IMG/VR virus record: IMGVR_UViG_3300036853_000417
Coordinates: 1 to 64,000 of that record
Source: a virus
Reading direction: 5' to 3' (one strand)
Length of the DNA: 64,000 bases
Shown here: one piece after another, positions 1 through 64,000 of the stretch
Numbering within the stretch: the stretch's first letter is position 1
Layout of the letters: each line of letters starts with the position of its first letter
Program-made: the position numbers and the translations under genes
The notes under the pieces: model-generated
Told to the model about the DNA's origin: nothing
Database searches by the model: none
What the model saw: the letters and a program-made list of their open reading frames with translations, nothing else

Positions 1-119
1 CGCATCGAGCTGGCCACGCACTCTATGGTACCTATATATTCGCTTCTAACGGAGTTCCGAAGAACTGAGTCTGGTTTCAACAAGATACTCCATTCAATCC
101 TGGGATTGAACAAAGAATC

Positions 120-307
120 CCCAGGTTGCGGGACACGTTGCATGTTCGCAAATCAATTTTTGTCCTCAAATACCCTCGATTTTCGAGAAAACTTGAGCAC
201 AAACAAGAAGTATCCTCTCCTTTTCCAGAAGAAATGATGAGGATGTTTCCCGATTTGCGAAACTATCCATCTAGAGCAGCCTGACAAGCCATCAAAATCG
301 ACTTCCG
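120..307 (+). promoter_or_regulatory. CRISPR array 1 leader
   Basis: Non-coding stretch before the first repeat with a 10-bp inverted repeat TTCGCAAATC (145-154) / GATTTGCGAA (252-261). Confidence 0.6.
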
Positions 308-998
308 GTTGCAACGTGTCCCACAACCAGCATGGCAGTGAAACCATGTTCAGTTGTTTTGCCGGATGTTTGCCGACCACTTCTGTTGCAACGTGTCTCA
401 TAACCAGAATGGCAGTGAAACAGTTAGAGATGAGAATTGCAGAGCTTGAAGGACGAGCAGTTGCAACGTGTCTCATAACCAGAATGGCAGTGAAACCATG
501 TTCAGTTGTTTTGCCGGATGTTTGCCGACCACTTCTGTTGCAACGTGTCTCATAACCAGAATGGCAGTGAAACAGGCTTGGATACTTTGCATATAGTTCA
601 GCCATTTGCTTTGTTGCAACGTGTCCCACAACCAGAATGGCAGTGAAACCTGTTCTGGCATTAACAATCCAGCAGCAAACGCATTGTTGCAACGTTCCTC
701 ACAACCAGAATGGCAGTGAAACGCTCGTTGGTGCTGCTATCAACGGCGATGCTATCCGTTGCAACATGCCCCACAACCAGAATGGCAGTGAAACTTGCTG
801 AACGTTGGACGATCTTAGAGATAGCTCAAAGTTGCAGCATGTCTCACAACTAGCATGGCAGTGAAACTTTCAGTTACATACGCGGTGAAATGTATCACAT
901 GTCGTTGCAACCTGCCCTGCTCCTACATGGAGATGAAACGGAACACAGGATCATCTTCCCAGTTGCAACTTGCTCCACTCCCAGCATGAAGATGGAAC
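308..998 (+). CRISPR. CRISPR array 1: 10 repeats (consensus GTTGCAACGTGTCYCAYAACCAGAATGGCAGTGAAAC, 37 bp), degenerating toward the 3' end
   Basis: Repeats start at 308, 385, 460, 537, 613, 686, 758, 831, 904, 962. Spacers are 35-40 bp except the last (22 bp). Spacer 1 = spacer 3. The GAAAC 3' end and the degenerate trailer give + orientation. No cas gene in the window. Confidence 0.96.
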
Positions 999-1173
999 CT
1001 CCATACTCATTCCCCCTATCGGTTGCGTATCTTTGAGATACATCTTCAGAGTAGCAAGAGGAAGAACAGATAATTATCTATCATTGATGTGCGGCTATGT
1101 AGCCACAGGCATTACTTTTCTCCTGAATATATTGCGATGGAAGTTTGGATATGTTCATAGACTTCGCCAGAAT

Positions 1174-1297
1174 CCAAAAATTATACACATAACTTTTCAG
1201 AACCTTTGAAAATTGCCTCTAAAAGCATTGACATTTACACATATCTATGTTATGATATTGTTGGTGAAGGAAATACAAACAAGTCAGGAGAAACATA
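1174..1297 (+). promoter_or_regulatory. Repeated phage promoter module copy 1 (palindrome + sigma70 promoter + RBS)
   Basis: AAAAATTATACACATAACTTTT (1176-1197), then TTGACA 1228-1233, 17 bp, TGnTATGAT (TATGAT 1251-1256). Confidence 0.9.
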
Positions 1298-1567
1298 ATG
1301 ACCACATGGCAACAGAAACAAGAAGTAACCGGACAATTAAGGAATGAATACAATAAGAAAATAGATTGTTTGACCTTTTCAGGGTCAGCACAATACAAAG
1401 TATATACCAAGATACTGCATGAACTGATTCTTGGTGAAGATGCAGCATGCAGAATGGTCGAGCAAGAACTGAAGACAGAGACAAATAAGCATGCAAGAAA
1501 AGCATATCTTGCATTTATTGTTCGTAGAAACACATTGATGCCATTATTAGGAGGTTACGATGGATAA
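1298..1567 (+). CDS. Hypothetical early phage protein
   Basis: ORF with AGGAG RBS directly behind promoter module 1. Confidence 0.75.
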   Translation: MTTWQQKQEVTGQLRNEYNKKIDCLTFSGSAQYKVYTKILHELILGEDAACRMVEQELKTETNKHARKAYLAFIVRRNTLMPLLGGYDG

Positions 1568-1931
1568 TCAATTCAAAAATAAAAAAGAGTTTGCAGATTT
1601 TATCTCTCGAAGTCGGGGGAAGGTAATTAGCTGGAATAAGCAGAGCGGAGATTCACGTATCCACTCGCTGGCAAGCTGGATGGAGTACCTCAATAAATAC
1701 GAATATCTCAAGGGTGCTCAGGGCACCCTGTTGGGAAATACCATGTATGGACTGACCCGATTTTTGGATAGCGGACGAGCAAATCATTTTGCACATCAGG
1801 GTCTATGTGCGATGAACGCTCGACAATTGTGTGAACTTGTTTACACATTGACAGAGCAATCGCATGACATTGAGGAACATTGTCGTATCCTCAATCTTCG
1901 ATACGCGCAAAAGGCAGGAGTAATTAAATGA
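1560..1931 (+). CDS. Hypothetical protein
   Basis: Overlapping ORF with AGGAGG RBS. Confidence 0.75.
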   Translation: MDNQFKNKKEFADFISRSRGKVISWNKQSGDSRIHSLASWMEYLNKYEYLKGAQGTLLGNTMYGLTRFLDSGRANHFAHQGLCAMNARQLCELVYTLTEQSHDIEEHCRILNLRYAQKAGVIK

Positions 1932-2164
1932 TTTCACTAACTAATGCACAAAAAGAAGTACTCCACGGCATTATTGATGCATACGAAGTACGAGAAGTGG
2001 AAAGCGTTACTATTGTAGACATTGCTCATAATTCAGGGATTAGCCTGGGATTAGCAGGTAGGCTCTTATCTCAATTAAAAACTCTTGGACTAGTTGAGTG
2101 CAATGACAATGGTATAGTAGTGTTTGCTGATGATAATAACGGGTATATCCCAGGTCGGGAGTGA
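1928..2164 (+). CDS. Small winged-helix DNA-binding protein
   Basis: LTNAQKEVL...TIVDIAHNSGISLGLAGRLLSQLKTLGLVE wHTH pattern. Confidence 0.65.
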   Translation: MISLTNAQKEVLHGIIDAYEVREVESVTIVDIAHNSGISLGLAGRLLSQLKTLGLVECNDNGIVVFADDNNGYIPGRE

Positions 2165-2649
2165 AAAGAAAGGAACTATTTATGGAAATATGTGATAACT
2201 GTGGTCGGGGCGTACGCAAGCCTGTGTACGCACCCAAAAATGAAGAGGAGCGTTCTCTGGTGCCCAGACATCAGAAATGCTTAAGTAAACTGATAAATGA
2301 TTGGAATCGCAGGAATACTGGCCCAATCAAAACCTATATCCACACGACAAAAGCATGGTATGGAAACGAAGCACGTGAATCTCTGAAAAGGGAGAGATGT
2401 ACAGATGAAGTGTACTTTTATGTCAATGAACCATTTGGAGAGATGGTGATGCGTTGGTATCATCTTGATCAACAAGATATACCACGTCTTGAAGTCTTTC
2501 TTGCTTCGATGGAGGCTATAGCAGGTTTGTCTGATGTGCTATCAGCATTGGGCAAAATAAGTCACAAGAAAGAGGATCTTTCCCCTGAAGCATTTTGTGC
2601 TTTGCTAGAGAAGTGCGGTTTTGTTGATAAAACTCCTTATGAAAAGTAA
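2161..2649 (+). CDS. Hypothetical protein with N-terminal CxxC
   Basis: ORF coupled to the previous gene. Confidence 0.7.
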   Translation: MKRKELFMEICDNCGRGVRKPVYAPKNEEERSLVPRHQKCLSKLINDWNRRNTGPIKTYIHTTKAWYGNEARESLKRERCTDEVYFYVNEPFGEMVMRWYHLDQQDIPRLEVFLASMEAIAGLSDVLSALGKISHKKEDLSPEAFCALLEKCGFVDKTPYEK

Positions 2650-2856
2650 CTAAGATGTTTTGAGGCGTTTAAAAACCCACAATAGCTTGAAATTTTCGAT
2701 AGGTGCTATCGAAACAAGTTCCCATCCATCCTCACCCTTTTCTTTCAAGTAATCATCCACTTCTGGCTTGATGCTATCTCCCAGAAGTGGATGATTATTT
2801 TCGATAAGAACTCGTGTCAGGTCAGTACGAACTCGAAGATATTCCCATTTCAGCAT
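2650..2856 (-). CDS. DUF4177-like small protein
   Basis: KWEYL...YLKEKGEDGWELVS...VFKR pattern. Confidence 0.7.
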   Translation of the reverse strand: MLKWEYLRVRTDLTRVLIENNHPLLGDSIKPEVDDYLKEKGEDGWELVSIAPIENFKLLWVFKRLKTS

Positions 2857-3002
2857 TTGATACTCCCTCTAAAAAGATATTTGTAACAGACATCCTGAAA
2901 AAAGTAAATACATTTGGGAAGAGGTTGAGATCTGTATATATACTGACTCCAGGAGAGGCTTGTTTGAGTGTGTAAATGCTTCCTCTTCATAGGGAGATCC
3001 AC

Positions 3003-3869
3003 ATGAATCCGTTTGAAGGATTATCAGAGACCGTTTTTATTCTGCTTCAGGTCATCGTGCTTGATGGTATCTTATCGCTGGATAACGCTGCGGTACTTGG
3101 TGCGATGGCCGCAAAACTTCCCAAAGATATCCCTGTTCCTCTTACACCGTGGTTGCAGCGTATTGTAGGTAAAAATCAGCAGGAAGCAGCGCTCAAGGCT
3201 GGTTTAATTGGAGCTTATGCAGGTCGCGGTTTTATGCTGGTTTTAGCAGGGGTTATTATCACATTCCCACTGCTCAAAGTTCTGGGCGCTCTCTACCTGC
3301 TCAACCTCGTCGCAGTCCACTTTGATCTCTATCAAAAGATTGATCGTTATACTGGCATCTTTGCCTTTTTAGATAAGATTGTTACTCCCATAAAAGTATT
3401 TCTCAGGAGAGCAGAACAAAAAAAGAGATTCTTCAGTCTCCAAAGCTGTGTTCCTAATCCATTCTGGCGCGTAGTCATAAGTATTGAAGTAATGGATCTG
3501 GTCTTTAGTCTTGATAATGTTATTGCCGTGGTCGCGCTGAGCGAGCATATCTGGGTGATTATCTTTGGAGTGTTTCTTTCAATTATCCTTATGCGATTTG
3601 CTTCAATGCTCTTTATCCAGCTAATTCAATTCGAGCCATTATTGATGCATGCAGCCTACGTACTGATCCTTGCTATTGGTATTGAATTGATCCTCAAATA
3701 TCTCAATGTGCATATTGAAGAATGGATTCAGTTTGTTATCTCAATGGCAATTATTCTTGGATGCATTGCTATTGGGCAGGTAAGATGCAGACGGATTCAA
3801 TCCAAGAAAGAAGACAAACTCAGTCTCAATCAAACGTCCGATGATACAAAAAGGATAAAGTATCTGTAA
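3003..3869 (+). CDS. terC: TerC family integral membrane protein
   Basis: LDGILSLDNAAVL and IEVMDLVFSLDNVIAVVA motifs; multiple TM segments; ATG at 3003 after AGGGAG. Confidence 0.9.
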   Translation: MNPFEGLSETVFILLQVIVLDGILSLDNAAVLGAMAAKLPKDIPVPLTPWLQRIVGKNQQEAALKAGLIGAYAGRGFMLVLAGVIITFPLLKVLGALYLLNLVAVHFDLYQKIDRYTGIFAFLDKIVTPIKVFLRRAEQKKRFFSLQSCVPNPFWRVVISIEVMDLVFSLDNVIAVVALSEHIWVIIFGVFLSIILMRFASMLFIQLIQFEPLLMHAAYVLILAIGIELILKYLNVHIEEWIQFVISMAIILGCIAIGQVRCRRIQSKKEDKLSLNQTSDDTKRIKYL

Positions 3870-4045
3870 ACTCCGCGATTATACTCTTCAATAAAAACCC
3901 TTTTCTTCTTGCACAATATTTATCATTGTTAAATGGATATAGCTGGTCGTTACCTTTCCATTGACAATAGATCATGTGCATGTGGTATATTGTATTTTCA
4001 TGTGCCAGAGTTACCATTCATGTTTTTACACTGGAAGGATGAACC

Positions 4046-5584
4046 ATGAAAAAAGATTTTGTTGAGATACTGTGTGCTTTATCTTATGCAACAAGTCTTG
4101 GATTTGGAGGACATATTGAACATGGTCTGAGAACGGCGTTCATCGCACTTGAAATTGCTGATAGCCTTACTGTTACTGAAGTAGAATACGAGGCTATTTT
4201 TTATGGATCGCTGTTGAAGGATATTGCCTGTACTGCTTGTAGTGCTGGTGTGGCGGCATTTTTGCCAGGGAATAAACGGGCACACCTGCACGAGGTGATT
4301 CTTGTTGATCCATCTCGGATAGGGAACATGATGAGATGGTTGTCTCGGTATTTTACGCTAGATGCATCGTTTCTGCAGTGTATCTGCCGACTGATGTCAT
4401 TTGTTCTTCAGTGCGGTACCGTCTCACCAGAAACGATGCGTAGTCACTGTGAAATCGCCATGCTTTTTGCACGCGATCTTGGATTCCCGGTATATGTCCA
4501 GGAAACTCTTCATTTTCAGTTGGAACGGTGGGATGGCAGAGGGATGGCATACAAAGTCAAGGCACAGGATATCCCATTACCTTCTCGTATCCTCCACATT
4601 GCGCAGGTTATTGAGTTGACTTCTCAATTTTTTGGATTTGACAAGACCAGAATCTTCATCGAAAAAAATCGCGCGAGTCGGTTTGATCCAGAAGTTGTTG
4701 ATGTCTTCCTGGAATTGGAGCGTGAACCTACATTTTGGAGTCGCTTCGCCAAGCATTCTACTCAGGATGCTCTTCTAAATAGATGCCCGTCTACCGTTGC
4801 CCCGCTTCTGCAAGGTCAAACACTGATAGAACGAATATGCGAAATTCTAGCAGGCTTTATCGATCTTAGAATGGATCTTAACACTCGCAATCCGCTCCAT
4901 CACTCTCGGACAGTTGCAGATATTGCATATAAGATGGGAATTGCACTAAAAATGGATAGGCATGAACTTATAAATCTGAAGTGTGCTGCTCTGGTTCATG
5001 ATATTGGATACTTAGCAATTCCCGCAACCATTCTTAGAAAAAAGGAAACGCTCACAAGAGGGGAGGTGGAAACGCTACGCCTCCATCCATACTATACACA
5101 ATGGATTTTAGAACAATCTGCCCTTCATGAATTAGCAGAAGCAGCTTCTTCTGATCATGAATGGATCAATGGAACAGGATATTATCGCCGTCTCAAGGGA
5201 GAACAGATCCCTTTTCATGGGCGCATCCTGGCTGTTGCCAACTATTATGTAAGACATTCCCAACAACAAGAAGATCGGGATGTCTTACATCAGATGCAAG
5301 CTTTAGTAAATGTTCGATTTGATCCTGTCTGTTATCAGGCTCTCCTCTCCTCATTAAATATTCCCTCACAAAGGATACGTATCCGAAGATCTGATGACCT
5401 GACAACGCGTGAGATTGAAGTACTGGTGCACCTCGCGCGTGGAAATACGGCTATCCAGATCGCAAAATTGCTCCACATTAGCAAAAAGACCGTCGATCAT
5501 CACTTATCGCATATTTATCAGAAAATTGGGGTAAGTAGCCGAACAGCTGCGGTTGTCTATGCTGTTCAGCGGGGACTTGTCTAA
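4046..5584 (+). CDS. Tandem HD/HD-GYP domain protein with C-terminal LuxR HTH
   Basis: ERWDGRG, LVHDIG, HEWINGTGY...GRILAVA; C-terminal LTTREIEVL...IAKLLHISKKTVDHHLSHIYQKIGVSSRTAA. Confidence 0.9.
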   Translation: MKKDFVEILCALSYATSLGFGGHIEHGLRTAFIALEIADSLTVTEVEYEAIFYGSLLKDIACTACSAGVAAFLPGNKRAHLHEVILVDPSRIGNMMRWLSRYFTLDASFLQCICRLMSFVLQCGTVSPETMRSHCEIAMLFARDLGFPVYVQETLHFQLERWDGRGMAYKVKAQDIPLPSRILHIAQVIELTSQFFGFDKTRIFIEKNRASRFDPEVVDVFLELEREPTFWSRFAKHSTQDALLNRCPSTVAPLLQGQTLIERICEILAGFIDLRMDLNTRNPLHHSRTVADIAYKMGIALKMDRHELINLKCAALVHDIGYLAIPATILRKKETLTRGEVETLRLHPYYTQWILEQSALHELAEAASSDHEWINGTGYYRRLKGEQIPFHGRILAVANYYVRHSQQQEDRDVLHQMQALVNVRFDPVCYQALLSSLNIPSQRIRIRRSDDLTTREIEVLVHLARGNTAIQIAKLLHISKKTVDHHLSHIYQKIGVSSRTAAVVYAVQRGLV

Positions 5585-5627
5585 ATATCTGTCAATTCTA
5601 CTGGCTCAATAGACGAGGGATAATCAT

Positions 5628-5750
5628 GAAAATGTATGTGCATGTATTTTCGAAGATCCTTAAAATTGCCTCTAAAAGCATTGACATTGATACGTGCGTA
5701 TGTTATGATATATGTGTAAGAAGGAAGTACAAAACGACAAGGACACGGCG
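5628..5750 (+). promoter_or_regulatory. Repeated promoter module copy 2
   Basis: AAAATTGCCTCTAAAAGCA-TTGACA (5681-5686), 17 bp, TATGAT (5704-5709). Confidence 0.9.
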
Positions 5751-6211
5751 ATGATTAGCAATCTCAACAAGTAATAGCTCGTCAAGAATACATCCAACAT
5801 GCAGAGGTTTCTTTGCACGGCAGTTATGCAGAAGTACCAAGTCAGATGAGTGAAGAAGATATCTATACTGTTCAGATTGAGCGAGGCGTTCCGGTCTCTT
5901 GTAATTGTCCTGATTACTACTGGCGTAGCAAGAAGGACCCCAAACATGTCTGTAAGCATGAGGAAGCTGTTGATGTGAAGCTCAAGGCAACGCTTCCACT
6001 GCTGAACACTCCTGAAATGAGGAGCATCATCAGAAGTGCTGAGCGTATCTTCAAAGTACGCAGGTCAGCTCCAAACACTCAACTGATTGCCTCGTTGCAA
6101 ATTCCAGAGGATGTATGTGTTCGTAAAGTTCGCAGACAAAAGGCACTGACTTGTCTTCTAATTGCGGTTGAATTGTCTCCCGTTTGTCCTGAAATGAAGA
6201 TGGCAGCATAG
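5751..6211 (+). CDS. SWIM zinc-finger protein (5' end apparently frameshifted)
   Basis: CNCPDYYW...VCKH. The ATG at 5751 with RBS is out of frame with the main ORF by one base. Confidence 0.7.
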
Positions 6212-6226
6212 AGAGGAATACATAAA

Positions 6227-6589
6227 ATGGCAACAAAAAATCTTTTTACAGGAATCAAAATCACTTTTAAGGATGGCCTCTTTGATCATTCTGAGTATAA
6301 CAAGGGTTTTGATCGAGATGGTTTCCGGCAGTATATGTTGCCGACAAAAGAAACCAGTGTGCAGCTCGTGGAGCGTGAGTTATCTTCCTATGTTATAGGG
6401 TATGAATTGCACTATGAATGTGAGTTTACCAGGCGTGATGATGGCACCATTACCATGTATATCAATTCCAGGAGAATGCTCATCATACTGAAAGAAAAGC
6501 TTGAAGCCATGCTTACTGCTAACGTTCTTGCAAGTTTTACATTTGGTAGCATGAAGACTGATGCTACCTTTCATGCAAGAAAATATTGA
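6227..6589 (+). CDS. Hypothetical protein
   Basis: ORF with GAGG RBS. Confidence 0.7.
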   Translation: MATKNLFTGIKITFKDGLFDHSEYNKGFDRDGFRQYMLPTKETSVQLVERELSSYVIGYELHYECEFTRRDDGTITMYINSRRMLIILKEKLEAMLTANVLASFTFGSMKTDATFHARKY

Positions 6590-6620
6590 TATCACTCTAT
6601 TAGTAGACAAGGAAACAATT

Positions 6621-7712
6621 ATGATACAAGGAATGGTGCCCGGAGCAAGTCTTCGTGCACATGTTGCTCAAACACAGTCTCTTATTGGGGATCTCTTAGG
6701 AAGACCCCCAAAAACACCATTACAACTACAAGATAGTTTTGCTGAAGAACAGGAAGAGTTTGAGCAAAACTGGACAGCTTTCTCTGCACACCTCCAAATG
6801 ATCACAGAGGAGGGATTGAATAAGGAGACACTGAGTAAAGCAGTGCACCTCTATCTGGAGATGGTTCAGGAAAGTGGAGATGTCCTTTACAATGGCGTCG
6901 GTTGCCTCAATGCAGGAATATCCCATGCCTGGGAGGAGATCCTGGAGAGGTTAGATCAAAGAATCGATATCAGAGTAGCTATCAGAGCTTATGGATCAAA
7001 ATATGGACGACGTAGCGTTGGTCTTGGAAAGGGGGAACAGGAGAGGCTCCTGCTGGCATCTCCTACACTTCCAACCGATCTGGCTCTTCCCTACAAACAA
7101 AATGATGGATTATGGATTCCTACCAACTGGCAGCCATATTCCCCAGTTCGCAGTGCTGAAGACCTGAGATTGACACTGAGCGGTGTGAGGGAATCTTTAG
7201 CCTTCATTAATCTTGGAGGCTTTATCTTTGATACAGATCTCCGCTTTAAAATGGCGGCATCTCAAGGTATCTCACCCTGGTCCCCTCAGCTATTTGCTCT
7301 GGATCGCAAATATCCTCGTGTCACACGACGTGTGGAGATGATAGAGCAATACTGCAATGTGTTTTTCATATCCACGTCGTGGGCCGAGAAGTCCGGCCTG
7401 GACCAGGCTGTGTATCAGGCTAATATTGATCTGCTCAATCAGCATGGTCTGTGGAGTACCTCGCGACAATTGATCCTACGTCCTCATTATGCCAAAATGT
7501 CCGGTATGTCCGGGGCGGAGTGGACATCAGAAATCATCTGGCAGGAGATCAGGCGGAAAACTCCTCAAGTAGTCCTGATCGGCAATGATCGTCAGGATAT
7601 CCAGGACTATCAAATGCAGAGAAGCGAGTTTGAGATGATGGGAGCAATGCCCCTCATTCGCACTTCAAACACGTTGTCTCAGATGGTGAAATATAGCAAA
7701 AGATTCAGGTAG
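6621..7712 (+). CDS. Hypothetical protein (~360 aa)
   Basis: Long ORF; likely start ATG 6621 after AAGGA; no motif recognised. Confidence 0.75.
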   Translation: MIQGMVPGASLRAHVAQTQSLIGDLLGRPPKTPLQLQDSFAEEQEEFEQNWTAFSAHLQMITEEGLNKETLSKAVHLYLEMVQESGDVLYNGVGCLNAGISHAWEEILERLDQRIDIRVAIRAYGSKYGRRSVGLGKGEQERLLLASPTLPTDLALPYKQNDGLWIPTNWQPYSPVRSAEDLRLTLSGVRESLAFINLGGFIFDTDLRFKMAASQGISPWSPQLFALDRKYPRVTRRVEMIEQYCNVFFISTSWAEKSGLDQAVYQANIDLLNQHGLWSTSRQLILRPHYAKMSGMSGAEWTSEIIWQEIRRKTPQVVLIGNDRQDIQDYQMQRSEFEMMGAMPLIRTSNTLSQMVKYSKRFR

Positions 7713-7724
7713 ACATAAGAGGAA

Positions 7725-8066
7725 ATGGAGATGTCTATAATTCTATCGCAATCCAAGCGAGTGATCAAAATCGAAATGAAGAATGGATTCGGACAGATGC
7801 TGGACATCTTTATAGACACGATAACAGGGAAACAGGTTGTGCTCAAGCAAGACTTTAGCTGCGGGATATTTTCCCATTATGCAGTTATTGGCAGACAGGG
7901 GTATGCACAGACCTCCGGGGCCTTTTCCTGGTATGAAATTCGTGAGGTTATTGATAGGGCTGGTCCTCGCCGTGTCTATGTTGAAGCATTTCATGTGTCT
8001 GAACATTTTTACTTCAGGTCTCCGGTAGAAGCACTACAATTCATGAAGGAACAGAAGTTCAAATAA
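7725..8066 (+). CDS. Hypothetical protein
   Basis: ORF with RBS, in operon. Confidence 0.7.
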   Translation: MEMSIILSQSKRVIKIEMKNGFGQMLDIFIDTITGKQVVLKQDFSCGIFSHYAVIGRQGYAQTSGAFSWYEIREVIDRAGPRRVYVEAFHVSEHFYFRSPVEALQFMKEQKFK

Positions 8067-8080
8067 GAAGGAGAGCGATA

Positions 8081-8299
8081 ATGCAAAAATATGTCTATCG
8101 CTATCGGTGGATCACTATCAGGTCCACCTCTGGCGAGAATGATGAGACCTTCATATTCAAACATCAGTTCAGAAAAGGACGGAGAGGTATTCTTCATCCA
8201 ACTCAATACGGTGTACTCGTTGACCGCATGACTGATCGTGATGCAGCTATCAGGAAGTCTGAAGCACTCAACATATTAGAACAGCTAGAAGAAGAATAG
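8081..8299 (+). CDS. Hypothetical protein
   Basis: AAGGAG RBS. Confidence 0.65.
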   Translation: MQKYVYRYRWITIRSTSGENDETFIFKHQFRKGRRGILHPTQYGVLVDRMTDRDAAIRKSEALNILEQLEEE

Positions 8300-8509
8300 G
8301 AGGAAGAGGTTATGTACATATCAGTCTTGCAGACTGTCAGCTAAGAAAACCAGTAAGGTTGCAAGTTGCCGGTTCCTTAGCCTGACATTTGAGGATGCAT
8401 GCGTAGTGCACTAGTCCTGAAGTAAGTATAGCATATATTATGTAACACAAGAAGTAGCACACAGCGAGACATAAGAAGATAGTACTAAGAGTCAGTTTTG
8501 AGTGAGTTT

Positions 8510-8617
8510 TCAAAACTCACTCAAAACTATTCTAAAAGCCTTGACATACACATGGGTATATGTTATGATACTTTATGGGAGAAGGAAAGTACAAACAGTC
8601 ATCGAAGGGAACCGAAA
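8510..8617 (+). promoter_or_regulatory. Repeated promoter module copy 3
   Basis: CTAAAAGCC-TTGACA (8541-8546), 17 bp, TATGAT (8564-8569). Confidence 0.88.
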
Positions 8618-8692
8618 ATGAAAACCGCACAAGTAAAACGCCTGATGGAAACCTTTATTGCAACATTGCCACGGGAGCGCACTCTCAACTGA
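8618..8692 (+). pseudogene. Truncated ORF (MKTAQVKRLMETFIATL...) interrupted by CRISPR array 2
   Basis: RBS and ATG behind the promoter; the ORF runs into a partial repeat ATTGCCAC (8665-8672). Confidence 0.55.
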
Positions 8693-8711
8693 ATGCGGCC
8701 ACACAAGAGGG

Positions 8712-9712
8712 GTTTCAATCGCTCAGTCGCGAAAAACCTTATTGCCACTTCACTTCTAAAGTAGATTTTCTGTTGTTCTGTGTTGTTTCAATCGCTCAGT
8801 CGCGAAAAACCTTATTGCCACGCTGAGATGCTTACACGTTGCCTCAAGATCAGTTATGTTTCAATCGCTCAGTCGCGAAAAACCTTATTGCCACCCCGCT
8901 TAATAATGTAGTTCCCACGAGGCTCTTTTTCGTTTCAATCGCTCAGTCGCGAAAAACCTTATTGCCACCATTGCAGATATTGTGCTTGAGAAGTACCTGG
9001 GACAGAGTTTCAATCGCTCAGTCGCGAAAAACCTTATTGCCACCATTGCAGATATTGTGCTTGAGAAGTACCTGGGACAGAGTTTCAATCGCTCAGTCGC
9101 GAAAAACCTTATTGCCACCTTACGTCAGAAAGGGTTGCCTGAAGAAACTGCTGACGAGTTTCAATCGCTCAGTCGCGAAAAACCTTATTGCCACTTCACT
9201 TCTAAAGTAGATTTTCTGTTGTTCTGTGTTGTTTCAATCGCTCAGTCGCGAAAAACCTTATTGCCACAAGTTTCAATGCCTCCTGCCGAGGAGGTAATGG
9301 AAATGTTTCAATCGCTCAGTCGCGAAAAACCTTATTGCCACTATTCCTCGCATTGCTAGATCGAACATGAATGCGATCAGTTTCAATCGCTCAGTCGCGA
9401 AAAACCTTATTGCCACTCATAGCCTGGCGTATCCAGAATGGTGCCATCCGGTCGGTTTCAATCGCTCAGTCGCGAAAAACCTTATTGCCACTGCGCGACG
9501 TCGCGCAAATTCAAGTTGCACTGCCACCGTTTCAATCGCTCAGTCGCGAAAAACCTTATTGCCACTGCAAGGAGGTTGAAATTCATATGCTCCTCCGGTC
9601 AGTTTCAATCGCTCAGTCGCGAAAAACCTTATTGCCACAGACAGATTATGCGTCTCTCCAAGTCGGATTATTGCCGTTTCAATCGCTCAGTCGCGAAAAA
9701 CCTTATTGCCAC
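8712..9712 (-). CRISPR. CRISPR array 2: 14 identical 37-bp repeats (minus strand GTGGCAATAAGGTTTTTCGCGACTGAGCGATTGAAAC), 13 spacers plus one partial unit
   Basis: Repeats start at 8712, 8785, 8858, 8932, 9007, 9082, 9158, 9231, 9305, 9380, 9455, 9529, 9602, 9676. Spacers 36-39 bp. TCGC/GCGA stem before the ATTGAAAC handle; leader on the right. Confidence 0.98.
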
Positions 9713-9900
9713 CCCCGCCTCTCACTAGGATAGCACCACAAGCCACTTCATGCAACCCTTTGCGAGAGCCTCTTTACAGAGGAGCTTTTCGAGCCACGAT
9801 AAACGCATCCCTAAAGGGTCAAATGCGTGTTAAGTCGCTTGCAGAGTATTCCGAGAGGCTACGCTCAACACCCACACAGCCAAGCCTCTCGCAACAGGAG
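9713..9900 (-). promoter_or_regulatory. CRISPR array 2 leader
   Basis: Non-coding; inverted repeat TTGCGAGAG (9760-9768) / CTCTCGCAA (9886-9894) plus CCGAGAGG at 9851. Confidence 0.7.
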
Positions 9901-10884
9901 AAACACCTACGAAATCCCCGCATTCACCACAATCTTTAATAGCGCGTGTCGGGCTGAAGATTGTACCCAAGTTTGGCTCTCCACCACTTTTGGTGCTCAT
10001 GCTATTGTTGAGCTATGAGCACGTAGTATGAAACCGCTGCTGGAGCGGATGAAGGTCTTCAAGCTATCATGCTGATGAGCTTTTTGCACCAAAATCGCGG
10101 AAGAGCCGGCGCGTCTGTTGTGATTGCGTATGCAAGTGCGAACCGACGTTTATGGTGACAATAGCCACTACCTGATACACAAGAGTTGATGTAGCTACAC
10201 CGTGCTAATGCACAAGAAAAGTGAGAAACAGGACCATTTACTTTTTCTGCTGCTGATGTTATAATGCTTCGGTGATTAGTGCTAATAATCACCGAAGTCG
10301 AACAAAAATTCTCAAGAAGAGAAACCATTATGAGCCAAAAACGACACCTGGAGGTCTTATTCAATAGAGATAGGTATCTCAAGTCGAATACTGAAACAGT
10401 AATGGCAAGATTCCCTCATTTACGAGGAATGACTAGTACGAGATACTTTTACATTATGGAATCTATGCTCAGCGAATTTTCTGAGGAAGATAAACAGTTT
10501 CTCGATTACTGTATAGAAACAATGATTCTTCAACAATGGAGATGTGAGCAAGCATAGAAGAGGTTCGTTATTATGAACTGGCAGAAAAGAAGCATTGAGT
10601 ATATCTGGTTACACACATGGTTGCTTTCAAGTATCATAACAACCCTCTTTTCTCAATTGCAGTATCCAGGGATACGGTTCGTTTTTGTTGATTGCATTGG
10701 CTGCATTCTTCTTTTCTTAATGGCTTTTGTAATTGTCTATATTTCCTGTCAGTCCATCCTGGATTGGAAACCGCTTCCAGTTCAACGTCTTGTAAATGAA
10801 AGTAGTTTCATTATTTTTGCACACGCTGTGACTGGCATTTATCTGTTTTGCTTCCTGGGAATAGGATGGTAAATAGGAGATTTT

Positions 10885-11364
10885 ATGATTTGGAAGATAT
10901 CTACCATTGATCAGGCGTTTATCAATGCGTGGAGTAATGCAGGAGAACCTGATCAACACATAATAGATACCTATTTAGAGAGGAAGCAACTACGCCAAAA
11001 ACCGATGAGGCATGTTGGTGTTCAGCGTTGGTATTATCTGCTTTCTGATAATCCTCGCATCCGTCTGTTGACGCTTGGACGCCCATTAGTCGAATGGATA
11101 GGGTTGTCTGGTAAAATACAGGTCGGAACCAATGAGATTATTGGGGAGTTCGCTGGCAATCGAGACTACGTGGGACAACGTGGATTGCAGATCGGCCTGC
11201 GTCCAGCAGAATGGTTACAAGGACAAGATAAGACCTTTGCTTTAGGATCATCTCTCTTTGAAGAGATTTCTGAACAGATCCTGGATAGTCGGAGCATTGA
11301 CCGTGTACAGAGCGACATTCAATCCAGATATCAATGGGAAAAGAGGCGTAACCATGACCGATAG
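10885..11364 (+). CDS. Hypothetical protein
   Basis: AGGAGA RBS; part of the 10.3-15.6 kb operon. Confidence 0.7.
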   Translation: MIWKISTIDQAFINAWSNAGEPDQHIIDTYLERKQLRQKPMRHVGVQRWYYLLSDNPRIRLLTLGRPLVEWIGLSGKIQVGTNEIIGEFAGNRDYVGQRGLQIGLRPAEWLQGQDKTFALGSSLFEEISEQILDSRSIDRVQSDIQSRYQWEKRRNHDR

Positions 11365-11764
11365 CATGTTTGAAGATGTTGCAGGCATGTCTGCAATTCT
11401 TGTTGCGTTGGCACTTGAGGCACAAAAGACCATGCCTCGTGCCAGGAAGATGGAATGGGCAACGGAGCTTATCGGTGATCTTGTCCTATTCCATGAGGCT
11501 GCACCAATCATCAGGAGGCTTGAGCAATATACAAAGCAGACACTCCTGAGTCCTACACCGGCAAATCATTTTAGTATAGCACAGGCAAGACGTTTGCTTC
11601 ATTGTGATAGTGAAGAGCTACTTATCACGACAACCGATGCCTTACCTGTTTTTTCGACTATGATTGCCATGTATAATAAAAAAGGAGTTAGTGCGTTTAA
11701 TGAATTTCGCACGAACCTCTGGCATGCAGTCGGAACATATGTTCCACATTACCGGAGAGAATAA
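11354..11764 (+). CDS. Hypothetical protein
   Basis: Likely start MTDSMF after GAGG. Confidence 0.65.
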   Translation: MTDSMFEDVAGMSAILVALALEAQKTMPRARKMEWATELIGDLVLFHEAAPIIRRLEQYTKQTLLSPTPANHFSIAQARRLLHCDSEELLITTTDALPVFSTMIAMYNKKGVSAFNEFRTNLWHAVGTYVPHYRRE

Positions 11765-11788
11765 CGGTGTACGTAGAAAGGGAGAGTT

Positions 11789-12256
11789 ATGGATATTACA
11801 AAAGAATTTGAAAAAGCAAAAGAGGTATTATTGCGAGATGGATCGTTTGATCCTCTTCTTTGTGTTGAGTTTGCATTGAATGGAATACACTATTTCCCAT
11901 TCAATGAATTTCCATTTAGCATCACACTGGAACGCCAGGCTTTCTTTTTCTCAATTGGAGGAATACTTGCTACGCGCTATAAGGATGATGAATTGCGCCA
12001 GGTGTGTTTCATTGTGGAAATGTGGACCAGTGCAAGGGAATGCAAAGCATCGCAAGATCCTGAAAGGAAAGAGGCTCTCATGGCACAGGTGATGAATGTT
12101 GAAGGATCACGCACCTCTTTTTCAGTATATTGCGCTGAAATACTGAGGATGAGGAATACTATTGATCTTCTACCTTATCAAAATATGGAAGTGGTTTTAA
12201 ACAATCTTCTTCCATACCTACTTCATGGATTCCGTACAACCTATAAAGGAGAATAA
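11789..12256 (+). CDS. Hypothetical protein
   Basis: ORF with RBS. Confidence 0.7.
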   Translation: MDITKEFEKAKEVLLRDGSFDPLLCVEFALNGIHYFPFNEFPFSITLERQAFFFSIGGILATRYKDDELRQVCFIVEMWTSARECKASQDPERKEALMAQVMNVEGSRTSFSVYCAEILRMRNTIDLLPYQNMEVVLNNLLPYLLHGFRTTYKGE

Positions 12257-12825
12257 TGAATACAATTGCAGCTATCGTATTTGATATTGATGGTATCCTT
12301 GTTCATCCTGATGCCAGAATTGATGAGGCACTTCGTTTTTATATGAAAACTATCCCCGACGAGCTCGCTGTTCTCAGGACAAGAAAACATGCAGAAGAGA
12401 GTCCAATTTACTGGGGAAAGGTATTTGATCCAGGACTACTTGTGCTTGATACCCCTGTCCCAGAAGCAGCAGAGGCTATCAATCAGTTATCTCATGGACG
12501 CAAAGTCTGGTTCCAGACATCACGACCGGATTCCATGAGGGATGCGACAAGAGACCAACTGATCAGGCATGGGTTTCTCACAACATATCATCTTCCAGAA
12601 GTGTTGATGATGAAACCAACTGATATGCGGATTTACACAGAATTACTCAAGGCAGTTCAAGTTCATGAGAGGGTATGGAGAGATGGCATACGTGACCTGA
12701 TAGTCATTGATGACAAACAGAAAAATCTTGATGCTATCTTGAAATATCTGCCTGTGTGGTGCAATGCACGAGGATATTTGAATCTGTCTGACGCTATGGG
12801 AAAGGAGAAACAACTTGATGGGTAA
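12256..12825 (+). CDS. HAD-superfamily phosphatase (PNKP-phosphatase-like)
   Basis: VFDIDG motif I, TSRP motif II, VIDD motif IV. Confidence 0.8.
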   Translation: MNTIAAIVFDIDGILVHPDARIDEALRFYMKTIPDELAVLRTRKHAEESPIYWGKVFDPGLLVLDTPVPEAAEAINQLSHGRKVWFQTSRPDSMRDATRDQLIRHGFLTTYHLPEVLMMKPTDMRIYTELLKAVQVHERVWRDGIRDLIVIDDKQKNLDAILKYLPVWCNARGYLNLSDAMGKEKQLDG

Positions 12826-14539
12826 GATGCGTGTATATGAAGTTGGCAAACACTTTATCAAAGGAGCAATAACACCGGGAACCCATTTCAATTACCAAAA
12901 TGGGAGACTTGTGCTCGAACTGTATCTTGATCAACTAACAGCAAGTAATATACAGGCTATCGAGACAGGCAAATGTGAATTTGCTCTGACAATAGTTGAG
13001 GATGTTATCTTCCTCCTTTCCAGGTTCGGTACCATGTTACCGTGGTTTGATTCCCCCTATTCCATTCATCTCTTAGAAGAAGGGGACCGGATAGTCCCGC
13101 CTATTCTGGAATCAGAAGAGATGGCAGAACTCACCATATTCCTTGTGTCCTCTGAAGATGGTGTTTTGCGAGCAATCCGGCGTATTCATCTCGGCCATAC
13201 ATTTAGCGTTATGCTCTTTGATGCAATCAGAGTACAGCTCGATATGCCATTTAATAGAGAGGCATACGATAATAGAATTACCACACTTTATGGATTATAC
13301 AGCTCGAATGATCTTGCACAAATGTCCATTATACGTTGCATAGTTGATGCAAGAACAACTAAAAGAGCAAAACATATTCCTCACAAAGATAGCGATAAGC
13401 CACTTATTGAGAAGTACCTGACATACTTACGAATTGCCCATGAGGAAGCATTAGCGCGTATCAAACGTCGTACTCTATCACATGATTTGTATGATTTCAA
13501 TCTTGCGATGGCAAGATTGACCAGTCAGATTTACACCAATATGGCTGAGAAAGCCGTGAAGTATGAACTGGCTCGCAGTGGACAAAATATGACAGAGGTA
13601 CTGCGCCCCAGGCCCCTCATGAAAGAAGACATGGGGTTGCGTCATTTGATGGATATTGCTAACGAGAAATATTCCCTTGATCCAGATATCCCCACTCCTA
13701 TCTTACATATTCCAGATACGCCTATTTGGATTACGCTCGAACAACCCATCGAAATCAATACCGGACTGATAACAGGTCTCTTTTTTTGCTGTCCTGACCG
13801 TGAATTTGAAGACATGTTAAAGCAAAAACAGACAGCGGTCATGCAGCAGGTAATAAAGGAAGCAATCAAATATCCTGATGAAGACTATCGATGGAGTCTT
13901 TCCTTTATTGATTCTGATGGGGTCCCCCATTCACATTATCAGTACTATGAACAAGCACAGAAATGGGAAATTATTCCAGATAGACAGTTCGTTCCCTGTC
14001 CTACTGATAAGTGTACTTCTTATGAAGAATCTCATAAAGAAAGAAGATATCAACATATTTGCCCCTGTCCCTACTGTAGCGCGATCCTTGCTTACTGGAG
14101 GAGCTGGTTTGTTACGGCGCTTCTGGTTGTTGGTCGTGAATTTGCTGCTAATGAGGAAGAGGCATGGCCTGAGAAGACGGAGAATTATAGGAGAAAGGTG
14201 AAGCGTCCAGGGAGCGGAAAGTATGATGAAGTGCCGGTCACTCATACCTACCATTATGTCAGCTTTGACGCGTGTATAAAACGAGCATACCCTCCACAAG
14301 ATCACAAGCCTGTGTCGCGCGGCTCGTGGGTAGCAGATGCACAACAGATAGATCCTGAGAGCGTCATCTACATTCGGCGCAATTTTGGGAAGAGTGACCG
14401 CTTACTTGATCCAGAGCGAAATCCTCGATGGAAAACAAAGAGAGTTGTGCCCGTGAAAGCGCACGAGAAATGCGTGCCTATGAGAGTAGAGAGTGTGCAG
14501 AAGTACATTTACCATGTATTTGCCTCGAAGTATGAGTGA
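12815..14539 (+). CDS. Hypothetical 574-aa protein with a Cys cluster
   Basis: Long ORF; CPTDKC...ICPCPYC; family not recognised. Confidence 0.8.
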   Translation: MMGKMRVYEVGKHFIKGAITPGTHFNYQNGRLVLELYLDQLTASNIQAIETGKCEFALTIVEDVIFLLSRFGTMLPWFDSPYSIHLLEEGDRIVPPILESEEMAELTIFLVSSEDGVLRAIRRIHLGHTFSVMLFDAIRVQLDMPFNREAYDNRITTLYGLYSSNDLAQMSIIRCIVDARTTKRAKHIPHKDSDKPLIEKYLTYLRIAHEEALARIKRRTLSHDLYDFNLAMARLTSQIYTNMAEKAVKYELARSGQNMTEVLRPRPLMKEDMGLRHLMDIANEKYSLDPDIPTPILHIPDTPIWITLEQPIEINTGLITGLFFCCPDREFEDMLKQKQTAVMQQVIKEAIKYPDEDYRWSLSFIDSDGVPHSHYQYYEQAQKWEIIPDRQFVPCPTDKCTSYEESHKERRYQHICPCPYCSAILAYWRSWFVTALLVVGREFAANEEEAWPEKTENYRRKVKRPGSGKYDEVPVTHTYHYVSFDACIKRAYPPQDHKPVSRGSWVADAQQIDPESVIYIRRNFGKSDRLLDPERNPRWKTKRVVPVKAHEKCVPMRVESVQKYIYHVFASKYE

Positions 14540-14564
14540 TATAATAAGAAAGCAGGGACAGCAC

Positions 14565-15641
14565 ATGACTGAGCTTATGAGGTATGGTCAAGATCCACTG
14601 GCAGTGGCGGGTGCAATGGCAAATCAGCAGGCTGAAGAGGGCAAACTTTCACGATATCAGGAACTTCTGTCTCCTGATACTCTCAGGAGACAACGGGCAG
14701 ATCTCATGCTTTTTCAACGATATCTGGCCGAAAAGCGGAATGTGGTTCTGACAGGTCTCTTTGAAGATCTCTCAGAATGGCAGGGAATTACCTATGGACT
14801 GGTGGAGGATTACAAGCGGTGGCAGAAGGAAGAAGGATATGCACTTACCTCGGTTGCAATACGCCTGACGACTATACATGTCTATGCACGATTGGCCTTT
14901 GAAATTGGCCATATCCCTTTAGAAGAATACCTCAAGATCAAGGAGGTGAGAGGGGATAGCCAGCGGCATCGGCAGGCTATCGATGAGGGGAGACCAGTAA
15001 ATAAACGGAGGCGTCCGAATGCCAAACGCGCGGAGCCAATTATCCTATCTGCCAGCCAATGTCGCGCAATCAGGCAGGCTCTCCTGGATAAAATGAACTT
15101 CTGTACGAAATCTGAGTACTGTATGGCTGTACGAGATCTTGCCCTGTTCACCCTACTGTGTTATCAGGGCTTTCGGGTAGGGGAGGTTGTCAGGTTGTGC
15201 CGTAATGAGGTGCACTTAGATCGCGGCCTGATTATTGTGCATAGGCACAAGGTCAGGATAGAACAAAAACACGAACTTCATCCTCTAACTCTATCCGCAC
15301 TCAAAATGTATCTGGAGATAGTTAAAACACGAATATTGCTCTTTGAAGGGACAGATCGAGACCCTTGCATTCTTAATGGAAAGACATATACCGGATCGCG
15401 TGCGATTGATGGTATGGATGAGGACTCTGTTGCATATCGAATTGAAAAGTGCGGCCTGATGATTGGTATAGAGGGCCTGGCACCACATGACCTTAGACAT
15501 TCCTGGGCGAATGATTTAGCTGAGAATGGTACACCGATTGAAGTACTCAAAGAGGCGGGTGGATGGGCAACATATCAGATGCCAGAGCACTATAAAGGAA
15601 AAGCGAAAATTGCAAATAAAGGAGTCAGGCAATCTTCTTGA
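14565..15641 (+). CDS. Tyrosine recombinase/integrase
   Basis: RDLALF...GFRVGEV, PHDLRHSWA, GGW...MPEHY catalytic R-H-R-W-Y set. Confidence 0.92.
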   Translation: MTELMRYGQDPLAVAGAMANQQAEEGKLSRYQELLSPDTLRRQRADLMLFQRYLAEKRNVVLTGLFEDLSEWQGITYGLVEDYKRWQKEEGYALTSVAIRLTTIHVYARLAFEIGHIPLEEYLKIKEVRGDSQRHRQAIDEGRPVNKRRRPNAKRAEPIILSASQCRAIRQALLDKMNFCTKSEYCMAVRDLALFTLLCYQGFRVGEVVRLCRNEVHLDRGLIIVHRHKVRIEQKHELHPLTLSALKMYLEIVKTRILLFEGTDRDPCILNGKTYTGSRAIDGMDEDSVAYRIEKCGLMIGIEGLAPHDLRHSWANDLAENGTPIEVLKEAGGWATYQMPEHYKGKAKIANKGVRQSS

Positions 15642-15848
15642 TTGTCGTGTTTGTTCTGTTCTTTACACTTAAAAGAAAGATTCCTTTTGATGTGTATCTG
15701 TCTTCTCTCCCAGGACAGATCTTAAAAGCACCAGTAATTACTGATGCTTTTATTTTTTACCCTTACTTTTTATTTGTAAATAGCGTATATTAAAGAGAAT
15801 ATATCTCGTGATACCGTTGTTTTACAGAGCTAAAGGAATAAAAAGACA

Positions 15849-16235
15849 ATGAGTGCCATAAACTATCCTGATGGCCGTCGCTATCGACCTGCCATTCAGC
15901 AAGAACAGAAAAAGAAACTATCCAAGTATCGCAACCGCAAGACCGAGTACATGGGTATCCACTTCGCTAGCCAGAAGGAAAAGAATCGCTACCAGGAATT
16001 ATTGCTCCTTGAACGAGCGGGGCTAATCAAAAACATTGAACTACAGCCTCGATATGATCTGGTAGTTAACGGGCACAAGCTTGGATTTTACCGAGGGGAC
16101 TTTCGTTACGAAGATGTGGCAACCGACTCCGTAATTCTAGAGGACGTAAAGAGTCCAGCAACAAAAACAGCGGTCTATCAACTCAAGAAGAAGCTCGTCA
16201 AAGCACTATATGGAGTAGATATTGTAGAGGTATAA
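15849..16235 (+). CDS. DUF1064 family PD-(D/E)XK nuclease-like protein
   Basis: KYRNRKT...FASQKE...IELQPRY...DFRY...EDVK. Confidence 0.85.
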   Translation: MSAINYPDGRRYRPAIQQEQKKKLSKYRNRKTEYMGIHFASQKEKNRYQELLLLERAGLIKNIELQPRYDLVVNGHKLGFYRGDFRYEDVATDSVILEDVKSPATKTAVYQLKKKLVKALYGVDIVEV

Positions 16236-16297
16236 TCATGCATCTTTCTATGTCGCTCAAGTATGCCCAACCAGATATCGACATGAGCGAAAAATTC

Positions 16298-16348
16298 AAC
16301 CTGCTACACTCTCTGTGACTCTGGCAATCACAGAGAGTGTAGCAGGTT
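16298..16348. terminator. Bidirectional terminator, 21-bp perfect stem
   Basis: AACCTGCTACACTCTCTGTGA / TCACAGAGAGTGTAGCAGGTT between convergent genes. Confidence 0.8.
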
Positions 16349-16362
16349 TTCTATACGGAGGC

Positions 16363-16579
16363 TCAAAAGTATAGGGGGAAATGCGCTTTGATGCTCAACC
16401 TGGCTGAGTGACGATAATGCTCATTCGCCAGAGCTTCCTGCTCAGACTCTTGCTCGCGATCATATTCACCATTCCAATAACAAAAGCGAATGTAGTCGTC
16501 AATCTTCTCTTCTCTCAATTCTTCAGAAAGATCCCCCCCACTTGAGAACGAAACCGAATTGTTCTTCTAACTCTAACAT
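16363..16579 (-). pseudogene. 71-aa acidic protein frameshifted at a G7 tract
   Basis: Removing one G at 16533-16539 gives MLELEEQFGFVLKWGDLSEELREEKIDDYIRF...HFPLYF*. Confidence 0.7.
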
Positions 16580-16725
16580 GATTGTTTCCTCTTTCAGAAC
16601 TTGTGTGTTTTCTTCTTCCATAATGTATCATAACATATACACGTATCAATGTCAAGGCTTTGGAGGCAATTTTGAAAGGTTCTGAAAAATTATGTGTATA
16701 ACTTTTGGGAAGAAAAAGAGGAGCA
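16580..16725 (-). promoter_or_regulatory. Repeated promoter module copy 4
   Basis: TTGACA (rc 16650-16655), 17 bp, TATGAT (rc 16627-16632); palindrome 16685-16706; TTCTGAAAGAGG RBS block. Confidence 0.92.
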
Positions 16726-16851
16726 TTCATGCGAAAGAACCCGTACCGACTGGCTGATATCGATGCCTAAAGGATGCGCACCACAAGGACATGGTGCTTT
16801 TCTTTTAACCTTCCTTCGTAACGTGTTACAATACTCTGTAGGAGGTGACTT

Positions 16852-17274
16852 GTGACCAAATGTGCTTACCAATTATGTGAGAAGGACCTGGACCAGGATC
16901 TAATCGGCAGGCCAAAGCGTTACTGCTCCGATGCACACCGACAGGCAGATTATCGTCGCCGCCATCCTGAGATGACGTATAAAGAGCAGTTGCGTGCTGT
17001 TCGCAGGAGACTCTTTGCATTGGAGCGATTTGCAATCCAGCATGCTCCACCTGGATACCGCTTAGAGCGGAACATTCCAATAATAACACTCACTGAGATG
17101 ATCAGAGATCATGGCATTGCAACCGGGTATGTGGAGAGGGGGACCAAGGATGGTTTGCTCAAACCAGTAGATGGGATGCTTGATGCTCACGAACAGGAAA
17201 AATTTTACCTGTTGTGTGAGGGACAACCAGGCTGGCATGTTTGTTCGGATTGCCCACACGGAGTTATTCCGTAA
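16852..17274 (+). CDS. Zn-binding DNA-binding protein
   Basis: CAYQLC...GRPKRYCSDAHRQADYRRR. Confidence 0.65.
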   Translation: MTKCAYQLCEKDLDQDLIGRPKRYCSDAHRQADYRRRHPEMTYKEQLRAVRRRLFALERFAIQHAPPGYRLERNIPIITLTEMIRDHGIATGYVERGTKDGLLKPVDGMLDAHEQEKFYLLCEGQPGWHVCSDCPHGVIP

Positions 17275-17628
17275 CATGTTACGATTTGCAGGAGGAAGAA
17301 AAAGTCACCTAGCGACCAACTAGGTGACACATGTAAGTTTATATAATACTTTTTTCAGTTTTAGTGCGATGTAGATCCTAAATATTGGGATTCAATGATG
17401 TAGTTTTTGATAATTATGTAAGGTAATGCCTCTCCTGAAGCGGTTTTCCCTGATGGGAGAAAATGAGGATTACATCAGATAATTGTACGATTTTGCCATC
17501 ACTGAATCCGAACATTTACAGGATATCCCCGAACTCTTGCAGCACTTCAGCAATATCATCAATGGCTTGAAAGAATGAAGTTGCCAACTCTGTAGAAAAG
17601 AAAGCAATATTTTAGGAGAAAAAATTCC

Positions 17629-18048
17629 ATGCCGAATAATCAGCTATCAAAACGCGCCCGTACCTTTCTACAAAAACGTAATTTTGCTGTTCTTGCTACT
17701 CACAATGCTGATGGCTCTATTCAGCAGACTACCATGTGGTATTTGCTAAAGGAAGATGGCGAGACAATTGTGATGAATACCAAGGTTGGGCGGTTGAAAG
17801 AGCGGAATATGCGGAATAACCCACAGGTTTCTTTGTGTATCCAATGTAGATATGAGTATGTCACCATTGCCGGTACTGTTACCTTCATTGATGATCCGGT
17901 TATCGGGCAGCGTGATATTCGTAAGCTGGCAGAGCATTACGATGGCAAGCAATCCGCAGCGAAGCAAATGAGAACCCGTTTTTCAAAAGAGAAGAGAGTG
18001 AGTTTACATCTGAAGTTTGAGCGAGTATATGAGTATTTTTCTCAGTGA
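17629..18048 (+). CDS. PPOX-class putative F420-dependent oxidoreductase
   Basis: AVLATHNADGS..TTMWY...GRLKERNMRNNPQVSLC split-barrel motif. Confidence 0.88.
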   Translation: MPNNQLSKRARTFLQKRNFAVLATHNADGSIQQTTMWYLLKEDGETIVMNTKVGRLKERNMRNNPQVSLCIQCRYEYVTIAGTVTFIDDPVIGQRDIRKLAEHYDGKQSAAKQMRTRFSKEKRVSLHLKFERVYEYFSQ

Positions 18049-18161
18049 AAAATGAGAGGCGGGGTTGTTGTGGGTAAGAAGAAGCGTCAGTCATCAGAAC
18101 TATCAAGTATCAATTAGAGGAAGAAAGAGCAGATAGCCAATCAATCTGCTCTTCTTTTTTC

Positions 18162-18782
18162 TTATTTCTGTTCTTTGAAGAAGTTACGTGTTTGCCTGCC
18201 AGCAGTTGCCGTTGTTGCTCCAGCAAGCTGATCAAATGTTGATTGCATCTCTCCACTTGCAAAACTCATGGTATTGCCTGCATACATTCCGAGATCTCCC
18301 GCAACAGACCAGGCATCCTGATCAGCTCCTAAGTAGACAAAGGTCCATGCACCTTTATCCTCGCGCTCTTTTATTCCGGTAGTAATGTCTTTTTTCACGT
18401 ATTCCTTAGAGGCATTTTCCTGCCCATCGGTCATAATGATAACAAGTACGGGATCAGTCCCATAGGGGTGTTCTGGACTTACATCAGGAAATTTCGAGGC
18501 TTGCGCGAAAATGTATCCAATTGCATCATAGAGAGCAGTATGGTTAAGTGGCTGGTAATTCTCTTTGGTGAGCTGAGGTACTTCATCGAGTGCCATGCCA
18601 ATGACCAGAGGGTGAACTTTTGATTCAAACTTGATAATTGAGAGGGAATAGTTATTGCCATCTCCTTTCAATTTCTCAAGATAACTATTGAATCCTCCTC
18701 TAACATCTTCTGCTTTGGGTAACATTGATCCTGATTCATCAATTAAAAAGATTACGCGTGTTGTTATGTTTGCTTCCATCAT
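18162..18782 (-). CDS. vWA domain protein
   Basis: MIDAS motif DESGSM, TALYDAIG, IMTDGQENAS. Confidence 0.9.
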   Translation of the reverse strand: MMEANITTRVIFLIDESGSMLPKAEDVRGGFNSYLEKLKGDGNNYSLSIIKFESKVHPLVIGMALDEVPQLTKENYQPLNHTALYDAIGYIFAQASKFPDVSPEHPYGTDPVLVIIMTDGQENASKEYVKKDITTGIKEREDKGAWTFVYLGADQDAWSVAGDLGMYAGNTMSFASGEMQSTFDQLAGATTATAGRQTRNFFKEQK

Positions 18783-18990
18783 TATCTTTCTCCTCTATAA
18801 TACGAACTGTTCCCGTTTTCTTGAGTGCGGATAACAGGTCTCCTTGTTGGTTGTAACAATGGATATCATTATCCTCTCCAACGAACGCAACTTTGCCGTT
18901 CCCGAACACCACTCCTTCGTATGTCTGGACTACAGGTTTTCTAAATCCACACGGGAATCTGCTGTAACTAATGTGAATGTTTTTGGTCAT
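18739..18990 (-). CDS. Hypothetical protein
   Basis: Overlapping ORF; similar to 33162-33464 (EGVVFGNG vs QGVLFEDG). Confidence 0.6.
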   Translation of the reverse strand: MTKNIHISYSRFPCGFRKPVVQTYEGVVFGNGKVAFVGEDNDIHCYNQQGDLLSALKKTGTVRIIEEKDNDGSKHNNTRNLFN

Positions 18991-19744
18991 GCGGTACCCA
19001 ATCTTTTCCTCCGTATTTATAGCGCTTCCTGAGCACTACACGCACGCAATCAGCAATGGCATCTGGAATAGTAGTAGCCAGTGATCCAACTGATAAAAAA
19101 GCGCTATCCTCCAGGTCCCAACTGCTCTCCCCTTTCCCCGGAGCAGGAATGCCTTTCCCTGCAATATCGATAGTGGTTCCCCTGTGTTTTCTGGGAAAAG
19201 GACATCGTGGGCGTTTCCATGTGTAGTTTGAGAAGGTCACGGTAGCCTGGTATACGCCTTCTGGCATAGGGATAGATACGGGAACAGGGGGCTGATCGAT
19301 CTTGGAGAATTCGGCACGCCCCAGGAAAAAATCTGGAATATTAAAAGATCCGCGTCTCCATTTTGGCGTGGTCGATTTCCATATACTTTCATCGTGCCAG
19401 ATGCGCCACCATAGAGACCAGTGATGCGCACTAATGCTGGTCTCTCTTCCGTGATAGTTACGCGCAGTTCTCCATCTATTGAGTATTGGAAAATCTTCCA
19501 GGTTAAAATACAGCGCAAAGAGACCACAGCCAATACTCAAGCGCAATTGATCCTCCACACCTCCAATGGTTAGCTCAATGTGATAGCTTCTCGTTGGAAT
19601 ACACCACTCAATCCCAAATATTCCTTGTGGCCGGTAGTGCAACCAGACACGTCCATGTAGCCAGGATCGCGATGCATCTCCATGTTTTAAATTTTGCCAG
19701 TGCCACCAGAAACGTGGCTCATGTTGCGGTGTCGTTTTCTCCAT
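18968..19744 (-). CDS. Trp-rich hypothetical protein
   Basis: Long ORF in the minus-strand operon. Confidence 0.75.
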   Translation of the reverse strand: MEKTTPQHEPRFWWHWQNLKHGDASRSWLHGRVWLHYRPQGIFGIEWCIPTRSYHIELTIGGVEDQLRLSIGCGLFALYFNLEDFPILNRWRTARNYHGRETSISAHHWSLWWRIWHDESIWKSTTPKWRRGSFNIPDFFLGRAEFSKIDQPPVPVSIPMPEGVYQATVTFSNYTWKRPRCPFPRKHRGTTIDIAGKGIPAPGKGESSWDLEDSAFLSVGSLATTIPDAIADCVRVVLRKRYKYGGKDWVPHDQKHSH

Positions 19745-20264
19745 CTCCCCTCCATTTCAGCGACTGTCGCAAGGCTTCAACAATGGGTTCGTCTTCTCTG
19801 GTAAGAGACCCTACTCTTTCTAAATATGCAAGATGCTCATATGCCATCTGTGCAGCCTCCTCTATTTTTTGCTGTCTTGTTGGATGTTCATCGGGTGTGA
19901 CTTTATCTTGAAGATAGTGTCCTACTCGTATTTCAGCCTTATCGTATCCCTCTTTCCTTCTGTGACTGCATGCCCTGCAAGCTGGAATCACATTATGATA
20001 GGTGAGACCATGTACAGGAATAAATCGTTCAATAACATTTCCAAGAAACTCATCACAAAATGCACATTTTCCCTCAAAGTCTGACAATGTTGCCAACCAT
20101 TCAATCAGATTGAGCGAAGCTGGAAGATTCATTCGTTGTACCTGATATCTTGCACTTTCAACTCTGTCAAATTCTCTCAGTCTATCGGTATTCGCACATT
20201 CTTTACATAATCCATAGGTATGCCGAGCCTGAAAGATTGCTCCACAGATAATACAGGTACTCAT
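19719..20264 (-). CDS. HNH-like Zn-binding protein (degenerate)
   Basis: CIIC, CKEC, CAFC...NVIPACRAC; the catalytic DH is absent. Confidence 0.6.
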   Translation of the reverse strand: MSTCIICGAIFQARHTYGLCKECANTDRLREFDRVESARYQVQRMNLPASLNLIEWLATLSDFEGKCAFCDEFLGNVIERFIPVHGLTYHNVIPACRACSHRRKEGYDKAEIRVGHYLQDKVTPDEHPTRQQKIEEAAQMAYEHLAYLERVGSLTREDEPIVEALRQSLKWRGDGENDTAT

Positions 20265-20567
20265 GAATCTTTATTCTTCCTGTGCATTTCCTCCCACTCC
20301 TCCAAAGTCCAGTATTCCCCAGGATGACATCCATGCATTCCGATTGGTCCAAATGTTCCATTCGGTCTCTTACCATAAGCAGGAAAGGGTTTGTCGTAAG
20401 ACCTGAGCGGTACCTTGAGATTCAAGAGACGCTCGGTCTCACGAGCCACCATCTCGTTATAGCTCTGTTCTTTGAGTTGCATGGTTCTCTGTCCAGTACT
20501 GATTTGTTGTCTGTTTGCTAAATGTACACATCATATTTTAGTTAGACTATAATCTTCCTTAGATACA

Positions 20568-21176
20568 CTATTCTTGTGAATTATCCCTTTTTAAACCAAT
20601 ATATAAATCATCTAATTCAGCAATCTTTCGCATATCTTCTATTCCCCAATACACCATTCCTTCATATTTATCAGAAATTGGAAGCAAAATAGGATGACAG
20701 AATAATCCAGTAGGTGCAGGACGATGCTCAGTTGGTACGCACTGTTTATCTAATGCTTTCTCTGACTTCGGTTTAATGATATGAAAGACATAGTGAGGAA
20801 TACGTGTAAGTCGTTCAGATTTGAGATAAATTTCCCAGCACCATTGATCAATACCTGATTGGTATCTTTTATTTTTGCGATAGTAGGAGCATTCATCTTT
20901 TTCCTTAATATCTGCAAAAAAGTGAGGAGGAAGTCCTTTAGGGGTAAGTTGTCGATTTTGATAAGGCCAAAATGCCTCAATATCTTGTACTGGCAAATTT
21001 TGCTTACAAACTTCATGAGATAAATAGAATCTTGGGCCATGTTGTTGTAATTCATTGCTTCTACCACGATGTAGAATGACAAACTTCAGATCTTTAAGAA
21101 AGTTCGCTATTATTTCCTCCTGATTCCATGCGTGCTTTAACGTTTCTAGTTTTTTTTCGGGAGTTTCATTCCACAT
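20568..21176 (-). CDS. Hypothetical protein
   Basis: ORF overlapping the methyltransferase stop. Confidence 0.7.
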   Translation of the reverse strand: MWNETPEKKLETLKHAWNQEEIIANFLKDLKFVILHRGRSNELQQHGPRFYLSHEVCKQNLPVQDIEAFWPYQNRQLTPKGLPPHFFADIKEKDECSYYRKNKRYQSGIDQWCWEIYLKSERLTRIPHYVFHIIKPKSEKALDKQCVPTEHRPAPTGLFCHPILLPISDKYEGMVYWGIEDMRKIAELDDLYIGLKRDNSQE

Positions 21177-22770
21177 TTGCTAGTCTCCTCTGCATAGCCA
21201 TAAAGAAAGTGTTATCCTTCTCAATACCAATGAACCTTCTTCGCAATTCTTTGGCTGCTGCGCCACTAGATCCCACACCAGCAAAACCATCAAAGACCGT
21301 ATCACCTCGATTGCTGCTTACTTGTATCAGATGCTTTAGAACTGATACAGGCTTTTGTGTGGGATGAAGAGTATCTCCTTTAGCATCAACTATTCTTTCT
21401 TTTCCAGAACAGATTGGTGCATCAATATAATCATGCATTTCATTCTCACCCTGCCAGTTAAGTGTATGTCTTCCCTTACCTTTAGTGAAAAAGAGGATGT
21501 ACTCACAGCTACTGCGATAAGTTGCTTTTACAATTTGTGGGCCTGGATTGGTCTTGTGCCATGTGATCATGACATGTACGTGTAAGTTTGCTTTTTGCAA
21601 GACTTCTCGCAAGTAAGAAACATACCAATAGGAACAAAAGACATAACCCGATCCATGTGGACGAAGAATTCGCATCCACTCTTGTGCCCATAAATCAAAG
21701 AGTGCAATGAACTCTTTAGGGATGTATTTATCCCACGCCCCAAAGTCTTGTGAGCGGTTATTTCTACCATCAAGATCAAATTCCCGCTCATTAGCTATAT
21801 TGTATGGAGGATCGGTTACAATAAGGTCAATGCTTTCATTAGCGATCTTCTTGACTTCTTCATAGAAATCACCATGAATCAGAGAAATGCTATTCTTCTG
21901 TTCATACTCATCGCGTATCGAAGCAATCAGCTTTTGCAACTTGGGGTGTGTCTCTTGCTTCCAATCAGCATCATATGCCCCACTATATACCTCATCGATA
22001 AGTTGCGTTGTGTATGTATCTCCTAGTGATTCGATCTGTTCTAGTGCATATTTCTTCATCTGGTTACGTGCTTTGTAGTTTCCAGCTAGAACTTTGAATT
22101 TTCCTTTAGAAAAGTTAGAATTAGTAATCAGTTCTTGAACCAGCTCCAATTGTTGTGAGGGCGTGAGGTCAAGAATTGAGCGGAGTAAGTTTTCTGTAAA
22201 GGGGGCGGTCGCCCCCTCAAGGGGGGCGACACCATTTTCCTCACCAGGGGCGGCACTCTCAAAAGTCGCCCCTATCATACTCCAAGCCTCTTTCTCTATT
22301 TTTCTGAGAGCAGCGTAGTCCTTCACACTCTCCTTATTCCATCCAAGCATCTGTCCAACATCAGCTTGTGTATATTTCTTCTTCCCCTGTTCATCCTCTT
22401 CTTCCAACCTTGCCCAAATAAACTCAGCATAGGTAACTAGTGTTGATGGGACAACCGTCTCAGCAGCATTGTTGCACTGCATTGCCATCTGATAGAATTC
22501 AGCTTCTGTGAATCCAGATTTAACTACGCAAGGGACAGAGATTATATCTAGTCCTTTAGCCGCCTCATGGCGATGATTGCCATCTATGAGAAGATAACCA
22601 TCTTCATAAGGAGTCACTGTTAAGGGGTAATTCTCTAAAAAACCTGCCCAACGCATACTTTCCTGTAAACGGGCAATACCAGATGCGCTGAGTCTACGCA
22701 CTGATAATTTAGATATAATTTTATTTAGAGGAAGTATTACAAAATGAGGAGTTTCAACTTCAGTTGTCAT
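21166..22770 (-). CDS. ParB-like N-terminal domain fused to an N4/N6 DNA methyltransferase (beta class)
   Basis: LIDGNHRHEAAK (ParB-N); TDPPYN, HPTQKP, DGFAGVGS. Confidence 0.92.
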   Translation of the reverse strand: MTTEVETPHFVILPLNKIISKLSVRRLSASGIARLQESMRWAGFLENYPLTVTPYEDGYLLIDGNHRHEAAKGLDIISVPCVVKSGFTEAEFYQMAMQCNNAAETVVPSTLVTYAEFIWARLEEEDEQGKKKYTQADVGQMLGWNKESVKDYAALRKIEKEAWSMIGATFESAAPGEENGVAPLEGATAPFTENLLRSILDLTPSQQLELVQELITNSNFSKGKFKVLAGNYKARNQMKKYALEQIESLGDTYTTQLIDEVYSGAYDADWKQETHPKLQKLIASIRDEYEQKNSISLIHGDFYEEVKKIANESIDLIVTDPPYNIANEREFDLDGRNNRSQDFGAWDKYIPKEFIALFDLWAQEWMRILRPHGSGYVFCSYWYVSYLREVLQKANLHVHVMITWHKTNPGPQIVKATYRSSCEYILFFTKGKGRHTLNWQGENEMHDYIDAPICSGKERIVDAKGDTLHPTQKPVSVLKHLIQVSSNRGDTVFDGFAGVGSSGAAAKELRRRFIGIEKDNTFFMAMQRRLANVE

Positions 22771-23004
22771 ATCTCTCCCTATTCACTACTATGCTTACAC
22801 TGCCCTCTCACTGCATCAATGGCATATCGAAGAGCCTCAACAGTCTCACGGTTAGTTGGGAAATCATCCTGAAATGAGCGAGGAGTTAGCATTTCTACAA
22901 GCCATTGATAGCGCTTTATTATACGTATCACGTCTAACAGCACTCGTATAGAATGCTCAGCTTCGCTTAGTGGGCGTATATCTTTTGTTTTATCGCTCAT
23001 TTCT

Positions 23005-23481
23005 TTATTTCTCCTCAACAATATCAATATCACTTCTAACAAAATGTGTACTAAAACAACGGAAAATATCCTCTGTACAGAGTCCAAGTGTGTTCCCATA
23101 CCCTTCTGTGGCTGGCTTACTATCCCTCACCTCGCGCCAGTATTCTCCTGCCCGACCCTCTAATTGCTCAACCGCAGGACAGAGCATATTGCGTTCATAG
23201 TTTGGCTCCATGATTGAACCATAAAGCCACTCCTCAATGTCTTCTGCATTGCGGTATGAGAGGTAGAGTGCAGCCTGGTAAAAAAGCATCTTGTGGAGCA
23301 TTTTTTCATCTGCAATTAAGAATTGCCTCAGAAGTGCCAGATCAAATTGCTTTACTTCCTCATCGTTGCCCGACCTCGTAATGGGTGTGTCGGACACACA
23401 TATGTCAAGATACAACGTTACCCGCAAACGTCGCCTGAGTAGCTCATTATCTTGTTGTGCATCGTTTGCTATACCTATCAT
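23005..23481 (-). CDS. Hypothetical protein
   Basis: Likely start MIGIAND after AAGGAG. Confidence 0.6.
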   Translation of the reverse strand: MIGIANDAQQDNELLRRRLRVTLYLDICVSDTPITRSGNDEEVKQFDLALLRQFLIADEKMLHKMLFYQAALYLSYRNAEDIEEWLYGSIMEPNYERNMLCPAVEQLEGRAGEYWREVRDSKPATEGYGNTLGLCTEDIFRCFSTHFVRSDIDIVEEK

Positions 23482-23671
23482 AGTGTTGTCTCCTTGTCGT
23501 GATGAGTTTACGAGATATCTGGACGGCTTTTTCAGATACATTTGGGGTCTCTCTCTTATTATAGATCCTCTACCGAACACACAGGAAGGAGTTTCCTCAT
23601 TGTGTTGTACGGATAATCAGACATGCTGTATACTGGTATCAGACAGATGATTTAGAGAAAATAGGGGATGA

Positions 23672-24334
23672 ATGATTAACCTTGTTGCTAAGTCGATAGA
23701 TATCCTACAGGCTCATCCACGCAATTACCGTATCCATCCTGAGGATGAAATTGAGCATCTCATGGAGAGTATTCGTCTACATGGCATCTATCGCAATATT
23801 GTCATTGCACAGGATGGAAAGACGATTCTGGCTGGACACGGAGTTGTAGAAGCTGCTCGTAGACTTGGGATGACACAGGTCCCTGTGTTTCAGACAAACT
23901 ATCAACCTGATGATCCACATGCTTTAAAACTGCTGGTTGGTGATAATGAGATCCAGCACCTTGTTGAGGCTGATGATAGGGCACTCACGGAACTCTTACG
24001 TGAACTGAAAGAGATTGATGACCTACTTAGCACTGGTTATGATGAGATGATGCTTGCTAATCTCGTCATGGTCAGTCGGCCTGCATCTGAGATTACCGAT
24101 CTGGATGCAGCCTCACAATGGGTAGGACTACCTGAGCATGATAGAGAAGGAGAGCGCCGACTTCAAATTATCGTGAACTTTGCCAATGAGGAAGACCGCA
24201 AAGCATTCTGTCATCTGCTCGGCCTTGAGTCCAGCAAGATTGCAAATGAAGGAACAGGAAAGTCTATCTGGTGGCCGAAGCAAGATCGAGATGATGTGAA
24301 ATCCCTTCGCTTTACTGATGGGAGACAAGGATGA
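23672..24334 (+). CDS. ParB-like N-terminal domain protein
   Basis: HPRNYRIH...SIRLHG...ILAGHGVVEAARRLG...LVGDN. Confidence 0.88.
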   Translation: MINLVAKSIDILQAHPRNYRIHPEDEIEHLMESIRLHGIYRNIVIAQDGKTILAGHGVVEAARRLGMTQVPVFQTNYQPDDPHALKLLVGDNEIQHLVEADDRALTELLRELKEIDDLLSTGYDEMMLANLVMVSRPASEITDLDAASQWVGLPEHDREGERRLQIIVNFANEEDRKAFCHLLGLESSKIANEGTGKSIWWPKQDRDDVKSLRFTDGRQG

Positions 24335-25290
24335 CTCACCGAATACTCCCAAACTATCCTATCTATATTCCCAGCAAAGGTCGTGCTGATTGCTGCTATA
24401 CTGCCAAATGTCTTGATGCTGGTGAAGTTCCATTTCATCTCGTTATTGAACCACAAGAAGAAGCTCTCTATCGGGTGCAGTTCCCCAGTGCTCATTTTCT
24501 AATTCTCCCCTGGAATGGTGATGATCAGGTACGACGTGATTTCTGCCAGCAACGTCGTATTGAGAATGGGGGCCTCATTGCTGCACGCAACTGGATTAAA
24601 GAGCATGCCACAGCAACAGGCAGTGAAAGACATTGGCAGTTAGATGACAATATCACAGAGTTCTATCGGCGCTACAAGGGTAAGCGTATCCGATGTGAGT
24701 CGGGTCTTGCACTACGTGCCTGTGAAGACTTTACTGACCGTTATGAGAATGTTGCGATCTCAGGTCTCAATTATTATATGTTTGTTATGGATGATAAGCA
24801 GACATCTCCACTTGTTATTAATTGTCATGTGTATTCTTGCTCCCTGATCCTGAATGCACTTCCCTTCTGCTGGCGTTTGGCCTACAATGATGATACGGAT
24901 ATATGCCTGCAAGTCCTCTCAACAGGGATATGGTGTACGGTACTCATCAATGTCTTCATGTGTAGGAAGTTGCGCACAATGACTGTACAGGGTGGCAATA
25001 CTGCTGATCTCTATCAAGGTGATGGACGATTGCATATGGCGCGTTCACTTGAACGGGTATGGCCAGGCATCGTTGAAACAAAGCGTCGTTTTCATCGACC
25101 ACAACATGTCATAAAAGAGAACTGGAAATGCTTTGATACTCCGCTTCGATTGAAACCGGACATTGATCTAACACAACTTCCTCCAACCAATGAATATGGG
25201 ATGGATCTTTGTCAGATCAAAGATGTAATCAAAAGTCCCCGAATCCAAAGATTACATGATGCATGGCAACAGACACATAGATCTGAGTAA
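24331..25290 (+). CDS. TET-associated (GREB1-like/TAGT) DNA glycosyltransferase
   Basis: YPIYIPSKGRAD, VIEPQE, ARNWIKEHA, HWQLDDNI, YNDDTDICLQVL, GGNT. Confidence 0.85.
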   Translation: MTHRILPNYPIYIPSKGRADCCYTAKCLDAGEVPFHLVIEPQEEALYRVQFPSAHFLILPWNGDDQVRRDFCQQRRIENGGLIAARNWIKEHATATGSERHWQLDDNITEFYRRYKGKRIRCESGLALRACEDFTDRYENVAISGLNYYMFVMDDKQTSPLVINCHVYSCSLILNALPFCWRLAYNDDTDICLQVLSTGIWCTVLINVFMCRKLRTMTVQGGNTADLYQGDGRLHMARSLERVWPGIVETKRRFHRPQHVIKENWKCFDTPLRLKPDIDLTQLPPTNEYGMDLCQIKDVIKSPRIQRLHDAWQQTHRSE

Positions 25291-25450
25291 GGATTTCTTA
25301 TTATGAGGGGCAATTTTATCTTTAGTGATGCATGGTCTTTTTCACAAAAAGTGAGGTTTGCATGGCAAAAATGCCATTGTTGAAGTTGCCCCTTGAATAG
25401 TGCTGGTATGCTCTGTATACTTATAGTAGATTACTGGAAAAGAGGAAAAA

Positions 25451-26035
25451 GTGGACAGGGGAAATTCATCACTTTTCGTTCTTGGCGCTCCTGGGACTGG
25501 AAAATCAATCCTGTTACGTTCTTTTCTTCAATCCCTCGGATCTTTTGGAGAGTCTTATCAGTACAACCTGATTACCGGACAATGGTTTTCTGACTATTCA
25601 TTGTTGGTTTTGGGAGAATATGTATCTGAGGAATCCTTTCCCGGCACTGATCGCTGGTCAATGGAGGTACAACGGTGTGCAGCAGGATTTTGGCAGGACA
25701 TTGCTCAACAATCTTGTACAGTTCTTGGTGAGGGAAGTCGCATTGCAACACGTCCCTTTATTGATGCGGCACGTATCTCTACGCTGGTCTCTCTTGTTTT
25801 CTTACAGGTACACACTGATATTCTACAGGCACGCAGGGAATGGAGAGGAAAGCAAAATGCATCCTGGGTGAAAGGGATAGAGACACGCATAGAGAATCTT
25901 CAGCACTATTATCAAAATCAATTGCCCTGTTTTACCTGGAAGAATGAAACAGACCAGGACCTCACACGCAATCTGAATGCATTGCATACAATGTTATTTA
26001 GCTCGATGTCTGTACATATGGAGGACCTATCATGA
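25451..26035 (+). CDS. P-loop nucleotide kinase (5-hydroxymethyluracil DNA kinase-like)
   Basis: GAPGTGKS Walker A; LGEY...FPGTDRWSM, GEGSR, RG.QN..WVKG. Confidence 0.8.
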   Translation: MDRGNSSLFVLGAPGTGKSILLRSFLQSLGSFGESYQYNLITGQWFSDYSLLVLGEYVSEESFPGTDRWSMEVQRCAAGFWQDIAQQSCTVLGEGSRIATRPFIDAARISTLVSLVFLQVHTDILQARREWRGKQNASWVKGIETRIENLQHYYQNQLPCFTWKNETDQDLTRNLNALHTMLFSSMSVHMEDLS

Positions 26036-26838
26036 GTACTACAGTTGTTACCCATAAAACGATTCCGCTTTCACTCATTGATACGCACGCTCGTAATTAT
26101 CGCAAGCATCCTCCTGCACAATTAGAGAGGCTGCGTGCCTCGCTTATCCGATTCTCGCAGGTGCGTTCTATCGTCGTGCAGGCAAAAGAAGGTGGTCGCT
26201 ACAGGATACTGGCAGGGCATGGAGTTGCATCGGCTGCACTTGAATGTGGAATTCTCAAGCTGCATTGTAACGTTGTTCCTGACAACTGGGATGAGGGGAC
26301 CTGTAATGCATATCTTGTTGCTGATAATGAGGTTGAACGAGGGGTGGATCTTGATAATCAACTTTTAGCTGAATTGCTGAAAGAGCAGGTGGATGCTGGA
26401 TACTCGCTAGATGCATTAGGTATTCAAGAGAAAGAATTTACTGATCTTTTGCAAATACTCCAGGAATCTGATCGTGCTGTCCCGTCTTTTGCTGAACTTG
26501 AAGAAGAGGAGGAGGATGTACGACAGTCGATGACCCTTCCTCAAGGGAGAACTGCCGATATTGTGAACTCTAAGAATATCAATCAAAAAGGAGATGGTGT
26601 TGCATTCGGGAGAGATCCAAAGCAATGGTTGCAGCAGTATGAAACAACTATGCTACGACAGATAGTTCTCATCTATAAAAGCGATGAATATACACGTGTT
26701 TTAACCCAATTTATGGCTATTCGTCGCCAAAATAATCTGGAAACAAATGCCGATGTTGTAGGAGAACTTCTTTCATTTTATTTAAAGAGTCATCCAGAAC
26801 TTGAAGAGGAGGCAAAGCAATATGCCTCTTCAGTCTGA
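26032..26838 (+). CDS. ParB-like N-terminal domain protein
   Basis: HARNYRKHP...ILAGHGV...LVADNE. Confidence 0.85.
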   Translation: MSTTVVTHKTIPLSLIDTHARNYRKHPPAQLERLRASLIRFSQVRSIVVQAKEGGRYRILAGHGVASAALECGILKLHCNVVPDNWDEGTCNAYLVADNEVERGVDLDNQLLAELLKEQVDAGYSLDALGIQEKEFTDLLQILQESDRAVPSFAELEEEEEDVRQSMTLPQGRTADIVNSKNINQKGDGVAFGRDPKQWLQQYETTMLRQIVLIYKSDEYTRVLTQFMAIRRQNNLETNADVVGELLSFYLKSHPELEEEAKQYASSV

Positions 26839-27676
26839 GCCAAGAGTCATCACTCGACCAAGACGTGAGCTTGATCTCAAGTCATATCGTTTTCGGAGAG
26901 CAGAGATACGTGACTATACAGAATTGTTGACCTCTTCCACTATTTTGCGAGATGAAGCTAGTGGAAGAGTGCGTGTTGTTTATCTCGTATTATCTGATGA
27001 TTGTAATGAGATTGTCCAGTCACTGCGCTCTATTCAATTTGAAATAGATGAGCGTGCATCAGGAATGCTTTCTCAATCTCGGATATTTGGATATCGTCCA
27101 AGAATTACCATTCGAGATGATTTTTGTACGACTGCTGCTCTTGCTCGCGAGCATCCTTTTGCCTACAAACTTATTTCTTCCTATGCAGCAAAGGTTTCAG
27201 ATTACTACCATCAGTTCAATCCTGAGTTGTTTATAGAACATCAACGGATAGTAGGTCGTGTGCTTCCTGAATGGAGGCTGGAGGGATCGGTTTTTACCTC
27301 TGGAATTATTAATAAGAATAATCCTTTGCCTTATCACTTTGATCAAGGAAATTTTCAGGATGTTTGGAGTAATATGCTTGTTTTCAAGCACCAAATAGGA
27401 GAGGGGTATCTTTCTGTTCCTGAATATGACATTGGTTTTGAGGTAGCACATAATTCTCTTCTGATGTTTGATGGGCAAAACATTCTACACGGAGTAACAC
27501 CTATTTATTTAGAAGGACCTGAAGCTTTTCGTTATTCCATCGTTTACTATAGCTTAAAATCAATGTGGAATTGTCTGTCTCCCGATGAAGAGGTGAGGCG
27601 TATTCAACGTTTGCGTACCTCTCGTGAAGAAAAAAGATTTTTCAAATATCTTCCACCAAAGGAGATGCCAGAATGA
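26822..27676 (+). CDS. TET/JBP-family 2OG-Fe(II) DNA base dioxygenase
   Basis: FTSGIINKNNPLPYHFDQGN (HxD), LHGVTP (distal H), RYSIVYY (2OG Arg); ATG 26822 after GAGGAGG. Confidence 0.85.
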   Translation: MPLQSEPRVITRPRRELDLKSYRFRRAEIRDYTELLTSSTILRDEASGRVRVVYLVLSDDCNEIVQSLRSIQFEIDERASGMLSQSRIFGYRPRITIRDDFCTTAALAREHPFAYKLISSYAAKVSDYYHQFNPELFIEHQRIVGRVLPEWRLEGSVFTSGIINKNNPLPYHFDQGNFQDVWSNMLVFKHQIGEGYLSVPEYDIGFEVAHNSLLMFDGQNILHGVTPIYLEGPEAFRYSIVYYSLKSMWNCLSPDEEVRRIQRLRTSREEKRFFKYLPPKEMPE

Positions 27677-28569
27677 TCATGTCTGCAAAGGTATTTGAGG
27701 ATTTTGCATTCTTCTGTCAGCATCAACTTGTGAGTAAAGATGTTGATCCCGTCTATCCATTGTTGCGGTTGCTGGTATCTCCTCTCTTGGAGGAGCAGGC
27801 ACTCTGGCACACACTCCTCTATGTTGGATATTACTCTCTCCCTTCATCTCGTGCCGCTTTTGATCGTGTTCCCAGTGTTGATGCACTTCCCTTGTCCCTG
27901 TCACGTTTACCAACTGGGGTAGAGCGAAGAGGATTTCGTGGAGGAACCATTACCAGGCATGTTGATAGCTTGCTTTATTTGCACGAGACATTTGGAAGTT
28001 TGAAAGCATGGCTCTGTCAGGAATTTGGGAGAGACATACGACAGAACTGGATTCATTTACAAAATACCCTGCAGCAGGCATGGGGGAATGGACGGTGGGC
28101 TGCTTATAAGACCGGAGAAATTTTACAGAAAGTCCATGATTTTCCAGTGCAGCCAACAGATATGGGACATGAGTTTTCAACGGGTCCTCGTCATGGTCTT
28201 GCCCTTTTCTATGGGAATGCTTGGGGGAATGCTCCTGATGCTATTCAAACACTGAATGCTCAGGGAGAAAATCTCCTACAGTGTCTTGCAGAACAAGGGA
28301 TACACATGGGCATAGAGCAGTTAGAGACAATGCTCTGTGATTTTTATTCCCTGGTAGGGGGACGCTATTATGTTGGTCATGATATTGATATGCTACAGAC
28401 ACAATTACTTGCCTCCTCTCTTTCATCAGATATCCTTGAACCTATCTGGCAAGCAAGAAAAAGAGCATTACCACACGCATATCTGGGAGAAATACAAGGC
28501 TGGACAGGAATTGATAGGGAGCGGAAAAAAGTGTATCAAAGAACAGGAAGGGTGATTATTCGTGGCTAA
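27673..28569 (+). CDS. Amino acid:DNA transferase (aGPT-Pplase2-like, HhH-glycosylase fold)
   Basis: DVDPVY, LPTGVERRG, GRWAAYK, GPRHGL, ETMLCDF...YYVGHDID. Confidence 0.85.
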   Translation: MIMSAKVFEDFAFFCQHQLVSKDVDPVYPLLRLLVSPLLEEQALWHTLLYVGYYSLPSSRAAFDRVPSVDALPLSLSRLPTGVERRGFRGGTITRHVDSLLYLHETFGSLKAWLCQEFGRDIRQNWIHLQNTLQQAWGNGRWAAYKTGEILQKVHDFPVQPTDMGHEFSTGPRHGLALFYGNAWGNAPDAIQTLNAQGENLLQCLAEQGIHMGIEQLETMLCDFYSLVGGRYYVGHDIDMLQTQLLASSLSSDILEPIWQARKRALPHAYLGEIQGWTGIDRERKKVYQRTGRVIIRG

Positions 28570-29452
28570 ACAGTGTCACCTTGTGGGTATGGGGCTGACT
28601 GGAGCGATGGTTGCATGGATACTCTATCAACATGGCTATACATTCACATGGGAGGATAATGACCAATCTGTTTGTGCCTGGAAAGCTTCAACAGGACTGA
28701 TTTACCCTTGTGGGGATGACGGAGAAATGAAAGCATACTCTATCTGGAAACAATGGCATGGAGGAAGAGCATCCTGGTCTGGTTGCCAGGTAATTGAAAA
28801 ATGTGTAGAAGCTGGATCATTCTGGTTTGTGACGAAGAATCCTCCCCACGGGGGAACCTATTCAATTGAGCGCTCAATTGGATTGCTGCATCTTGCCTCT
28901 CTTTCATCATATCACTTGAATGTTCAGCATTTTGTGCGGCAAACCAGGCAGATATTTTCTGCTTGCCGCAAAGATAGATCTCATGGTCAGATCATTATTG
29001 CGAATGGATATGGATCACGCCTCCACCATTATCTTTGGGGCTGGTCTGCTCGCGTTCACCTCTCTTTTTCACAGGATTTGCTCAATGCTTCCCCATTGCG
29101 TCCAACATTCTATTTACGTCGCTCACGTTATCAATTTGGATATGCCAATATCATTCCTGGGGAATCTGTCTATTATGCAGGTTCATCCCTCATTCATCAG
29201 GCTGAACCAAAATCCTTGAATATTGATTCTAAATATGAACGATGGAAACAACATGTATTTGATACAACTGGAGGCAAGATATGTGTAACAGGTGTTTTGG
29301 ACAGGCAAGAAGGATGGAGACCTGTATCAGACAAGCAAGATCTCGCATGGATTACACAAGAGAATGGGATGCTGATCGTGCGCCCAATGGGTAGCTCCGG
29401 GGTCCGTCTTGCCCCATTGCTATGTGAAGCATTGCTTAAAATACTGGGATAG
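28562..29452 (+). CDS. FAD-dependent oxidoreductase (DAO/glycine oxidase-like)
   Basis: VGMGLTG Rossmann motif, AWKASTGL, EGWRP, GSSGVRLAP. Confidence 0.8.
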   Translation: MAKQCHLVGMGLTGAMVAWILYQHGYTFTWEDNDQSVCAWKASTGLIYPCGDDGEMKAYSIWKQWHGGRASWSGCQVIEKCVEAGSFWFVTKNPPHGGTYSIERSIGLLHLASLSSYHLNVQHFVRQTRQIFSACRKDRSHGQIIIANGYGSRLHHYLWGWSARVHLSFSQDLLNASPLRPTFYLRRSRYQFGYANIIPGESVYYAGSSLIHQAEPKSLNIDSKYERWKQHVFDTTGGKICVTGVLDRQEGWRPVSDKQDLAWITQENGMLIVRPMGSSGVRLAPLLCEALLKILG

Positions 29453-29461
29453 GGGAAAGAT

Positions 29462-29995
29462 ATGCGCGAAACACCTGATTCAGCTTTGGCATTTGAGCGA
29501 TATTATGACCTGGGAGAGGATCGTACCTTAGCCCTTCTTGCCCAAAAAATGCGTCAGGAAATGATCAGACAACAACAGATCCTGAGGGATACCAAACCCA
29601 TACCAACAGAAGCAACACTGCTCTCTCGTTATAAGAAATGGTCAAAGGCACACAAATGGCAGGAGCATGTCATTCAGCGTGACCGCGCACAGGCAGAAAA
29701 GGACCGTAAGAAGAGGCTAAAAGCCATAGAGCAGATGAATGATGAACATTCACTGTTTGGACGAACACAGGCAATGCAGGCAGTAAGACAAATCAAAGAA
29801 TTGATTGATGCAAAGAAACTTGGGGCGCCTGCAGCAGTGCAGCTCTTTAAATATGCAACCGATCTGGAACGGGTAGCGCGGGGGGCTGCTACCGAAGTGG
29901 CACATCTTCAGCATACAGGTGAAGAAGGTGGACCAATTGTCATTAAGACCGAATGGGGGACGGTAAAACTTGATCGCAATGAAGAGGAGATATAA
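29462..29995 (+). CDS. Terminase small subunit (putative)
   Basis: N-terminal HTH-like segment, KWSK..KW.E, and position directly before terL. Confidence 0.75.
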   Translation: MRETPDSALAFERYYDLGEDRTLALLAQKMRQEMIRQQQILRDTKPIPTEATLLSRYKKWSKAHKWQEHVIQRDRAQAEKDRKKRLKAIEQMNDEHSLFGRTQAMQAVRQIKELIDAKKLGAPAAVQLFKYATDLERVARGAATEVAHLQHTGEEGGPIVIKTEWGTVKLDRNEEEI

Positions 29996-31332
29996 TGCCT
30001 ACTGCTACTCGCGAGTATCGCGTTCGGCTCTACACTCCTCATCCAGGTCAAGTCCCTCTCCATGAAAGTCGGGCGCGTTTTCGTGTGATAAATTGCGGCA
30101 GAAGATTCGGGAAAACGTATTTCGCCGCGAATGAAGAATGTAAGTTTGCCCTTGACCACAATGATGTTCTCTGCTGGTGGGTAGCTCCAACATATAGACA
30201 ATGTAAGATTGCCTATCGTTTGATGAAGAGAGCCTTAAAAGAGGTGCTGGTCAAGCATAGTGATACGGATCTTCGCTTAGAAATCATCAATGGTTCTGTT
30301 ATCGAGTGTCGGTCATGCGATAAACCAGACAACCTGCTTGGAGAAGGTATACACCTGCTCGTCGTTGATGAGGCCGCCATGCTTCCAGATAGCACGTGGT
30401 TCAATGTGCTGCGTCCCATGCTTTCAGACACAAATGGGAAAGCTATCTTTATCTCAACACCCAAGGGTCGCAACTGGTTTTACACGATGTACTTGCGGGG
30501 GTTGGACCCACTTCAGAAAGATTATGAGTCCTTTACCAGGCCCACATCCGCCAACCCCTACATTGATCCAGAAGAAATTGCGCATGCAAAAGAAGATTTG
30601 CCAGAGGATGTCTATGAGCAAGAATACCTGGCAGAATTTAAGGAGAATGCAGCGGGCGCGTTTCGGGGGATTGATGCCTGTATTGAAGGAGAGCTACAGG
30701 AGCCTCGCCCTGGAGTCATTTATGAAATTGGGTATGATGTAGCCAAGCATCGGGATTTTTCAGTGATCACGGTGCTCAATACTTCAACACAGCATGTAGA
30801 CTGGTGGTACAGGGTCAATCACGTGGATTACGTTGTTCAAGTCCAAGATTTAAAAGATATTGCAATGCGCTATAATAATGCGCACGTACTGATGGATGCT
30901 ACCGGCGTTGGGGACGCGGTGATGGAGATGGCACGCCTGGTTGGGGTCACTGTTGATGGATTTCTCTACACCAATACCTCTAAAACCAATCTTATTGGTG
31001 ATCTGATTGTGGGTATCCAGCACCGGGCCATTACATTTCCTGATATTCCGGTACTGGTCGGGGAGCTACGTGCAATGCAGGTCAAATATTTACCAAGTCG
31101 TCTGGTTCAATATGAAGCCCCTCCCGGCTATACGGATGATGGAGTGCATTCACTGGGTCTCTGCTACAAAGCAGGTGCAACAGGTGGTACAATAGCCTTA
31201 TCATCTTCTCATCAGGACAAGGGTGATGAACTTCCTGTACAACATCAATCTGATGATGATCTGATTATGGAGCGCCAGGCGCAGATGGCAAGATTGCTTG
31301 GACGTGTTCGTATTACATCAACATTTGGATAG
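29995..31332 (+). CDS. terL: Terminase large subunit
   Basis: CGRRFGKT, VVDEAA, ISTPKGRNWFY, GYDVAKHRDFS, DATGVG, DD.V. Confidence 0.95.
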   Translation: MPTATREYRVRLYTPHPGQVPLHESRARFRVINCGRRFGKTYFAANEECKFALDHNDVLCWWVAPTYRQCKIAYRLMKRALKEVLVKHSDTDLRLEIINGSVIECRSCDKPDNLLGEGIHLLVVDEAAMLPDSTWFNVLRPMLSDTNGKAIFISTPKGRNWFYTMYLRGLDPLQKDYESFTRPTSANPYIDPEEIAHAKEDLPEDVYEQEYLAEFKENAAGAFRGIDACIEGELQEPRPGVIYEIGYDVAKHRDFSVITVLNTSTQHVDWWYRVNHVDYVVQVQDLKDIAMRYNNAHVLMDATGVGDAVMEMARLVGVTVDGFLYTNTSKTNLIGDLIVGIQHRAITFPDIPVLVGELRAMQVKYLPSRLVQYEAPPGYTDDGVHSLGLCYKAGATGGTIALSSSHQDKGDELPVQHQSDDDLIMERQAQMARLLGRVRITSTFG

Positions 31333-31355
31333 ACTTGTACAGATGTGTGGAGAAC

Positions 31356-33089
31356 GTGGTGAGTAGGAGACGATACAAAAAAGCAAAAAAAGGAAATTGG
31401 CAACATCTTATTGAGAATGAAGAGTTGCGTACTGCATTCTTGCGCTTTGCACGAAGTATTCATACAGCAGAGGAATCGGCAGAGCAGATAGCAGTGCGTG
31501 CTGGCCGACCTGCTTCACAGTTTATCGATTTACGCGAGGCTGGTCGTATTCTGGACCGATATCCTCAGTTATCTGGTTATCTCTTGAGTATTCGAGAACG
31601 CCAGGAAGAGCTACAAGATGCTCAAATGAGGCATAAAGAATCCCCCACACATGAAGTATCTCAGGCTGCGGCGCTTGGAGGATGGGCAGGATATCAAAAT
31701 GTGACACCACAGGGAGTCCCTAATGCACGTGCCTTGCGCAATTTTGCAGATGAATGTGAATTTGTAGCGGCAAGTATTAATCATTATTGTGATCGTATCA
31801 GCAGATTTAAACTAACGGTACTCCCCATCGATGAACAAAAACCATATAATCGCTCAGTTGAAAAAGAGATGATTGCGCTTCTTGAAAATCCTAATGAACT
31901 GGGAGATACCGTTGCTGATATTGTAAGTACCATCACTCGTGATTATCTTACCATTGGACGCGGCATTATCAGCAAAGCAATGTCAGTGCGGCGCATTCCT
32001 ACAACGCTCTATATGGAGGATGCAGCCCTGTTTCGGATTGATCCAAAGTGGAGTGGAAATGCTGAAGAACCTCGCTATCTCTACCAACCAAATTCACAGA
32101 CAAAGATCCCACTACGCAATGATGAGATTATTTGCTTACTTTGCGGTCCATCCACCTTTCGTCTATCATTTTCTCCTGTCCAGATCTTGAGAAACACCAT
32201 TCTCTCTGACCTCAAAGCGACAGAGAGCGCATCCCGACTGGTCGAGCACAAACCTCCTCCTCACCTTGTTCAACTGCCAGGAGCCAGCGCAGCACAAATT
32301 GATCGTTTGCGATCAACCTATGATGCAGATATTGCAGGACATCGTGAGATCATGTTTCTGGGTGGCCCTAACCCGGCGCAGATCAAACCGATGATTTTCT
32401 CATTGCGGGACAATCAGTGGATGGAGTGGCTTGAATATCTGGCACGCAAAATAGCTGTTGTGTTTGGACTGTCTATACAAGATCTTTCCTTCACCGGAGA
32501 TGTCAACAGGGCAACCGCAACCAGCCAGCAAGAGCTATCAGAAAGCAAGGGACTTATCCCACTGATGCTTCGTATTGAAATGTATTTCCATCATCATCTT
32601 CTTTCAGATTTTGCTCCTAAGCGAAATGGTATTCCAGATATGCGTGCGCTCAACTTACGTGTTGCATATCCTGAGATTGGAGAAGCTATGCGTATGCTTC
32701 ATGTAGAGCAAACAATCCATCTGGCAACAAAAAGTCTTGCTGGTCTTCCCTCGCAAACGCTCAATCAGGTGCTCACTGCGCAGGGGTTAGAGCCTGTGCC
32801 AGGAGGAAATACTTTTTATCTCAAAACAGCAACCGGCGCTATTCCCTGGTTGTCTTATGACAATGATTTTGGTCCGACCATTCAGGAGAATCCAACAGAA
32901 GAAGAGAATAATTCTCAAAATCCCACGAATGAAGAGGAGAACAAGAGCTATCGCACCCCAAAGCGAGCAACCATTCAAAAATCACATCCATATGATAAGG
33001 AGGCACGCGATACTTTGGGTACCGCAATAGAACATATTTTCCACTCGATAGAAAAGCAAGGATCAGAGCAATTGAGGAGGCTACAATGA
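31356..33089 (+). CDS. Portal protein
   Basis: Follows terL; LLENPN, SPVQIL, RKIAVVFGL...DVNRATA HK97-portal-like motifs. Confidence 0.85.
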   Translation: MVSRRRYKKAKKGNWQHLIENEELRTAFLRFARSIHTAEESAEQIAVRAGRPASQFIDLREAGRILDRYPQLSGYLLSIRERQEELQDAQMRHKESPTHEVSQAAALGGWAGYQNVTPQGVPNARALRNFADECEFVAASINHYCDRISRFKLTVLPIDEQKPYNRSVEKEMIALLENPNELGDTVADIVSTITRDYLTIGRGIISKAMSVRRIPTTLYMEDAALFRIDPKWSGNAEEPRYLYQPNSQTKIPLRNDEIICLLCGPSTFRLSFSPVQILRNTILSDLKATESASRLVEHKPPPHLVQLPGASAAQIDRLRSTYDADIAGHREIMFLGGPNPAQIKPMIFSLRDNQWMEWLEYLARKIAVVFGLSIQDLSFTGDVNRATATSQQELSESKGLIPLMLRIEMYFHHHLLSDFAPKRNGIPDMRALNLRVAYPEIGEAMRMLHVEQTIHLATKSLAGLPSQTLNQVLTAQGLEPVPGGNTFYLKTATGAIPWLSYDNDFGPTIQENPTEEENNSQNPTNEEENKSYRTPKRATIQKSHPYDKEARDTLGTAIEHIFHSIEKQGSEQLRRLQ

Positions 33090-33896
33090 TCATTGAAATT
33101 CGAGAAATTAAGGAAATTCCAACATACAGGACTATTCTTGTGATCTATTAGGAGAGAAGAAATGTCAATAGAAGAAATGTGCGCAACACAAACGAGTCTT
33201 CCACTGATCGAGGGAGTTGCTAAAAAGATTGGCATGATCAGAGAACGTATCTATTGTCCTCCAAAATGTCCTCCACTTCGTTGTTTTACTTTCCAAAAGT
33301 ATGGGTATACGTGGCAGGGAGTTCTTTTTGAAGATGGATATATTTGCATTCGTGGGAGATCAGCAAAAGGGGATGCAGTGACCTGCCAGTATAGCGATCT
33401 TGAAGAAATGATGAGAATTCGTAGTTTAAAGCAAGCAGACATTCACTGGATGGAAAATGAGTAAGAACACTATCTGTGAAATATGTGGAGGAATATTGCG
33501 TGTTGAGTATGTCATTACCTTTGAGCAATGTACACCACGTGAAATGAGGGTAGAACCTTCTCCATTTCCTCAAGATGCACGACTCTGTGCAGGGCATGAT
33601 GCTCTTGCACCCAAAGACACCGTATCACTACTCAAAGAAGCACTTTCTGACGGATTGCATGCTGAGGGTGCTCACCATAAACAGCATGCACTCTGGAGGC
33701 TTGCAAAAATCCTGGGATTAGAACATTTGTTTGAAGATGGAGAAGAGAGAGGAATTGCATGATGATGATACTTGCCGATGTTGGTATCAATGGGGAAATG
33801 CTTTTTAATGATTTCATCACAGCTTTGATGGTGGTAATCTTGATGGCAGTGCTCTTTGGTGTTTTTCGGTGGTGGACACCAAGATAGGAGAAGATT

Positions 33897-34523
33897 ATGG
33901 CTCGTATTCGTTGCTTCCTTTTAGAGGAGACAGAGCGTGTTGCAGTCTATTTCCGTCGCTATAATAGCACTGCCTTCAAAAAAGGAACCTGTCCAGTACA
34001 TGATGATTATCATAATGCTTCTGTTCGTATTGAAGATGAGTTAGTAGAGAAGGATGAACGAGGATATATTGTCAATGGCAGCAAGCCAGCCTCACACGAC
34101 GATCCTCGCTGGCCGAAAATCTGTGCTTGTGGATATATCTTTCGTCCAGAGGATGAGTGGCAACGTGATGCCCATCTCCTCTATTGGAGACGGGATACTG
34201 GAGAGGAAATGATTCTGCGCAATGCTCCACCAGGTGCAATGTGGTATGCCTGGTGGTTTGATGATATCTATCAACCACAGGGCAAGCATTGTCTGGTCAT
34301 CAGGATGCCAGGAGGAGGGGAATGGATAGTGGATAGCCAGGCCAAAAATTGTAGCATGCCAGAAGATAGAAAGCAGGAGAAACATCATTGTTGGATACTT
34401 CATGGTGACCCTCCTAATGTCACAGTAGACAAGCAGGGAGCCTCTACCTGTGCAGCAGGGTCTGGAAGTGTTCAGATGCAGAATTGGCATGGTTTTTTGA
34501 GAAATGGTTTTTTAGAAGAATAG
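33897..34523 (+). CDS. Cys/His-rich putative metal-binding protein
   Basis: PPGAMW...EWIVD...HHCW...WHGFLRNG. Confidence 0.65.
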   Translation: MARIRCFLLEETERVAVYFRRYNSTAFKKGTCPVHDDYHNASVRIEDELVEKDERGYIVNGSKPASHDDPRWPKICACGYIFRPEDEWQRDAHLLYWRRDTGEEMILRNAPPGAMWYAWWFDDIYQPQGKHCLVIRMPGGGEWIVDSQAKNCSMPEDRKQEKHHCWILHGDPPNVTVDKQGASTCAAGSGSVQMQNWHGFLRNGFLEE

Positions 34524-34735
34524 GAGAAATACATGTCTTATTCTGCTGTTGGGCAGTGTACCAGGTGTGGTGCTCCGATCTATGCAGAATATCCCTGGAT
34601 GGCAGTTACTCCCCCTCCATTTCGTTATTCCTGTCTCTGTTGGGTTTCTGTGAAAAAAGGGAGACCATTCTACAAAACAACTTCAGGAACAACGGTAGAT
34701 GAACAAGATACAAAAAACAAGGAACAACAGAAAAC

Positions 34736-35173
34736 ATGATGACAGAAAGAACAGCAGAGGGTCAGATTATCAACGGAGATGCTTTAATTGTGTTGAAAAA
34801 TCTACCTACACACTCGGTAGATTCCATTGTTACTGATCCACCTGGTGGGATTTTCTTTATGGGCAAAGAATGGGATAGCGATAAGGGTGGGCGAGATCAA
34901 TGGATCGCATGGTTAGCGTCAATTATGCAAGAGGCTCGCCGTGTGATCAAACCTGGGGGTCATGCTTTGGTATGGTCACTTCCTCGTACTGCACATTGGA
35001 CTGCAATAGCGTTAGAAGATGCAGGATGGGAAATAAGGGATAGTGTGCATCACATCTTCGGAAGCGGTATGCCCAAAAGTCATAATATAAGTAAAGCGGT
35101 AGAATCTGAGATAGTAAAACAACTGCAACTAAAAGGGATAGTATTTACTAGTTGGGAGGATGAACATGAATGA
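34736..35173 (+). CDS. DNA amino-methyltransferase, N-terminal half (split gene)
   Basis: GDAL..L..SVDSIVTDPPG..FMGKEWD...RVIKPGGH...FGSGMPKSHNISKA. Confidence 0.88.
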   Translation: MMTERTAEGQIINGDALIVLKNLPTHSVDSIVTDPPGGIFFMGKEWDSDKGGRDQWIAWLASIMQEARRVIKPGGHALVWSLPRTAHWTAIALEDAGWEIRDSVHHIFGSGMPKSHNISKAVESEIVKQLQLKGIVFTSWEDEHE

Positions 35174-35933
35174 GTTTTTCAAATCTATCTATGTATTGCG
35201 CTTCTTTGCCCCATATAGAGCGATGACAAGATACACACAATGTTATTCCATTAGTAATATCAAGAATACGTTCAGGACATTCTCTGACTGGATGTATGTG
35301 ATGTGCTTGTATGTCTCCATTGCTAGGCTTATTGCACATTTGGCAGGTATAATTATCACGTTCATATACAGATTTGCGCCAGTCTTTGTACTCAAATTGA
35401 CCATGAATAATAGCTCGATATTTAGTAATTCCTCCATTTTTCCAATTAGGATGAAGATGTTGACGATATTTTCCTTTAAGGCTGCTAGAAATCTTTTTAC
35501 GGGTAGTATCAGCAAGCTTGGCCCCGTATCGTGGGGAATTCTCTCCTATACGGCTTTTTGCATAATCACTCAATTCTTGTTTACGTTGAGCAGACAAGGG
35601 AATACCCTTGTTCCAACCAGCACATTTTTCAGTTTTATCTCGAATTGGAATTTCGTATTCATGCAACAATTTACTAATACTACTTTCAGACGAACCCAGT
35701 TGACGCCATATAGTATCTATACTCAATTCCTGATTTACATACAGTTCATGCAATTGTTCTTTACTAGATGCCACAGGACGTTGTGCAAGATGCCTGTCAC
35801 GAATGGGAATATCATATTTTCTCAACCAATTACTAATAGTTTGGCTAGAATTGACTCCTACAAGTGCAGCAATTTCAACTGTGGTCAAATTTTCAGTAAC
35901 ATACAAATTATACAAAGTGTCTTTGTCCAGCAT
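35148..35933 (-). CDS. HNH homing endonuclease with repeated HTH/NUMOD DNA-binding modules
   Basis: Two LY...L...I...L..Y.IPIR repeats, GWNKG, HPNWKNGG, WRKSVYERDNYTCQMC...AHHI...NGITLCVSCH. Confidence 0.92.
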   Translation of the reverse strand: MLDKDTLYNLYVTENLTTVEIAALVGVNSSQTISNWLRKYDIPIRDRHLAQRPVASSKEQLHELYVNQELSIDTIWRQLGSSESSISKLLHEYEIPIRDKTEKCAGWNKGIPLSAQRKQELSDYAKSRIGENSPRYGAKLADTTRKKISSSLKGKYRQHLHPNWKNGGITKYRAIIHGQFEYKDWRKSVYERDNYTCQMCNKPSNGDIQAHHIHPVRECPERILDITNGITLCVSCHRSIWGKEAQYIDRFEKLIHVHPPN

Positions 35934-35946
35934 GGGAGGCTCCTTT

Positions 35947-36981
35947 ATGCAGTACCATAACTTTCCTAATTATAACACAACAGAAGAAATTATACAAGTT
36001 ACTGTATATGGAAGAACGTTAAATCTTATCAGACGTAATGGGAGATTTGTGAAACCTATTGAACTAAAAGAACTAGAAGGGAATGGGACTGGGATGAAGC
36101 CCTCTCATGAAGTATGGTGGCTGGCGCGTGCTCCTCTTTCAGAATCTACTGTAGCTGCTAATGTCCTAAAACATGGTACTGGTGCACTCAATATTGATGC
36201 CAGTCGAGTCTCATATGTGAGTGAGAAAGATGGACAACCTAAAGATTATAGCAATAGCAAAGGGATAGGAACCTATCAGGAAAGTTGTAAAGAACAGGGT
36301 GCCCGCAAATACGCAGATGGTTTTTCTTATCTTAAAAATAACTTTGTTGCACAGACTCCTGCCAATGGTCGATGGCCTGCTAATCTTCTGTTTTCTCACA
36401 CTTTATTTTGTACTGAGGAGCAATGTACAGAAGATTGTCCGATAGTGCTACTAGATAAACAGAGCGGGGTGAGGAAAAGCGTAAGAAGCCTAAGAGGCGG
36501 TGTGAAGCTCACCGGGACAACGTATAGCCCTCGATTTAAGCAAGAAATCAGCGAATATGAATGTGGCTACAATGATCAAGGTGGAGCTTCCCGTTTCTTT
36601 CAGCAATTTTACTACTGCCCTAAAGCTTCACAATCTGAAAGAGAATCAGGTTGCGAACATCTTTCTGAGCACAATGGATTTGATAAAAACACCAGTAAGC
36701 AGATAGCGCACATCAATCACGAAACAGGGAATACGACCTATTCAGAGTATTCCCCAAGTGTGCGTAAAAATAATCATCCAACGGTAAAGCCTGTAAATCT
36801 TTTGAAGTATCTTATCAGGATGATTACGCCTCCTGGTGGAACAGTTCTTGACATGTTTGCAGGAAGTGGGAGTACTGGGCTGGCAGCAATACAGGATGGA
36901 TGTACCTTTATTCTCATTGAAAAAGAGATTGAGTATGTAGAGATTGCACGTGCAAGGATAGCCGCTATCCAGAATGGATGA
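35947..36981 (+). CDS. DNA amino-methyltransferase, C-terminal half (split gene)
   Basis: GTGMKPSHE..WLARAP, GRWPANL, GGASRFF, NNHPTVKP, LDMFAGSGSTG; own ATG with GGGAGG RBS. Confidence 0.88.
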   Translation: MQYHNFPNYNTTEEIIQVTVYGRTLNLIRRNGRFVKPIELKELEGNGTGMKPSHEVWWLARAPLSESTVAANVLKHGTGALNIDASRVSYVSEKDGQPKDYSNSKGIGTYQESCKEQGARKYADGFSYLKNNFVAQTPANGRWPANLLFSHTLFCTEEQCTEDCPIVLLDKQSGVRKSVRSLRGGVKLTGTTYSPRFKQEISEYECGYNDQGGASRFFQQFYYCPKASQSERESGCEHLSEHNGFDKNTSKQIAHINHETGNTTYSEYSPSVRKNNHPTVKPVNLLKYLIRMITPPGGTVLDMFAGSGSTGLAAIQDGCTFILIEKEIEYVEIARARIAAIQNG

Positions 36982-37534
36982 AAGAAAGATGACGAAAGAA
37001 CACTATAAAAAAACAATAGATCTCAGGGAATATCCCTATCCGGCCCTGATTCTTCCCTGTGAGTCAGGAATCCTTTTTGAGCAGCAAACAGGAGGGTTGG
37101 CGTGTTCACACCATCAAATAGAAGGGTTGTTCTTGCCACTTCCTGTACAGAGTCATAACTTACACATGTTTATGGAAGCACTGGAAGTCATTCATCCAGG
37201 ATGCTATGGACACTCCCTGACATTTGAAGAGGCATGTAAACTCGATGATGCTGTTATTAAAAGATATAATGTACCATTAGAGGTAAATAAAGAAAAGCGA
37301 GGAGAAAGCACAGAAGCATGGGTACATGTACGTATTATGGGGAAGGATGACAAATGGCCGTATAGACCAGGGAGTTCTGAACTATGGGATTTTCAGCGGT
37401 TTGCCAAAAAAATGAAACCAGACATCACCAAAGAAGAAATTATCCAGATTCTTCATAAGAACATCCTTGAATGCTCTACTCTGGCAGATTTTGCAGGAGA
37501 AGGGGCTATTTTGACCTGGGAGAATTGTGACTGA
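36974..37534 (+). CDS. DUF6210-like protein
   Basis: QTGGLAC...EGLFLPL...EAWVHV...LTWENCD. Confidence 0.65.
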   Translation: MDERKMTKEHYKKTIDLREYPYPALILPCESGILFEQQTGGLACSHHQIEGLFLPLPVQSHNLHMFMEALEVIHPGCYGHSLTFEEACKLDDAVIKRYNVPLEVNKEKRGESTEAWVHVRIMGKDDKWPYRPGSSELWDFQRFAKKMKPDITKEEIIQILHKNILECSTLADFAGEGAILTWENCD

Positions 37535-38196
37535 TGACAGATGCAGAGCTGATTACAACCATTCTCAATGTCTATAGTTTCCAGGATCAGGAGATTACCA
37601 CTCTCTCTGAGGCTATTGTTGATGCGCGTCTGCTTTCCATGCGGGTATCCTACCAGCACGCACAAAAGGTTGTTGGGGTGCCTGTAAACTGGGAACCATC
37701 TGGAAGCATGCGAAGTCGAATTACCAGGCAAAGTCAGAAGGATGCGCATGGGATTGCTACAACATTTAGGAATCTCCTGACATCACTGCTTGAAGATCTT
37801 TTCCAGGTCAAGCATGTTGCCAGTTGGCAAGACATCTTTGGAACACTTTCAGAGGCTGTATCCAGTGTTATTGCTCATATTAAAGAATGGATACGCGATC
37901 TGCTTCCCTGGAAAGGACAACAAATTATCAATGCTTCATGTGGCACCGGACTAAATGAAGGGCTGGATACTTTTATGAAAGATCTTGCCAATGGAGATAT
38001 CATTGATGATTCAGGGAAACCGCTCAGTATTGAGTACATGACTGACTATGCAGTTCGCGTACTTCCGGTAGAATCAAGTGATGATATTTGTCGTGATTAT
38101 GCAGGAGTTACTTTTGCGCTATCCGATTACGATCTCATCCCTGCGTTCCCTGTCCATGTAAATTGTCCACATTATAAAGAAATTCTTCAAAGATAG
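37534..38196 (+). CDS. Head morphogenesis (Mu gpF/SPP1 gp7-like) protein
   Basis: C-terminal IC...PVHVNCPH; lies between portal and protease. Confidence 0.6.
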   Translation: MTDAELITTILNVYSFQDQEITTLSEAIVDARLLSMRVSYQHAQKVVGVPVNWEPSGSMRSRITRQSQKDAHGIATTFRNLLTSLLEDLFQVKHVASWQDIFGTLSEAVSSVIAHIKEWIRDLLPWKGQQIINASCGTGLNEGLDTFMKDLANGDIIDDSGKPLSIEYMTDYAVRVLPVESSDDICRDYAGVTFALSDYDLIPAFPVHVNCPHYKEILQR

Positions 38197-38210
38197 AGGA
38201 GGACGACCGT

Positions 38211-38513
38211 ATGTACTACCGTCAGAATGAGCATATTGTTGAGACTGATAATATTGATGCAATTCAACGCGCCTATCTTACCGAAGAGGAGGATGGTGTA
38301 AAGCTTCTGCATGTAACATTTGTACTCAAACCGGATGCAAATATTACAACGCCTGAGTCCTTTCATCTTACCAATGGGGTAGAACACCGCTTATTACATA
38401 TTCCACCAGAGGAGCCTGCTCCTCCGTCTGAAGAGCCTTTTCCTCCACCAGAGGAGCCTGCTCCTCCGTCTGAAGAACAAGTACAGGAAGACGAAAAGCC
38501 TGTTGAGGATTAG
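38211..38513 (+). CDS. Small protein with a Pro/Glu tandem repeat
   Basis: 33-bp direct repeat at 38402-38434 and 38444-38476 (PPEEPAPPSEE x2). Confidence 0.65.
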   Translation: MYYRQNEHIVETDNIDAIQRAYLTEEEDGVKLLHVTFVLKPDANITTPESFHLTNGVEHRLLHIPPEEPAPPSEEPFPPPEEPAPPSEEQVQEDEKPVED

Positions 38514-38583
38514 TCGTTGTTTAGTGGTGTCTATCCGAATAAGCTTATTTGGATAGACACTCAAGTGGTAAGGTGGTAATGAA

Positions 38584-40662
38584 GTGGATGCTCTTCTTTC
38601 CTCTCGATATATTCAAGCTTCAAAATTTGGAGTTGGACCTGATTTCTCTATCCATACTGGTGCTATGCATCCGGTAACTGAAAAGGATATTCCAGTAGAG
38701 GACCTGGATAAGCCTGTGCTCAAGATGCGCGGTTCATCAGTCGTGGAAGATTTACAGGGAGATATCATGCAACTTACGGCATTGCAAGATATGACCAAAG
38801 TTGCCTCAGATCTCACCTTCTGGCTCAATCATAGCTATGAGTTGCCAGATGATGCCTATGGTAAGATGTACGGTCATCCGACTATTCAGGTACAAAACAC
38901 TATTGCTGACCTTTGGGTAGCTGTTGAGACCTTTATCAGTAATTCTAAGGCTGAAAAGACCTATAACCTGATAAAGCGAGAAGGGGCAAGATTCGGCTGC
39001 TCTATTGGCTGCATGGTCACGGATTGGAGCTGGCTTGATCCTGACGATCCCTGGATGTCTGGAATCTCTATTGATCATGTTTACACGGTCGAATTTAGTA
39101 TTGTTGGCGTTCCTGCAAATCAACGCTGTTGGGTGGAAAATGCGATTAAGGGCATGTTTGCGCGGAGCCTGGTCAATGGAAATGGGGATATGGCTAAAAG
39201 TCTCGCGCCAGCATTTCGAGGACTCTTCTCCAAACAATATGAGGACATTCTGCGAAACGTGACAAGTGAAGGATTACGAAAGGACCTGGAAAGTATCCCT
39301 CTTCGTGATGCACCATCTCACCGCATTATCTATGATTTTGATGGGACAGAAGGGTTTGCTTTGAGGGACAATAAGGGGACAAAGAAGTCATTACATCGCG
39401 AAGATATCCCCACAATTCTTGAGCAATATAAAGAGAAGAAGACGACCAGCGGTAATACCAACTATCCCCAGAAGGAGGATAGTACCAATGAGCCTGAAGA
39501 GGGGACAGACAAAAAGGAGAAGATAGCTGCTGCATCCGAGGTCAGTGTTTCTGAAGATGGGTCCCACGAGGTATGTACAGGAACACATTCCCATTCGCAC
39601 AAAGCATATGGGGATCAAGGTAGTGATGAAATGCACAAGCATTCCCATAGTCACGATGGAGATTCTGCCCACGGCCACAACCACGAAAAATCACAGGAAC
39701 CTGAAGTACAGAAGGATGTATCAGGACAGGAGCCAATTGTACAACACGACGCTCTAAGGGTGGTCTATCATGCATTGCTCGATCAAGCAAACGCTATTGG
39801 CAAACAACTTGGTTTATCTCCTGTTGGAGAAGAGACACAAAAAGCAATCATCGCAGTCAACATTCCTCCGCAAGACGTGATTACCTTGCTATCTAGCATT
39901 GACAGTCAGGTTGATACTCTTATGGCAGGTTTCGGTATCCCTGATATTGATGAGACCTACAGCATTGATACTCAGGTGCGTAGAATGCTTGAGAGCTTTT
40001 TCAAGATAGCAGAGGGGAGAGAGCTGTCTGACAAAAATAAGCGCATCTTGCAGTCTATTCATGATGGAGTAAAATCCATGCATCCTGCTGTCTGCGGAGA
40101 AGAGAATGCAATGAGTATTGATGATCTGGCCAGATCCTTGCATCCTGACACTCGCAAAGATATGACACTTCAGCAAGTACAGGTTTACCAGGAAAGTATG
40201 GAAAAGCAACTTGAAGTGTTTACCAGACTCACGGAGGCAATTGAATCAGTCACTGCAAAAGATCTGATAGAAGGAGCAATTTCGAACGCTTTCAAGAAGT
40301 TTCGCATAGAGCAAGAGGAAATCGTACAGATGTTCAAAAGGCTCAAAGATATGCCTCTTGGCCGACCGACGAATCTTGTGGGAAGAACAGTAGAACCGCA
40401 AGATGAGGGTGTAGCGCATTATCATGATTTTCTTCAGAGTAGAGCAGGAAAACCCTGGAGTTTGGAGGAGGCTCTGGCACAGACAATAGTCGAAGAGTAC
40501 CGTGGAATGCCTTGCAGGAGATGGGAAGATGGTATTGGGGGAGATGTATCATCAGGAGTGCGCCCGCGCCTGACAGAACATCAGAAAACGTACATGTCCC
40601 CATCTGAAATACTTCGATACAATAAGGGGGAAAAGGCATTCGTTCCAGAATTTAACCGATAG
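38584..40662 (+). CDS. Prohead protease with His-rich insert and scaffold-like C-terminus
   Basis: EDLQGDI, WLNH, GCSIG, EFSIVGVPANQR HK97-protease motifs. Confidence 0.85.
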   Translation: MDALLSSRYIQASKFGVGPDFSIHTGAMHPVTEKDIPVEDLDKPVLKMRGSSVVEDLQGDIMQLTALQDMTKVASDLTFWLNHSYELPDDAYGKMYGHPTIQVQNTIADLWVAVETFISNSKAEKTYNLIKREGARFGCSIGCMVTDWSWLDPDDPWMSGISIDHVYTVEFSIVGVPANQRCWVENAIKGMFARSLVNGNGDMAKSLAPAFRGLFSKQYEDILRNVTSEGLRKDLESIPLRDAPSHRIIYDFDGTEGFALRDNKGTKKSLHREDIPTILEQYKEKKTTSGNTNYPQKEDSTNEPEEGTDKKEKIAAASEVSVSEDGSHEVCTGTHSHSHKAYGDQGSDEMHKHSHSHDGDSAHGHNHEKSQEPEVQKDVSGQEPIVQHDALRVVYHALLDQANAIGKQLGLSPVGEETQKAIIAVNIPPQDVITLLSSIDSQVDTLMAGFGIPDIDETYSIDTQVRRMLESFFKIAEGRELSDKNKRILQSIHDGVKSMHPAVCGEENAMSIDDLARSLHPDTRKDMTLQQVQVYQESMEKQLEVFTRLTEAIESVTAKDLIEGAISNAFKKFRIEQEEIVQMFKRLKDMPLGRPTNLVGRTVEPQDEGVAHYHDFLQSRAGKPWSLEEALAQTIVEEYRGMPCRRWEDGIGGDVSSGVRPRLTEHQKTYMSPSEILRYNKGEKAFVPEFNR

Positions 40663-40674
40663 CTATTAGGAACA

Positions 40675-40712
40675 GATAAAGATCGGGTCATCATACGCCC
40701 GCTCTTTATCCT
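40675..40712. terminator. Terminator hairpin after the protease gene
   Basis: GATAAAGA.CGGG...CCCG.TCTTTATC stem. Confidence 0.6.
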
Positions 40713-40871
40713 TTCGCACCTGCTCTAGATCATCAAGCATCTCGCCAGGCAGATCACTCCATGCTCCGAATGGATAAATTTCTTCAAGCAATCTCTGATT
40801 CGATCTTTAGTCAAATCTGAAAATGGATAGTGGGTCATAAAAATGCTCCTTTTCTATTCAACAACCAGCTC

Positions 40872-41519
40872 CTACTGAGGGGATGACATTGATACAAAGG
40901 AATATCGATAGTCACTTTTATATGCACCCACTATGGAGCGTATATCTTTGATATCATACTCATTATTGTAGGGATCAATCTTCCATGAGGGGGCATCGAT
41001 CATACATTGCTTGCCTCTCTCTAAACGGATAATAGAAAGATCCTGTGGCAAGAAGTCTGGAATTTCTTCCTCATCATATACAGCAAGGAAAGATATGTAA
41101 TGCGATCTTTTGGTGAGATTGGCCGTGTGACCCTCCTTCCATGCAGTTATGTCCTCTTCCCTTCCCTTCTCTCTGAGAGCGTCCAACACCTCGCCTTTTG
41201 GCAAAACATCCTCGCCTGAAGGAGGGAGATGAATTGTCTCTATGGGATAACGGATCACGGACGATTCTTCCCGCATGCCATATCCATCAGGAGACTCGTA
41301 CTCCAACTTCACTATTTTCTCAGTGTAAAACTCGACCTCAACGTTGTTCGCACTGACACTGACATCCATAAGGCATTCTGAAAAACGTTTCGATCCATCG
41401 GGCCAAATGGAGGTTGCAACCTCAATGACAATAGCAATCTCATCGAAATTCTGCAATTTGCGGGTATAACGGTAGCAGTCGCTGTCAGTAAAACTGACAG
41501 TATTATTCTCATAATACAT
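40872..41519 (-). CDS. Hypothetical protein
   Basis: ORF with TTTGAAAGGA RBS block. Confidence 0.7.
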   Translation of the reverse strand: MYYENNTVSFTDSDCYRYTRKLQNFDEIAIVIEVATSIWPDGSKRFSECLMDVSVSANNVEVEFYTEKIVKLEYESPDGYGMREESSVIRYPIETIHLPPSGEDVLPKGEVLDALREKGREEDITAWKEGHTANLTKRSHYISFLAVYDEEEIPDFLPQDLSIIRLERGKQCMIDAPSWKIDPYNNEYDIKDIRSIVGAYKSDYRYSFVSMSSPQ

Positions 41520-41539
41520 ATCCTTATCCTTTCAAACTC

Positions 41540-41839
41540 TTATTCTAAAACAACATAATTCGGGATACGTGCCGGTTCCAATGGTTTCCAGGGGGGACGC
41601 TTGTTTCCTACGTCGCCCAGGGCATTCATTACGCCTGTCCACGAGTAGTGAGGAACAATCCCCAGAGACTCACAGGCTTGCGCATACTCAGCAAGGAGTC
41701 CTGTAACTAGTGCGCGATCACGTCCTTCCAAAATGCTTCCAACACTGTGAGCCTTAGAACCTTCCGGTTCTAGTTGATAGAGCATTCCCTCATACACGAG
41801 GAAATGCCTACCCGACTTTGTACTTTTCCGTATTTCCAT
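41540..41839 (-). CDS. Hypothetical protein
   Basis: ORF with TTTGAAAGGA RBS block. Confidence 0.7.
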   Translation of the reverse strand: MEIRKSTKSGRHFLVYEGMLYQLEPEGSKAHSVGSILEGRDRALVTGLLAEYAQACESLGIVPHYSWTGVMNALGDVGNKRPPWKPLEPARIPNYVVLE

Positions 41840-41942
41840 TGATTCATCCTTTCAAAATTTGGCACGTTTCACGCAGAGCATTTATTTGGTCTAGAGACAT
41901 TCCATGATTATTCCAACGTGCCATGATATAATCCTCCCTGAG

Positions 41943-42419
41943 CTATCTCTGCCAATATTGGAGGAGCATAAGCTCTCCCTCACTCAAAGAGGAGACATCC
42001 AGCTTCTCAAGATCATTTGCTGCAAATCCATAGGCTGCTGTGGGGCCTGTGCAGGATACGTAATAATCAGGGAGGCCCTCTTCAGGCTTTGGCGCTCTGA
42101 TGAGATCGATCATCATAGGGGCGCCACTTTCCCCTTTCCTCTGGACGAGATCTCCCAGAGAGAACCCGCCGCCTGATAGCAGGGATATCGTCAATACGGA
42201 ATCTTGTACGGAATCTTGTACAGAGTCCCTATCAGGGACATGATAGATGAGGAGATATCCCGCACACTCCCAAGTGTGCATCTTCCCTGAGGAGAAGAGC
42301 GTGGAGCGCTCCATTGTACCCTCTATTGTAACTTGCATGCCCTCGGCAGCAGACTCATAAGGAATTCTGCAATCGTCCAGGTCTCCCTGAAATCGGGAAT
42401 CAATGAGAATGTTTGTCAT
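41943..42419 (-). CDS. Hypothetical protein
   Basis: Start MTNIL behind promoter module 5. Confidence 0.7.
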   Translation of the reverse strand: MTNILIDSRFQGDLDDCRIPYESAAEGMQVTIEGTMERSTLFSSGKMHTWECAGYLLIYHVPDRDSVQDSVQDSVLTISLLSGGGFSLGDLVQRKGESGAPMMIDLIRAPKPEEGLPDYYVSCTGPTAAYGFAANDLEKLDVSSLSEGELMLLQYWQR

Positions 42420-42500
42420 TTTCTTTGTCCTTTCAGAACTTGTGTGTTTCTTCTGACACATATACCATAACATATATACATACATATGTCAAGGCTTTAG
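42420..42500 (-). promoter_or_regulatory. Repeated promoter module copy 5 (truncated upstream)
   Basis: AAAGCC-TTGACA (rc 42487-42492), 17 bp, TATGGT (rc 42464-42469); CAAGTTCTGAAAGGACAAAGAAAATG identical to copy 7. Confidence 0.88.
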
Positions 42501-42711
42501 CGATATCAGCAGCGGTACAACCAATATCAACGGGCTTGACGAGTGCGTCTATCTCGTCGCTAGGAACATCTGAGAAGTACTGCACATACGCACGCGTGCA
42601 GGCTGATTGTGACATCTTTGAATCAATTGTACTAATAATGTCTTCAGAGGTGGCTTGTAGAGAAATCATAACCACCTTTGAAATATCGGCTATCTGCAAA
42701 ATCCGGTTTAC

Positions 42712-43904
42712 TCATCTATTCCTTCGTAACTTCCGTTTCAGCAACGGCTCGACTTCATCAGGCCAGAAGGACATTGAATGCCCATCTTCTGCTTCGACAA
42801 TGAGAACTTCATCTAAACGAATCTTCTTAACAGTTACAGCCTGTCCAGGGCCGTATCCATCCTCAATATCGTCCTCATACATCTCAGCATTTTGAGCAAT
42901 GCGAACTTTATCATTCACTGCATACTGTATCGTCCAAGTGTGCAACCTCATACGACCTCCTTCCTGTAGCAGAAGTTATGACTCGCCGAGTACATTCTTA
43001 AACCCTTGTTGGTATCCAAGGTAGTATGCGTGCTGCGCCTTTCGCACACGCTTTACCCCCTCAGTGATATCAGGTCCCCACTTGCTATCCTCTATGCATT
43101 CGCTGATACGTTTGAGTGTTTCTTCCAATGTTGTACCTCCAAAGATATTGGTTTTCTTATATGGCTGTGCAAATGCTTTGCCATCTGCATAACCTTTGGA
43201 TTGTTGATACTCCAGGATTTGTTGTAATCCTTCAGTACTCAGATCTTCCCATTTCATACTATACCCTCTTTCTGACTGTAAAAATCACTATTGAAGCATA
43301 ATATCTCACTTAGTCACAATCATCTAACGGACAAGATTGTTCTCCAGTACATTCATAAATGGTGATAAGTGTGTGTGCATTGTCCTGACTGGACCATGCC
43401 AGATCATACGCGCTTTTGTGATGGAGACAAAGCATTCCATCTGTAGCTACGCCAGTACAGATAAAATCATCTGCATAGAGATGTTTGGCAGCCCTTAACT
43501 CTCTAACTGCCTGCTTCCATGTTTTAATATGACGTTCTAGTATGTCTCCTAGCTCTGAATCCATAATGTGGTAATGTAGTGTGCTCATTTGATACCTCGG
43601 TGATTTTGTTTCATCTAAAACAAAGATCTTTTATTTTAGATGGACCAGATATGCGGTCATAGGTTACTTTTAATTGTGTCTCATCGTATTCTCGTAGCTC
43701 CACCCTGACTGCTGGCACTGCACATTCTTTCTCGTAGTCGTTCGCTGTGAGATTACCATTTCGCAGCATCCTCTCAAGCATCTCAAACTTCTGAGCAGCT
43801 AGCGTTGGATTAGATCCAACATAGTAAGCATCTTTGCTTCCCACAACATAATTAGGGTCATTGGTAGGGAAAATGATCACTATCTGATTTCTTACTTTTT
43901 TCAC
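42712..43904 (-). other. Cluster of four small hypothetical early genes (42712-42951, 42976-43257, 43310-43588, 43611-43904)
   Basis: Consecutive ORFs with RBS downstream of promoter module 6. Confidence 0.7.
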
Positions 43905-44050
43905 TTTCTTATCCTTTCAGAACTGTTGGTACTTTCTTCTTCTATATATATCATAACATATATACGTGCATATGTCAAGGCTTTGGAGGCAATTTTGAAA
44001 GGTTCTGAAAAATTATGTGTATAAGTTTTGGCAAGAAAAAAAGAGGAGCC
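43905..44050 (-). promoter_or_regulatory. Repeated promoter module copy 6
   Basis: TTGACA (rc 43973-43978), 17 bp, TATGAT (rc 43950-43955); ~70 bp near-identical to copy 4, including the palindrome 44008-44029. Confidence 0.92.
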
Positions 44051-44082
44051 ATGCCTGTATAGCCCCTCTTTGAATTGCTGTG

Positions 44083-45696
44083 TCAGGAAATGGTAAGAGA
44101 CAGAGGAAAAGAGAAGTTTCCTCCACTGGTTGTTACCTTAACCATTGCTGTATGTTCTCCGCCGGATAGTTCGGAAACATTTATGAGGATGTTGAAGGTT
44201 TGTGCCTGTCCCGGTCCCAGAGATCCTCCGGTGATATCGAAAAAATACCACGGTTGATCAGATGAGACACTCCAGGTCAGGCGAATCGGTCCATCATTCT
44301 GGATAGTATGAGCAATCTTATAGAGCAATCCTGATGATGATGATGATGTTGGAGGTGGCGCAGGTTCTGGTGGTACCTGTGTTATCCACTGTGGGTACTT
44401 TGCAATGTAGTTCTTTAGAGCGGTGTAGGCTTTCACGTATCGTGTTTGTGCTTGCCCATTGACATACTGTACTTGTACCAGGCTGAAGGCATCTGAGATA
44501 GGATTGCCACTAGCATCTCTGTTGATAGCTGCATTAGATGGAGCGTAATCTAGTGTCCAGAAAAAGGCATGAGAGACAGTACTCGATGTACGTGCACTAT
44601 CCAAAACAGTAACGAAATTCTTTGCCTGAACCTCCTCTGTTACCAGATTCTCCGTTCCACGATATGGCTGATTCGTGGTCGCATACCAGCCAAATTCCGT
44701 AACCCTGATACCCTTGTCGCCGTCTCCATTGGCTTTCATCACCTCATAGAGTGCCTTCCATTCTTGTTCAAATGAGGGAACAGTAGACTTGAGTTGTGCT
44801 GCCCACTTCCATTGAGTCGGGTCAGTCGCACCGCTTGCTCCAGACTCAAATGGATAGTAGTGGAAGTTGACATAATCAAAATGGCTTTTCATGGTTGGAG
44901 ATGCTTTATAAATAGCATCCAAAAAGTCACAAATGTGGGGTATCTGATTCCACCAGATGGCACACATCCCAACCAGGGCAGCAGGATTCGCTGTCCTGAT
45001 TACAGGTGCAACCACAGGCAAAACATTGATGTAGTACTTAGGAGAACGATCATTGTAGGCATTTACTGAACCACCATCTGAATTCTGGCTATCGTATTCC
45101 TCGTTTCCGATCTCAAATGCCTGGATGATTCCATGTCCATTCTTCCCGTTATAGCGCGTAGCTACCGCTTCAGCAAAGATTGCAGTCTGCTTAGGATCGG
45201 GGTAGAGGTACCATTGTATCATTGTTCGGTTGTTGCCAGTTATAGGGTTGGCAAGTATAACTGGATTGGAGCCAGTGCCATAAAACCGATCAGTCTGAAT
45301 AATTTCTGGATTGCCTATCCCTCCACTCAAGCGCACAGGAGTGTTTGCAGGTAACTCGGTTGGAGCATTGTCAAGCCTGATAAATTTTGAACCTGTTGTT
45401 CCACCACTGATAATGGCACGATTGTTATATCCAGGTTGCTGATCATAAAACAGTGGTGATCCCTGGATGACATAACAAATGTTGATGTTGTTACTATTGC
45501 ATGCTGCTACGACACTATCCAGAGCGGTCCAGGTATACACACCCTGCTTCTGCTCAATAAAAGACCATGGGAGTTGGTACCGCAGCCAGGTCAGCCCGAT
45601 AGATTTCATATCGGTAATCAACTGACTAGGAAGTGTGCCATTTATCGGGTCAAATGTAAAGAAGGCGCAACCATAGGGGGAATCATTCACAACCAT
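44083..45696 (-). CDS. Clan GH-A glycoside hydrolase (GH5/GH39-like) with C-terminal BACON/Ig-like domain
   Basis: WLRYQLPWSFIEQKQGVYTW, FEIGNEE (acid/base), NFHYY, VTEFGW (nucleophile); Pro/Ser linker. Confidence 0.85.
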   Translation of the reverse strand: MVVNDSPYGCAFFTFDPINGTLPSQLITDMKSIGLTWLRYQLPWSFIEQKQGVYTWTALDSVVAACNSNNINICYVIQGSPLFYDQQPGYNNRAIISGGTTGSKFIRLDNAPTELPANTPVRLSGGIGNPEIIQTDRFYGTGSNPVILANPITGNNRTMIQWYLYPDPKQTAIFAEAVATRYNGKNGHGIIQAFEIGNEEYDSQNSDGGSVNAYNDRSPKYYINVLPVVAPVIRTANPAALVGMCAIWWNQIPHICDFLDAIYKASPTMKSHFDYVNFHYYPFESGASGATDPTQWKWAAQLKSTVPSFEQEWKALYEVMKANGDGDKGIRVTEFGWYATTNQPYRGTENLVTEEVQAKNFVTVLDSARTSSTVSHAFFWTLDYAPSNAAINRDASGNPISDAFSLVQVQYVNGQAQTRYVKAYTALKNYIAKYPQWITQVPPEPAPPPTSSSSSGLLYKIAHTIQNDGPIRLTWSVSSDQPWYFFDITGGSLGPGQAQTFNILINVSELSGGEHTAMVKVTTSGGNFSFPLSLTIS

Positions 45697-45843
45697 TTTC
45701 CACCTGCATTCTCCTGGGAAATGTTACTCAAAATTGATTATCACCTTCATTATACCTCTTAAAGACTTTCCTTGGAGGGTATTCTAAAGATAGAACATAT
45801 TCTCATATTATCGGGGGAGCAGCGATGAAAAATATCTGCTTTT

Positions 45844-45917
45844 GGATCTTTAGCTCAGAAGGTGAGAGCGTAGTCCTGATAAGGCTGAGGTCCCTGGTTC
45901 GAGTCCAGGAAGATCCA
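45844..45917 (+). tRNA. tRNA-Ile(GAU)
   Basis: Acceptor GGATCTT/AAGATCC, D-arm GCTC/GAGC, anticodon loop CT-GAT-AA, T-arm CCTGG-TTCGAGT-CCAGG; no encoded CCA. Confidence 0.92.
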
Positions 45918-45926
45918 TTATTCATA

Positions 45927-45970
45927 CAAAAAGGAACCAGAGCATCAAATAATCTCTCTGGTTCCTTTTT
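45927..45970. terminator. Bidirectional terminator
   Basis: AAAAGGAACCAGAG...CTCTGGTTCCTTTTT. Confidence 0.75.
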
Positions 45971-45999
45971 GACTTTCAAGCCCAATAGGGGTTTTTCAT

Positions 46000-46388
46000 C
46001 GTGTCGGGTCAGGAGACCCCCGTCATTTATGCGGGAGAGGAATGACCCTTCCTTTCTTTGGTGGATAGGGTGGGGATTCCCACCTACGCTCAAGTCCCCT
46101 TGCGGGGAGCCGTTTTTGTCGGAACGGTTAAACCGTTGGCGGATTGCCGCCCACCGTGTCCAGGCACGGGTGATATAACCCTTCGTGGTTGCAATACAGG
46201 CTTAGCTATGAATGTATCCATAACATCGCTTTCGGCGTGAGTAGAAGAGGTCCGAGTTAGGGTGGCGCTCGGACATTCTTGTAGCCCGTACCGCTGCTGA
46301 CTGTTCACAAGAACAAAGCCCACTAGTCACAAACTTACGTTGCGCTGGCCGTTTCGCAAGCCCCGTCATTTCTGGCGGGGTTCATGAC
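46000..46388 (-). mobile_element. Non-autonomous IS200/IS605 (IscB/IsrB-type) element carrying an omega-RNA/HEARO-like scaffold, no nuclease ORF
   Basis: Minus strand begins GTCATGAACCCCGCCAGAAATGACGGGGCTTG...GTGACTAG...CCACCCTAACTCGGACCTCT...CCACGAAGGG. It ends ATTCCTCTCCCGCATAAATGACGGGGGTCTCCTGACCC followed by ATGA. Both ends carry related hairpins. Confidence 0.75.
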
Positions 46389-46533
46389 ATCACTTGGCTT
46401 GATGTATGCAAAAGTTTCAACCCTGTTCAGGTTGCCATCGAGAAGGAAATCGCCATTGAATTCCTTCTCGGCGGAGTTGTTTGACCGGTGATTAACTCAT
46501 CATACCATACAACTCAACAACACGCAAGAGTAT

Positions 46534-46947
46534 TCAGGCAGTTCCATTAAATCCTTTAAGCCATCCTTCTATGAATGCCTGTACATGAGGACGCTCACTA
46601 TATTCCATATATGTTTCTTCGCGTGGCATCTCATCAGAAAAATCATATGCGTGATCCAGTGCAATCTCCTTTGGCGATTTTCCACTGGATGATAGAGCTT
46701 CCATATATGCCAGGGGTCCTAATTTCATGATCTGATTGTAAGGAGTACGGTGTGCAATAGCGTATCTTTTCCCTGCCTCATATCCGATCTGCTGCGTTGC
46801 CTCTATGGTCTTTGAATTTCTCCAAGTAGAAACACACTCCAGGTACTCAGTAGGAAAGGGGATACAGAGTATCTCATAGGCAAAATCATATTTGTTCACT
46901 TGCTTGCTCCTTCTATCTTGTATTTTATCCTTACTCCCATTATACAC
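46534..46947 (-). CDS. Hypothetical protein
   Basis: ORF; probable start at GTG after AGGAG. Confidence 0.6.
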   Translation of the reverse strand: MYNGSKDKIQDRRSKQVNKYDFAYEILCIPFPTEYLECVSTWRNSKTIEATQQIGYEAGKRYAIAHRTPYNQIMKLGPLAYMEALSSSGKSPKEIALDHAYDFSDEMPREETYMEYSERPHVQAFIEGWLKGFNGTA

Positions 46948-46989
46948 ATTAATGTGTATAATGTAAATATTTTAACACATTTGAAGTAA

Positions 46990-47129
46990 CACAAAATTAT
47001 GTGTATAATTTTTCAGAACCTTTCAAAACTGCCTTAAAATTACCCCCAAAAGCATTGACATTGATACGTGTGTATGTTATGATATATGTGTAAGAAGGAA
47101 AACACGCAAGTTCTGAAAGGACAAAGAAA
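46990..47129 (+). promoter_or_regulatory. Repeated promoter module copy 7
   Basis: Palindrome 46993-47012 (core inverted, GTGT), TTGACA 47055-47060, 17 bp, TATGAT 47078-47083. Confidence 0.92.
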
Positions 47130-47621
47130 ATGGACACAGTCGTAGAGATCGCCACCTGCCAGGTCTGTGGCAGGCAAATCAAAGCCAAAACAGGCTTGAT
47201 CGCCCACCACGGATATAAGCGCCCCTACGAGGGGTGGCAAACCGCTTCTTGTGAGGGTGCAAGATATGTGCCTTACGAAGTATCCTGCGAGCGTCTTATC
47301 GAGGTTACAACATGGGTGGAAAAATTTATTCAGGACCAGGAACTCTTCCTGGCAGACCTCCTCACAACGCCGCCACAAACAATCACTGTTTTTGAGAAAT
47401 GGGGATCATACGGAAAAGGGGAAGAGGTGACATATGAGAGGCCGAGCGATTTCAAACAAGATGGTTATCAGTATTGTATCCCGCGAACCTATGACAGTGC
47501 CTACGGCAATAGGAAATTTTCGTTACAAACGAATATTAAAGCGGCAAAAGCGGATTTCTCGATAATGCAGAGACGAATACAAGAGTGGAAACCTGCTATC
47601 CAGGCAACACAGAAAGGATAA
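47130..47621 (+). CDS. Zn-finger-containing phage protein
   Basis: TCQVCGR...IAHHGY...TASCEG. Confidence 0.75.
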   Translation: MDTVVEIATCQVCGRQIKAKTGLIAHHGYKRPYEGWQTASCEGARYVPYEVSCERLIEVTTWVEKFIQDQELFLADLLTTPPQTITVFEKWGSYGKGEEVTYERPSDFKQDGYQYCIPRTYDSAYGNRKFSLQTNIKAAKADFSIMQRRIQEWKPAIQATQKG

Positions 47622-47627
47622 TTCATA

Positions 47628-48065
47628 ATGTATAAAAACTACACAAAAGGCCGGGTTGTTTTTGAGACTATTCCTCTTGACAATGGTTTCCCCTATCAGG
47701 AAACAGTGGTACATGTAAGTAACGTTATTGCTGTTATTGAGTTTAGAACAGGTAGCACTGTTCATGGGTACCGCATTGAATGGATGGATGAAGTTGCATC
47801 ACTCCATCACACACAGGTTCTGGTTGATGATCTTGATCAGGCTTTTACAAGAGTTGTGGAGGTTTGCCAGCAGATTGCAAAAGATCGCGCCTGTCCTGTA
47901 AAAATCTACAACGATGCGTTTCAGAACGTATTAACTGGAAGGATGTATACCATTGAAGACCCCCTGAGCATTTTCGACAATGGAGGACAGGTAATCAATG
48001 CCGATAGTAAACAACTCTTATCAAAACCCCACCTGGAGCTTCTTCTAGGATATACAAAGCAATAA
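47628..48065 (+). CDS. Hypothetical protein
   Basis: GAAAGGA RBS. Confidence 0.7.
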   Translation: MYKNYTKGRVVFETIPLDNGFPYQETVVHVSNVIAVIEFRTGSTVHGYRIEWMDEVASLHHTQVLVDDLDQAFTRVVEVCQQIAKDRACPVKIYNDAFQNVLTGRMYTIEDPLSIFDNGGQVINADSKQLLSKPHLELLLGYTKQ

Positions 48066-48083
48066 AGAAGGAGAGAACATTCA

Positions 48084-48464
48084 ATGAAAGAATACGAAGT
48101 TATGCCAGATACTATCTGGAACAAGTGTGTTTTTTGTGACGGTTATACGGTCGCCAATATTGTAGAGAGTGATGGATGGCAGGCAATTGCGGTGTGGGGT
48201 AGCCAGGATTGCCATTTCCTGGGAAACTGGCCTTATGTAATCTTCTTTGAGAAGCAGATAGAGGGAGATAAACCCTTTCTTATTGTGGTCTACTCTGAGG
48301 GTAGTATTACCCAATATGTATTCGAGGATGAAGCAGCGAGAAACACCTTTCTGGACATAATGGCTTTTAATCAATGGAAACATGAGGAGCAGGAATGGGT
48401 CAAAGACTACCAATCGGTAGAGGATTTGCCTGCGGCTTTGCGCGGATATCCTGAGCAAGATTAG
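48084..48464 (+). CDS. Hypothetical protein
   Basis: AAGGAG RBS. Confidence 0.7.
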   Translation: MKEYEVMPDTIWNKCVFCDGYTVANIVESDGWQAIAVWGSQDCHFLGNWPYVIFFEKQIEGDKPFLIVVYSEGSITQYVFEDEAARNTFLDIMAFNQWKHEEQEWVKDYQSVEDLPAALRGYPEQD

Positions 48465-48523
48465 AAGGGAAAGAGGATACTCTAAACCGTATCCTCTTTT
48501 ATATATTTCTCAAATTCTCTCCA

Positions 48524-48738
48524 TTGATCTCTTGTTTCTTTCTATGTTATACTTATCATGTATAGCACGCCAATACAATGTCTTCGGCAGGTAGTCAGCT
48601 AAGACATTCCTCTGGCCGCACAATATTGGTACCTCAATGTGCAGCACGCCGCTTTTTTTCTTCGGCTCTTAGCAGCTAAGATTCCCCCACAGGTGAGCCT
48701 CGGCAACGATGGTTAGTCATTTACGAGGTGTACCTTGA
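48524..48738 (+). promoter_or_regulatory. Capsid gene promoter and structured ~180-nt 5' leader
   Basis: TTGATC (48524-48529), 18 bp, TGnTATACT (48548-48553); three related hairpins. Confidence 0.6.
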
Positions 48739-49950
48739 ATGGACACATTCCAAAAAACATATAGTCCACATGATTCACAGTACAAAGCCAATAGAATGCA
48801 TATCCTGCGTGAGCTGAGCACGCAATCGGATACTGCGCTCAAACAGCAACTGGACTACCTGGAAACACAACCTCCTCCAGCTGACGAACAAAATGAAGCG
48901 GTGCGCATGTTCCACAATATTCGCACGCTCAGACTTCCACAACGCATTAAAGGCATACTTGATAGTACATCAGGGACGACCGGAAGTGTCATCATCAGGC
49001 AGGACCTTGAACCCATTATTCACCTGCTCTTTGTCAGGAAATTCCCATTATGGGAGGCAATACAAAAAGCTCAGTCAAATGGGTTGGTTCATGCGTATGA
49101 ACAAATGACTGCTCCCGATGCTGGCGCACTTGGCAGTTCACTCATTGCAGAACTTGGTCCTGCTCAATACGACCATAGTGTGATGGTCCGACAAACGACG
49201 CCTATCAGCGTTTTTGCGCAGGGGAGAGGCGTTTCATTTAAAGAGCAGGCTGCGGTGGAGGCTGGCGGAATGAACTTCAAACCGCTTTCTATTGAGATGA
49301 GCGGTGCTGTTACCAGGCTCGCAACTGATATTCAGTTTTACATGTTTCAGGGAAATTTCGGTAACTCCAGCATAACATCTACCGCACTTGAAGGGGGTAA
49401 CTATAACGCTCTTGCCTTTGATGGGTTCAGGGGCGTCATGGGGTCCGTTGGCAATTTTAGTGCCAATAATGCAACACAGGTTGATATTGGGACGCTCAAT
49501 ATCACAGAATCACTCAAGTTTACAGCGGCCAAGATTGCTGATAATGGTGGAATGCCTGACATGGTTGTGATGGGCATGCTCGCGAAAGATGCGCTCGAAA
49601 CTGAGAATATGGGCAATCAACGCTGGAATGATAACCTCCCTGAAATCGTTCCTGGCGTGCGCGTCAACACGGTCAACTGGTCCAATGGTCAACTCAAGCT
49701 GTTACCAGTGCCCGGCAACACCATTGGGAAGTATAACCGAACATCAGACAGTGCGCTGGTTGAGGATCTCTATGTCTTCGACTCATCCAAGATCATTCTC
49801 CGCTGGCTTTACTCCGAGACGATGACTGTTCTTGAAATTCCTTCAGGGGTTGATAGTCAACTGAGTAACAGAATTATCGCCTTTTACATGTATGGCATGG
49901 AACAGGCTGCTCCTGTCTTCTCAGGTAAAGCGAGACGGTTAGCAAGTTAA
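48739..49950 (+). CDS. Major capsid protein
   Basis: 403 aa; IRQDLEP, F.GN...FDGFR, GGMPD.VVM, YGMEQAAP.F.GK HK97-fold pattern; heads the structural operon. Confidence 0.85.
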   Translation: MDTFQKTYSPHDSQYKANRMHILRELSTQSDTALKQQLDYLETQPPPADEQNEAVRMFHNIRTLRLPQRIKGILDSTSGTTGSVIIRQDLEPIIHLLFVRKFPLWEAIQKAQSNGLVHAYEQMTAPDAGALGSSLIAELGPAQYDHSVMVRQTTPISVFAQGRGVSFKEQAAVEAGGMNFKPLSIEMSGAVTRLATDIQFYMFQGNFGNSSITSTALEGGNYNALAFDGFRGVMGSVGNFSANNATQVDIGTLNITESLKFTAAKIADNGGMPDMVVMGMLAKDALETENMGNQRWNDNLPEIVPGVRVNTVNWSNGQLKLLPVPGNTIGKYNRTSDSALVEDLYVFDSSKIILRWLYSETMTVLEIPSGVDSQLSNRIIAFYMYGMEQAAPVFSGKARRLAS

Positions 49951-49964
49951 TAGGTGTAGAATAA

Positions 49965-50378
49965 ATGTCAAAAACTGAACAGCAGACAGCTCAAGAAGAA
50001 GCTATGATAAGCAGAAAACAAGAGAAGACAGCAGAACACTATGAGGACAATGATCCCGTTACGGTGATCTGGAAGTCATGGGGAACCAATGGTATGCCAT
50101 CCAACAAAGTAACGTACTTTGACAGGCAAATGTTTGAGGGTGGAGTTGGTCGGCGCATTCCCTATGGCATAGCTCAAAAATGGCAGAAGCAGGGACATGG
50201 AGTGCTCATCTTTGATGTTGATGCGACGGAGGCTGATTTTATCCGAGCAACAGGGCATAAGCCGCTGGACGACGATAAACTGACAATGCTCCTCAAGGCA
50301 ACGCCTCTCGACAAGATTGCAGCACTCCTGGGTCCTGATGCCGTTGAAAAGATTACTGCCATGCAAAACAAAAAGTGA
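49965..50378 (+). CDS. Hypothetical head-associated protein
   Basis: Position after the capsid gene. Confidence 0.65.
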   Translation: MSKTEQQTAQEEAMISRKQEKTAEHYEDNDPVTVIWKSWGTNGMPSNKVTYFDRQMFEGGVGRRIPYGIAQKWQKQGHGVLIFDVDATEADFIRATGHKPLDDDKLTMLLKATPLDKIAALLGPDAVEKITAMQNKK

Positions 50379-50420
50379 TGTGGTTTTTCAATCGGGTTGG
50401 TGGAGGGTCGGAGAAGAGAT

Positions 50421-51101
50421 ATGGCACGATTTTCACGCGTTATTGGACGCAATAGAGATATTCCACAATTTGCCTCCTATCAGGGTGCCGCAGCAGCAGG
50501 TGGGACAGCAGCAGACTTTGAGCGTCCAATTGTTGCGCTCACTGATCTGACACTCAATGCTCCATCTGGGTCAGTAGGAAGTATTGTCAGTAATGCAATG
50601 TCAGCGCGAGCATGCATATTGACATTCATGGCTGCAATTACGGGAGATAATACCAATAATTGCGCCTTTAGTTTTGTTCAGTATCGCAGTGGCGCAATCC
50701 TGGTCAACACGACATCAGCCACAACCATTACTGCCGGAACAAGAACTGTTACCCCTACAAGCATGACAAATCTCTATAATGGTCAGCAGCTTATCTTTAG
50801 TGGTGGTACAGGTGCTACCGAAACCGTTGTCATTTACAATCTTACCCCAACAACCTTTCAAGCAACCTTTGCAAACGGGCATAGCGGAGCCTACGCGATC
50901 ACATCAGCTCCTTTAGCTTCAACAACCTTCCAAACCGGAGTGAATGCCTCAGCCATTGTTCCGATTCAGTTTGCCAGCGCTATCAACTACATTAAAGGCG
51001 GAGATGTAATCACTATCAAGCGTGTGAGTAATAATGTAACAGGCCTTGCAACACCTGCATTTGATGCAAGGATTGACTGGGTTCCTGCAGGTCTTGGTTA
51101 G
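50421..51101 (+). CDS. Virion structural/decoration protein
   Basis: Thr/Ala/Gly-rich beta protein in the structural operon. Confidence 0.65.
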   Translation: MARFSRVIGRNRDIPQFASYQGAAAAGGTAADFERPIVALTDLTLNAPSGSVGSIVSNAMSARACILTFMAAITGDNTNNCAFSFVQYRSGAILVNTTSATTITAGTRTVTPTSMTNLYNGQQLIFSGGTGATETVVIYNLTPTTFQATFANGHSGAYAITSAPLASTTFQTGVNASAIVPIQFASAINYIKGGDVITIKRVSNNVTGLATPAFDARIDWVPAGLG

Positions 51102-51111
51102 AGGTATGGAC

Positions 51112-52090
51112 ATGGCTGACTTTACGACGATAAGATCCATGTGGAATAGCAACACTGATGCAGCTCCTACATGGAATGCTGTTACATTTGGAGGATCATC
51201 AGGTCAACAGGAAATCAGGTGGTGTGCTACCAGTGCAGGTTCTGCTACGATAGGTTCTGCTGCATGGCCGCAATACGCGAGGCCAGCCAGCCCCGGTGCA
51301 GTACCAGAACTCTGGTACTTTACGTCTTCCGATAACTCAGGAGGGGTCAAAGTCGGAACCTATGATGGGGACAATGGACAGGCCAACGTCGCATGTATCG
51401 ACTATGACAACCTTGGGACATTTGCCACCGCTCCCACGCTCACTGCATACAGTTCCTCTGCACACAATGCACCAGTTGCAGGCACACAACCGGGAGCCGA
51501 GGCAGGATCTCCAATTATCAATGGACATGCAACCGATACCAGCTCGACTTCCTACCTCAAAATTAATCTCTATGGGGATGATCAGACGGGCAATCCAACG
51601 GCAGGCGCTGTTGGAAGCATGCCATCAGCTACCACAGGCACGGCAGGTAGTGTGTCTCCTGGCGCTGCTGCATGGTTAGCTACGTGGCAGTCAGCGCAGG
51701 GAGCCGTCCAATTCATCACCCATCGCAGGACACCTGCCGCAACTACAGCAGGAAAGATCTTTTTTGTACTTATTCTGTTTACGGGGCCGAATATGAGCCT
51801 TAGTTTAGCCAGGGCCTTCAAGGAGTAATCCTTGTTGAAAACCTCTCTGGGAACGGTGAAAGCCCCAATCATTGAATGGGTAACGCCGTGGCAAGCAGGG
51901 CAATGAAGCCTGTGCAGCCGTAGAGATCAAGTGAGAGGCTCCATACAATTGTGTATGGATGATGCCATGATCCGACCCTTGCAGGAATGTAAGGAGGCCA
52001 GCAGAAATGACTGACCCCACTCATAAGAGTGAGTAACAAGATAGTGGTACACTAACACCCGTAATCACATTTACCTATAGTTATGTGTAG
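51112..52090 (+). CDS. Virion structural protein, two exons (51112-51800, 52045-52090)
   Basis: Splicing yields ...FTGPNMSL/GTLTPVITFTYSYV*. Confidence 0.8.
51801..52044 (+). ncRNA. ORF-less group I self-splicing intron (244 nt)
   Basis: P1 GCCU|U pairs with AGGGC (U-G at the 5' splice site); P10 GCCA pairs with exon 2 UGGU; P3 CCUCUC/GAGAGG; P7 GAUCA/UGAUC; terminal G at 52044. Confidence 0.88.
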
Positions 52091-52101
52091 TAATGTACAT
52101 T

Positions 52102-53331
52102 CTAATAGTTGATGCCACGACGATCAAAGGGCGTAAGGTCTTCAAGTCTACGATTTGACTTTCTGGCATTACATTCACGATGTGTAGGTTTGATATTGTC
52201 CTCTGTGTGGGTTCCCTGTGGATCACCTGCACGAGGGACGAGAGGCACAATATGATCGAATGTCAAAGTATGGTGAAGCAAAATAGGTTTATCGCACAGG
52301 TAACAATGTCTTCCATCGCGTTTAAGGATATGAGTAAAGTCTACCTTATCTACGATGACTGCCCCCTTTTTACGAGCAAGACGTTGAAGTTGATATCCTT
52401 GTGTGCGAAGTCTATTGTTGTGCCTCCATACTCGATGTTTTGCCCTAATCGAAGCCATATGCAGAGCATCATGACGACGACTATCATTGTATATACGCCT
52501 CTCTTCAAGCCGTTCATGATGATATATGCCCACACACTTTTTGCAGATCGCATAATGTCCATCACGTCGGTTCCTGTCCAAAGAAAACTCACTCAAGAAC
52601 TTTTCAAGAGAACATTGTGGGCATACCTTGGCTCGTACCTTACGCGGAGGCGGAATCATCTGTCGCTGTTTGAGGATGCGAGTCTGACGCTTTACAGCAT
52701 TGCGTGCTCTTCTTCTTGCTCTGTGCTCATCAGTATTGTGGCGAGCACGATCATAGGTGCGAAGGCGATCACTGTTAGCGGATCTATAGGCATTATTATA
52801 TGTCCTTTTCTCGAATTTCTTTTCAGGAGAGGCATGATAGCGCTCACTCTTACATTGCTTGCAACGACCTGCATAGCCATCCTTTTGAGCAATGTCATGC
52901 ATAAATGCACTATGAGGTTTTTCTATCAGGCATGTGTTACACACCTTGTGTCCTTCAAGAGTGGCCTTTGGAAGAACAGGTGTCTTGCGAATACGTCGCA
53001 ATTGATTGCGCTCTCTGTCCCTTGCATGTTCACAGGTAATACAAGTGGCTGTAGGCTTGCCATTCCGAAAATGAAAGTCAATATATGGCTTCTCCTGCTT
53101 ACAAGCATTGCAAAATCGGTAGCCCTCTTTAGTCGATTTCAATTGAGATTTATTACGTGGGTTATACCGAGGATTCGGCAGCACATAGGGGCGTCTACGT
53201 GCTCGATCTCGTTCCCGTGTGCAATCAATACAGTAACTAGAGGGTCTATCCTTATGTATCTTGAATTGACCAAAAGGTTTTTCAATCTCGCACGATGCGC
53301 AAACTTTGAAAGTAGGATACAATGGGTCCAT
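52102..53331 (-). CDS. Free-standing HNH endonuclease with four CxxC..EK..F..CxxC Zn-finger repeats
   Basis: RDGRHCYLC...FDHIVPL...GTHTEDNIKPTHRECNARKSNR. Confidence 0.92.
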   Translation of the reverse strand: MDPLYPTFKVCASCEIEKPFGQFKIHKDRPSSYCIDCTRERDRARRRPYVLPNPRYNPRNKSQLKSTKEGYRFCNACKQEKPYIDFHFRNGKPTATCITCEHARDRERNQLRRIRKTPVLPKATLEGHKVCNTCLIEKPHSAFMHDIAQKDGYAGRCKQCKSERYHASPEKKFEKRTYNNAYRSANSDRLRTYDRARHNTDEHRARRRARNAVKRQTRILKQRQMIPPPRKVRAKVCPQCSLEKFLSEFSLDRNRRDGHYAICKKCVGIYHHERLEERRIYNDSRRHDALHMASIRAKHRVWRHNNRLRTQGYQLQRLARKKGAVIVDKVDFTHILKRDGRHCYLCDKPILLHHTLTFDHIVPLVPRAGDPQGTHTEDNIKPTHRECNARKSNRRLEDLTPFDRRGINY

Positions 53332-53464
53332 AGCTATGAGTCCTCAAATTCTAGCTTAGGTACAAAGAGTGTCGTAAGCACTCTTTGTACCTCAAAAAAT
53401 CCACCCTCATTATACCACAAAACCGCTCCACAAGCCAGTTTATGTCTTTTTTGCGTATCAAAAA

Positions 53465-53538
53465 TAGCCCCAATTGGAGTTGAACCAATGCCTCCCATTT
53501 ATAAGATAGGTGCACTTAACCACATGTGCTTTGGGGCT
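53465..53538 (-). tRNA. tRNA-Ile(UAU)
   Basis: Acceptor AGCCCCA/TGGGGCT+A, D-arm GCAC/GTGC, anticodon arm CCTAT-CT TAT AA-ATGGG, T-arm ATTGG-TTCAACT-CCAAT. Confidence 0.88.
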
Positions 53539-53672
53539 ATGCGTTCACTATTGCTTCCTGCCAAAAAAACCGTGTCGTCGGTAGTAAGAAATCGCCAATC
53601 GAACACGTGTCACAAAATCAGCAAAAAATGTTCTCATGCATTCAATCTCCTTTCAGAAAGGAGTATAGCACA

Positions 53673-54185
53673 ATGGGCATAGCTACATCTCTCTATGCCG
53701 TTGGAGATGCGATAGATCCCTCCCTCTCCTACTGGAGTGTCCTTTTGACGACTGGCAAAACATGGTCAGAACGTCAACTTGTACCAACGTGGACAAAGGG
53801 CCAGAGGGGATTGCGCAAGCTTGATTGGGGAGAGGATTTAGTAAGCACCGGGGATATCCACCGTATAAAAGAAATCACACTCCATTGTCCTGATGGAGGA
53901 ACGGCAGTCCTGGAAGTCCCTGAGCGGAGTACCGCGTTTCAATTTAAGACACGCAGCCTCAATATGCTTGGCGCAAGTGGCAATGACCTGGAATTTCAGG
54001 TTATTGGTCGTGTGGTTGACAAGACAACAGGACGATGTGAGTGCTTTATCTGGGATTACCGACCACTCCCAGGAGAGAAAAATCTCATAGCGTATAAATC
54101 GAGTATATACAACTTTGGTGCATGGAGAAACACTATCACACCTATTGGTGCACTAGGTATTGAAGTACAGGGTTTCCGTTTATGA
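53673..54185 (+). CDS. Hypothetical protein
   Basis: ATG after AAGGAG. Confidence 0.7.
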   Translation: MGIATSLYAVGDAIDPSLSYWSVLLTTGKTWSERQLVPTWTKGQRGLRKLDWGEDLVSTGDIHRIKEITLHCPDGGTAVLEVPERSTAFQFKTRSLNMLGASGNDLEFQVIGRVVDKTTGRCECFIWDYRPLPGEKNLIAYKSSIYNFGAWRNTITPIGALGIEVQGFRL

Positions 54186-54324
54186 GATAAGAAATGATTC
54201 ATGTCATGGCATTTGGCTAAACACCTGCTGGCTCGGTTTTGAGCGACACACAAACAGCAGTAACGACATCAAAATTTATCCATGTATTCCTCATTTTTGA
54301 GGATAGTATAACACAGGAGGAGCA

Positions 54325-54741
54325 ATGTCAGGAAAGTCGGCATATCTAGAGGATAAATTGCTAAACTGGCTCAAGGGAACGGCGTTTGGAACTGCACCAA
54401 CTACCGTTTATGTCGCTCTTCTGACAACGAACCCAGCCTCAGATGACGGTACGGGTGCTGTTGAAGTGAGCGGCGGGTCCTATGCACGTGTAGCTATCAC
54501 CACATCGTCAGGTTGGTCAGCTATTAGTGGATCAGGCACAAGTCCGCACCAAATCAGCAATAGCGGCGTGGTGACGTTTGTTACGCCCACGGCCTCATGG
54601 GGGGATATCATAGGCATAGCTATCTATGATGCTAGTACAGCAGGCAACTTACTCTATTGGAATAGTATAACATTGCAAACAATAAACAGCGGAGTTATTG
54701 CTTCGTTTGCGATTGGTGCTTTAGTCGTAACCGACAATTGA
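54325..54741 (+). CDS. Virion structural protein (conserved phage tail/fiber-associated family)
   Basis: YLEDKLLN...YVALLT..P...EVSGGSYAR...FVTPTASWG...YDASTAGNLL. Confidence 0.8.
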   Translation: MSGKSAYLEDKLLNWLKGTAFGTAPTTVYVALLTTNPASDDGTGAVEVSGGSYARVAITTSSGWSAISGSGTSPHQISNSGVVTFVTPTASWGDIIGIAIYDASTAGNLLYWNSITLQTINSGVIASFAIGALVVTDN

Positions 54742-54776
54742 CGGTTAATTAGTGCATTAACTGTAAAGGAGATATC

Positions 54777-55667
54777 ATGCCTTTAACACCAGGAATAGCT
54801 GACGTACTGCAACCAATGGCAGCACCTACCGTTGTACAGAATGCAACAGGCGCGGGTGCGGCTATTACATATAACATTGTCGCTGTAAATGGAGCAGGCG
54901 CGGACGGCGCTCCTAGCCCGTCGTTTGTGACAGGTGCCAATAACGCAGCGACTGCCAACAATACGATAAGTTGGGTAGCCATTCCAGGGGCATTTGCATA
55001 CCGTGTGCTCAAGAATGGAGCACTCTTAGTAACAGTAGGACCTGGGGTCACTTCATACACAGACAGCGCAGGCGCGGCGGGCGCTGCGTACACGGCGTCC
55101 GTTGTCAACCCATCGGCTCCAGCGCTTGTTGCCAATTCTCTATTGGATGGTGGCAAACCAACATATTCAGCGGCGAAACAAGGTCTGGTACCAGTTGCTA
55201 CACCTACCGATGTGTGGACGATTATCGGTAGTGCCTCAAAGATTGTTCGCGTATTGCGTATTGAGATTGTCGTCACATCTACCGCTGCAACAGGCGCGGC
55301 TATTGATGTTTTGTTACTCAGGAGAAGTACAGCAGACACGGGTGGGACCTCATCGACTACAGCATTTATTCCTCATGATAGCCTTGATCCGGCTGCAACC
55401 GCTGTCTTCACGACCTACACAGCGAATCCAACACTTGGGTCAATTATTGGTGTTGCACTTAGAGCGACAAAGATCATGCCTACTCTTGCCACAAGTACAG
55501 CTACAGACTTTCCACTGCCTGATAGGGCTTCCTGGGACTTTGGTAGCCGTCCAGGTAAGGGAATTGTGCTTAGAGGAGCTGCTGATACACTGGCAATTAA
55601 CTTGAACTCAGTGTCATTAGCGGCGGGTGCTTCTATGAATATCGCATGCGAAATTACAGAGGAATAG
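54777..55667 (+). CDS. Virion structural protein with an FnIII-like segment
   Basis: YNIVAVN.AG...ISW.AIPGA..YRV; Ala/Thr-rich. Confidence 0.7.
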   Translation: MPLTPGIADVLQPMAAPTVVQNATGAGAAITYNIVAVNGAGADGAPSPSFVTGANNAATANNTISWVAIPGAFAYRVLKNGALLVTVGPGVTSYTDSAGAAGAAYTASVVNPSAPALVANSLLDGGKPTYSAAKQGLVPVATPTDVWTIIGSASKIVRVLRIEIVVTSTAATGAAIDVLLLRRSTADTGGTSSTTAFIPHDSLDPAATAVFTTYTANPTLGSIIGVALRATKIMPTLATSTATDFPLPDRASWDFGSRPGKGIVLRGAADTLAINLNSVSLAAGASMNIACEITEE

Positions 55668-55670
55668 ACC

Positions 55671-56828
55671 ATGGGATTTAGCAATCCACAACCAAATGAC
55701 TCTGCTACTGTTCCAATAAGTTCGGAGTACTCACCACAAAATAATACCTTCCCAGCCATGCAAGGTGCTGACGGGGCCTATGTCGATGCGTATGGGAATG
55801 CATCAACCGCTCCCGTCACGTCCTTTATACAGCCTAGAGTTGTTCAGAGAGGCATTGCGCAAACGGGCGCGGGAGCGAAAAGTCTTTCTTATACGTTTCC
55901 TAATCCTGTCATGGGCGGGAACTCTATTGTCGTTTGCTTAGGTGTGGGCGATATGGAGGACTCGGTTACTAGCTTTGTAGTGGCTGACTCGGCAGGGAAC
56001 ATCTATACCAAGGTGACATCACAACCGCAAGGAAGCACGCTTGAGGCCGCTATCTATCTCACAACTGGCATTAAATCAGGACTTGGTTCAAATCCAGATC
56101 TGCTACCTGTGACAAGTCCAGTTCTCAATACGGTCACGATTAAGATCACAGGTCCTACTGCTGTTCCTACTGGCATTTCGATGAAGGTGTATGAAATCTG
56201 GGGAACTATTGCCTCATTGGATGCGCTTGATCAAGTAGATATGGGTAGTGGAGCTAGTGGATTGATAGCATCAACTTCAGTGGTTACACCGCAAGTCCCC
56301 AACACGATAGCATTTACAGCTCTTGCCGTAGGGAGAATAACAACTATCACACCAATGGTTGGATATTCAACAAATGACGGCACACTATTCCCTTGGGGTG
56401 GGAACTTAGGTGCTTTTGATAGTCAGTACCGTGCGCTCTCAACCATTGCAACGGTTACACCACAAGCAAACTTGTCACTTTCTAGCGCGTGGGCTATGTG
56501 TAGCGCAACGTTTAGGACAATTGTGTTACCAGTAGAGGGAACATTTAATTATGCTCCCGCTACAAATGCTCCAATGACAACAGTAAATGCGTCATTATCT
56601 CCTGTACAGTTACTTGCAGCAAACGGAGTGCGTAAAGGCGTTAGTGTGTTTGGAGGTTCAACAGCTATATTGTTTGTGGCATATGGTGTTATTACAGCAA
56701 AAACAGCATACGTAACGCAAGTGCCACCCGGGGCTCTTTGGGAAATGCCGTTGCCAATTTATCCAGGTCCAATTTATGGATGGTGGTCTGCTGTCAATGG
56801 CAGCGCGAACATAACCGAACTTTCCTAG
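55671..56828 (+). CDS. Virion structural protein
   Basis: Beta-rich ORF in the structural operon. Confidence 0.7.
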   Translation: MGFSNPQPNDSATVPISSEYSPQNNTFPAMQGADGAYVDAYGNASTAPVTSFIQPRVVQRGIAQTGAGAKSLSYTFPNPVMGGNSIVVCLGVGDMEDSVTSFVVADSAGNIYTKVTSQPQGSTLEAAIYLTTGIKSGLGSNPDLLPVTSPVLNTVTIKITGPTAVPTGISMKVYEIWGTIASLDALDQVDMGSGASGLIASTSVVTPQVPNTIAFTALAVGRITTITPMVGYSTNDGTLFPWGGNLGAFDSQYRALSTIATVTPQANLSLSSAWAMCSATFRTIVLPVEGTFNYAPATNAPMTTVNASLSPVQLLAANGVRKGVSVFGGSTAILFVAYGVITAKTAYVTQVPPGALWEMPLPIYPGPIYGWWSAVNGSANITELS

Positions 56829-56839
56829 GAGATATCATA

Positions 56840-58123
56840 ATGCCTTTATATCCATCAAATCAATTCATACCTAATGTAGTTGTGCCTGCTACTCCACCTC
56901 CTGACATTGATACGCCGTTGCCTATTTCAGGTCCATATTACTATTTGCCGACTGACTGGGACGCAGCATGGAAAGCTGCGAAATCTGCTGTTGGAAGCCA
57001 ACGTATAAGCGTGGTCGGGATTGGAGATAGCGATACAGCCGGGGAAGGGGCGTCGGATATCGTGACGACGGCCTGGTGGCCCAGACTTCGCTCAGCTCTC
57101 CTCTCGGCCAATGGCAACCGACTTGGAGGAGATCACTTTGGAGTTCTCTATACTCCTGCTGTGAACCTTCCAAAATCCTCGACGCCGCTCACAATGGGTG
57201 GCACAATCAATACTGATTGGACAGCGTACTATAACTCATTTAATAACGTTATTTTTAACAATAATGCACAAACGCCACTGTGGACCTGTGCGCCAGCCTA
57301 TAATGTCGTCGGTTTCGATATCCTCTATCAGGATTTCCAGGCAGGAAGCTGGACCTACAACGTGGACGGAGGAAGCAATACGACCGTTACTGTCACCAAT
57401 AACGGCACATATGCAACTGCACAGGTCAAAAAGATAAGCATTACAGGTCTCACATCGGGCCTGCATACTCTTCATATCAATTCGTCTTCCACTACAAATT
57501 CCTGCACTATTCTTGGCATTACCGCGTATGCCAGCACGAGCGGCATCTGTTTTGCAAATAACGGGTGGCAAGGATTGGGGCTAGTAAACGGGGATGTGTA
57601 TAACAATGCGCTCCTCGACACATCGCTTACGCCAGTTGATCGATTGGCAATGTATCAGGGGTACACAGGCATCCCATCAGCGCCAACAGCATTATCGGGT
57701 TTGGGCTTTCCTGCTCAGCCGGATCTCGCTATCGTTGCGCTTGGGATCAATGATGCTATTGCCTCAGTCAGTCGTGCAGATTTTCGCAATGGGTTAGAGC
57801 GACTCATCTGGTCGTTGCGATACGGCAAAAACGATGCTTGCAGCATTATCATTGTCGCTATGTACTGCCCAGATGGGACGCTGACAAACTCCTCAACTAC
57901 CGTTGCAAATATGGATTACACCAATGCGGCATATGTCGCTTATCGTGATATCAAAGCTGCCATGCTTGAATGCGCACAGGCAAATAACTGTGCATTTGTA
58001 GATGTGCATAGCGCGTTTGGCAGGCAGCCGATTGCAAATGGGTGGGTTACCAGCGCAAGCAATCTGCATCCAACAGATGCAGGACATTTGAAGATTGCTA
58101 CTCTGTTGGGTGCGCTTGTGTAG
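56840..58123 (+). CDS. SGNH/GDSL esterase-domain virion protein
   Basis: GDSDTAG, LGIND, LHPTDAGH. Confidence 0.85.
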   Translation: MPLYPSNQFIPNVVVPATPPPDIDTPLPISGPYYYLPTDWDAAWKAAKSAVGSQRISVVGIGDSDTAGEGASDIVTTAWWPRLRSALLSANGNRLGGDHFGVLYTPAVNLPKSSTPLTMGGTINTDWTAYYNSFNNVIFNNNAQTPLWTCAPAYNVVGFDILYQDFQAGSWTYNVDGGSNTTVTVTNNGTYATAQVKKISITGLTSGLHTLHINSSSTTNSCTILGITAYASTSGICFANNGWQGLGLVNGDVYNNALLDTSLTPVDRLAMYQGYTGIPSAPTALSGLGFPAQPDLAIVALGINDAIASVSRADFRNGLERLIWSLRYGKNDACSIIIVAMYCPDGTLTNSSTTVANMDYTNAAYVAYRDIKAAMLECAQANNCAFVDVHSAFGRQPIANGWVTSASNLHPTDAGHLKIATLLGALV

Positions 58124-58134
58124 AAGAGGTGTAA

Positions 58135-60264
58135 ATGGCAGTATTATATAAGCCTAGAGCATTTGGCGGTGCGGTTCCATATGAATCTCAGGCAGTGTCT
58201 CTTGCAGGCACGCTTGCAGGCACAGGTACGCTTGTACCTGTATTGTCGGCTTCTACTGCTCTCTCAGCAGAATTCGATGGAATTGGCACTTTAACAGGAA
58301 CGCTCTCAGCTAATCAATTAAAAGATATTGCTACACGTTTACGATTAGCTCTTTTTAAAGATATTGCCTCTCGATTACGTTTGGTGTCAGCTATTCAATT
58401 AAAAGATATTGCTACACGTCTAAGATTAATATCCACATTGCAATTCAAGGATATTATAACACGTCTAAGACTGATATCTGCATTACAGAGCAAGGACATT
58501 CCTTCACGTCTGAGATTGATATCTTCTAACCAATTAAAAGATATTGTTTCTCGATTCCGTTTGGCTATTTTCAAAGATACTACTGCTCGATTACGTTTAA
58601 TGTCTGCTAATCAATTAAAAGATATTGTCACCCGTTTCTCTCTCATAGGGAGTGTCCAGATACAGGGTATTATGACCCGGTTGAGATTGATATCAGCCTC
58701 ACAACTCAAGGATGTAGCTATTCGTCTGCGTTTGATGTCAGCAAATCAGATCAAAGACATCATATCCAGATTGCGCCTGATGTCTTCCTCGCAATTGAAG
58801 GATGTTATTTCTAGATTGCGTCTGAGAAGTGCAAATCAGATCAAGGACCTCATCACACGTCTGCGTTTAGCATTCTTTAAAGACATTGTTTCCAGACTTC
58901 GTTTAATGAGTGCCTCGCAACTAAAGAATGTAGCTCTTCGATTGCACCTGATGTCTGCTCCTCAGGTAAAGGATGCCGTAACACGTTTAAGACTGCGATC
59001 AATTAATCAATTCAAAGATATAGACACACGTTTGCGCCTGGCACTCTTTAAAGATATTTCTGCCAGATTGCGCGTAATGAGCTTGAGTCAGCTCAAAGAT
59101 ATCACTTCCAGACTTCGCTTAATATCTGCCAGCCAGCTGAAAGACATTGTTTCCAGATTGCGCTTGATATCAGGGAGTCAGCGCAAGGATGTGTCATCAC
59201 GTCTACGACTGGCACTCTTTAAAGACATTGTTGCACGTTTGCGCCTGATGTCTGCCAGTCAGATCAAAGATGTCGCTCTTCGGCTACGTCTGATATCTGC
59301 CAGCCAGCTCAAAGACATTATTTCCAGATTGCGCTTAAAATCAGCAAATCAGCTCAAGGATATCAATACACGTCTACGATTAGCGCTCTTTAAAGATATT
59401 GCGGCCAGACTGCGCTTGATGAGTGCCAAACAGTTTAAGGATGTTTCAACACGATTTATCCAGGTTGTGCCAGGGCAACAAATCAAGGATCTTATCACAC
59501 GTATGCGACTCATGAGTGCTAATCAACGCAAGGACATTCCTGCTCGCATGTGTTTGGCACTCTTTAAAGACATTGTTTCCAGATTGCACTTGATATCAGC
59601 TAGTCAACTCAAGGATGTAGAAACGCGTCTGAGAATAATGTCCACTCCTCAGATAAAGGATGCTCTAACCAGGATTCGATTGCGATCTGCTAATCAGTTC
59701 AATGACATCGACACACGTCTACGGTTAGCACTCTTTAAAGACATCGCTTCCAGGCTTCGTTTGATGAGTGCTGAACAGATCAAGGATACCACGACTCGCC
59801 TGAGAATGAGGAGTGCTAACCAGCTTGAGGACATCGTTTCAAGGCTCAGTCTAATGTCTGCTAGCCAGCTCAAGGATGTCACTTCCAGGCTTCACTTAAT
59901 GTCTGCCAGTCAGTTCAAGGATGTCGTATCCAGACTGCGCCTGATGTCAGCTATCCAGTTCAGGGATATGTCCATTCGTTTGCGCCTGATGTCAGCTTTA
60001 CAACAAAATGACCTCGATACCCGTTTGCAATTAATGTCAGCAAGACAATTATGTGATATCAATGTACGTCTTCTCCTAACATATGCTATTCAATTAAAAG
60101 ATATTACATCAAGACTGATTCTTATTTATGATGCGGATCAATATCACGATATTCCTTGTCGCTTTATTTTAACGACAATAGTGGATGGGACTTTCTATGT
60201 ACGTAGTGGTAACATTACGTCATATGTACGTAGTGGTGATATTAACATGTATGTAAGGAGCTAA
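58135..60264 (+). CDS. Basic tandem-repeat protein (about 40 repeats of 15/12 aa)
   Basis: xSAxQLKDIxxRLRL units punctuated by ALFKDIxxRLRL units. Confidence 0.85.
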   Translation: MAVLYKPRAFGGAVPYESQAVSLAGTLAGTGTLVPVLSASTALSAEFDGIGTLTGTLSANQLKDIATRLRLALFKDIASRLRLVSAIQLKDIATRLRLISTLQFKDIITRLRLISALQSKDIPSRLRLISSNQLKDIVSRFRLAIFKDTTARLRLMSANQLKDIVTRFSLIGSVQIQGIMTRLRLISASQLKDVAIRLRLMSANQIKDIISRLRLMSSSQLKDVISRLRLRSANQIKDLITRLRLAFFKDIVSRLRLMSASQLKNVALRLHLMSAPQVKDAVTRLRLRSINQFKDIDTRLRLALFKDISARLRVMSLSQLKDITSRLRLISASQLKDIVSRLRLISGSQRKDVSSRLRLALFKDIVARLRLMSASQIKDVALRLRLISASQLKDIISRLRLKSANQLKDINTRLRLALFKDIAARLRLMSAKQFKDVSTRFIQVVPGQQIKDLITRMRLMSANQRKDIPARMCLALFKDIVSRLHLISASQLKDVETRLRIMSTPQIKDALTRIRLRSANQFNDIDTRLRLALFKDIASRLRLMSAEQIKDTTTRLRMRSANQLEDIVSRLSLMSASQLKDVTSRLHLMSASQFKDVVSRLRLMSAIQFRDMSIRLRLMSALQQNDLDTRLQLMSARQLCDINVRLLLTYAIQLKDITSRLILIYDADQYHDIPCRFILTTIVDGTFYVRSGNITSYVRSGDINMYVRS

Positions 60265-60265
60265 T

Positions 60266-60637
60266 ATGATTGATGATTTTAGTCCCATCATGCAGGGAGA
60301 TACGGGTAATCCATTTAATGTGCAAATTCGATATACGGCTAATGGAAAACCATATCCACTTGATAATGTCACCTTTAGCATGAAAATGCAGATTATCGAA
60401 ACAATTGGAGATATTGGGAAAGTAGGTATGGTCAAGACCTGTTCAGTCAGTGGGGATGGTGCGGTGATTGTGGATGATGCTGAAAATGGTAAGTGCCATC
60501 GACAGTGGCAACCGGAGGATGTAGACATTCCTGGGAAATGGGGGATTTATCTGAAAGCAATAAGAGCGGGACGGAGCGTTACAGGGGATAATGGATTTGG
60601 CCATCCAAAAACTATTACCATTCTTCCAGCACCATAG
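60266..60637 (+). CDS. BppU-like/Ig-fold virion protein
   Basis: QGDT..F...PYPL...DAENGKC..W...DVDIPG.W. Confidence 0.6.
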   Translation: MIDDFSPIMQGDTGNPFNVQIRYTANGKPYPLDNVTFSMKMQIIETIGDIGKVGMVKTCSVSGDGAVIVDDAENGKCHRQWQPEDVDIPGKWGIYLKAIRAGRSVTGDNGFGHPKTITILPAP

Positions 60638-60649
60638 AAAGAGCAACAC

Positions 60650-61561
60650 ATGCCAAAATATCTCACCACACAACAATATAGAGATCTTGATGCAGGTACC
60701 AGCCTTGCTGACATCAATGACTTTACTCTGGCAAGGCTTATTGCTCGCGCTGAAACAGCAGTCGATGCTCATATGGGATTTGATCTCGCTTATGGGGGAT
60801 TTGAACCGCATCCTGTCTGGGTTCAATGCGCATATGATATGCAATCACGAAAAATAACCTATGCTGGAATTGTACCGGTACAGGTCATTAATCGCTATCG
60901 TATACAAATTTCAAATCAGGGGGATGGTTCGGGCTTTTTTGCCACTATTCGACCACAGGATTGTGTGATTAATCAGGGAGATAAATACATTGAAATTGTC
61001 CCGTTTCAAGCAATCACCTTTGATATTACTCCTTTCCTTTTTCAGTTTGGTCTTAATCCTCCTATTATGCAGATGGATAGTTTTGTCTGTTTTTATACCC
61101 CGTTCTTCAATGACGCTTTATATAACACAGGAGATAACAGGGCATATAGGGCGCTACGAGGATTCTGGGCATCAACCTATATCCAGGCAACATATTTACA
61201 ACCATTTCAGATACCACAGGTTCCTCCCATTGTGTATGTAGATGGGATTATTGCAACAGATTACACGATAGATTATACGGAAGGGGCTATCACGTTTGAT
61301 GAAGCGCAATCGGCAAATGCAAAAGTTACCGCTGATTACACAGCACAAATACCGGATACGGTGCGAGAGGCAACAATTCGTCAGGTCACGTACATTTTGG
61401 AACAGAGAGCGCTCAAAAAGACGGGAATGGGAAGCATCATGCGTGCCAGGAATGCTGATCAAGAAATACAACTCTTTTCGAAAGGGGATGGACAGATAGT
61501 TGTTCTCTGTGAAGAGGCTGCAAAATGTCTCGTAAATTATGAGGAGATTGCAATCGCATGA
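60650..61561 (+). CDS. Head-tail adaptor protein
   Basis: KYLT..Y...LARLIARAETAVD, IPDTVREATI. Confidence 0.7.
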   Translation: MPKYLTTQQYRDLDAGTSLADINDFTLARLIARAETAVDAHMGFDLAYGGFEPHPVWVQCAYDMQSRKITYAGIVPVQVINRYRIQISNQGDGSGFFATIRPQDCVINQGDKYIEIVPFQAITFDITPFLFQFGLNPPIMQMDSFVCFYTPFFNDALYNTGDNRAYRALRGFWASTYIQATYLQPFQIPQVPPIVYVDGIIATDYTIDYTEGAITFDEAQSANAKVTADYTAQIPDTVREATIRQVTYILEQRALKKTGMGSIMRARNADQEIQLFSKGDGQIVVLCEEAAKCLVNYEEIAIA

Positions 61562-61938
61562 TTCCGCTGAAAAATGTCGTCATCTCAACTAAACGTCCGG
61601 GCATCTATACCGCATCAACAGGAACATCTGCACCAGGTCCTTACCTCTCGCTGGTTCCAGCATATGCAGGACCTGTCCCGGAGTCTGACTATCGCACAGG
61701 GACAGCCCCCATTTTGGAAAGTGATTATCTGCTAAAAGTGGACATTGGAATAGACATTAGGAAAGGAGACATTATTAGCGAGGTGTGCCTTAACAATTCA
61801 CCTGTATATAGTGCATGGGATGAACTGGGAATCAATGAAACGCTTCTCGTCAGTTTTGCTAGAAATAGTTCGGCTGGAGTTTTGCAGCATCGCAGAGTCT
61901 ACTGCAAACGTATTACAGCAGGTGGACCTGTAGTATAG
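61558..61938 (+). CDS. Head closure/stopper (putative)
   Basis: Synteny; DIRKGDII. Confidence 0.55.
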   Translation: MIPLKNVVISTKRPGIYTASTGTSAPGPYLSLVPAYAGPVPESDYRTGTAPILESDYLLKVDIGIDIRKGDIISEVCLNNSPVYSAWDELGINETLLVSFARNSSAGVLQHRRVYCKRITAGGPVV

Positions 61939-61949
61939 GAGGAAAGATA

Positions 61950-62195
61950 ATGAGTAATTCAGTTTTAGCACGATTTTCATTACAAGAAGTGGCACGCGTT
62001 TACTACTGGCAAGAGCCGCATCAAGCAACCAGGATACGACTACAGGCTGTGCATGGAGAGCCATTTGGAAGTGCCACGCCAAGCGCAAATATAGAAATGG
62101 TCATTGTCAATCCAGAAGCAGCAGCCGTCTTCAACAATGCTGAGATTGGTAAGGAGTTCAATGTCATGATCTCTCCTGTTGAGGATCAGACATGA
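61950..62195 (+). CDS. Small conserved phage protein
   Basis: FGSATPSANIEMVIVNPEAA..F...KEF.V.ISP. Confidence 0.65.
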   Translation: MSNSVLARFSLQEVARVYYWQEPHQATRIRLQAVHGEPFGSATPSANIEMVIVNPEAAAVFNNAEIGKEFNVMISPVEDQT

Positions 62196-62698
62196 ACATT
62201 AAAAGTGATGCATCTGGCATGGACATCCTTTACCAACAATTCAGTCGGTTGTATGCAGAATTTCCTTATATGACACGAGAGATTGCACGACACACTGGTG
62301 ATGCGGTTACGCAATTACTCCATGATAGTGCACCTCGTGGTTCCCTCGGAGGACCGCCACCTCCGGGGGATGCGGGAGGCTCACTTGCATCCTCGTTTCA
62401 GGCAGAGGTGATAGAAATCGGTGGGGGAAGTGTTACGCTCAACCTGTTCACCAGTCAACCAACCAAGCTGGGATACGTGACAAAGGGGACGGGTATCTAT
62501 GGTCCCTCGCGTCATCGTATTGTCCCTCGTGAAAAGCGAGCGCTATTCTGGCAGGGAGCTGCGCATCCCTACCGCAGTGTTGCCGGACAACGCCCGAACA
62601 ACTTCGTTAAACGAGTACGCAATCGCTTTGACGAGATTGTCCAAACGGAAATGGATCGCTTGATCGAGGAGATGAATCAAATGGTAGGAGGTGGATGA
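62192..62698 (+). CDS. HK97 gp10-like tail completion protein
   Basis: YVTKGT...HRIVPREKRALFW...V.GQRPNNF. Confidence 0.75.
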   Translation: MNIKSDASGMDILYQQFSRLYAEFPYMTREIARHTGDAVTQLLHDSAPRGSLGGPPPPGDAGGSLASSFQAEVIEIGGGSVTLNLFTSQPTKLGYVTKGTGIYGPSRHRIVPREKRALFWQGAAHPYRSVAGQRPNNFVKRVRNRFDEIVQTEMDRLIEEMNQMVGGG

Positions 62699-63278
62699 GA
62701 CACCTCCCAAAAATTATACACATAATTTTTTGTTGATAGAGGAGATGCAGAGAGTGCTACGTGGATTCAACAATCCGCAGGATGTTCTGACAGTGATGGG
62801 TGTGTTTAAACAACTCTTGCCGAGTGACCCAAAAACAGGACAATCTAATACCAGACTTGGGGACATTATGAGCGCAACTGGGGTTGATCTTATCTACATC
62901 CAAAAGCGCTATGAAATGTTGCTCGGTCCCAAACCAGCACTCTTAATTGAGGCGGGTCCTCAGATATCAAGGCTCGCAGCAGGAGAGGGACGGGATGGAG
63001 AGATGCGCATCAAGATCCGTTACATTGACACCTGGGATCGTCAACCTGATACCATTGATACCATCAAATTAAACAATATGATCGATCTCATGCGCATGCA
63101 GGCAAATCTGGAAAACAACGATGCATCCACCTTTCAGAGGCATGATTACAGTATGAGCCTGCCAACGATGACACTTGGAGGATATGAGGGAGCCATTGAT
63201 GACGTGACCATACCAGGAACCAGCCTTATTGTTCATGATCTTGACGTTGTGGTCAATGTGCTCCCGTATGATGTCTGA
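62691..63278 (+). CDS. Tail terminator (putative)
   Basis: Synteny before the tail tube gene. Confidence 0.55.
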   Translation: MDETPPKNYTHNFLLIEEMQRVLRGFNNPQDVLTVMGVFKQLLPSDPKTGQSNTRLGDIMSATGVDLIYIQKRYEMLLGPKPALLIEAGPQISRLAAGEGRDGEMRIKIRYIDTWDRQPDTIDTIKLNNMIDLMRMQANLENNDASTFQRHDYSMSLPTMTLGGYEGAIDDVTIPGTSLIVHDLDVVVNVLPYDV

Positions 63279-63291
63279 TCAGGAGGAAAAG

Positions 63292-63684
63292 ATGGAAGAA
63301 GAATTTGTACCTGCACGATATATCGGCAATCACATTGTAGATTTACAGAAAAGTCGAAGAGACTGGAAACACATTGATGGCACTCCCATGACCAATCTTC
63401 AATTAAGCAATGGTGATGTTGTCATGATGCCTGCACAGGAGGTCATCGGTCAAACATTCTTCTTTGATCGCAACGGCAATGCCCCTCCTCTCTGGCTTGG
63501 ATATGGTCGTGTCGTCAAGTCCGAACACGCTGCTGTTCCTGTAGAGGATCTGGGACCCCTGGGATATGAGTTTCATGATGGCCGACCTGATTTTGAGGTG
63601 CTTGAAACACCGTCAGAGCAATCTCCAGAAGCTATTCCAGAATCGATCACGATTGATGAAAGACAGGTTGAGGAGGAAAAGTAA
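63292..63684 (+). CDS. Hypothetical protein
   Basis: AGGAGG RBS. Confidence 0.65.
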   Translation: MEEEFVPARYIGNHIVDLQKSRRDWKHIDGTPMTNLQLSNGDVVMMPAQEVIGQTFFFDRNGNAPPLWLGYGRVVKSEHAAVPVEDLGPLGYEFHDGRPDFEVLETPSEQSPEAIPESITIDERQVEEEK

Positions 63685-64000
63685 ATGGCGTTAATTGTAC
63701 CAGTTCGTGAAAATAATGGATACCTTGGTTTTAGCAAACAGACGGTATCAGATGTAGCGGTTGCGCCATCGGTATTTCCCAGGTGGATGGACGGATCTGG
63801 AATTGAGATAATAGCAGACTCCGAAACCATTGAGGAAGGAGAAGGATCACGCCGCACATCCATTATTATTAAAAATGGGCAAAGGGCAAAAATAAAGCTG
63901 AAAGCCGCTTTTCGTGCCAATGAGTTAGGGTTTTTTGAGGCGGCTTCAATGGGGAGTGGAAGTGATGTGTATACTGCCCCAACTGTCAGCACAACCCTTT
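63685..64000 (+). CDS. Tail tube protein (5' part, runs off the window)
   Basis: MALIVPVRENNGYLGFSKQT...; open frame to the window end; synteny. Confidence 0.65.
   Translation, partial: MALIVPVRENNGYLGFSKQTVSDVAVAPSVFPRWMDGSGIEIIADSETIEEGEGSRRTSIIIKNGQRAKIKLKAAFRANELGFFEAASMGSGSDVYTAPTVSTTL

Follow-up and report, generated by a model that had tools for sequence, protein, structure and literature searches.

Can a spacer of a CRISPR array itself be a CRISPR repeat, and what would such a spacer do in the genome of a phage? This question is raised by one spacer, here called S8, of the second array on a virus record from IMG/VR. The first-pass annotation had read S8 as a complete foreign repeat and had offered two explanations, namely a guide that targets every repeat of another array, or a repeat mimic of the RNA anti-CRISPR (Racr) kind that is embedded in an array and released by processing. 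The window that we analysed comprises the first 64 kb of the record, which is 82,150 bp long, and the remaining part was consulted for the features at the right terminus.

The phage and its CRISPR arrays

The record belongs to a temperate phage with a tail. A large terminase, a portal, a prohead protease/major head protein, a tyrosine integrase, and a ParB-methylase were identified by comparison with Pfam and PHROG. Its relatives are distant only, as TerL shares at most 37% identity with that of any deposited phage. Five relatives were found for a neighbouring gene, and the locus of one of them (L121) is a mosaic with 58% GC and without an array. TerC look-alikes vaguely hint at a host in the Chloroflexota, Cyanobacteriota, or Bacillota. 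The public sequencing runs that share any part of the window are soil metagenomes only; none of the runs listed is recorded as RNA, and two soil runs contain just small portions of the window.

Three full arrays and one mini CRISPR-like unit are carried by the phage (Table 1). Genes of the Cas1, Cas6, and RAMP families are not encoded anywhere in the 82-kb record, and the arrays must therefore rely on host proteins. The leader of array 1 is placed on the left because its R2 repeats become degenerate towards the right. The array at the right end of the record is an inverted twin of array 1. Their first repeat, oldest spacer, and degenerate trailer are the same, as is the leader except for an indel of 7 nt, whereas the newer spacers differ; the exact terminal inverted repeat of the record measures only about 127 nt. 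Either both arrays acquired spacers independently on the phage, or the ends of two strains were joined in assembly.

Array 2, which contains S8, is built of units of 73-76 nt with a modal length of 74 nt. Its leader is placed on the right, since a degenerate repeat relic lies at the left end. A comparison of the leaders of arrays 1 and 2 revealed no similarity, and a comparison of R1 with Rfam gave weak matches to DR2 and DR6 only. The strong sigma-70-type promoter on the trailer side belongs to a 64-nt promoter cassette that is present four times and forms the repeated promoter family of this phage (D10).

Table 1. Positions of the features discussed, numbered along the window unless the record is named
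Feature	Position	Strand	Description
Array 1	308-998	+	Ten 36-37-nt repeats (R2, ending GTGAAAC), degenerate towards the right; about 300 nt from the genome end
Promoter, sigma-70 type	8541-8569	+	11/12 consensus positions, extended -10; points into array 2 from the trailer side
Degenerate repeat relic	8622-8672	minus	Left (trailer) end of array 2
Array 2	8712-9712	minus (favoured)	14 identical 37-nt repeats (R1), 13 spacers of 36-39 nt
Spacer S8	9268-9304	minus	37 nt, made of the 35-nt repeat-like core R3 (9270-9304) and 2 nt (9268-9269)
Tag of S8, ATTGAAAC	9270-9277	minus	One base (C) after the hairpin, followed by TT; identical to the last 8 nt of R1
Hairpin of S8	9279-9294	minus	Perfect 6-bp CCTCCT/AGGAGG stem, 4-nt loop CGGC
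Integrase	14493-15641		Marks the phage as temperate
Mini-unit	45925-46530	minus	Promoter to terminator; predicted from sequence to be a discrete small transcription unit
Partial repeat of the mini-unit	45973-45994	minus	Short hairpin and CTTGAAAG
Repeat R4	46414-46450	minus	37-nt repeat; starts ATTTCC, ends TTGAAAC; 6-bp hairpin overlaps the tag
Third array (right end)	record 81375-81850 (L002 about 17375-17850)	minus	Right terminus, outside the window; inverted twin of array 1

Anatomy of spacer S8

The repeats that bracket S8 (9231-9267 and 9305-9341) are both intact and perfect. S8 lies between them with a length that falls within the narrow range of the array, and its unit of 74 nt has the modal length. 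A unit of modal length and perfect neighbours fit ruler-measured integration, and for this reason S8 was treated as an acquired spacer.

Read on the minus strand, S8 begins with ATTTCC. Its core, R3, has the anatomy of a Cas6-type repeat of 35 nt, in which a hairpin stands 1 nt upstream of an 8-nt 3' tag and the two ends are partly complementary (6 of 8 positions, the same value as in R1). The tag is a rare sequence, with just two occurrences of ATTGAAAC outside array 2 in 164 kb counted over both strands, and S8 as a whole occurs a single time in the 82-kb record. The annotation had also stated that S8 is distinct from the repeats of both arrays, and the alignments bear this out: counted from the 3' end, R3 agrees with R1 at 14/35 positions and with R2 at 13/35. 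The last 11 nt of R3 agree with R2 at 10/11 positions and with R1 at 9/11. Self-targeting was not seen, as at three or fewer mismatches only S8 itself matches in the record, and the best ungapped match elsewhere in the phage (22/37) is at shuffle level.

The probability of this anatomy was estimated for a random 37-mer of matching base composition. A tag no more than 2 nt from the end has p = 7e-5, a perfect stem of at least 6 bp adjoining the tag has p = 4e-3, and an (A/G)TTTC start has p = 7e-3. The joint chance of tag, stem, and start is about 2e-9 per spacer. The repeat features that the annotation had recognized in S8, from the (A/G)TTTC start through the 6-bp stem and the 4-nt loop to the tag at the end, were confirmed, and these statistics back them. 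As a cross-check, IMG/VR sites were chosen for similar termini only, and among the matches listed such a stem was present in 1 of 117. Given the joint probability, the match of the 3' end to R2 and R1, and the complementary ends, S8 is not a chance look-alike of a repeat.

A mini CRISPR-like unit in the same phage

The mini-unit begins with the promoter-like TGGTATGAT, which the consensus promoter scan did not detect. It is followed by a 10-bp leader-repeat hairpin, in which the leader of the unit pairs with the start of R4, then by R4 itself, and by 28 nt and ATGAA. An omega-RNA mini-transposon is inserted at this ATGAA site, and a partial repeat and a strong terminator (-28.3 kcal/mol, z -5.4) complete the unit. 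The mini-unit has the appearance of an RNA gene of the crRNA-like or Racr-like kind, with a putative fourth repeat type.

R4 has 7/8 of the first 8 nt and all of the last 7 nt (TTGAAAC) in common with R3. A global alignment of the two repeats scores 17; random windows score -10.4 +/- 6.3, and a fraction of 5e-5 of them reaches 17. The pattern of end motifs was found in S8, in R4, and at one other site only in 164 kb, where 0.044 sites are expected. Judged by these sequences, the ATTTCC...TTGAAAC repeat class belongs to the own repertoire of the phage. The middle parts of R4 and S8 differ, and S8 therefore cannot target R4.

The presence of R4, with the same two end motifs in the same phage, backs the anatomy claimed for S8 independently, and together with the chance statistics it makes the repeat nature of S8 a well supported reading of the sequence. 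What the analysis shows directly is the anatomy of S8 with these statistics, its normal spacer length between two intact repeats, and the occurrence of its repeat class elsewhere in the phage.

The strand of the crRNA

The crRNA of array 2 is more probably read from the minus strand, on account of the geometry of tag and hairpin and of the degenerate relic at the left end. On this strand of R1, a 4-bp hairpin abuts ATTGAAAC. The only consensus promoter near array 2 reads in from the opposite side, and its transcript would be antisense to the pre-crRNA, except if array 2 is in fact expressed from the plus strand. As RNA, the plus strand of S8 forms the more stable fold, with 13 pairs, two of them G-U (-16.8 kcal/mol, z -4.9), compared with -9.2 kcal/mol (z -1.9) for the minus strand. 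The identity of R1 on the minus strand to R2 on the plus strand is 19/37, compared with 16/37 in the opposite orientation, which hardly discriminates between the strands. The strand of the coding potential of the spacers was uninformative as to the orientation of the array.

Search for the donor of S8

A set of loosened patterns of the 35-mer gave 0 matches in IMG/VR, in 185,579 species represented by a single genome each (GTDB), and in JGI metagenomes. In the loosened patterns, either the positions of the loop and the stem flanks were left free, or only the hairpin and the tag, or only the 5' part and the hairpin, were retained; the patterns were validated on the window. A pattern of the ends only returned, among the matches listed in IMG/VR, single chance-level sites and no arrays. 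S8 and the whole of array 2 were also compared with INPHARED and PLSDB by blastn, which gave single matches of 17-20 nt only (E at least 0.4). S8 matched no CRISPR-DR family of Rfam and had no match in a string search of the literature, and blastn found no match in INPHARED or PLSDB for protospacers of the other spacers of this phage.

The genuine repeats of the phage served as a control, and R1 and R2 likewise gave 0 matches in the same collections. The lack of a match to R3 therefore carries little weight, and the same applies to the periodic copies of R3, none of which was found in collections that lack R1 and R2 as well. Cognate Cas proteins for R1 and R2 must exist, and the absence of both repeats means that the host community is simply not sampled in these collections. 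The search with the 35-mer had been set as a check by the first-pass annotation. A repeat family to which S8 belongs, in an array or as a solitary repeat, was not found in the collections searched, and neither was the single-copy coding protospacer that had been named as the counter-case.

Origin and possible roles of S8

We infer the donor of S8, the strand of its crRNA, and any interference from the features described above. With moderate confidence we propose that S8 was acquired as a spacer, that its sequence stems from a foreign array, mini-array, or solitary repeat, and that it would guide attack on DNA that carries this sequence. The adaptation machinery of the host would have inserted S8 into the cas-less, phage-borne array 2. 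Its protospacer would have been one copy of a third Cas6-type repeat, R3, of the class 5'-ATTTCC ... hairpin ... TTGAAAC-3'. The donor would most likely be the array, mini-array, or solitary repeat of a rival phage and less likely an array of the host; relatives of this phage would carry such repeat sequences, some of them at DNA ends. The processed S8 crRNA would find its complement in each DNA copy of R3 and would steer the host effector against the array or decoy. S8 covers the repeat almost exactly in register, for which the a priori chance is about 4%. Such a match would call for selective picking of the case, or for a PAM within the first bases of a 37-nt repeat.

The same anatomy could serve at the RNA level. 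R3 in the pre-crRNA would then be bound and cut by a Cas6 that recognizes its repeat class and would jam a second CRISPR system of the host, as a Racr-like decoy inside the array; we regard this as unlikely. In the detailed form of this idea, which we find equally doubtful, a cut 8 nt from the end would titrate Cas6 and the backbone subunits and would free a near-spacerless RNA that consists of the tag, 2 nt, and R1. Racrs act via the binding of Cas6 and Cas7 (PMC10651486), and with R4 the phage already possesses a candidate repeat mimic or mini-array of this class, which would be transcribed on its own. [quoted passage not shown] R3 is also sense-oriented if array 2 is read on the minus strand, but any captured repeat has an even chance of lying in this orientation. 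Further points against the decoy are that S8 is a single copy without a promoter of its own, that the exact length and the placement of S8 speak for ordinary acquisition as a spacer, and that transcription from the only consensus promoter would give the antisense strand. It is quite unlikely that a decoy for a second CRISPR system is deliberately kept in an array that is processed by the first, where it would disable effector complexes together with the R4 RNA. Cas6 would in that case cut at R3 and at the next R1, and the resulting tag-plus-repeat RNA would be almost guide-less. Capture of S8 could also be a neutral by-product, sampled from another array of the same host cell, for example during the prophage state, although this is improbable in our estimate. 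Since the phage is temperate, its arrays can reside in a cell with adaptation genes, and a tag identical to that of R1 in a 3' part that resembles R1 and R2 fits co-resident systems. On this view the spacer would have persisted because it is harmless, either for want of a PAM or in a type III system that needs an antisense transcript; as read from the sequence, the S8 crRNA would pair only with the antisense strand of the R3 transcript. However, self-derived spacers are rare, and nothing separates a self-derived capture from a capture from a rival element.

Two further explanations were considered. On the plus strand, S8 can be read as the start of a phage gene, with TTCAAT, a hairpin that hides the Shine-Dalgarno (SD) sequence AGGAGG, and ATG 8 nt later. 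S8 would then derive from an ordinary protospacer and its likeness to a repeat would be accidental, which seems to us rather improbable. The hairpin of the plus strand is the stronger one (-16.8 kcal/mol); the phage's own start at 53683 is alike, with TTCAAT, a 7-bp anti-SD/SD hairpin at 53647-53663, and ATG 9 nt on; and another spacer of array 2 (9566-9601) also contains an SD sequence and ATG. Against this stand the facts that the last G of the ATG belongs to the next repeat, that only about three such hairpins exist in 82 kb, and that S8 has no above-chance DNA or peptide match to the genome of this phage. A gene start would also leave unexplained the exact 8-mer tag at the edge of the unit, the agreement of 10/11 with the end of R2, and the ATTTCC that is common with R4. 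Lastly, S8 could be a rearrangement scar, in which recombination at shared GTTTCAAT ends trapped a hybrid repeat or a piece of another array. Array 2 has indeed recombined, as two of its spacers are duplicated, and on the plus strand S8 has, directly after 'AA', the same 8 nt with which R1 begins. Yet two precise junctions would be needed to arrive at the modal unit length exactly, the repeats on either side are perfect, and the alignment of S8 with R1 is poor beyond the shared 8-mer, so that a scar is highly improbable.

Relation to known systems

Viruses can carry CRISPR arrays and mini-arrays without cas genes, which serve virus-virus conflicts (PMC11656645). The arrays studied here resemble them in being phage-borne, in the absence of Cas1, Cas6, and RAMP genes from the record, in their need for host Cas proteins, and in the lack of a self-match. 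They differ in that S8 would copy a CRISPR repeat and not a gene of a rival, and in that this phage has three full arrays and a mini-unit. RNA anti-CRISPRs and viral solitary repeat units were described by Camara-Wilpert et al. 2023 (PMC10651486). Like a Racr, S8 is a phage-borne repeat look-alike with a hairpin and a flank that Cas6 would read. The proposal of a Racr-like mimic keeps this much of its basis but fails on the solitary, separately promoted format, because S8 is an exact-length spacer embedded in a different array, with no promoter inside or adjoining it. The R4 unit fits the solitary or mini-array format of Racrs better than S8 does. A repeat-like protospacer could also come from elements such as phage phiAP1.1, which integrates into CRISPR repeats, or Tn7-like elements, which target arrays (PMC11837452). 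These elements carry or recognise repeat-identical sequences and form a possible class of donors; unlike them, S8 has no attachment site or transposon end in it or nearby.

Taken as a spacer copied from a foreign element, S8 joins two known kinds, virus-borne arrays and repeat mimics, in a variant form. In Escherichia, Touchon and Rocha are reported to have described, in 2010, 'anti-CRISPR' arrays whose spacers target cas genes. In both cases the spacer of one array would be aimed at a component of another CRISPR system; the Escherichia spacers have cas genes on the chromosome as targets, whereas S8 would match the repeat itself and stands on a phage-borne array. If S8 was captured from the array or decoy of another element, it would be a natural record of CRISPR-bearing elements that attack each other's CRISPR sequences. 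As a target, a repeat has the appeal of being multi-copy and of having little room to escape by mutation, since changes would cost it its function. Should S8 act as RNA instead, it would represent a repeat mimic that can be delivered from inside an array. With its twin arrays at the ends, a third array, and a mini-unit, all without cas genes, the phage offers a compact system for how viruses exploit the CRISPR machinery of their hosts.

Further observations on the arrays

Duplicated spacers are present in array 1 (345-384 = 497-536), in array 2 (8749-8784 = 9195-9230 and 8969-9006 = 9044-9081), and in the right-end array, which points to repeated recombination within the arrays. A duplicated spacer of the right-end array (record 81630-81738; L002 about 17630-17738) starts with TTTGAAAC, followed by CGTGCAACG. 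This succession reads like the end of a repeat beside the start of another and is not significant when taken alone (tail 0.05).

To the right of array 2, the non-coding stretch 9721-9894 is 90-96% identical to look-alikes in contigs that come from two soil runs. There, a different sequence, with the hairpin TCCCTTTGAAAGGGA, precedes the look-alike at the place where array 2 would stand, and relatives may thus lack array 2 at this site. A site at 53640-53685 has, on the minus strand, a hairpin and then ATTGAATG, just upstream of tRNA-Ile(tat); its likeness to S8 is not statistically solid.

Several candidates for additional repeat-like spacers in array 2 were rejected. The likeness of S8 to the spacer at 9566-9601 (TTTCAA and CCTCCT) has a score that 1% of random windows reach, and it is not significant over 32 comparisons. 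Fragments similar to R2 appeared enriched in array-2 spacers, with 3 of 21 scoring at least 18 where 0.45 are expected (p about 0.01, uncorrected), and this result fails correction. The spacer at 9492-9528, read on the minus strand, was considered as a foreign repeat-spacer junction, as it starts with 11/14 of the 3' end of R2; its tail of 0.0067 fails over 21 spacers. In this spacer, the R2-like start is followed by a perfect 16-nt palindrome.

The other spacers of the phage have no above-chance DNA or peptide match in its own genome, with the sole borderline exception of the array-1 spacer at 574-612. Its minus-strand translation, KQMAELYAKYPS, resembles the phage-encoded KQLADVFAEIPS (record about 77941), with a BLOSUM score of 37 against a shuffle maximum of 32, which is borderline. 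This resemblance hints that the spacer may target a homologous gene of a related phage.

Follow-up and report, generated by a model that had tools for sequence, protein, structure and literature searches.

Organization of the locus

The gene cluster at positions 23672-29452 raises the question whether one Tet/JBP dioxygenase supplies both a glycosyltransferase and an amino-acylation pathway, as the preliminary description had proposed, or whether two independent modification systems lie side by side. The window, i.e. the whole stretch of 64,000 nucleotides analysed here, belongs to an IMG/VR record of 82,150 bases (completeness 68%, CheckV) from a tailed, soil-derived and probably temperate phage. 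Seven tightly packed genes, all on the + strand, encode in this order ParB-like protein 1, a TAGT-family glycosyltransferase, a P-loop kinase, ParB-like protein 2, a Tet/JBP dioxygenase (TET), an amino acid:DNA transferase (AADT, formerly aGPT-Pplase2) and a DAO-fold flavoenzyme. The genes for the terminase small subunit (terS, 29462..29995, +; phrog_6299 at 3.5e-16), the terminase large subunit (terL, 29995..31332, +; PF03237 at 3.7e-15, phrog_2 at 7e-47) and, after terL, the portal (31335-33089) follow directly downstream with gaps of at most 9 bases, and the modification genes lie in the late operon, just upstream of terS/terL. Both the coordinates of the open reading frames and the domain and fold assignments given earlier for this arrangement were confirmed: the dioxygenase, the AADT, the kinase and the TAGT have Pfam matches, and the flavoenzyme was recognized by its structural model.

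According to the ORF coordinates, the sole real gap in the cluster comprises 160 bases (25291..25450) and is the junction between cassette B (ParB-like 1 and TAGT, 23672-25290) and cassette A (the other five genes, 25451-29452). A promoter scan of this gap gave one weak match (25393-25421), not above chance level. We consider it moderately probable that the locus is a mosaic, in which two separable modification cassettes are stacked at one preferred site before terS/terL.

A putative pathway of thymidine hypermodification

We assign cassette A to the known ParB-dependent post-replicative thymidine hypermodification pathway. Its first gene encodes a P-loop DNA kinase (25451..26035, +, 194 aa; Ploopntkinase3, PF18751, 1.3e-8) with the Walker A motif GAPGTGKS. 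A profile derived from this kinase reaches 173 bits with the ORF L032:2290-3057, which spans gene 4 of Gordonia phage Wooper, annotated as '5-hmU DNA kinase'; the window protein is predicted to be a 5-hmdU DNA kinase, too. ParB-like protein 2 (26032..26838, +, 268 aa) matches phrog_620 (2.9e-23), gave no match in a Pfam search and is 37% identical to ParB-like protein 1 across the N-terminal 110 aa. It is predicted to be the activator of the dioxygenase; in most of the 80 loci of TET relatives, TET is immediately preceded by a ParB gene, and 5mYOX176 requires ParB (PMC13229309). The dioxygenase itself, a Tet/JBP-family 5-methylpyrimidine dioxygenase (26801..27676, +, 291 aa from a TTG; PF12851, Tet_JBP, 4.2e-10), might actually start at the ATG at 26822, as its relatives suggest. 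Its HxD...H...R signature is intact, with H179-x-D181, H230, R244 and C258 invariant, and its C-terminal extension is conserved (E264, R272, R275, E276). The protein shares 53-59% identity with four IMG/VR relatives and 34-36% with gene 2 of the actinophages.

The AADT (27673..28569, +, 298 aa; ADDT, PF18724, 9.7e-18) matches the PDB entries 25qc (1.2e-13) and 8z2m, PaMx11 gp46 (8e-9), in a profile comparison. Its residues D25, W142, K146, E218, T219 and C222 align with the catalytic residues D24, W146, K150, E243, T244 and C247 of gp46 (PMC11472151). The last gene encodes a DAO-fold FAD-dependent amine oxidase/lyase (28562..29452, +, 296 aa) with GxGxxG at residues 9-14, for which sequence searches of Pfam, PHROG and PDB gave no match. 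Its AlphaFold2 model (pLDDT 94.7) shows a full-length DAO/glycine-oxidase/MnmC-type FAD fold, which VIA aligned with D-amino-acid oxidase 1c0k (Z 23.2, rmsd 3.0 over 273 residues) and MnmC (Z 20.4), and Foldseek with DAAO (4.6e-14) and the NGTO gp47 of PaMx11 (8z2o, 4.3e-10). Given this fold and the match to gp47, the earlier designation as an FAD oxidoreductase is correct. In sequence comparisons, no similarity between the flavoenzyme family and gp47 was detectable. With 33% identity (E 9e-44) to gp5 of Wooper, a 290-aa 'hypothetical' protein that is its homolog, the flavoenzyme is, judged by sequence, what the actinophage cluster carries as its unannotated 'fifth gene'.

The analysis shows which genes are present, their catalytic residues and folds, their conserved order and the phylogeny; from these we infer the following chemistry. 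ParB-like 2 would activate the dioxygenase on double-stranded phage DNA, where T would be oxidized to 5-hmdU, and the kinase would convert 5-hmdU to 5-phosphomethyl-dU. The AADT, with Cys222 as the nucleophile, would then swap the phosphate for an amino acid, most likely glycine, and the flavoenzyme would oxidize the attached amino acid to yield 5-aminomethyl-dU. Glycine itself is a guess, as the AADT shows only remote similarity to the enzymes specific for this amino acid (phmmer E 5e-4 against gp46). The sequence of steps from TET via kinase and AADT to the flavoenzyme had been put forward before and is supported by the residues of the AADT and the fold of the flavoenzyme. The likely product of this core set, as also suggested previously, is 5-aminomethyl-dU, which would be left unacetylated because no GNAT or other acetyltransferase was found across the 82-kb record (68% complete). 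In contrast, a GNAT follows the flavoenzyme in the closest relative, L002. As the record is 68% complete, a hydroxymethylase or an acetyltransferase could sit in the missing part.

Cassette A is kept as a unit in related phages, with the gene order ParB-TET-AADT-FAD-kinase in L005 and AADT-FAD-GNAT-kinase-ParB-TET in L002 and L003. The kinase accompanies the AADT in most of the 63 loci of AADT relatives; TET and kinase occur together in at least 45 of them, approximately 40 of which also possess ParB, and the flavoenzyme follows the AADT in about 18.

The preliminary description regarded the locus as its best candidate for an undescribed system, and this view has to be abandoned. The system is already described: a thymidine hypermodification fed by TET_JBP was proposed by Lee et al. 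2021 (PMC8989533), and work published in 2025/2026 showed that phages have ParB-dependent thymine dioxygenases with a linkage to P-loop kinases and AADTs (O'Toole et al., PNAS 2026; PMC13229309). Moreover, the same five families are annotated directly before the terminase in Gordonia phage Wooper (OP910132; genes 1-6: ParB, Tet-like, aGPT-Pplase2, 5-hmU DNA kinase, hypothetical, terminase) and Rhodococcus phage Tonitrus (PMC11955845), and Mycobacterium phage Hangman has a four-gene form (ParB/TET/hypothetical/kinase) at this place. Identity between window and Wooper is 36% for TET and 37% for the AADT, next to the 33% for the flavoenzyme. The actinophages are distant in lineage, their gene order differs from that of the window, where the kinase comes first, and they lack the TAGT and the second ParB. 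Measured DNA chemistry for these five-gene clusters was not found in the literature.

Compared with the 5mYOX of clade C1 (5mYOX176/ParB176, PMC13229309), cassette A likewise possesses a ParB gene directly upstream of the dioxygenase, a C-terminal extension past the last conserved Cys and the linkage to a P-loop kinase and an AADT, with no adjoining C5-MT and with terminase genes, which are often near in that clade. However, no tested member has been shown to be the window protein, the published work did not reconstitute the chemistry of kinase, AADT and flavoenzyme, and the window adds a second ParB together with the TAGT. PaMx11 (gp46-gp49: PUGT/AADT, NGTO FAD lyase, acetyltransferase and 5-HMUDK; PMC8989533, PMC11472151) follows the same logic of kinase, AADT and FAD amine oxidase, with the catalytic residues of gp46 kept in the window AADT and a common fold class of the flavoenzymes. 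In PaMx11, however, 5-hmdU stems from a dUMP hydroxymethylase acting before replication, whereas the window has a TET/ParB pair and no hydroxymethylase was found there; it also lacks a detectable counterpart of the PaMx11 acetyltransferase.

Substrate of the dioxygenase

The substrate of the TET/JBP enzyme is most likely T, although sequence alone does not separate T from 5mC. No C5-MTase or dUMP hydroxymethylase is present inside the window, in line with the preliminary description, but the record encodes a compact C5-MTase (280 aa, 65003-65845) 1 kb beyond the window end, so that 5mC may also be a substrate. Thymidylate-synthase family, ThyX and PolA were not found across the 82-kb record (68% complete). 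The C5-MTase possesses motifs I, IV (PCQ), VI (ENV), VIII and X (phrog_363, 1.2e-32) and is, by these motifs, probably active. It might supply 5mC to a dioxygenase that oxidizes both T and 5mC, the TAGT then acting on 5hmC and the kinase and AADT on 5-hmdU; taken to the extreme, 5mC would be the sole substrate of the dioxygenase. C5-MTases do occur near TET elsewhere: L038 has a homolog with 47% identity 2 kb upstream of TET-AADT-DAO, and in L004 and L050 ParB-TET is flanked by canonical C5-MTases. In vitro, the characterized phage T-dioxygenases act on 5mC as well (PMC13229309), and glycosyltransferases of MT-TET operons glycosylate 5hmC (PMC8256090; bioRxiv 2023.12.21.572611). We nevertheless regard this two-substrate model as unlikely. 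The C5-MTase of the record lies among tail genes, 36 kb from TET, and C5-MTases are not linked to the TAGT clade, where 3 of 17 records possess one. To our knowledge, 5-hmdU is the only substrate of 5-HMUDK and AADT. In addition, the 5mC dioxygenases of clades A/B adjoin an MT and lack ParB, kinase and AADT (PMC13229309).

The glycosyltransferase and its ParB-like partner

ParB-like protein 1 (23672..24334, +, 220 aa) matches phrog_620 'ParB-like' (4.6e-25) and reaches 24.7 bits with PF02195 (ParB_N), slightly below the Pfam cut-off of 26.3. Its stop overlaps the start of the TAGT gene by 4 bases, and it is the partner of the TAGT: such a gene lies immediately upstream in 8 of 11 distinct TAGTs of the inner clade, with terminases near. 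The TAGT-family GT-A glycosyltransferase (24331..25290, +, 319 aa; PF20691, 1.5e-38; phrog_842, 3e-33) has intact acidic motifs (D105-D106, D188-x-D190). It is nested in a clade of 23 rows (support 96/95), and no TET was detected at the loci of the other 22. Among the IMG/VR records behind this clade, Tet_JBP was found in 0 of 24 and the thymidylate-synthase family in 0 of 20, and a clade-specific TET profile matched none of five near-complete genomes (at least 92% complete); these counts cover the IMG/VR records and not the two cultured Vibrio phages of the clade, whose members include Vibrio phages 1.124.O and henriette 12B8.

The clade's records lack Tet_JBP and thymidylate-synthase homologs and seldom carry a C5-MTase, which weakens the earlier proposal of a single TET feeding both branches. 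According to this proposal, TET-made 5-hmdU would be shared by the TAGT, in a base-J-like reaction, and by the kinase and amino-acylation branch, so that both modifications would compete for the same hydroxymethyl groups. Such a use by the TAGT stays plausible because ParB-TET and other TAGT clades are closely linked (in about 25 of the 80 loci of TET relatives). In its favor are also the sugars attached to hydroxymethylcytosine on which PF20691 members act in T2/T6, the direct neighborhood of the cassettes on one strand and the intact motifs of the TAGT. However, the TAGT has its own ParB, and the one real gap of the cluster falls between TAGT and kinase. A TAGT together with AADT or kinase was found in none of the 80 TET-relative and none of the 63 AADT-relative loci (0/143); this combination is the unusual feature of the window and a rare mosaic. 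A second branch off 5-hmdU is therefore rather doubtful, and cassette B looks independent of cassette A. There is about an even chance, leaning if anything to the positive side, that it works without TET, on whatever acceptor its relatives use in phages lacking TET.

The absence of any known hydroxylated base from phages of the clade, and the packaging or structural genes beside the TAGT in many of its loci, would also be consistent with glycosylation of a non-DNA target, for instance a protein of the virion or of the packaging machinery, the proximity to the terminase reflecting late expression. We consider this quite improbable, as PF20691 members of known function act on DNA-linked sugars (PMC13216743) and the conserved upstream partner is ParB-like. 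Proteins of this family also accompany TET, C5-MTases and N6/N4 MTases, which are all DNA enzymes. That the ParB-like proteins tie the enzymes of the cluster to packaging, as had been suggested, agrees with the gene position only; their published role is that of dioxygenase activators on dsDNA.

The window also differs from the known combinations of TET/JBP and glycosyltransferase in one locus, namely base J (JBP1/2 and glucosyltransferase) and the phage ParB-TAGT-TET three-gene modules. T oxidation on the polymer is shared with them, as proposed for the window, but the window TAGT comes from a separate clade not linked to TET. The beta-glucosyl-HMC-alpha-glucosyltransferase of T2/T6 belongs to PF20691 and the GT-A fold class as well; it acts on hydroxymethylcytosine-linked sugars and extends glucosyl-5hmC from a pre-replicative pathway (PMC13216743), whereas the window lacks an alpha- or beta-GT as well as a dCMP hydroxymethylase. 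The window TAGT is 29-39% identical to homologs of its family in cultured phages, T4-like Aeromonas phages among them.

Results and discussion

The region at positions 23672-29452 is a rare mosaic of known ParB-dependent, TET-fed thymidine hypermodification systems. Its seven genes, all on the plus strand, encode ParB1 (23672-24334), a TAGT glycosyltransferase (24331-25290), a P-loop kinase (25451-26035), ParB2 (26032-26838), a Tet_JBP dioxygenase (TET, 26801-27676), an amino acid:DNA transferase of the ADDT family (AADT, 27673-28569) and a 296-aa protein (28562-29452), followed by terS, terL and portal. Domain searches, together with an FAD fold for the seventh gene, bear out the gene list of the preliminary description in full. 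The set belongs to a series of ten plus-strand genes (23672-33089), in which neighbours overlap or lie at most 9 bases apart, with the sole exception of a 160-base gap (25291-25450). A scan of 22700-30100 for promoters and terminators revealed sites no more numerous than in shuffled sequence, so the operon limits are drawn from gene spacing only. At the DNA level, the 7.6-kb region matched nothing among 50,697 phage records.

The closest precedent for the TET gene is the phage clade C1 5mYOXs, which are post-replicative T-dioxygenases with a subclass that needs a ParB-like activator on dsDNA (O'Toole et al. 2026, PMC13229309). The window TET matches PF12851 (39.5 bits; cut-off 34.9) and has the Fe(II)/2OG-type catalytic core of the Tet_JBP family, with H179, D181, H230 and the 2OG-binding R244 invariant in seven relatives. 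A C-terminal extension after the last conserved cysteine (C280 in 5mYOX176 numbering) is described as exclusive to the ParB-dependent enzymes (PMC13229309). Judged against that description, the window TET possesses this extension, since its last conserved cysteine, C258, is followed by about 30 conserved residues including E264, R272, R275 and E276. The ParB-needing subclass is also 'consistently linked' with P-loop kinases, AADTs and GATases, and the commonest neighbours are GTs (31%), ParBs (27%) and terminases (19%; PMC13229309). In the window, ParB2 overlaps the start of TET, the kinase and AADT share its operon, and there is no neighbouring C5-methyltransferase, the only one being 36 kb distant. 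Among the 80 nearest relatives of TET, most likewise have ParB next to it. In the relatives L004, L038 and L050, however, a C5-methyltransferase is adjacent. The matches of TET to NgTet1, CMD1 and TET2 in profile searches are too weak for reading the residues that would tell T from 5mC as substrate, and a sequence search against PDB chains gave no match. The TET reading frame opens with a TTG that overlaps ParB2 by 38 bases (26801-26838). The ATG at 26822 (MPLQSEP...) is the more probable start, as the relatives begin close to this position.

Two further enzymes would act on the hydroxymethylated base. AADT matches PF18724 (65 bits), and its residues D25, W142, K146, E218, T219 and C222 align with D24, W146, K150, E243, T244 and C247 of PaMx11 gp46 (PDB 8z2m), which are the glycine-holding residues, metal ligands and nucleophilic cysteine of the published mechanism (PMC11472151). 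The protein thus keeps the whole residue set of AADT/PUGT, made up of the catalytic cysteine, the metal-binding Glu and Thr (E-T-x-x-C), and the Asp, Trp and Lys by which the amino acid is held. The kinase matches PF18751 (Ploopntkinase3; 35.1 bits, cut-off 27) and has a Walker A motif; like 5-HMUDK it is a kinase of this type encoded beside AADT, and its substrate is predicted to be the same. Among 63 loci with AADT relatives, TET occurs together with a kinase in at least 45, and ParB joins them in about 40 of these; about 18 of the 63 possess the flavoenzyme family of the window.

The closest relative (L002/L003) encodes TET, AADT and flavoenzyme with 59%, 49% and 44% identity to those of the window, and shows the same AADT-FAD-GNAT-kinase order as PaMx11 gp46-49. 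L002 is an IMG/VR contig of jumbo size (327 kb) that ends in direct terminal repeats. Its cluster (5955-13388) consists of these four genes and, after them, ParB-TET twice in tandem, so that the dioxygenase module is duplicated; the TET of the second pair is 50% identical to the window TET. Three other loci (L143, L144 and L169) were considered as joining TAGT and AADT and were discarded: the 'TAGT' reading frame carries a family-A DNA polymerase domain, lacks the Pfam TAGT domain and lies in the context of an M6-like AADT/PLP/radical-SAM/kinase cluster.

The 296-aa protein begins with GxGxxG and has no family match in domain searches. Profile searches gave weak N-terminal Rossmann matches only, and a sequence search against PDB chains gave none. 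Its AlphaFold2 model (pLDDT 94.7, from an alignment of 23 homologues) represents a complete FAD fold of the D-amino-acid oxidase/glycine oxidase/MnmC type, with a VIA Z of 23.2 to D-amino-acid oxidase 1c0k (rmsd 3.0 over 273 residues) and 20.4 to MnmC. [quoted passage not shown] As with gp47, a GR2/DAO-type FAD fold of about 290 residues directly follows AADT, but homology at the sequence level is lacking: tblastn against the 50,697 phage records found seven Gordonia phages and one Rhodococcus phage only, and not PaMx11. The flavoenzyme is therefore predicted to work like NGTO, yet belongs to a separate DAO-fold lineage. In the locus L038, a DAO detectable by Pfam is placed after AADT.

These findings also bear on cultured phages. 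Genes 1-6 of Gordonia phage Wooper are annotated as ParB-like, Tet-like J-binding protein, aGPT-Pplase2, 5-hmU DNA kinase, hypothetical protein and terminase, and Rhodococcus phage Tonitrus is reported to have a 'five-gene thymidine hypermodification system' (PMC11955845). Both possess the same gene set as the kinase-ParB2-TET-AADT-flavoenzyme cassette of the window, and Wooper is a cultured carrier of these five genes. Since its hypothetical gp5 is 33% identical to the window flavoenzyme (E 9e-44), the fold of the latter allows the 'fifth gene' of the actinophage clusters to be named, with a likely role as an amine oxidase or lyase acting after AADT. The core module is common in IMG/VR, and in situ formation of 5-hmU has been proposed by Lee et al. 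(PMC8989533). The core pathway put forward in the preliminary description stands, but it is not the undescribed system it was taken for, having already been described (PMC8989533, PMC13229309; the Wooper and Tonitrus clusters). The absence of an acetyltransferase holds for the whole 82-kb record (68% complete), in which no GNAT was found. From this, the end product would be predicted to be the unacetylated amine 5-aminomethyl-dU, provided that glycine is the amino acid used. The locus illustrates, in clean natural form, thymidine hypermodification that is fed by TET, depends on ParB and does without an acetyltransferase.

The argument that thymine is the probable substrate because no C5-methyltransferase is present fails for the record as a whole. 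A C5-methyltransferase of 280 aa (65003-65845 of the record, L001:1486-2328; PF00145, 24 bits with a cut-off of 22; phrog_363, 1.2e-32) is encoded 1 kb past the window end, among tail genes and just 5' of the tape measure gene. The protein is compact and has all core motifs (I, PCQ, ENV, RxR, NAIPP) with a very short target-recognition region. A search for its relatives gave one locus only. L038 encodes a homologue with 47% identity, which is neighboured by a ParB-like gene and precedes TET-AADT-DAO by 2 kb. Canonical C5-methyltransferases flank ParB-TET in L004 and L050, and characterised phage T-dioxygenases oxidise 5mC too in vitro (PMC13229309). Some 5hmC might therefore be formed and used by TAGT. 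However, in the MT-5mYOX-GT pathway to 5hmC (Burke 2021; Pyle 2024) the methyltransferase adjoins the dioxygenase, whereas in the present phage 36 kb separate the two.

That one TET feeds both a sugar and an amino acid branch, as was suggested, is doubtful. TAGT matches PF20691 (133 bits, 1.5e-38; cut-off 27.5) and keeps the acidic motifs D105-D106 and D188-x-D190; the 24 closest relatives are 39-71% identical to it. In a maximum-likelihood tree it falls inside a 23-row clade (support 96/95), and no TET was detected at the loci of the 22 other rows. TET-linked TAGTs, in the order ParB-TAGT-TET or ParB-TET-TAGT, fall in other clades. The enzyme belongs to the same family as the TET-linked TAGTs, but its clade has no other TET-linked member. 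Moreover, among the 80 TET-relative loci and the 63 AADT-relative loci there is not one in which TAGT lies within 8 kb of AADT or kinase. Given the TET-less clade and the absence of this combination from relatives, the most fitting view of the region is that of two stacked cassettes sharing one pre-terminase site, ParB1-TAGT followed by kinase-ParB2-TET-AADT-FAD, with the 160-base gap as the seam.

The TET-independent ParB-TAGT cassette is the one remaining open lead. The inner clade has 11 distinct members, and in eight of them a ParB1-like gene lies immediately 5' of TAGT. Terminase genes of several families are found nearby, and the cassette recurs before the terminase in phages without a known source of hydroxylated bases. 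The clade takes in L007-L030 (IMG/VR) as well as L034 and L035, the Vibrio phages 1.124.O and henriette 12B8, which are cultured carriers of such enzymes. Searches of the IMG/VR records found Tet_JBP (PF12851) in 0/24 records of the closest relatives, the clade-specific TET profile A3 in 0/5 records that are at least 92% complete, the thymidylate synthase family in 0/20 and a C5-methyltransferase in 3/17. As the phages of these records lack TET and a ThyA-type hydroxymethylase and mostly a C5-methyltransferase, ParB1-TAGT could conceivably be a self-sufficient, hydroxymethylpyrimidine-independent DNA glycosylation cassette with a novel acceptor position in DNA and with ParB-like proteins as general loaders or activators, although we consider this unlikely. 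If it were true, the phage would package DNA bearing two chemically unrelated hypermodifications. If the cassette modifies DNA at all, a glycosylation chemistry or acceptor still awaits discovery, and the partnership of ParB-like proteins would extend from the dioxygenases to DNA-modifying enzymes in general.

Under this general view of ParB, the partnered classes would comprise dioxygenase, glycosyltransferase, C5-methyltransferase and N6/N4-methyltransferase. Three ParB_N genes lie inside 6 kb of the window, namely ParB1, ParB2 and a 534-aa fusion of ParB_N (residues 27-97) with an N6/N4 DNA methylase (21166-22770, minus strand; PF01555, 6.7e-38), the gene of which points away from the modification cluster. 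In L004 (5266-7312) and L038 (3743-5778), ParB-like genes lie directly 5' of C5-methyltransferases, next to ParB-TET pairs; in L038 a DUF3850/ASCH protein sits between methyltransferase and TET. In the published data ParB activates the dioxygenase on double-stranded DNA (O'Toole et al., PMC13229309), and it is only by their position that the genes suggest the proposed tie of the ParB-like partners to packaging. Late co-expression, together with a recombination hot spot for accessory cassettes, better accounts for the recurrent pre-terminase position.

The record itself comprises 82,150 bases from a soil metagenome and is 68% complete according to CheckV, the window being its first 64 kb. In a search of sequencing runs a single DNA run turned up, which comes from a soil metagenome and is probably where the record originates; no RNA run was among those listed. 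The 'ITR' label is based on a 127-base exact inverted repeat at the contig ends (1-127 and 82024-82150). Since its length equals a common assembler k-mer, this repeat is probably an assembler artefact rather than a genome end and is therefore no proof of completeness. The record yielded no family-A DNA polymerase. A tyrosine integrase (14493-15641, plus strand; phrog_1, 3.1e-23) and genes for a major head protein, tape measure and endolysin are present, and by this gene content the virus is probably a temperate tailed phage.
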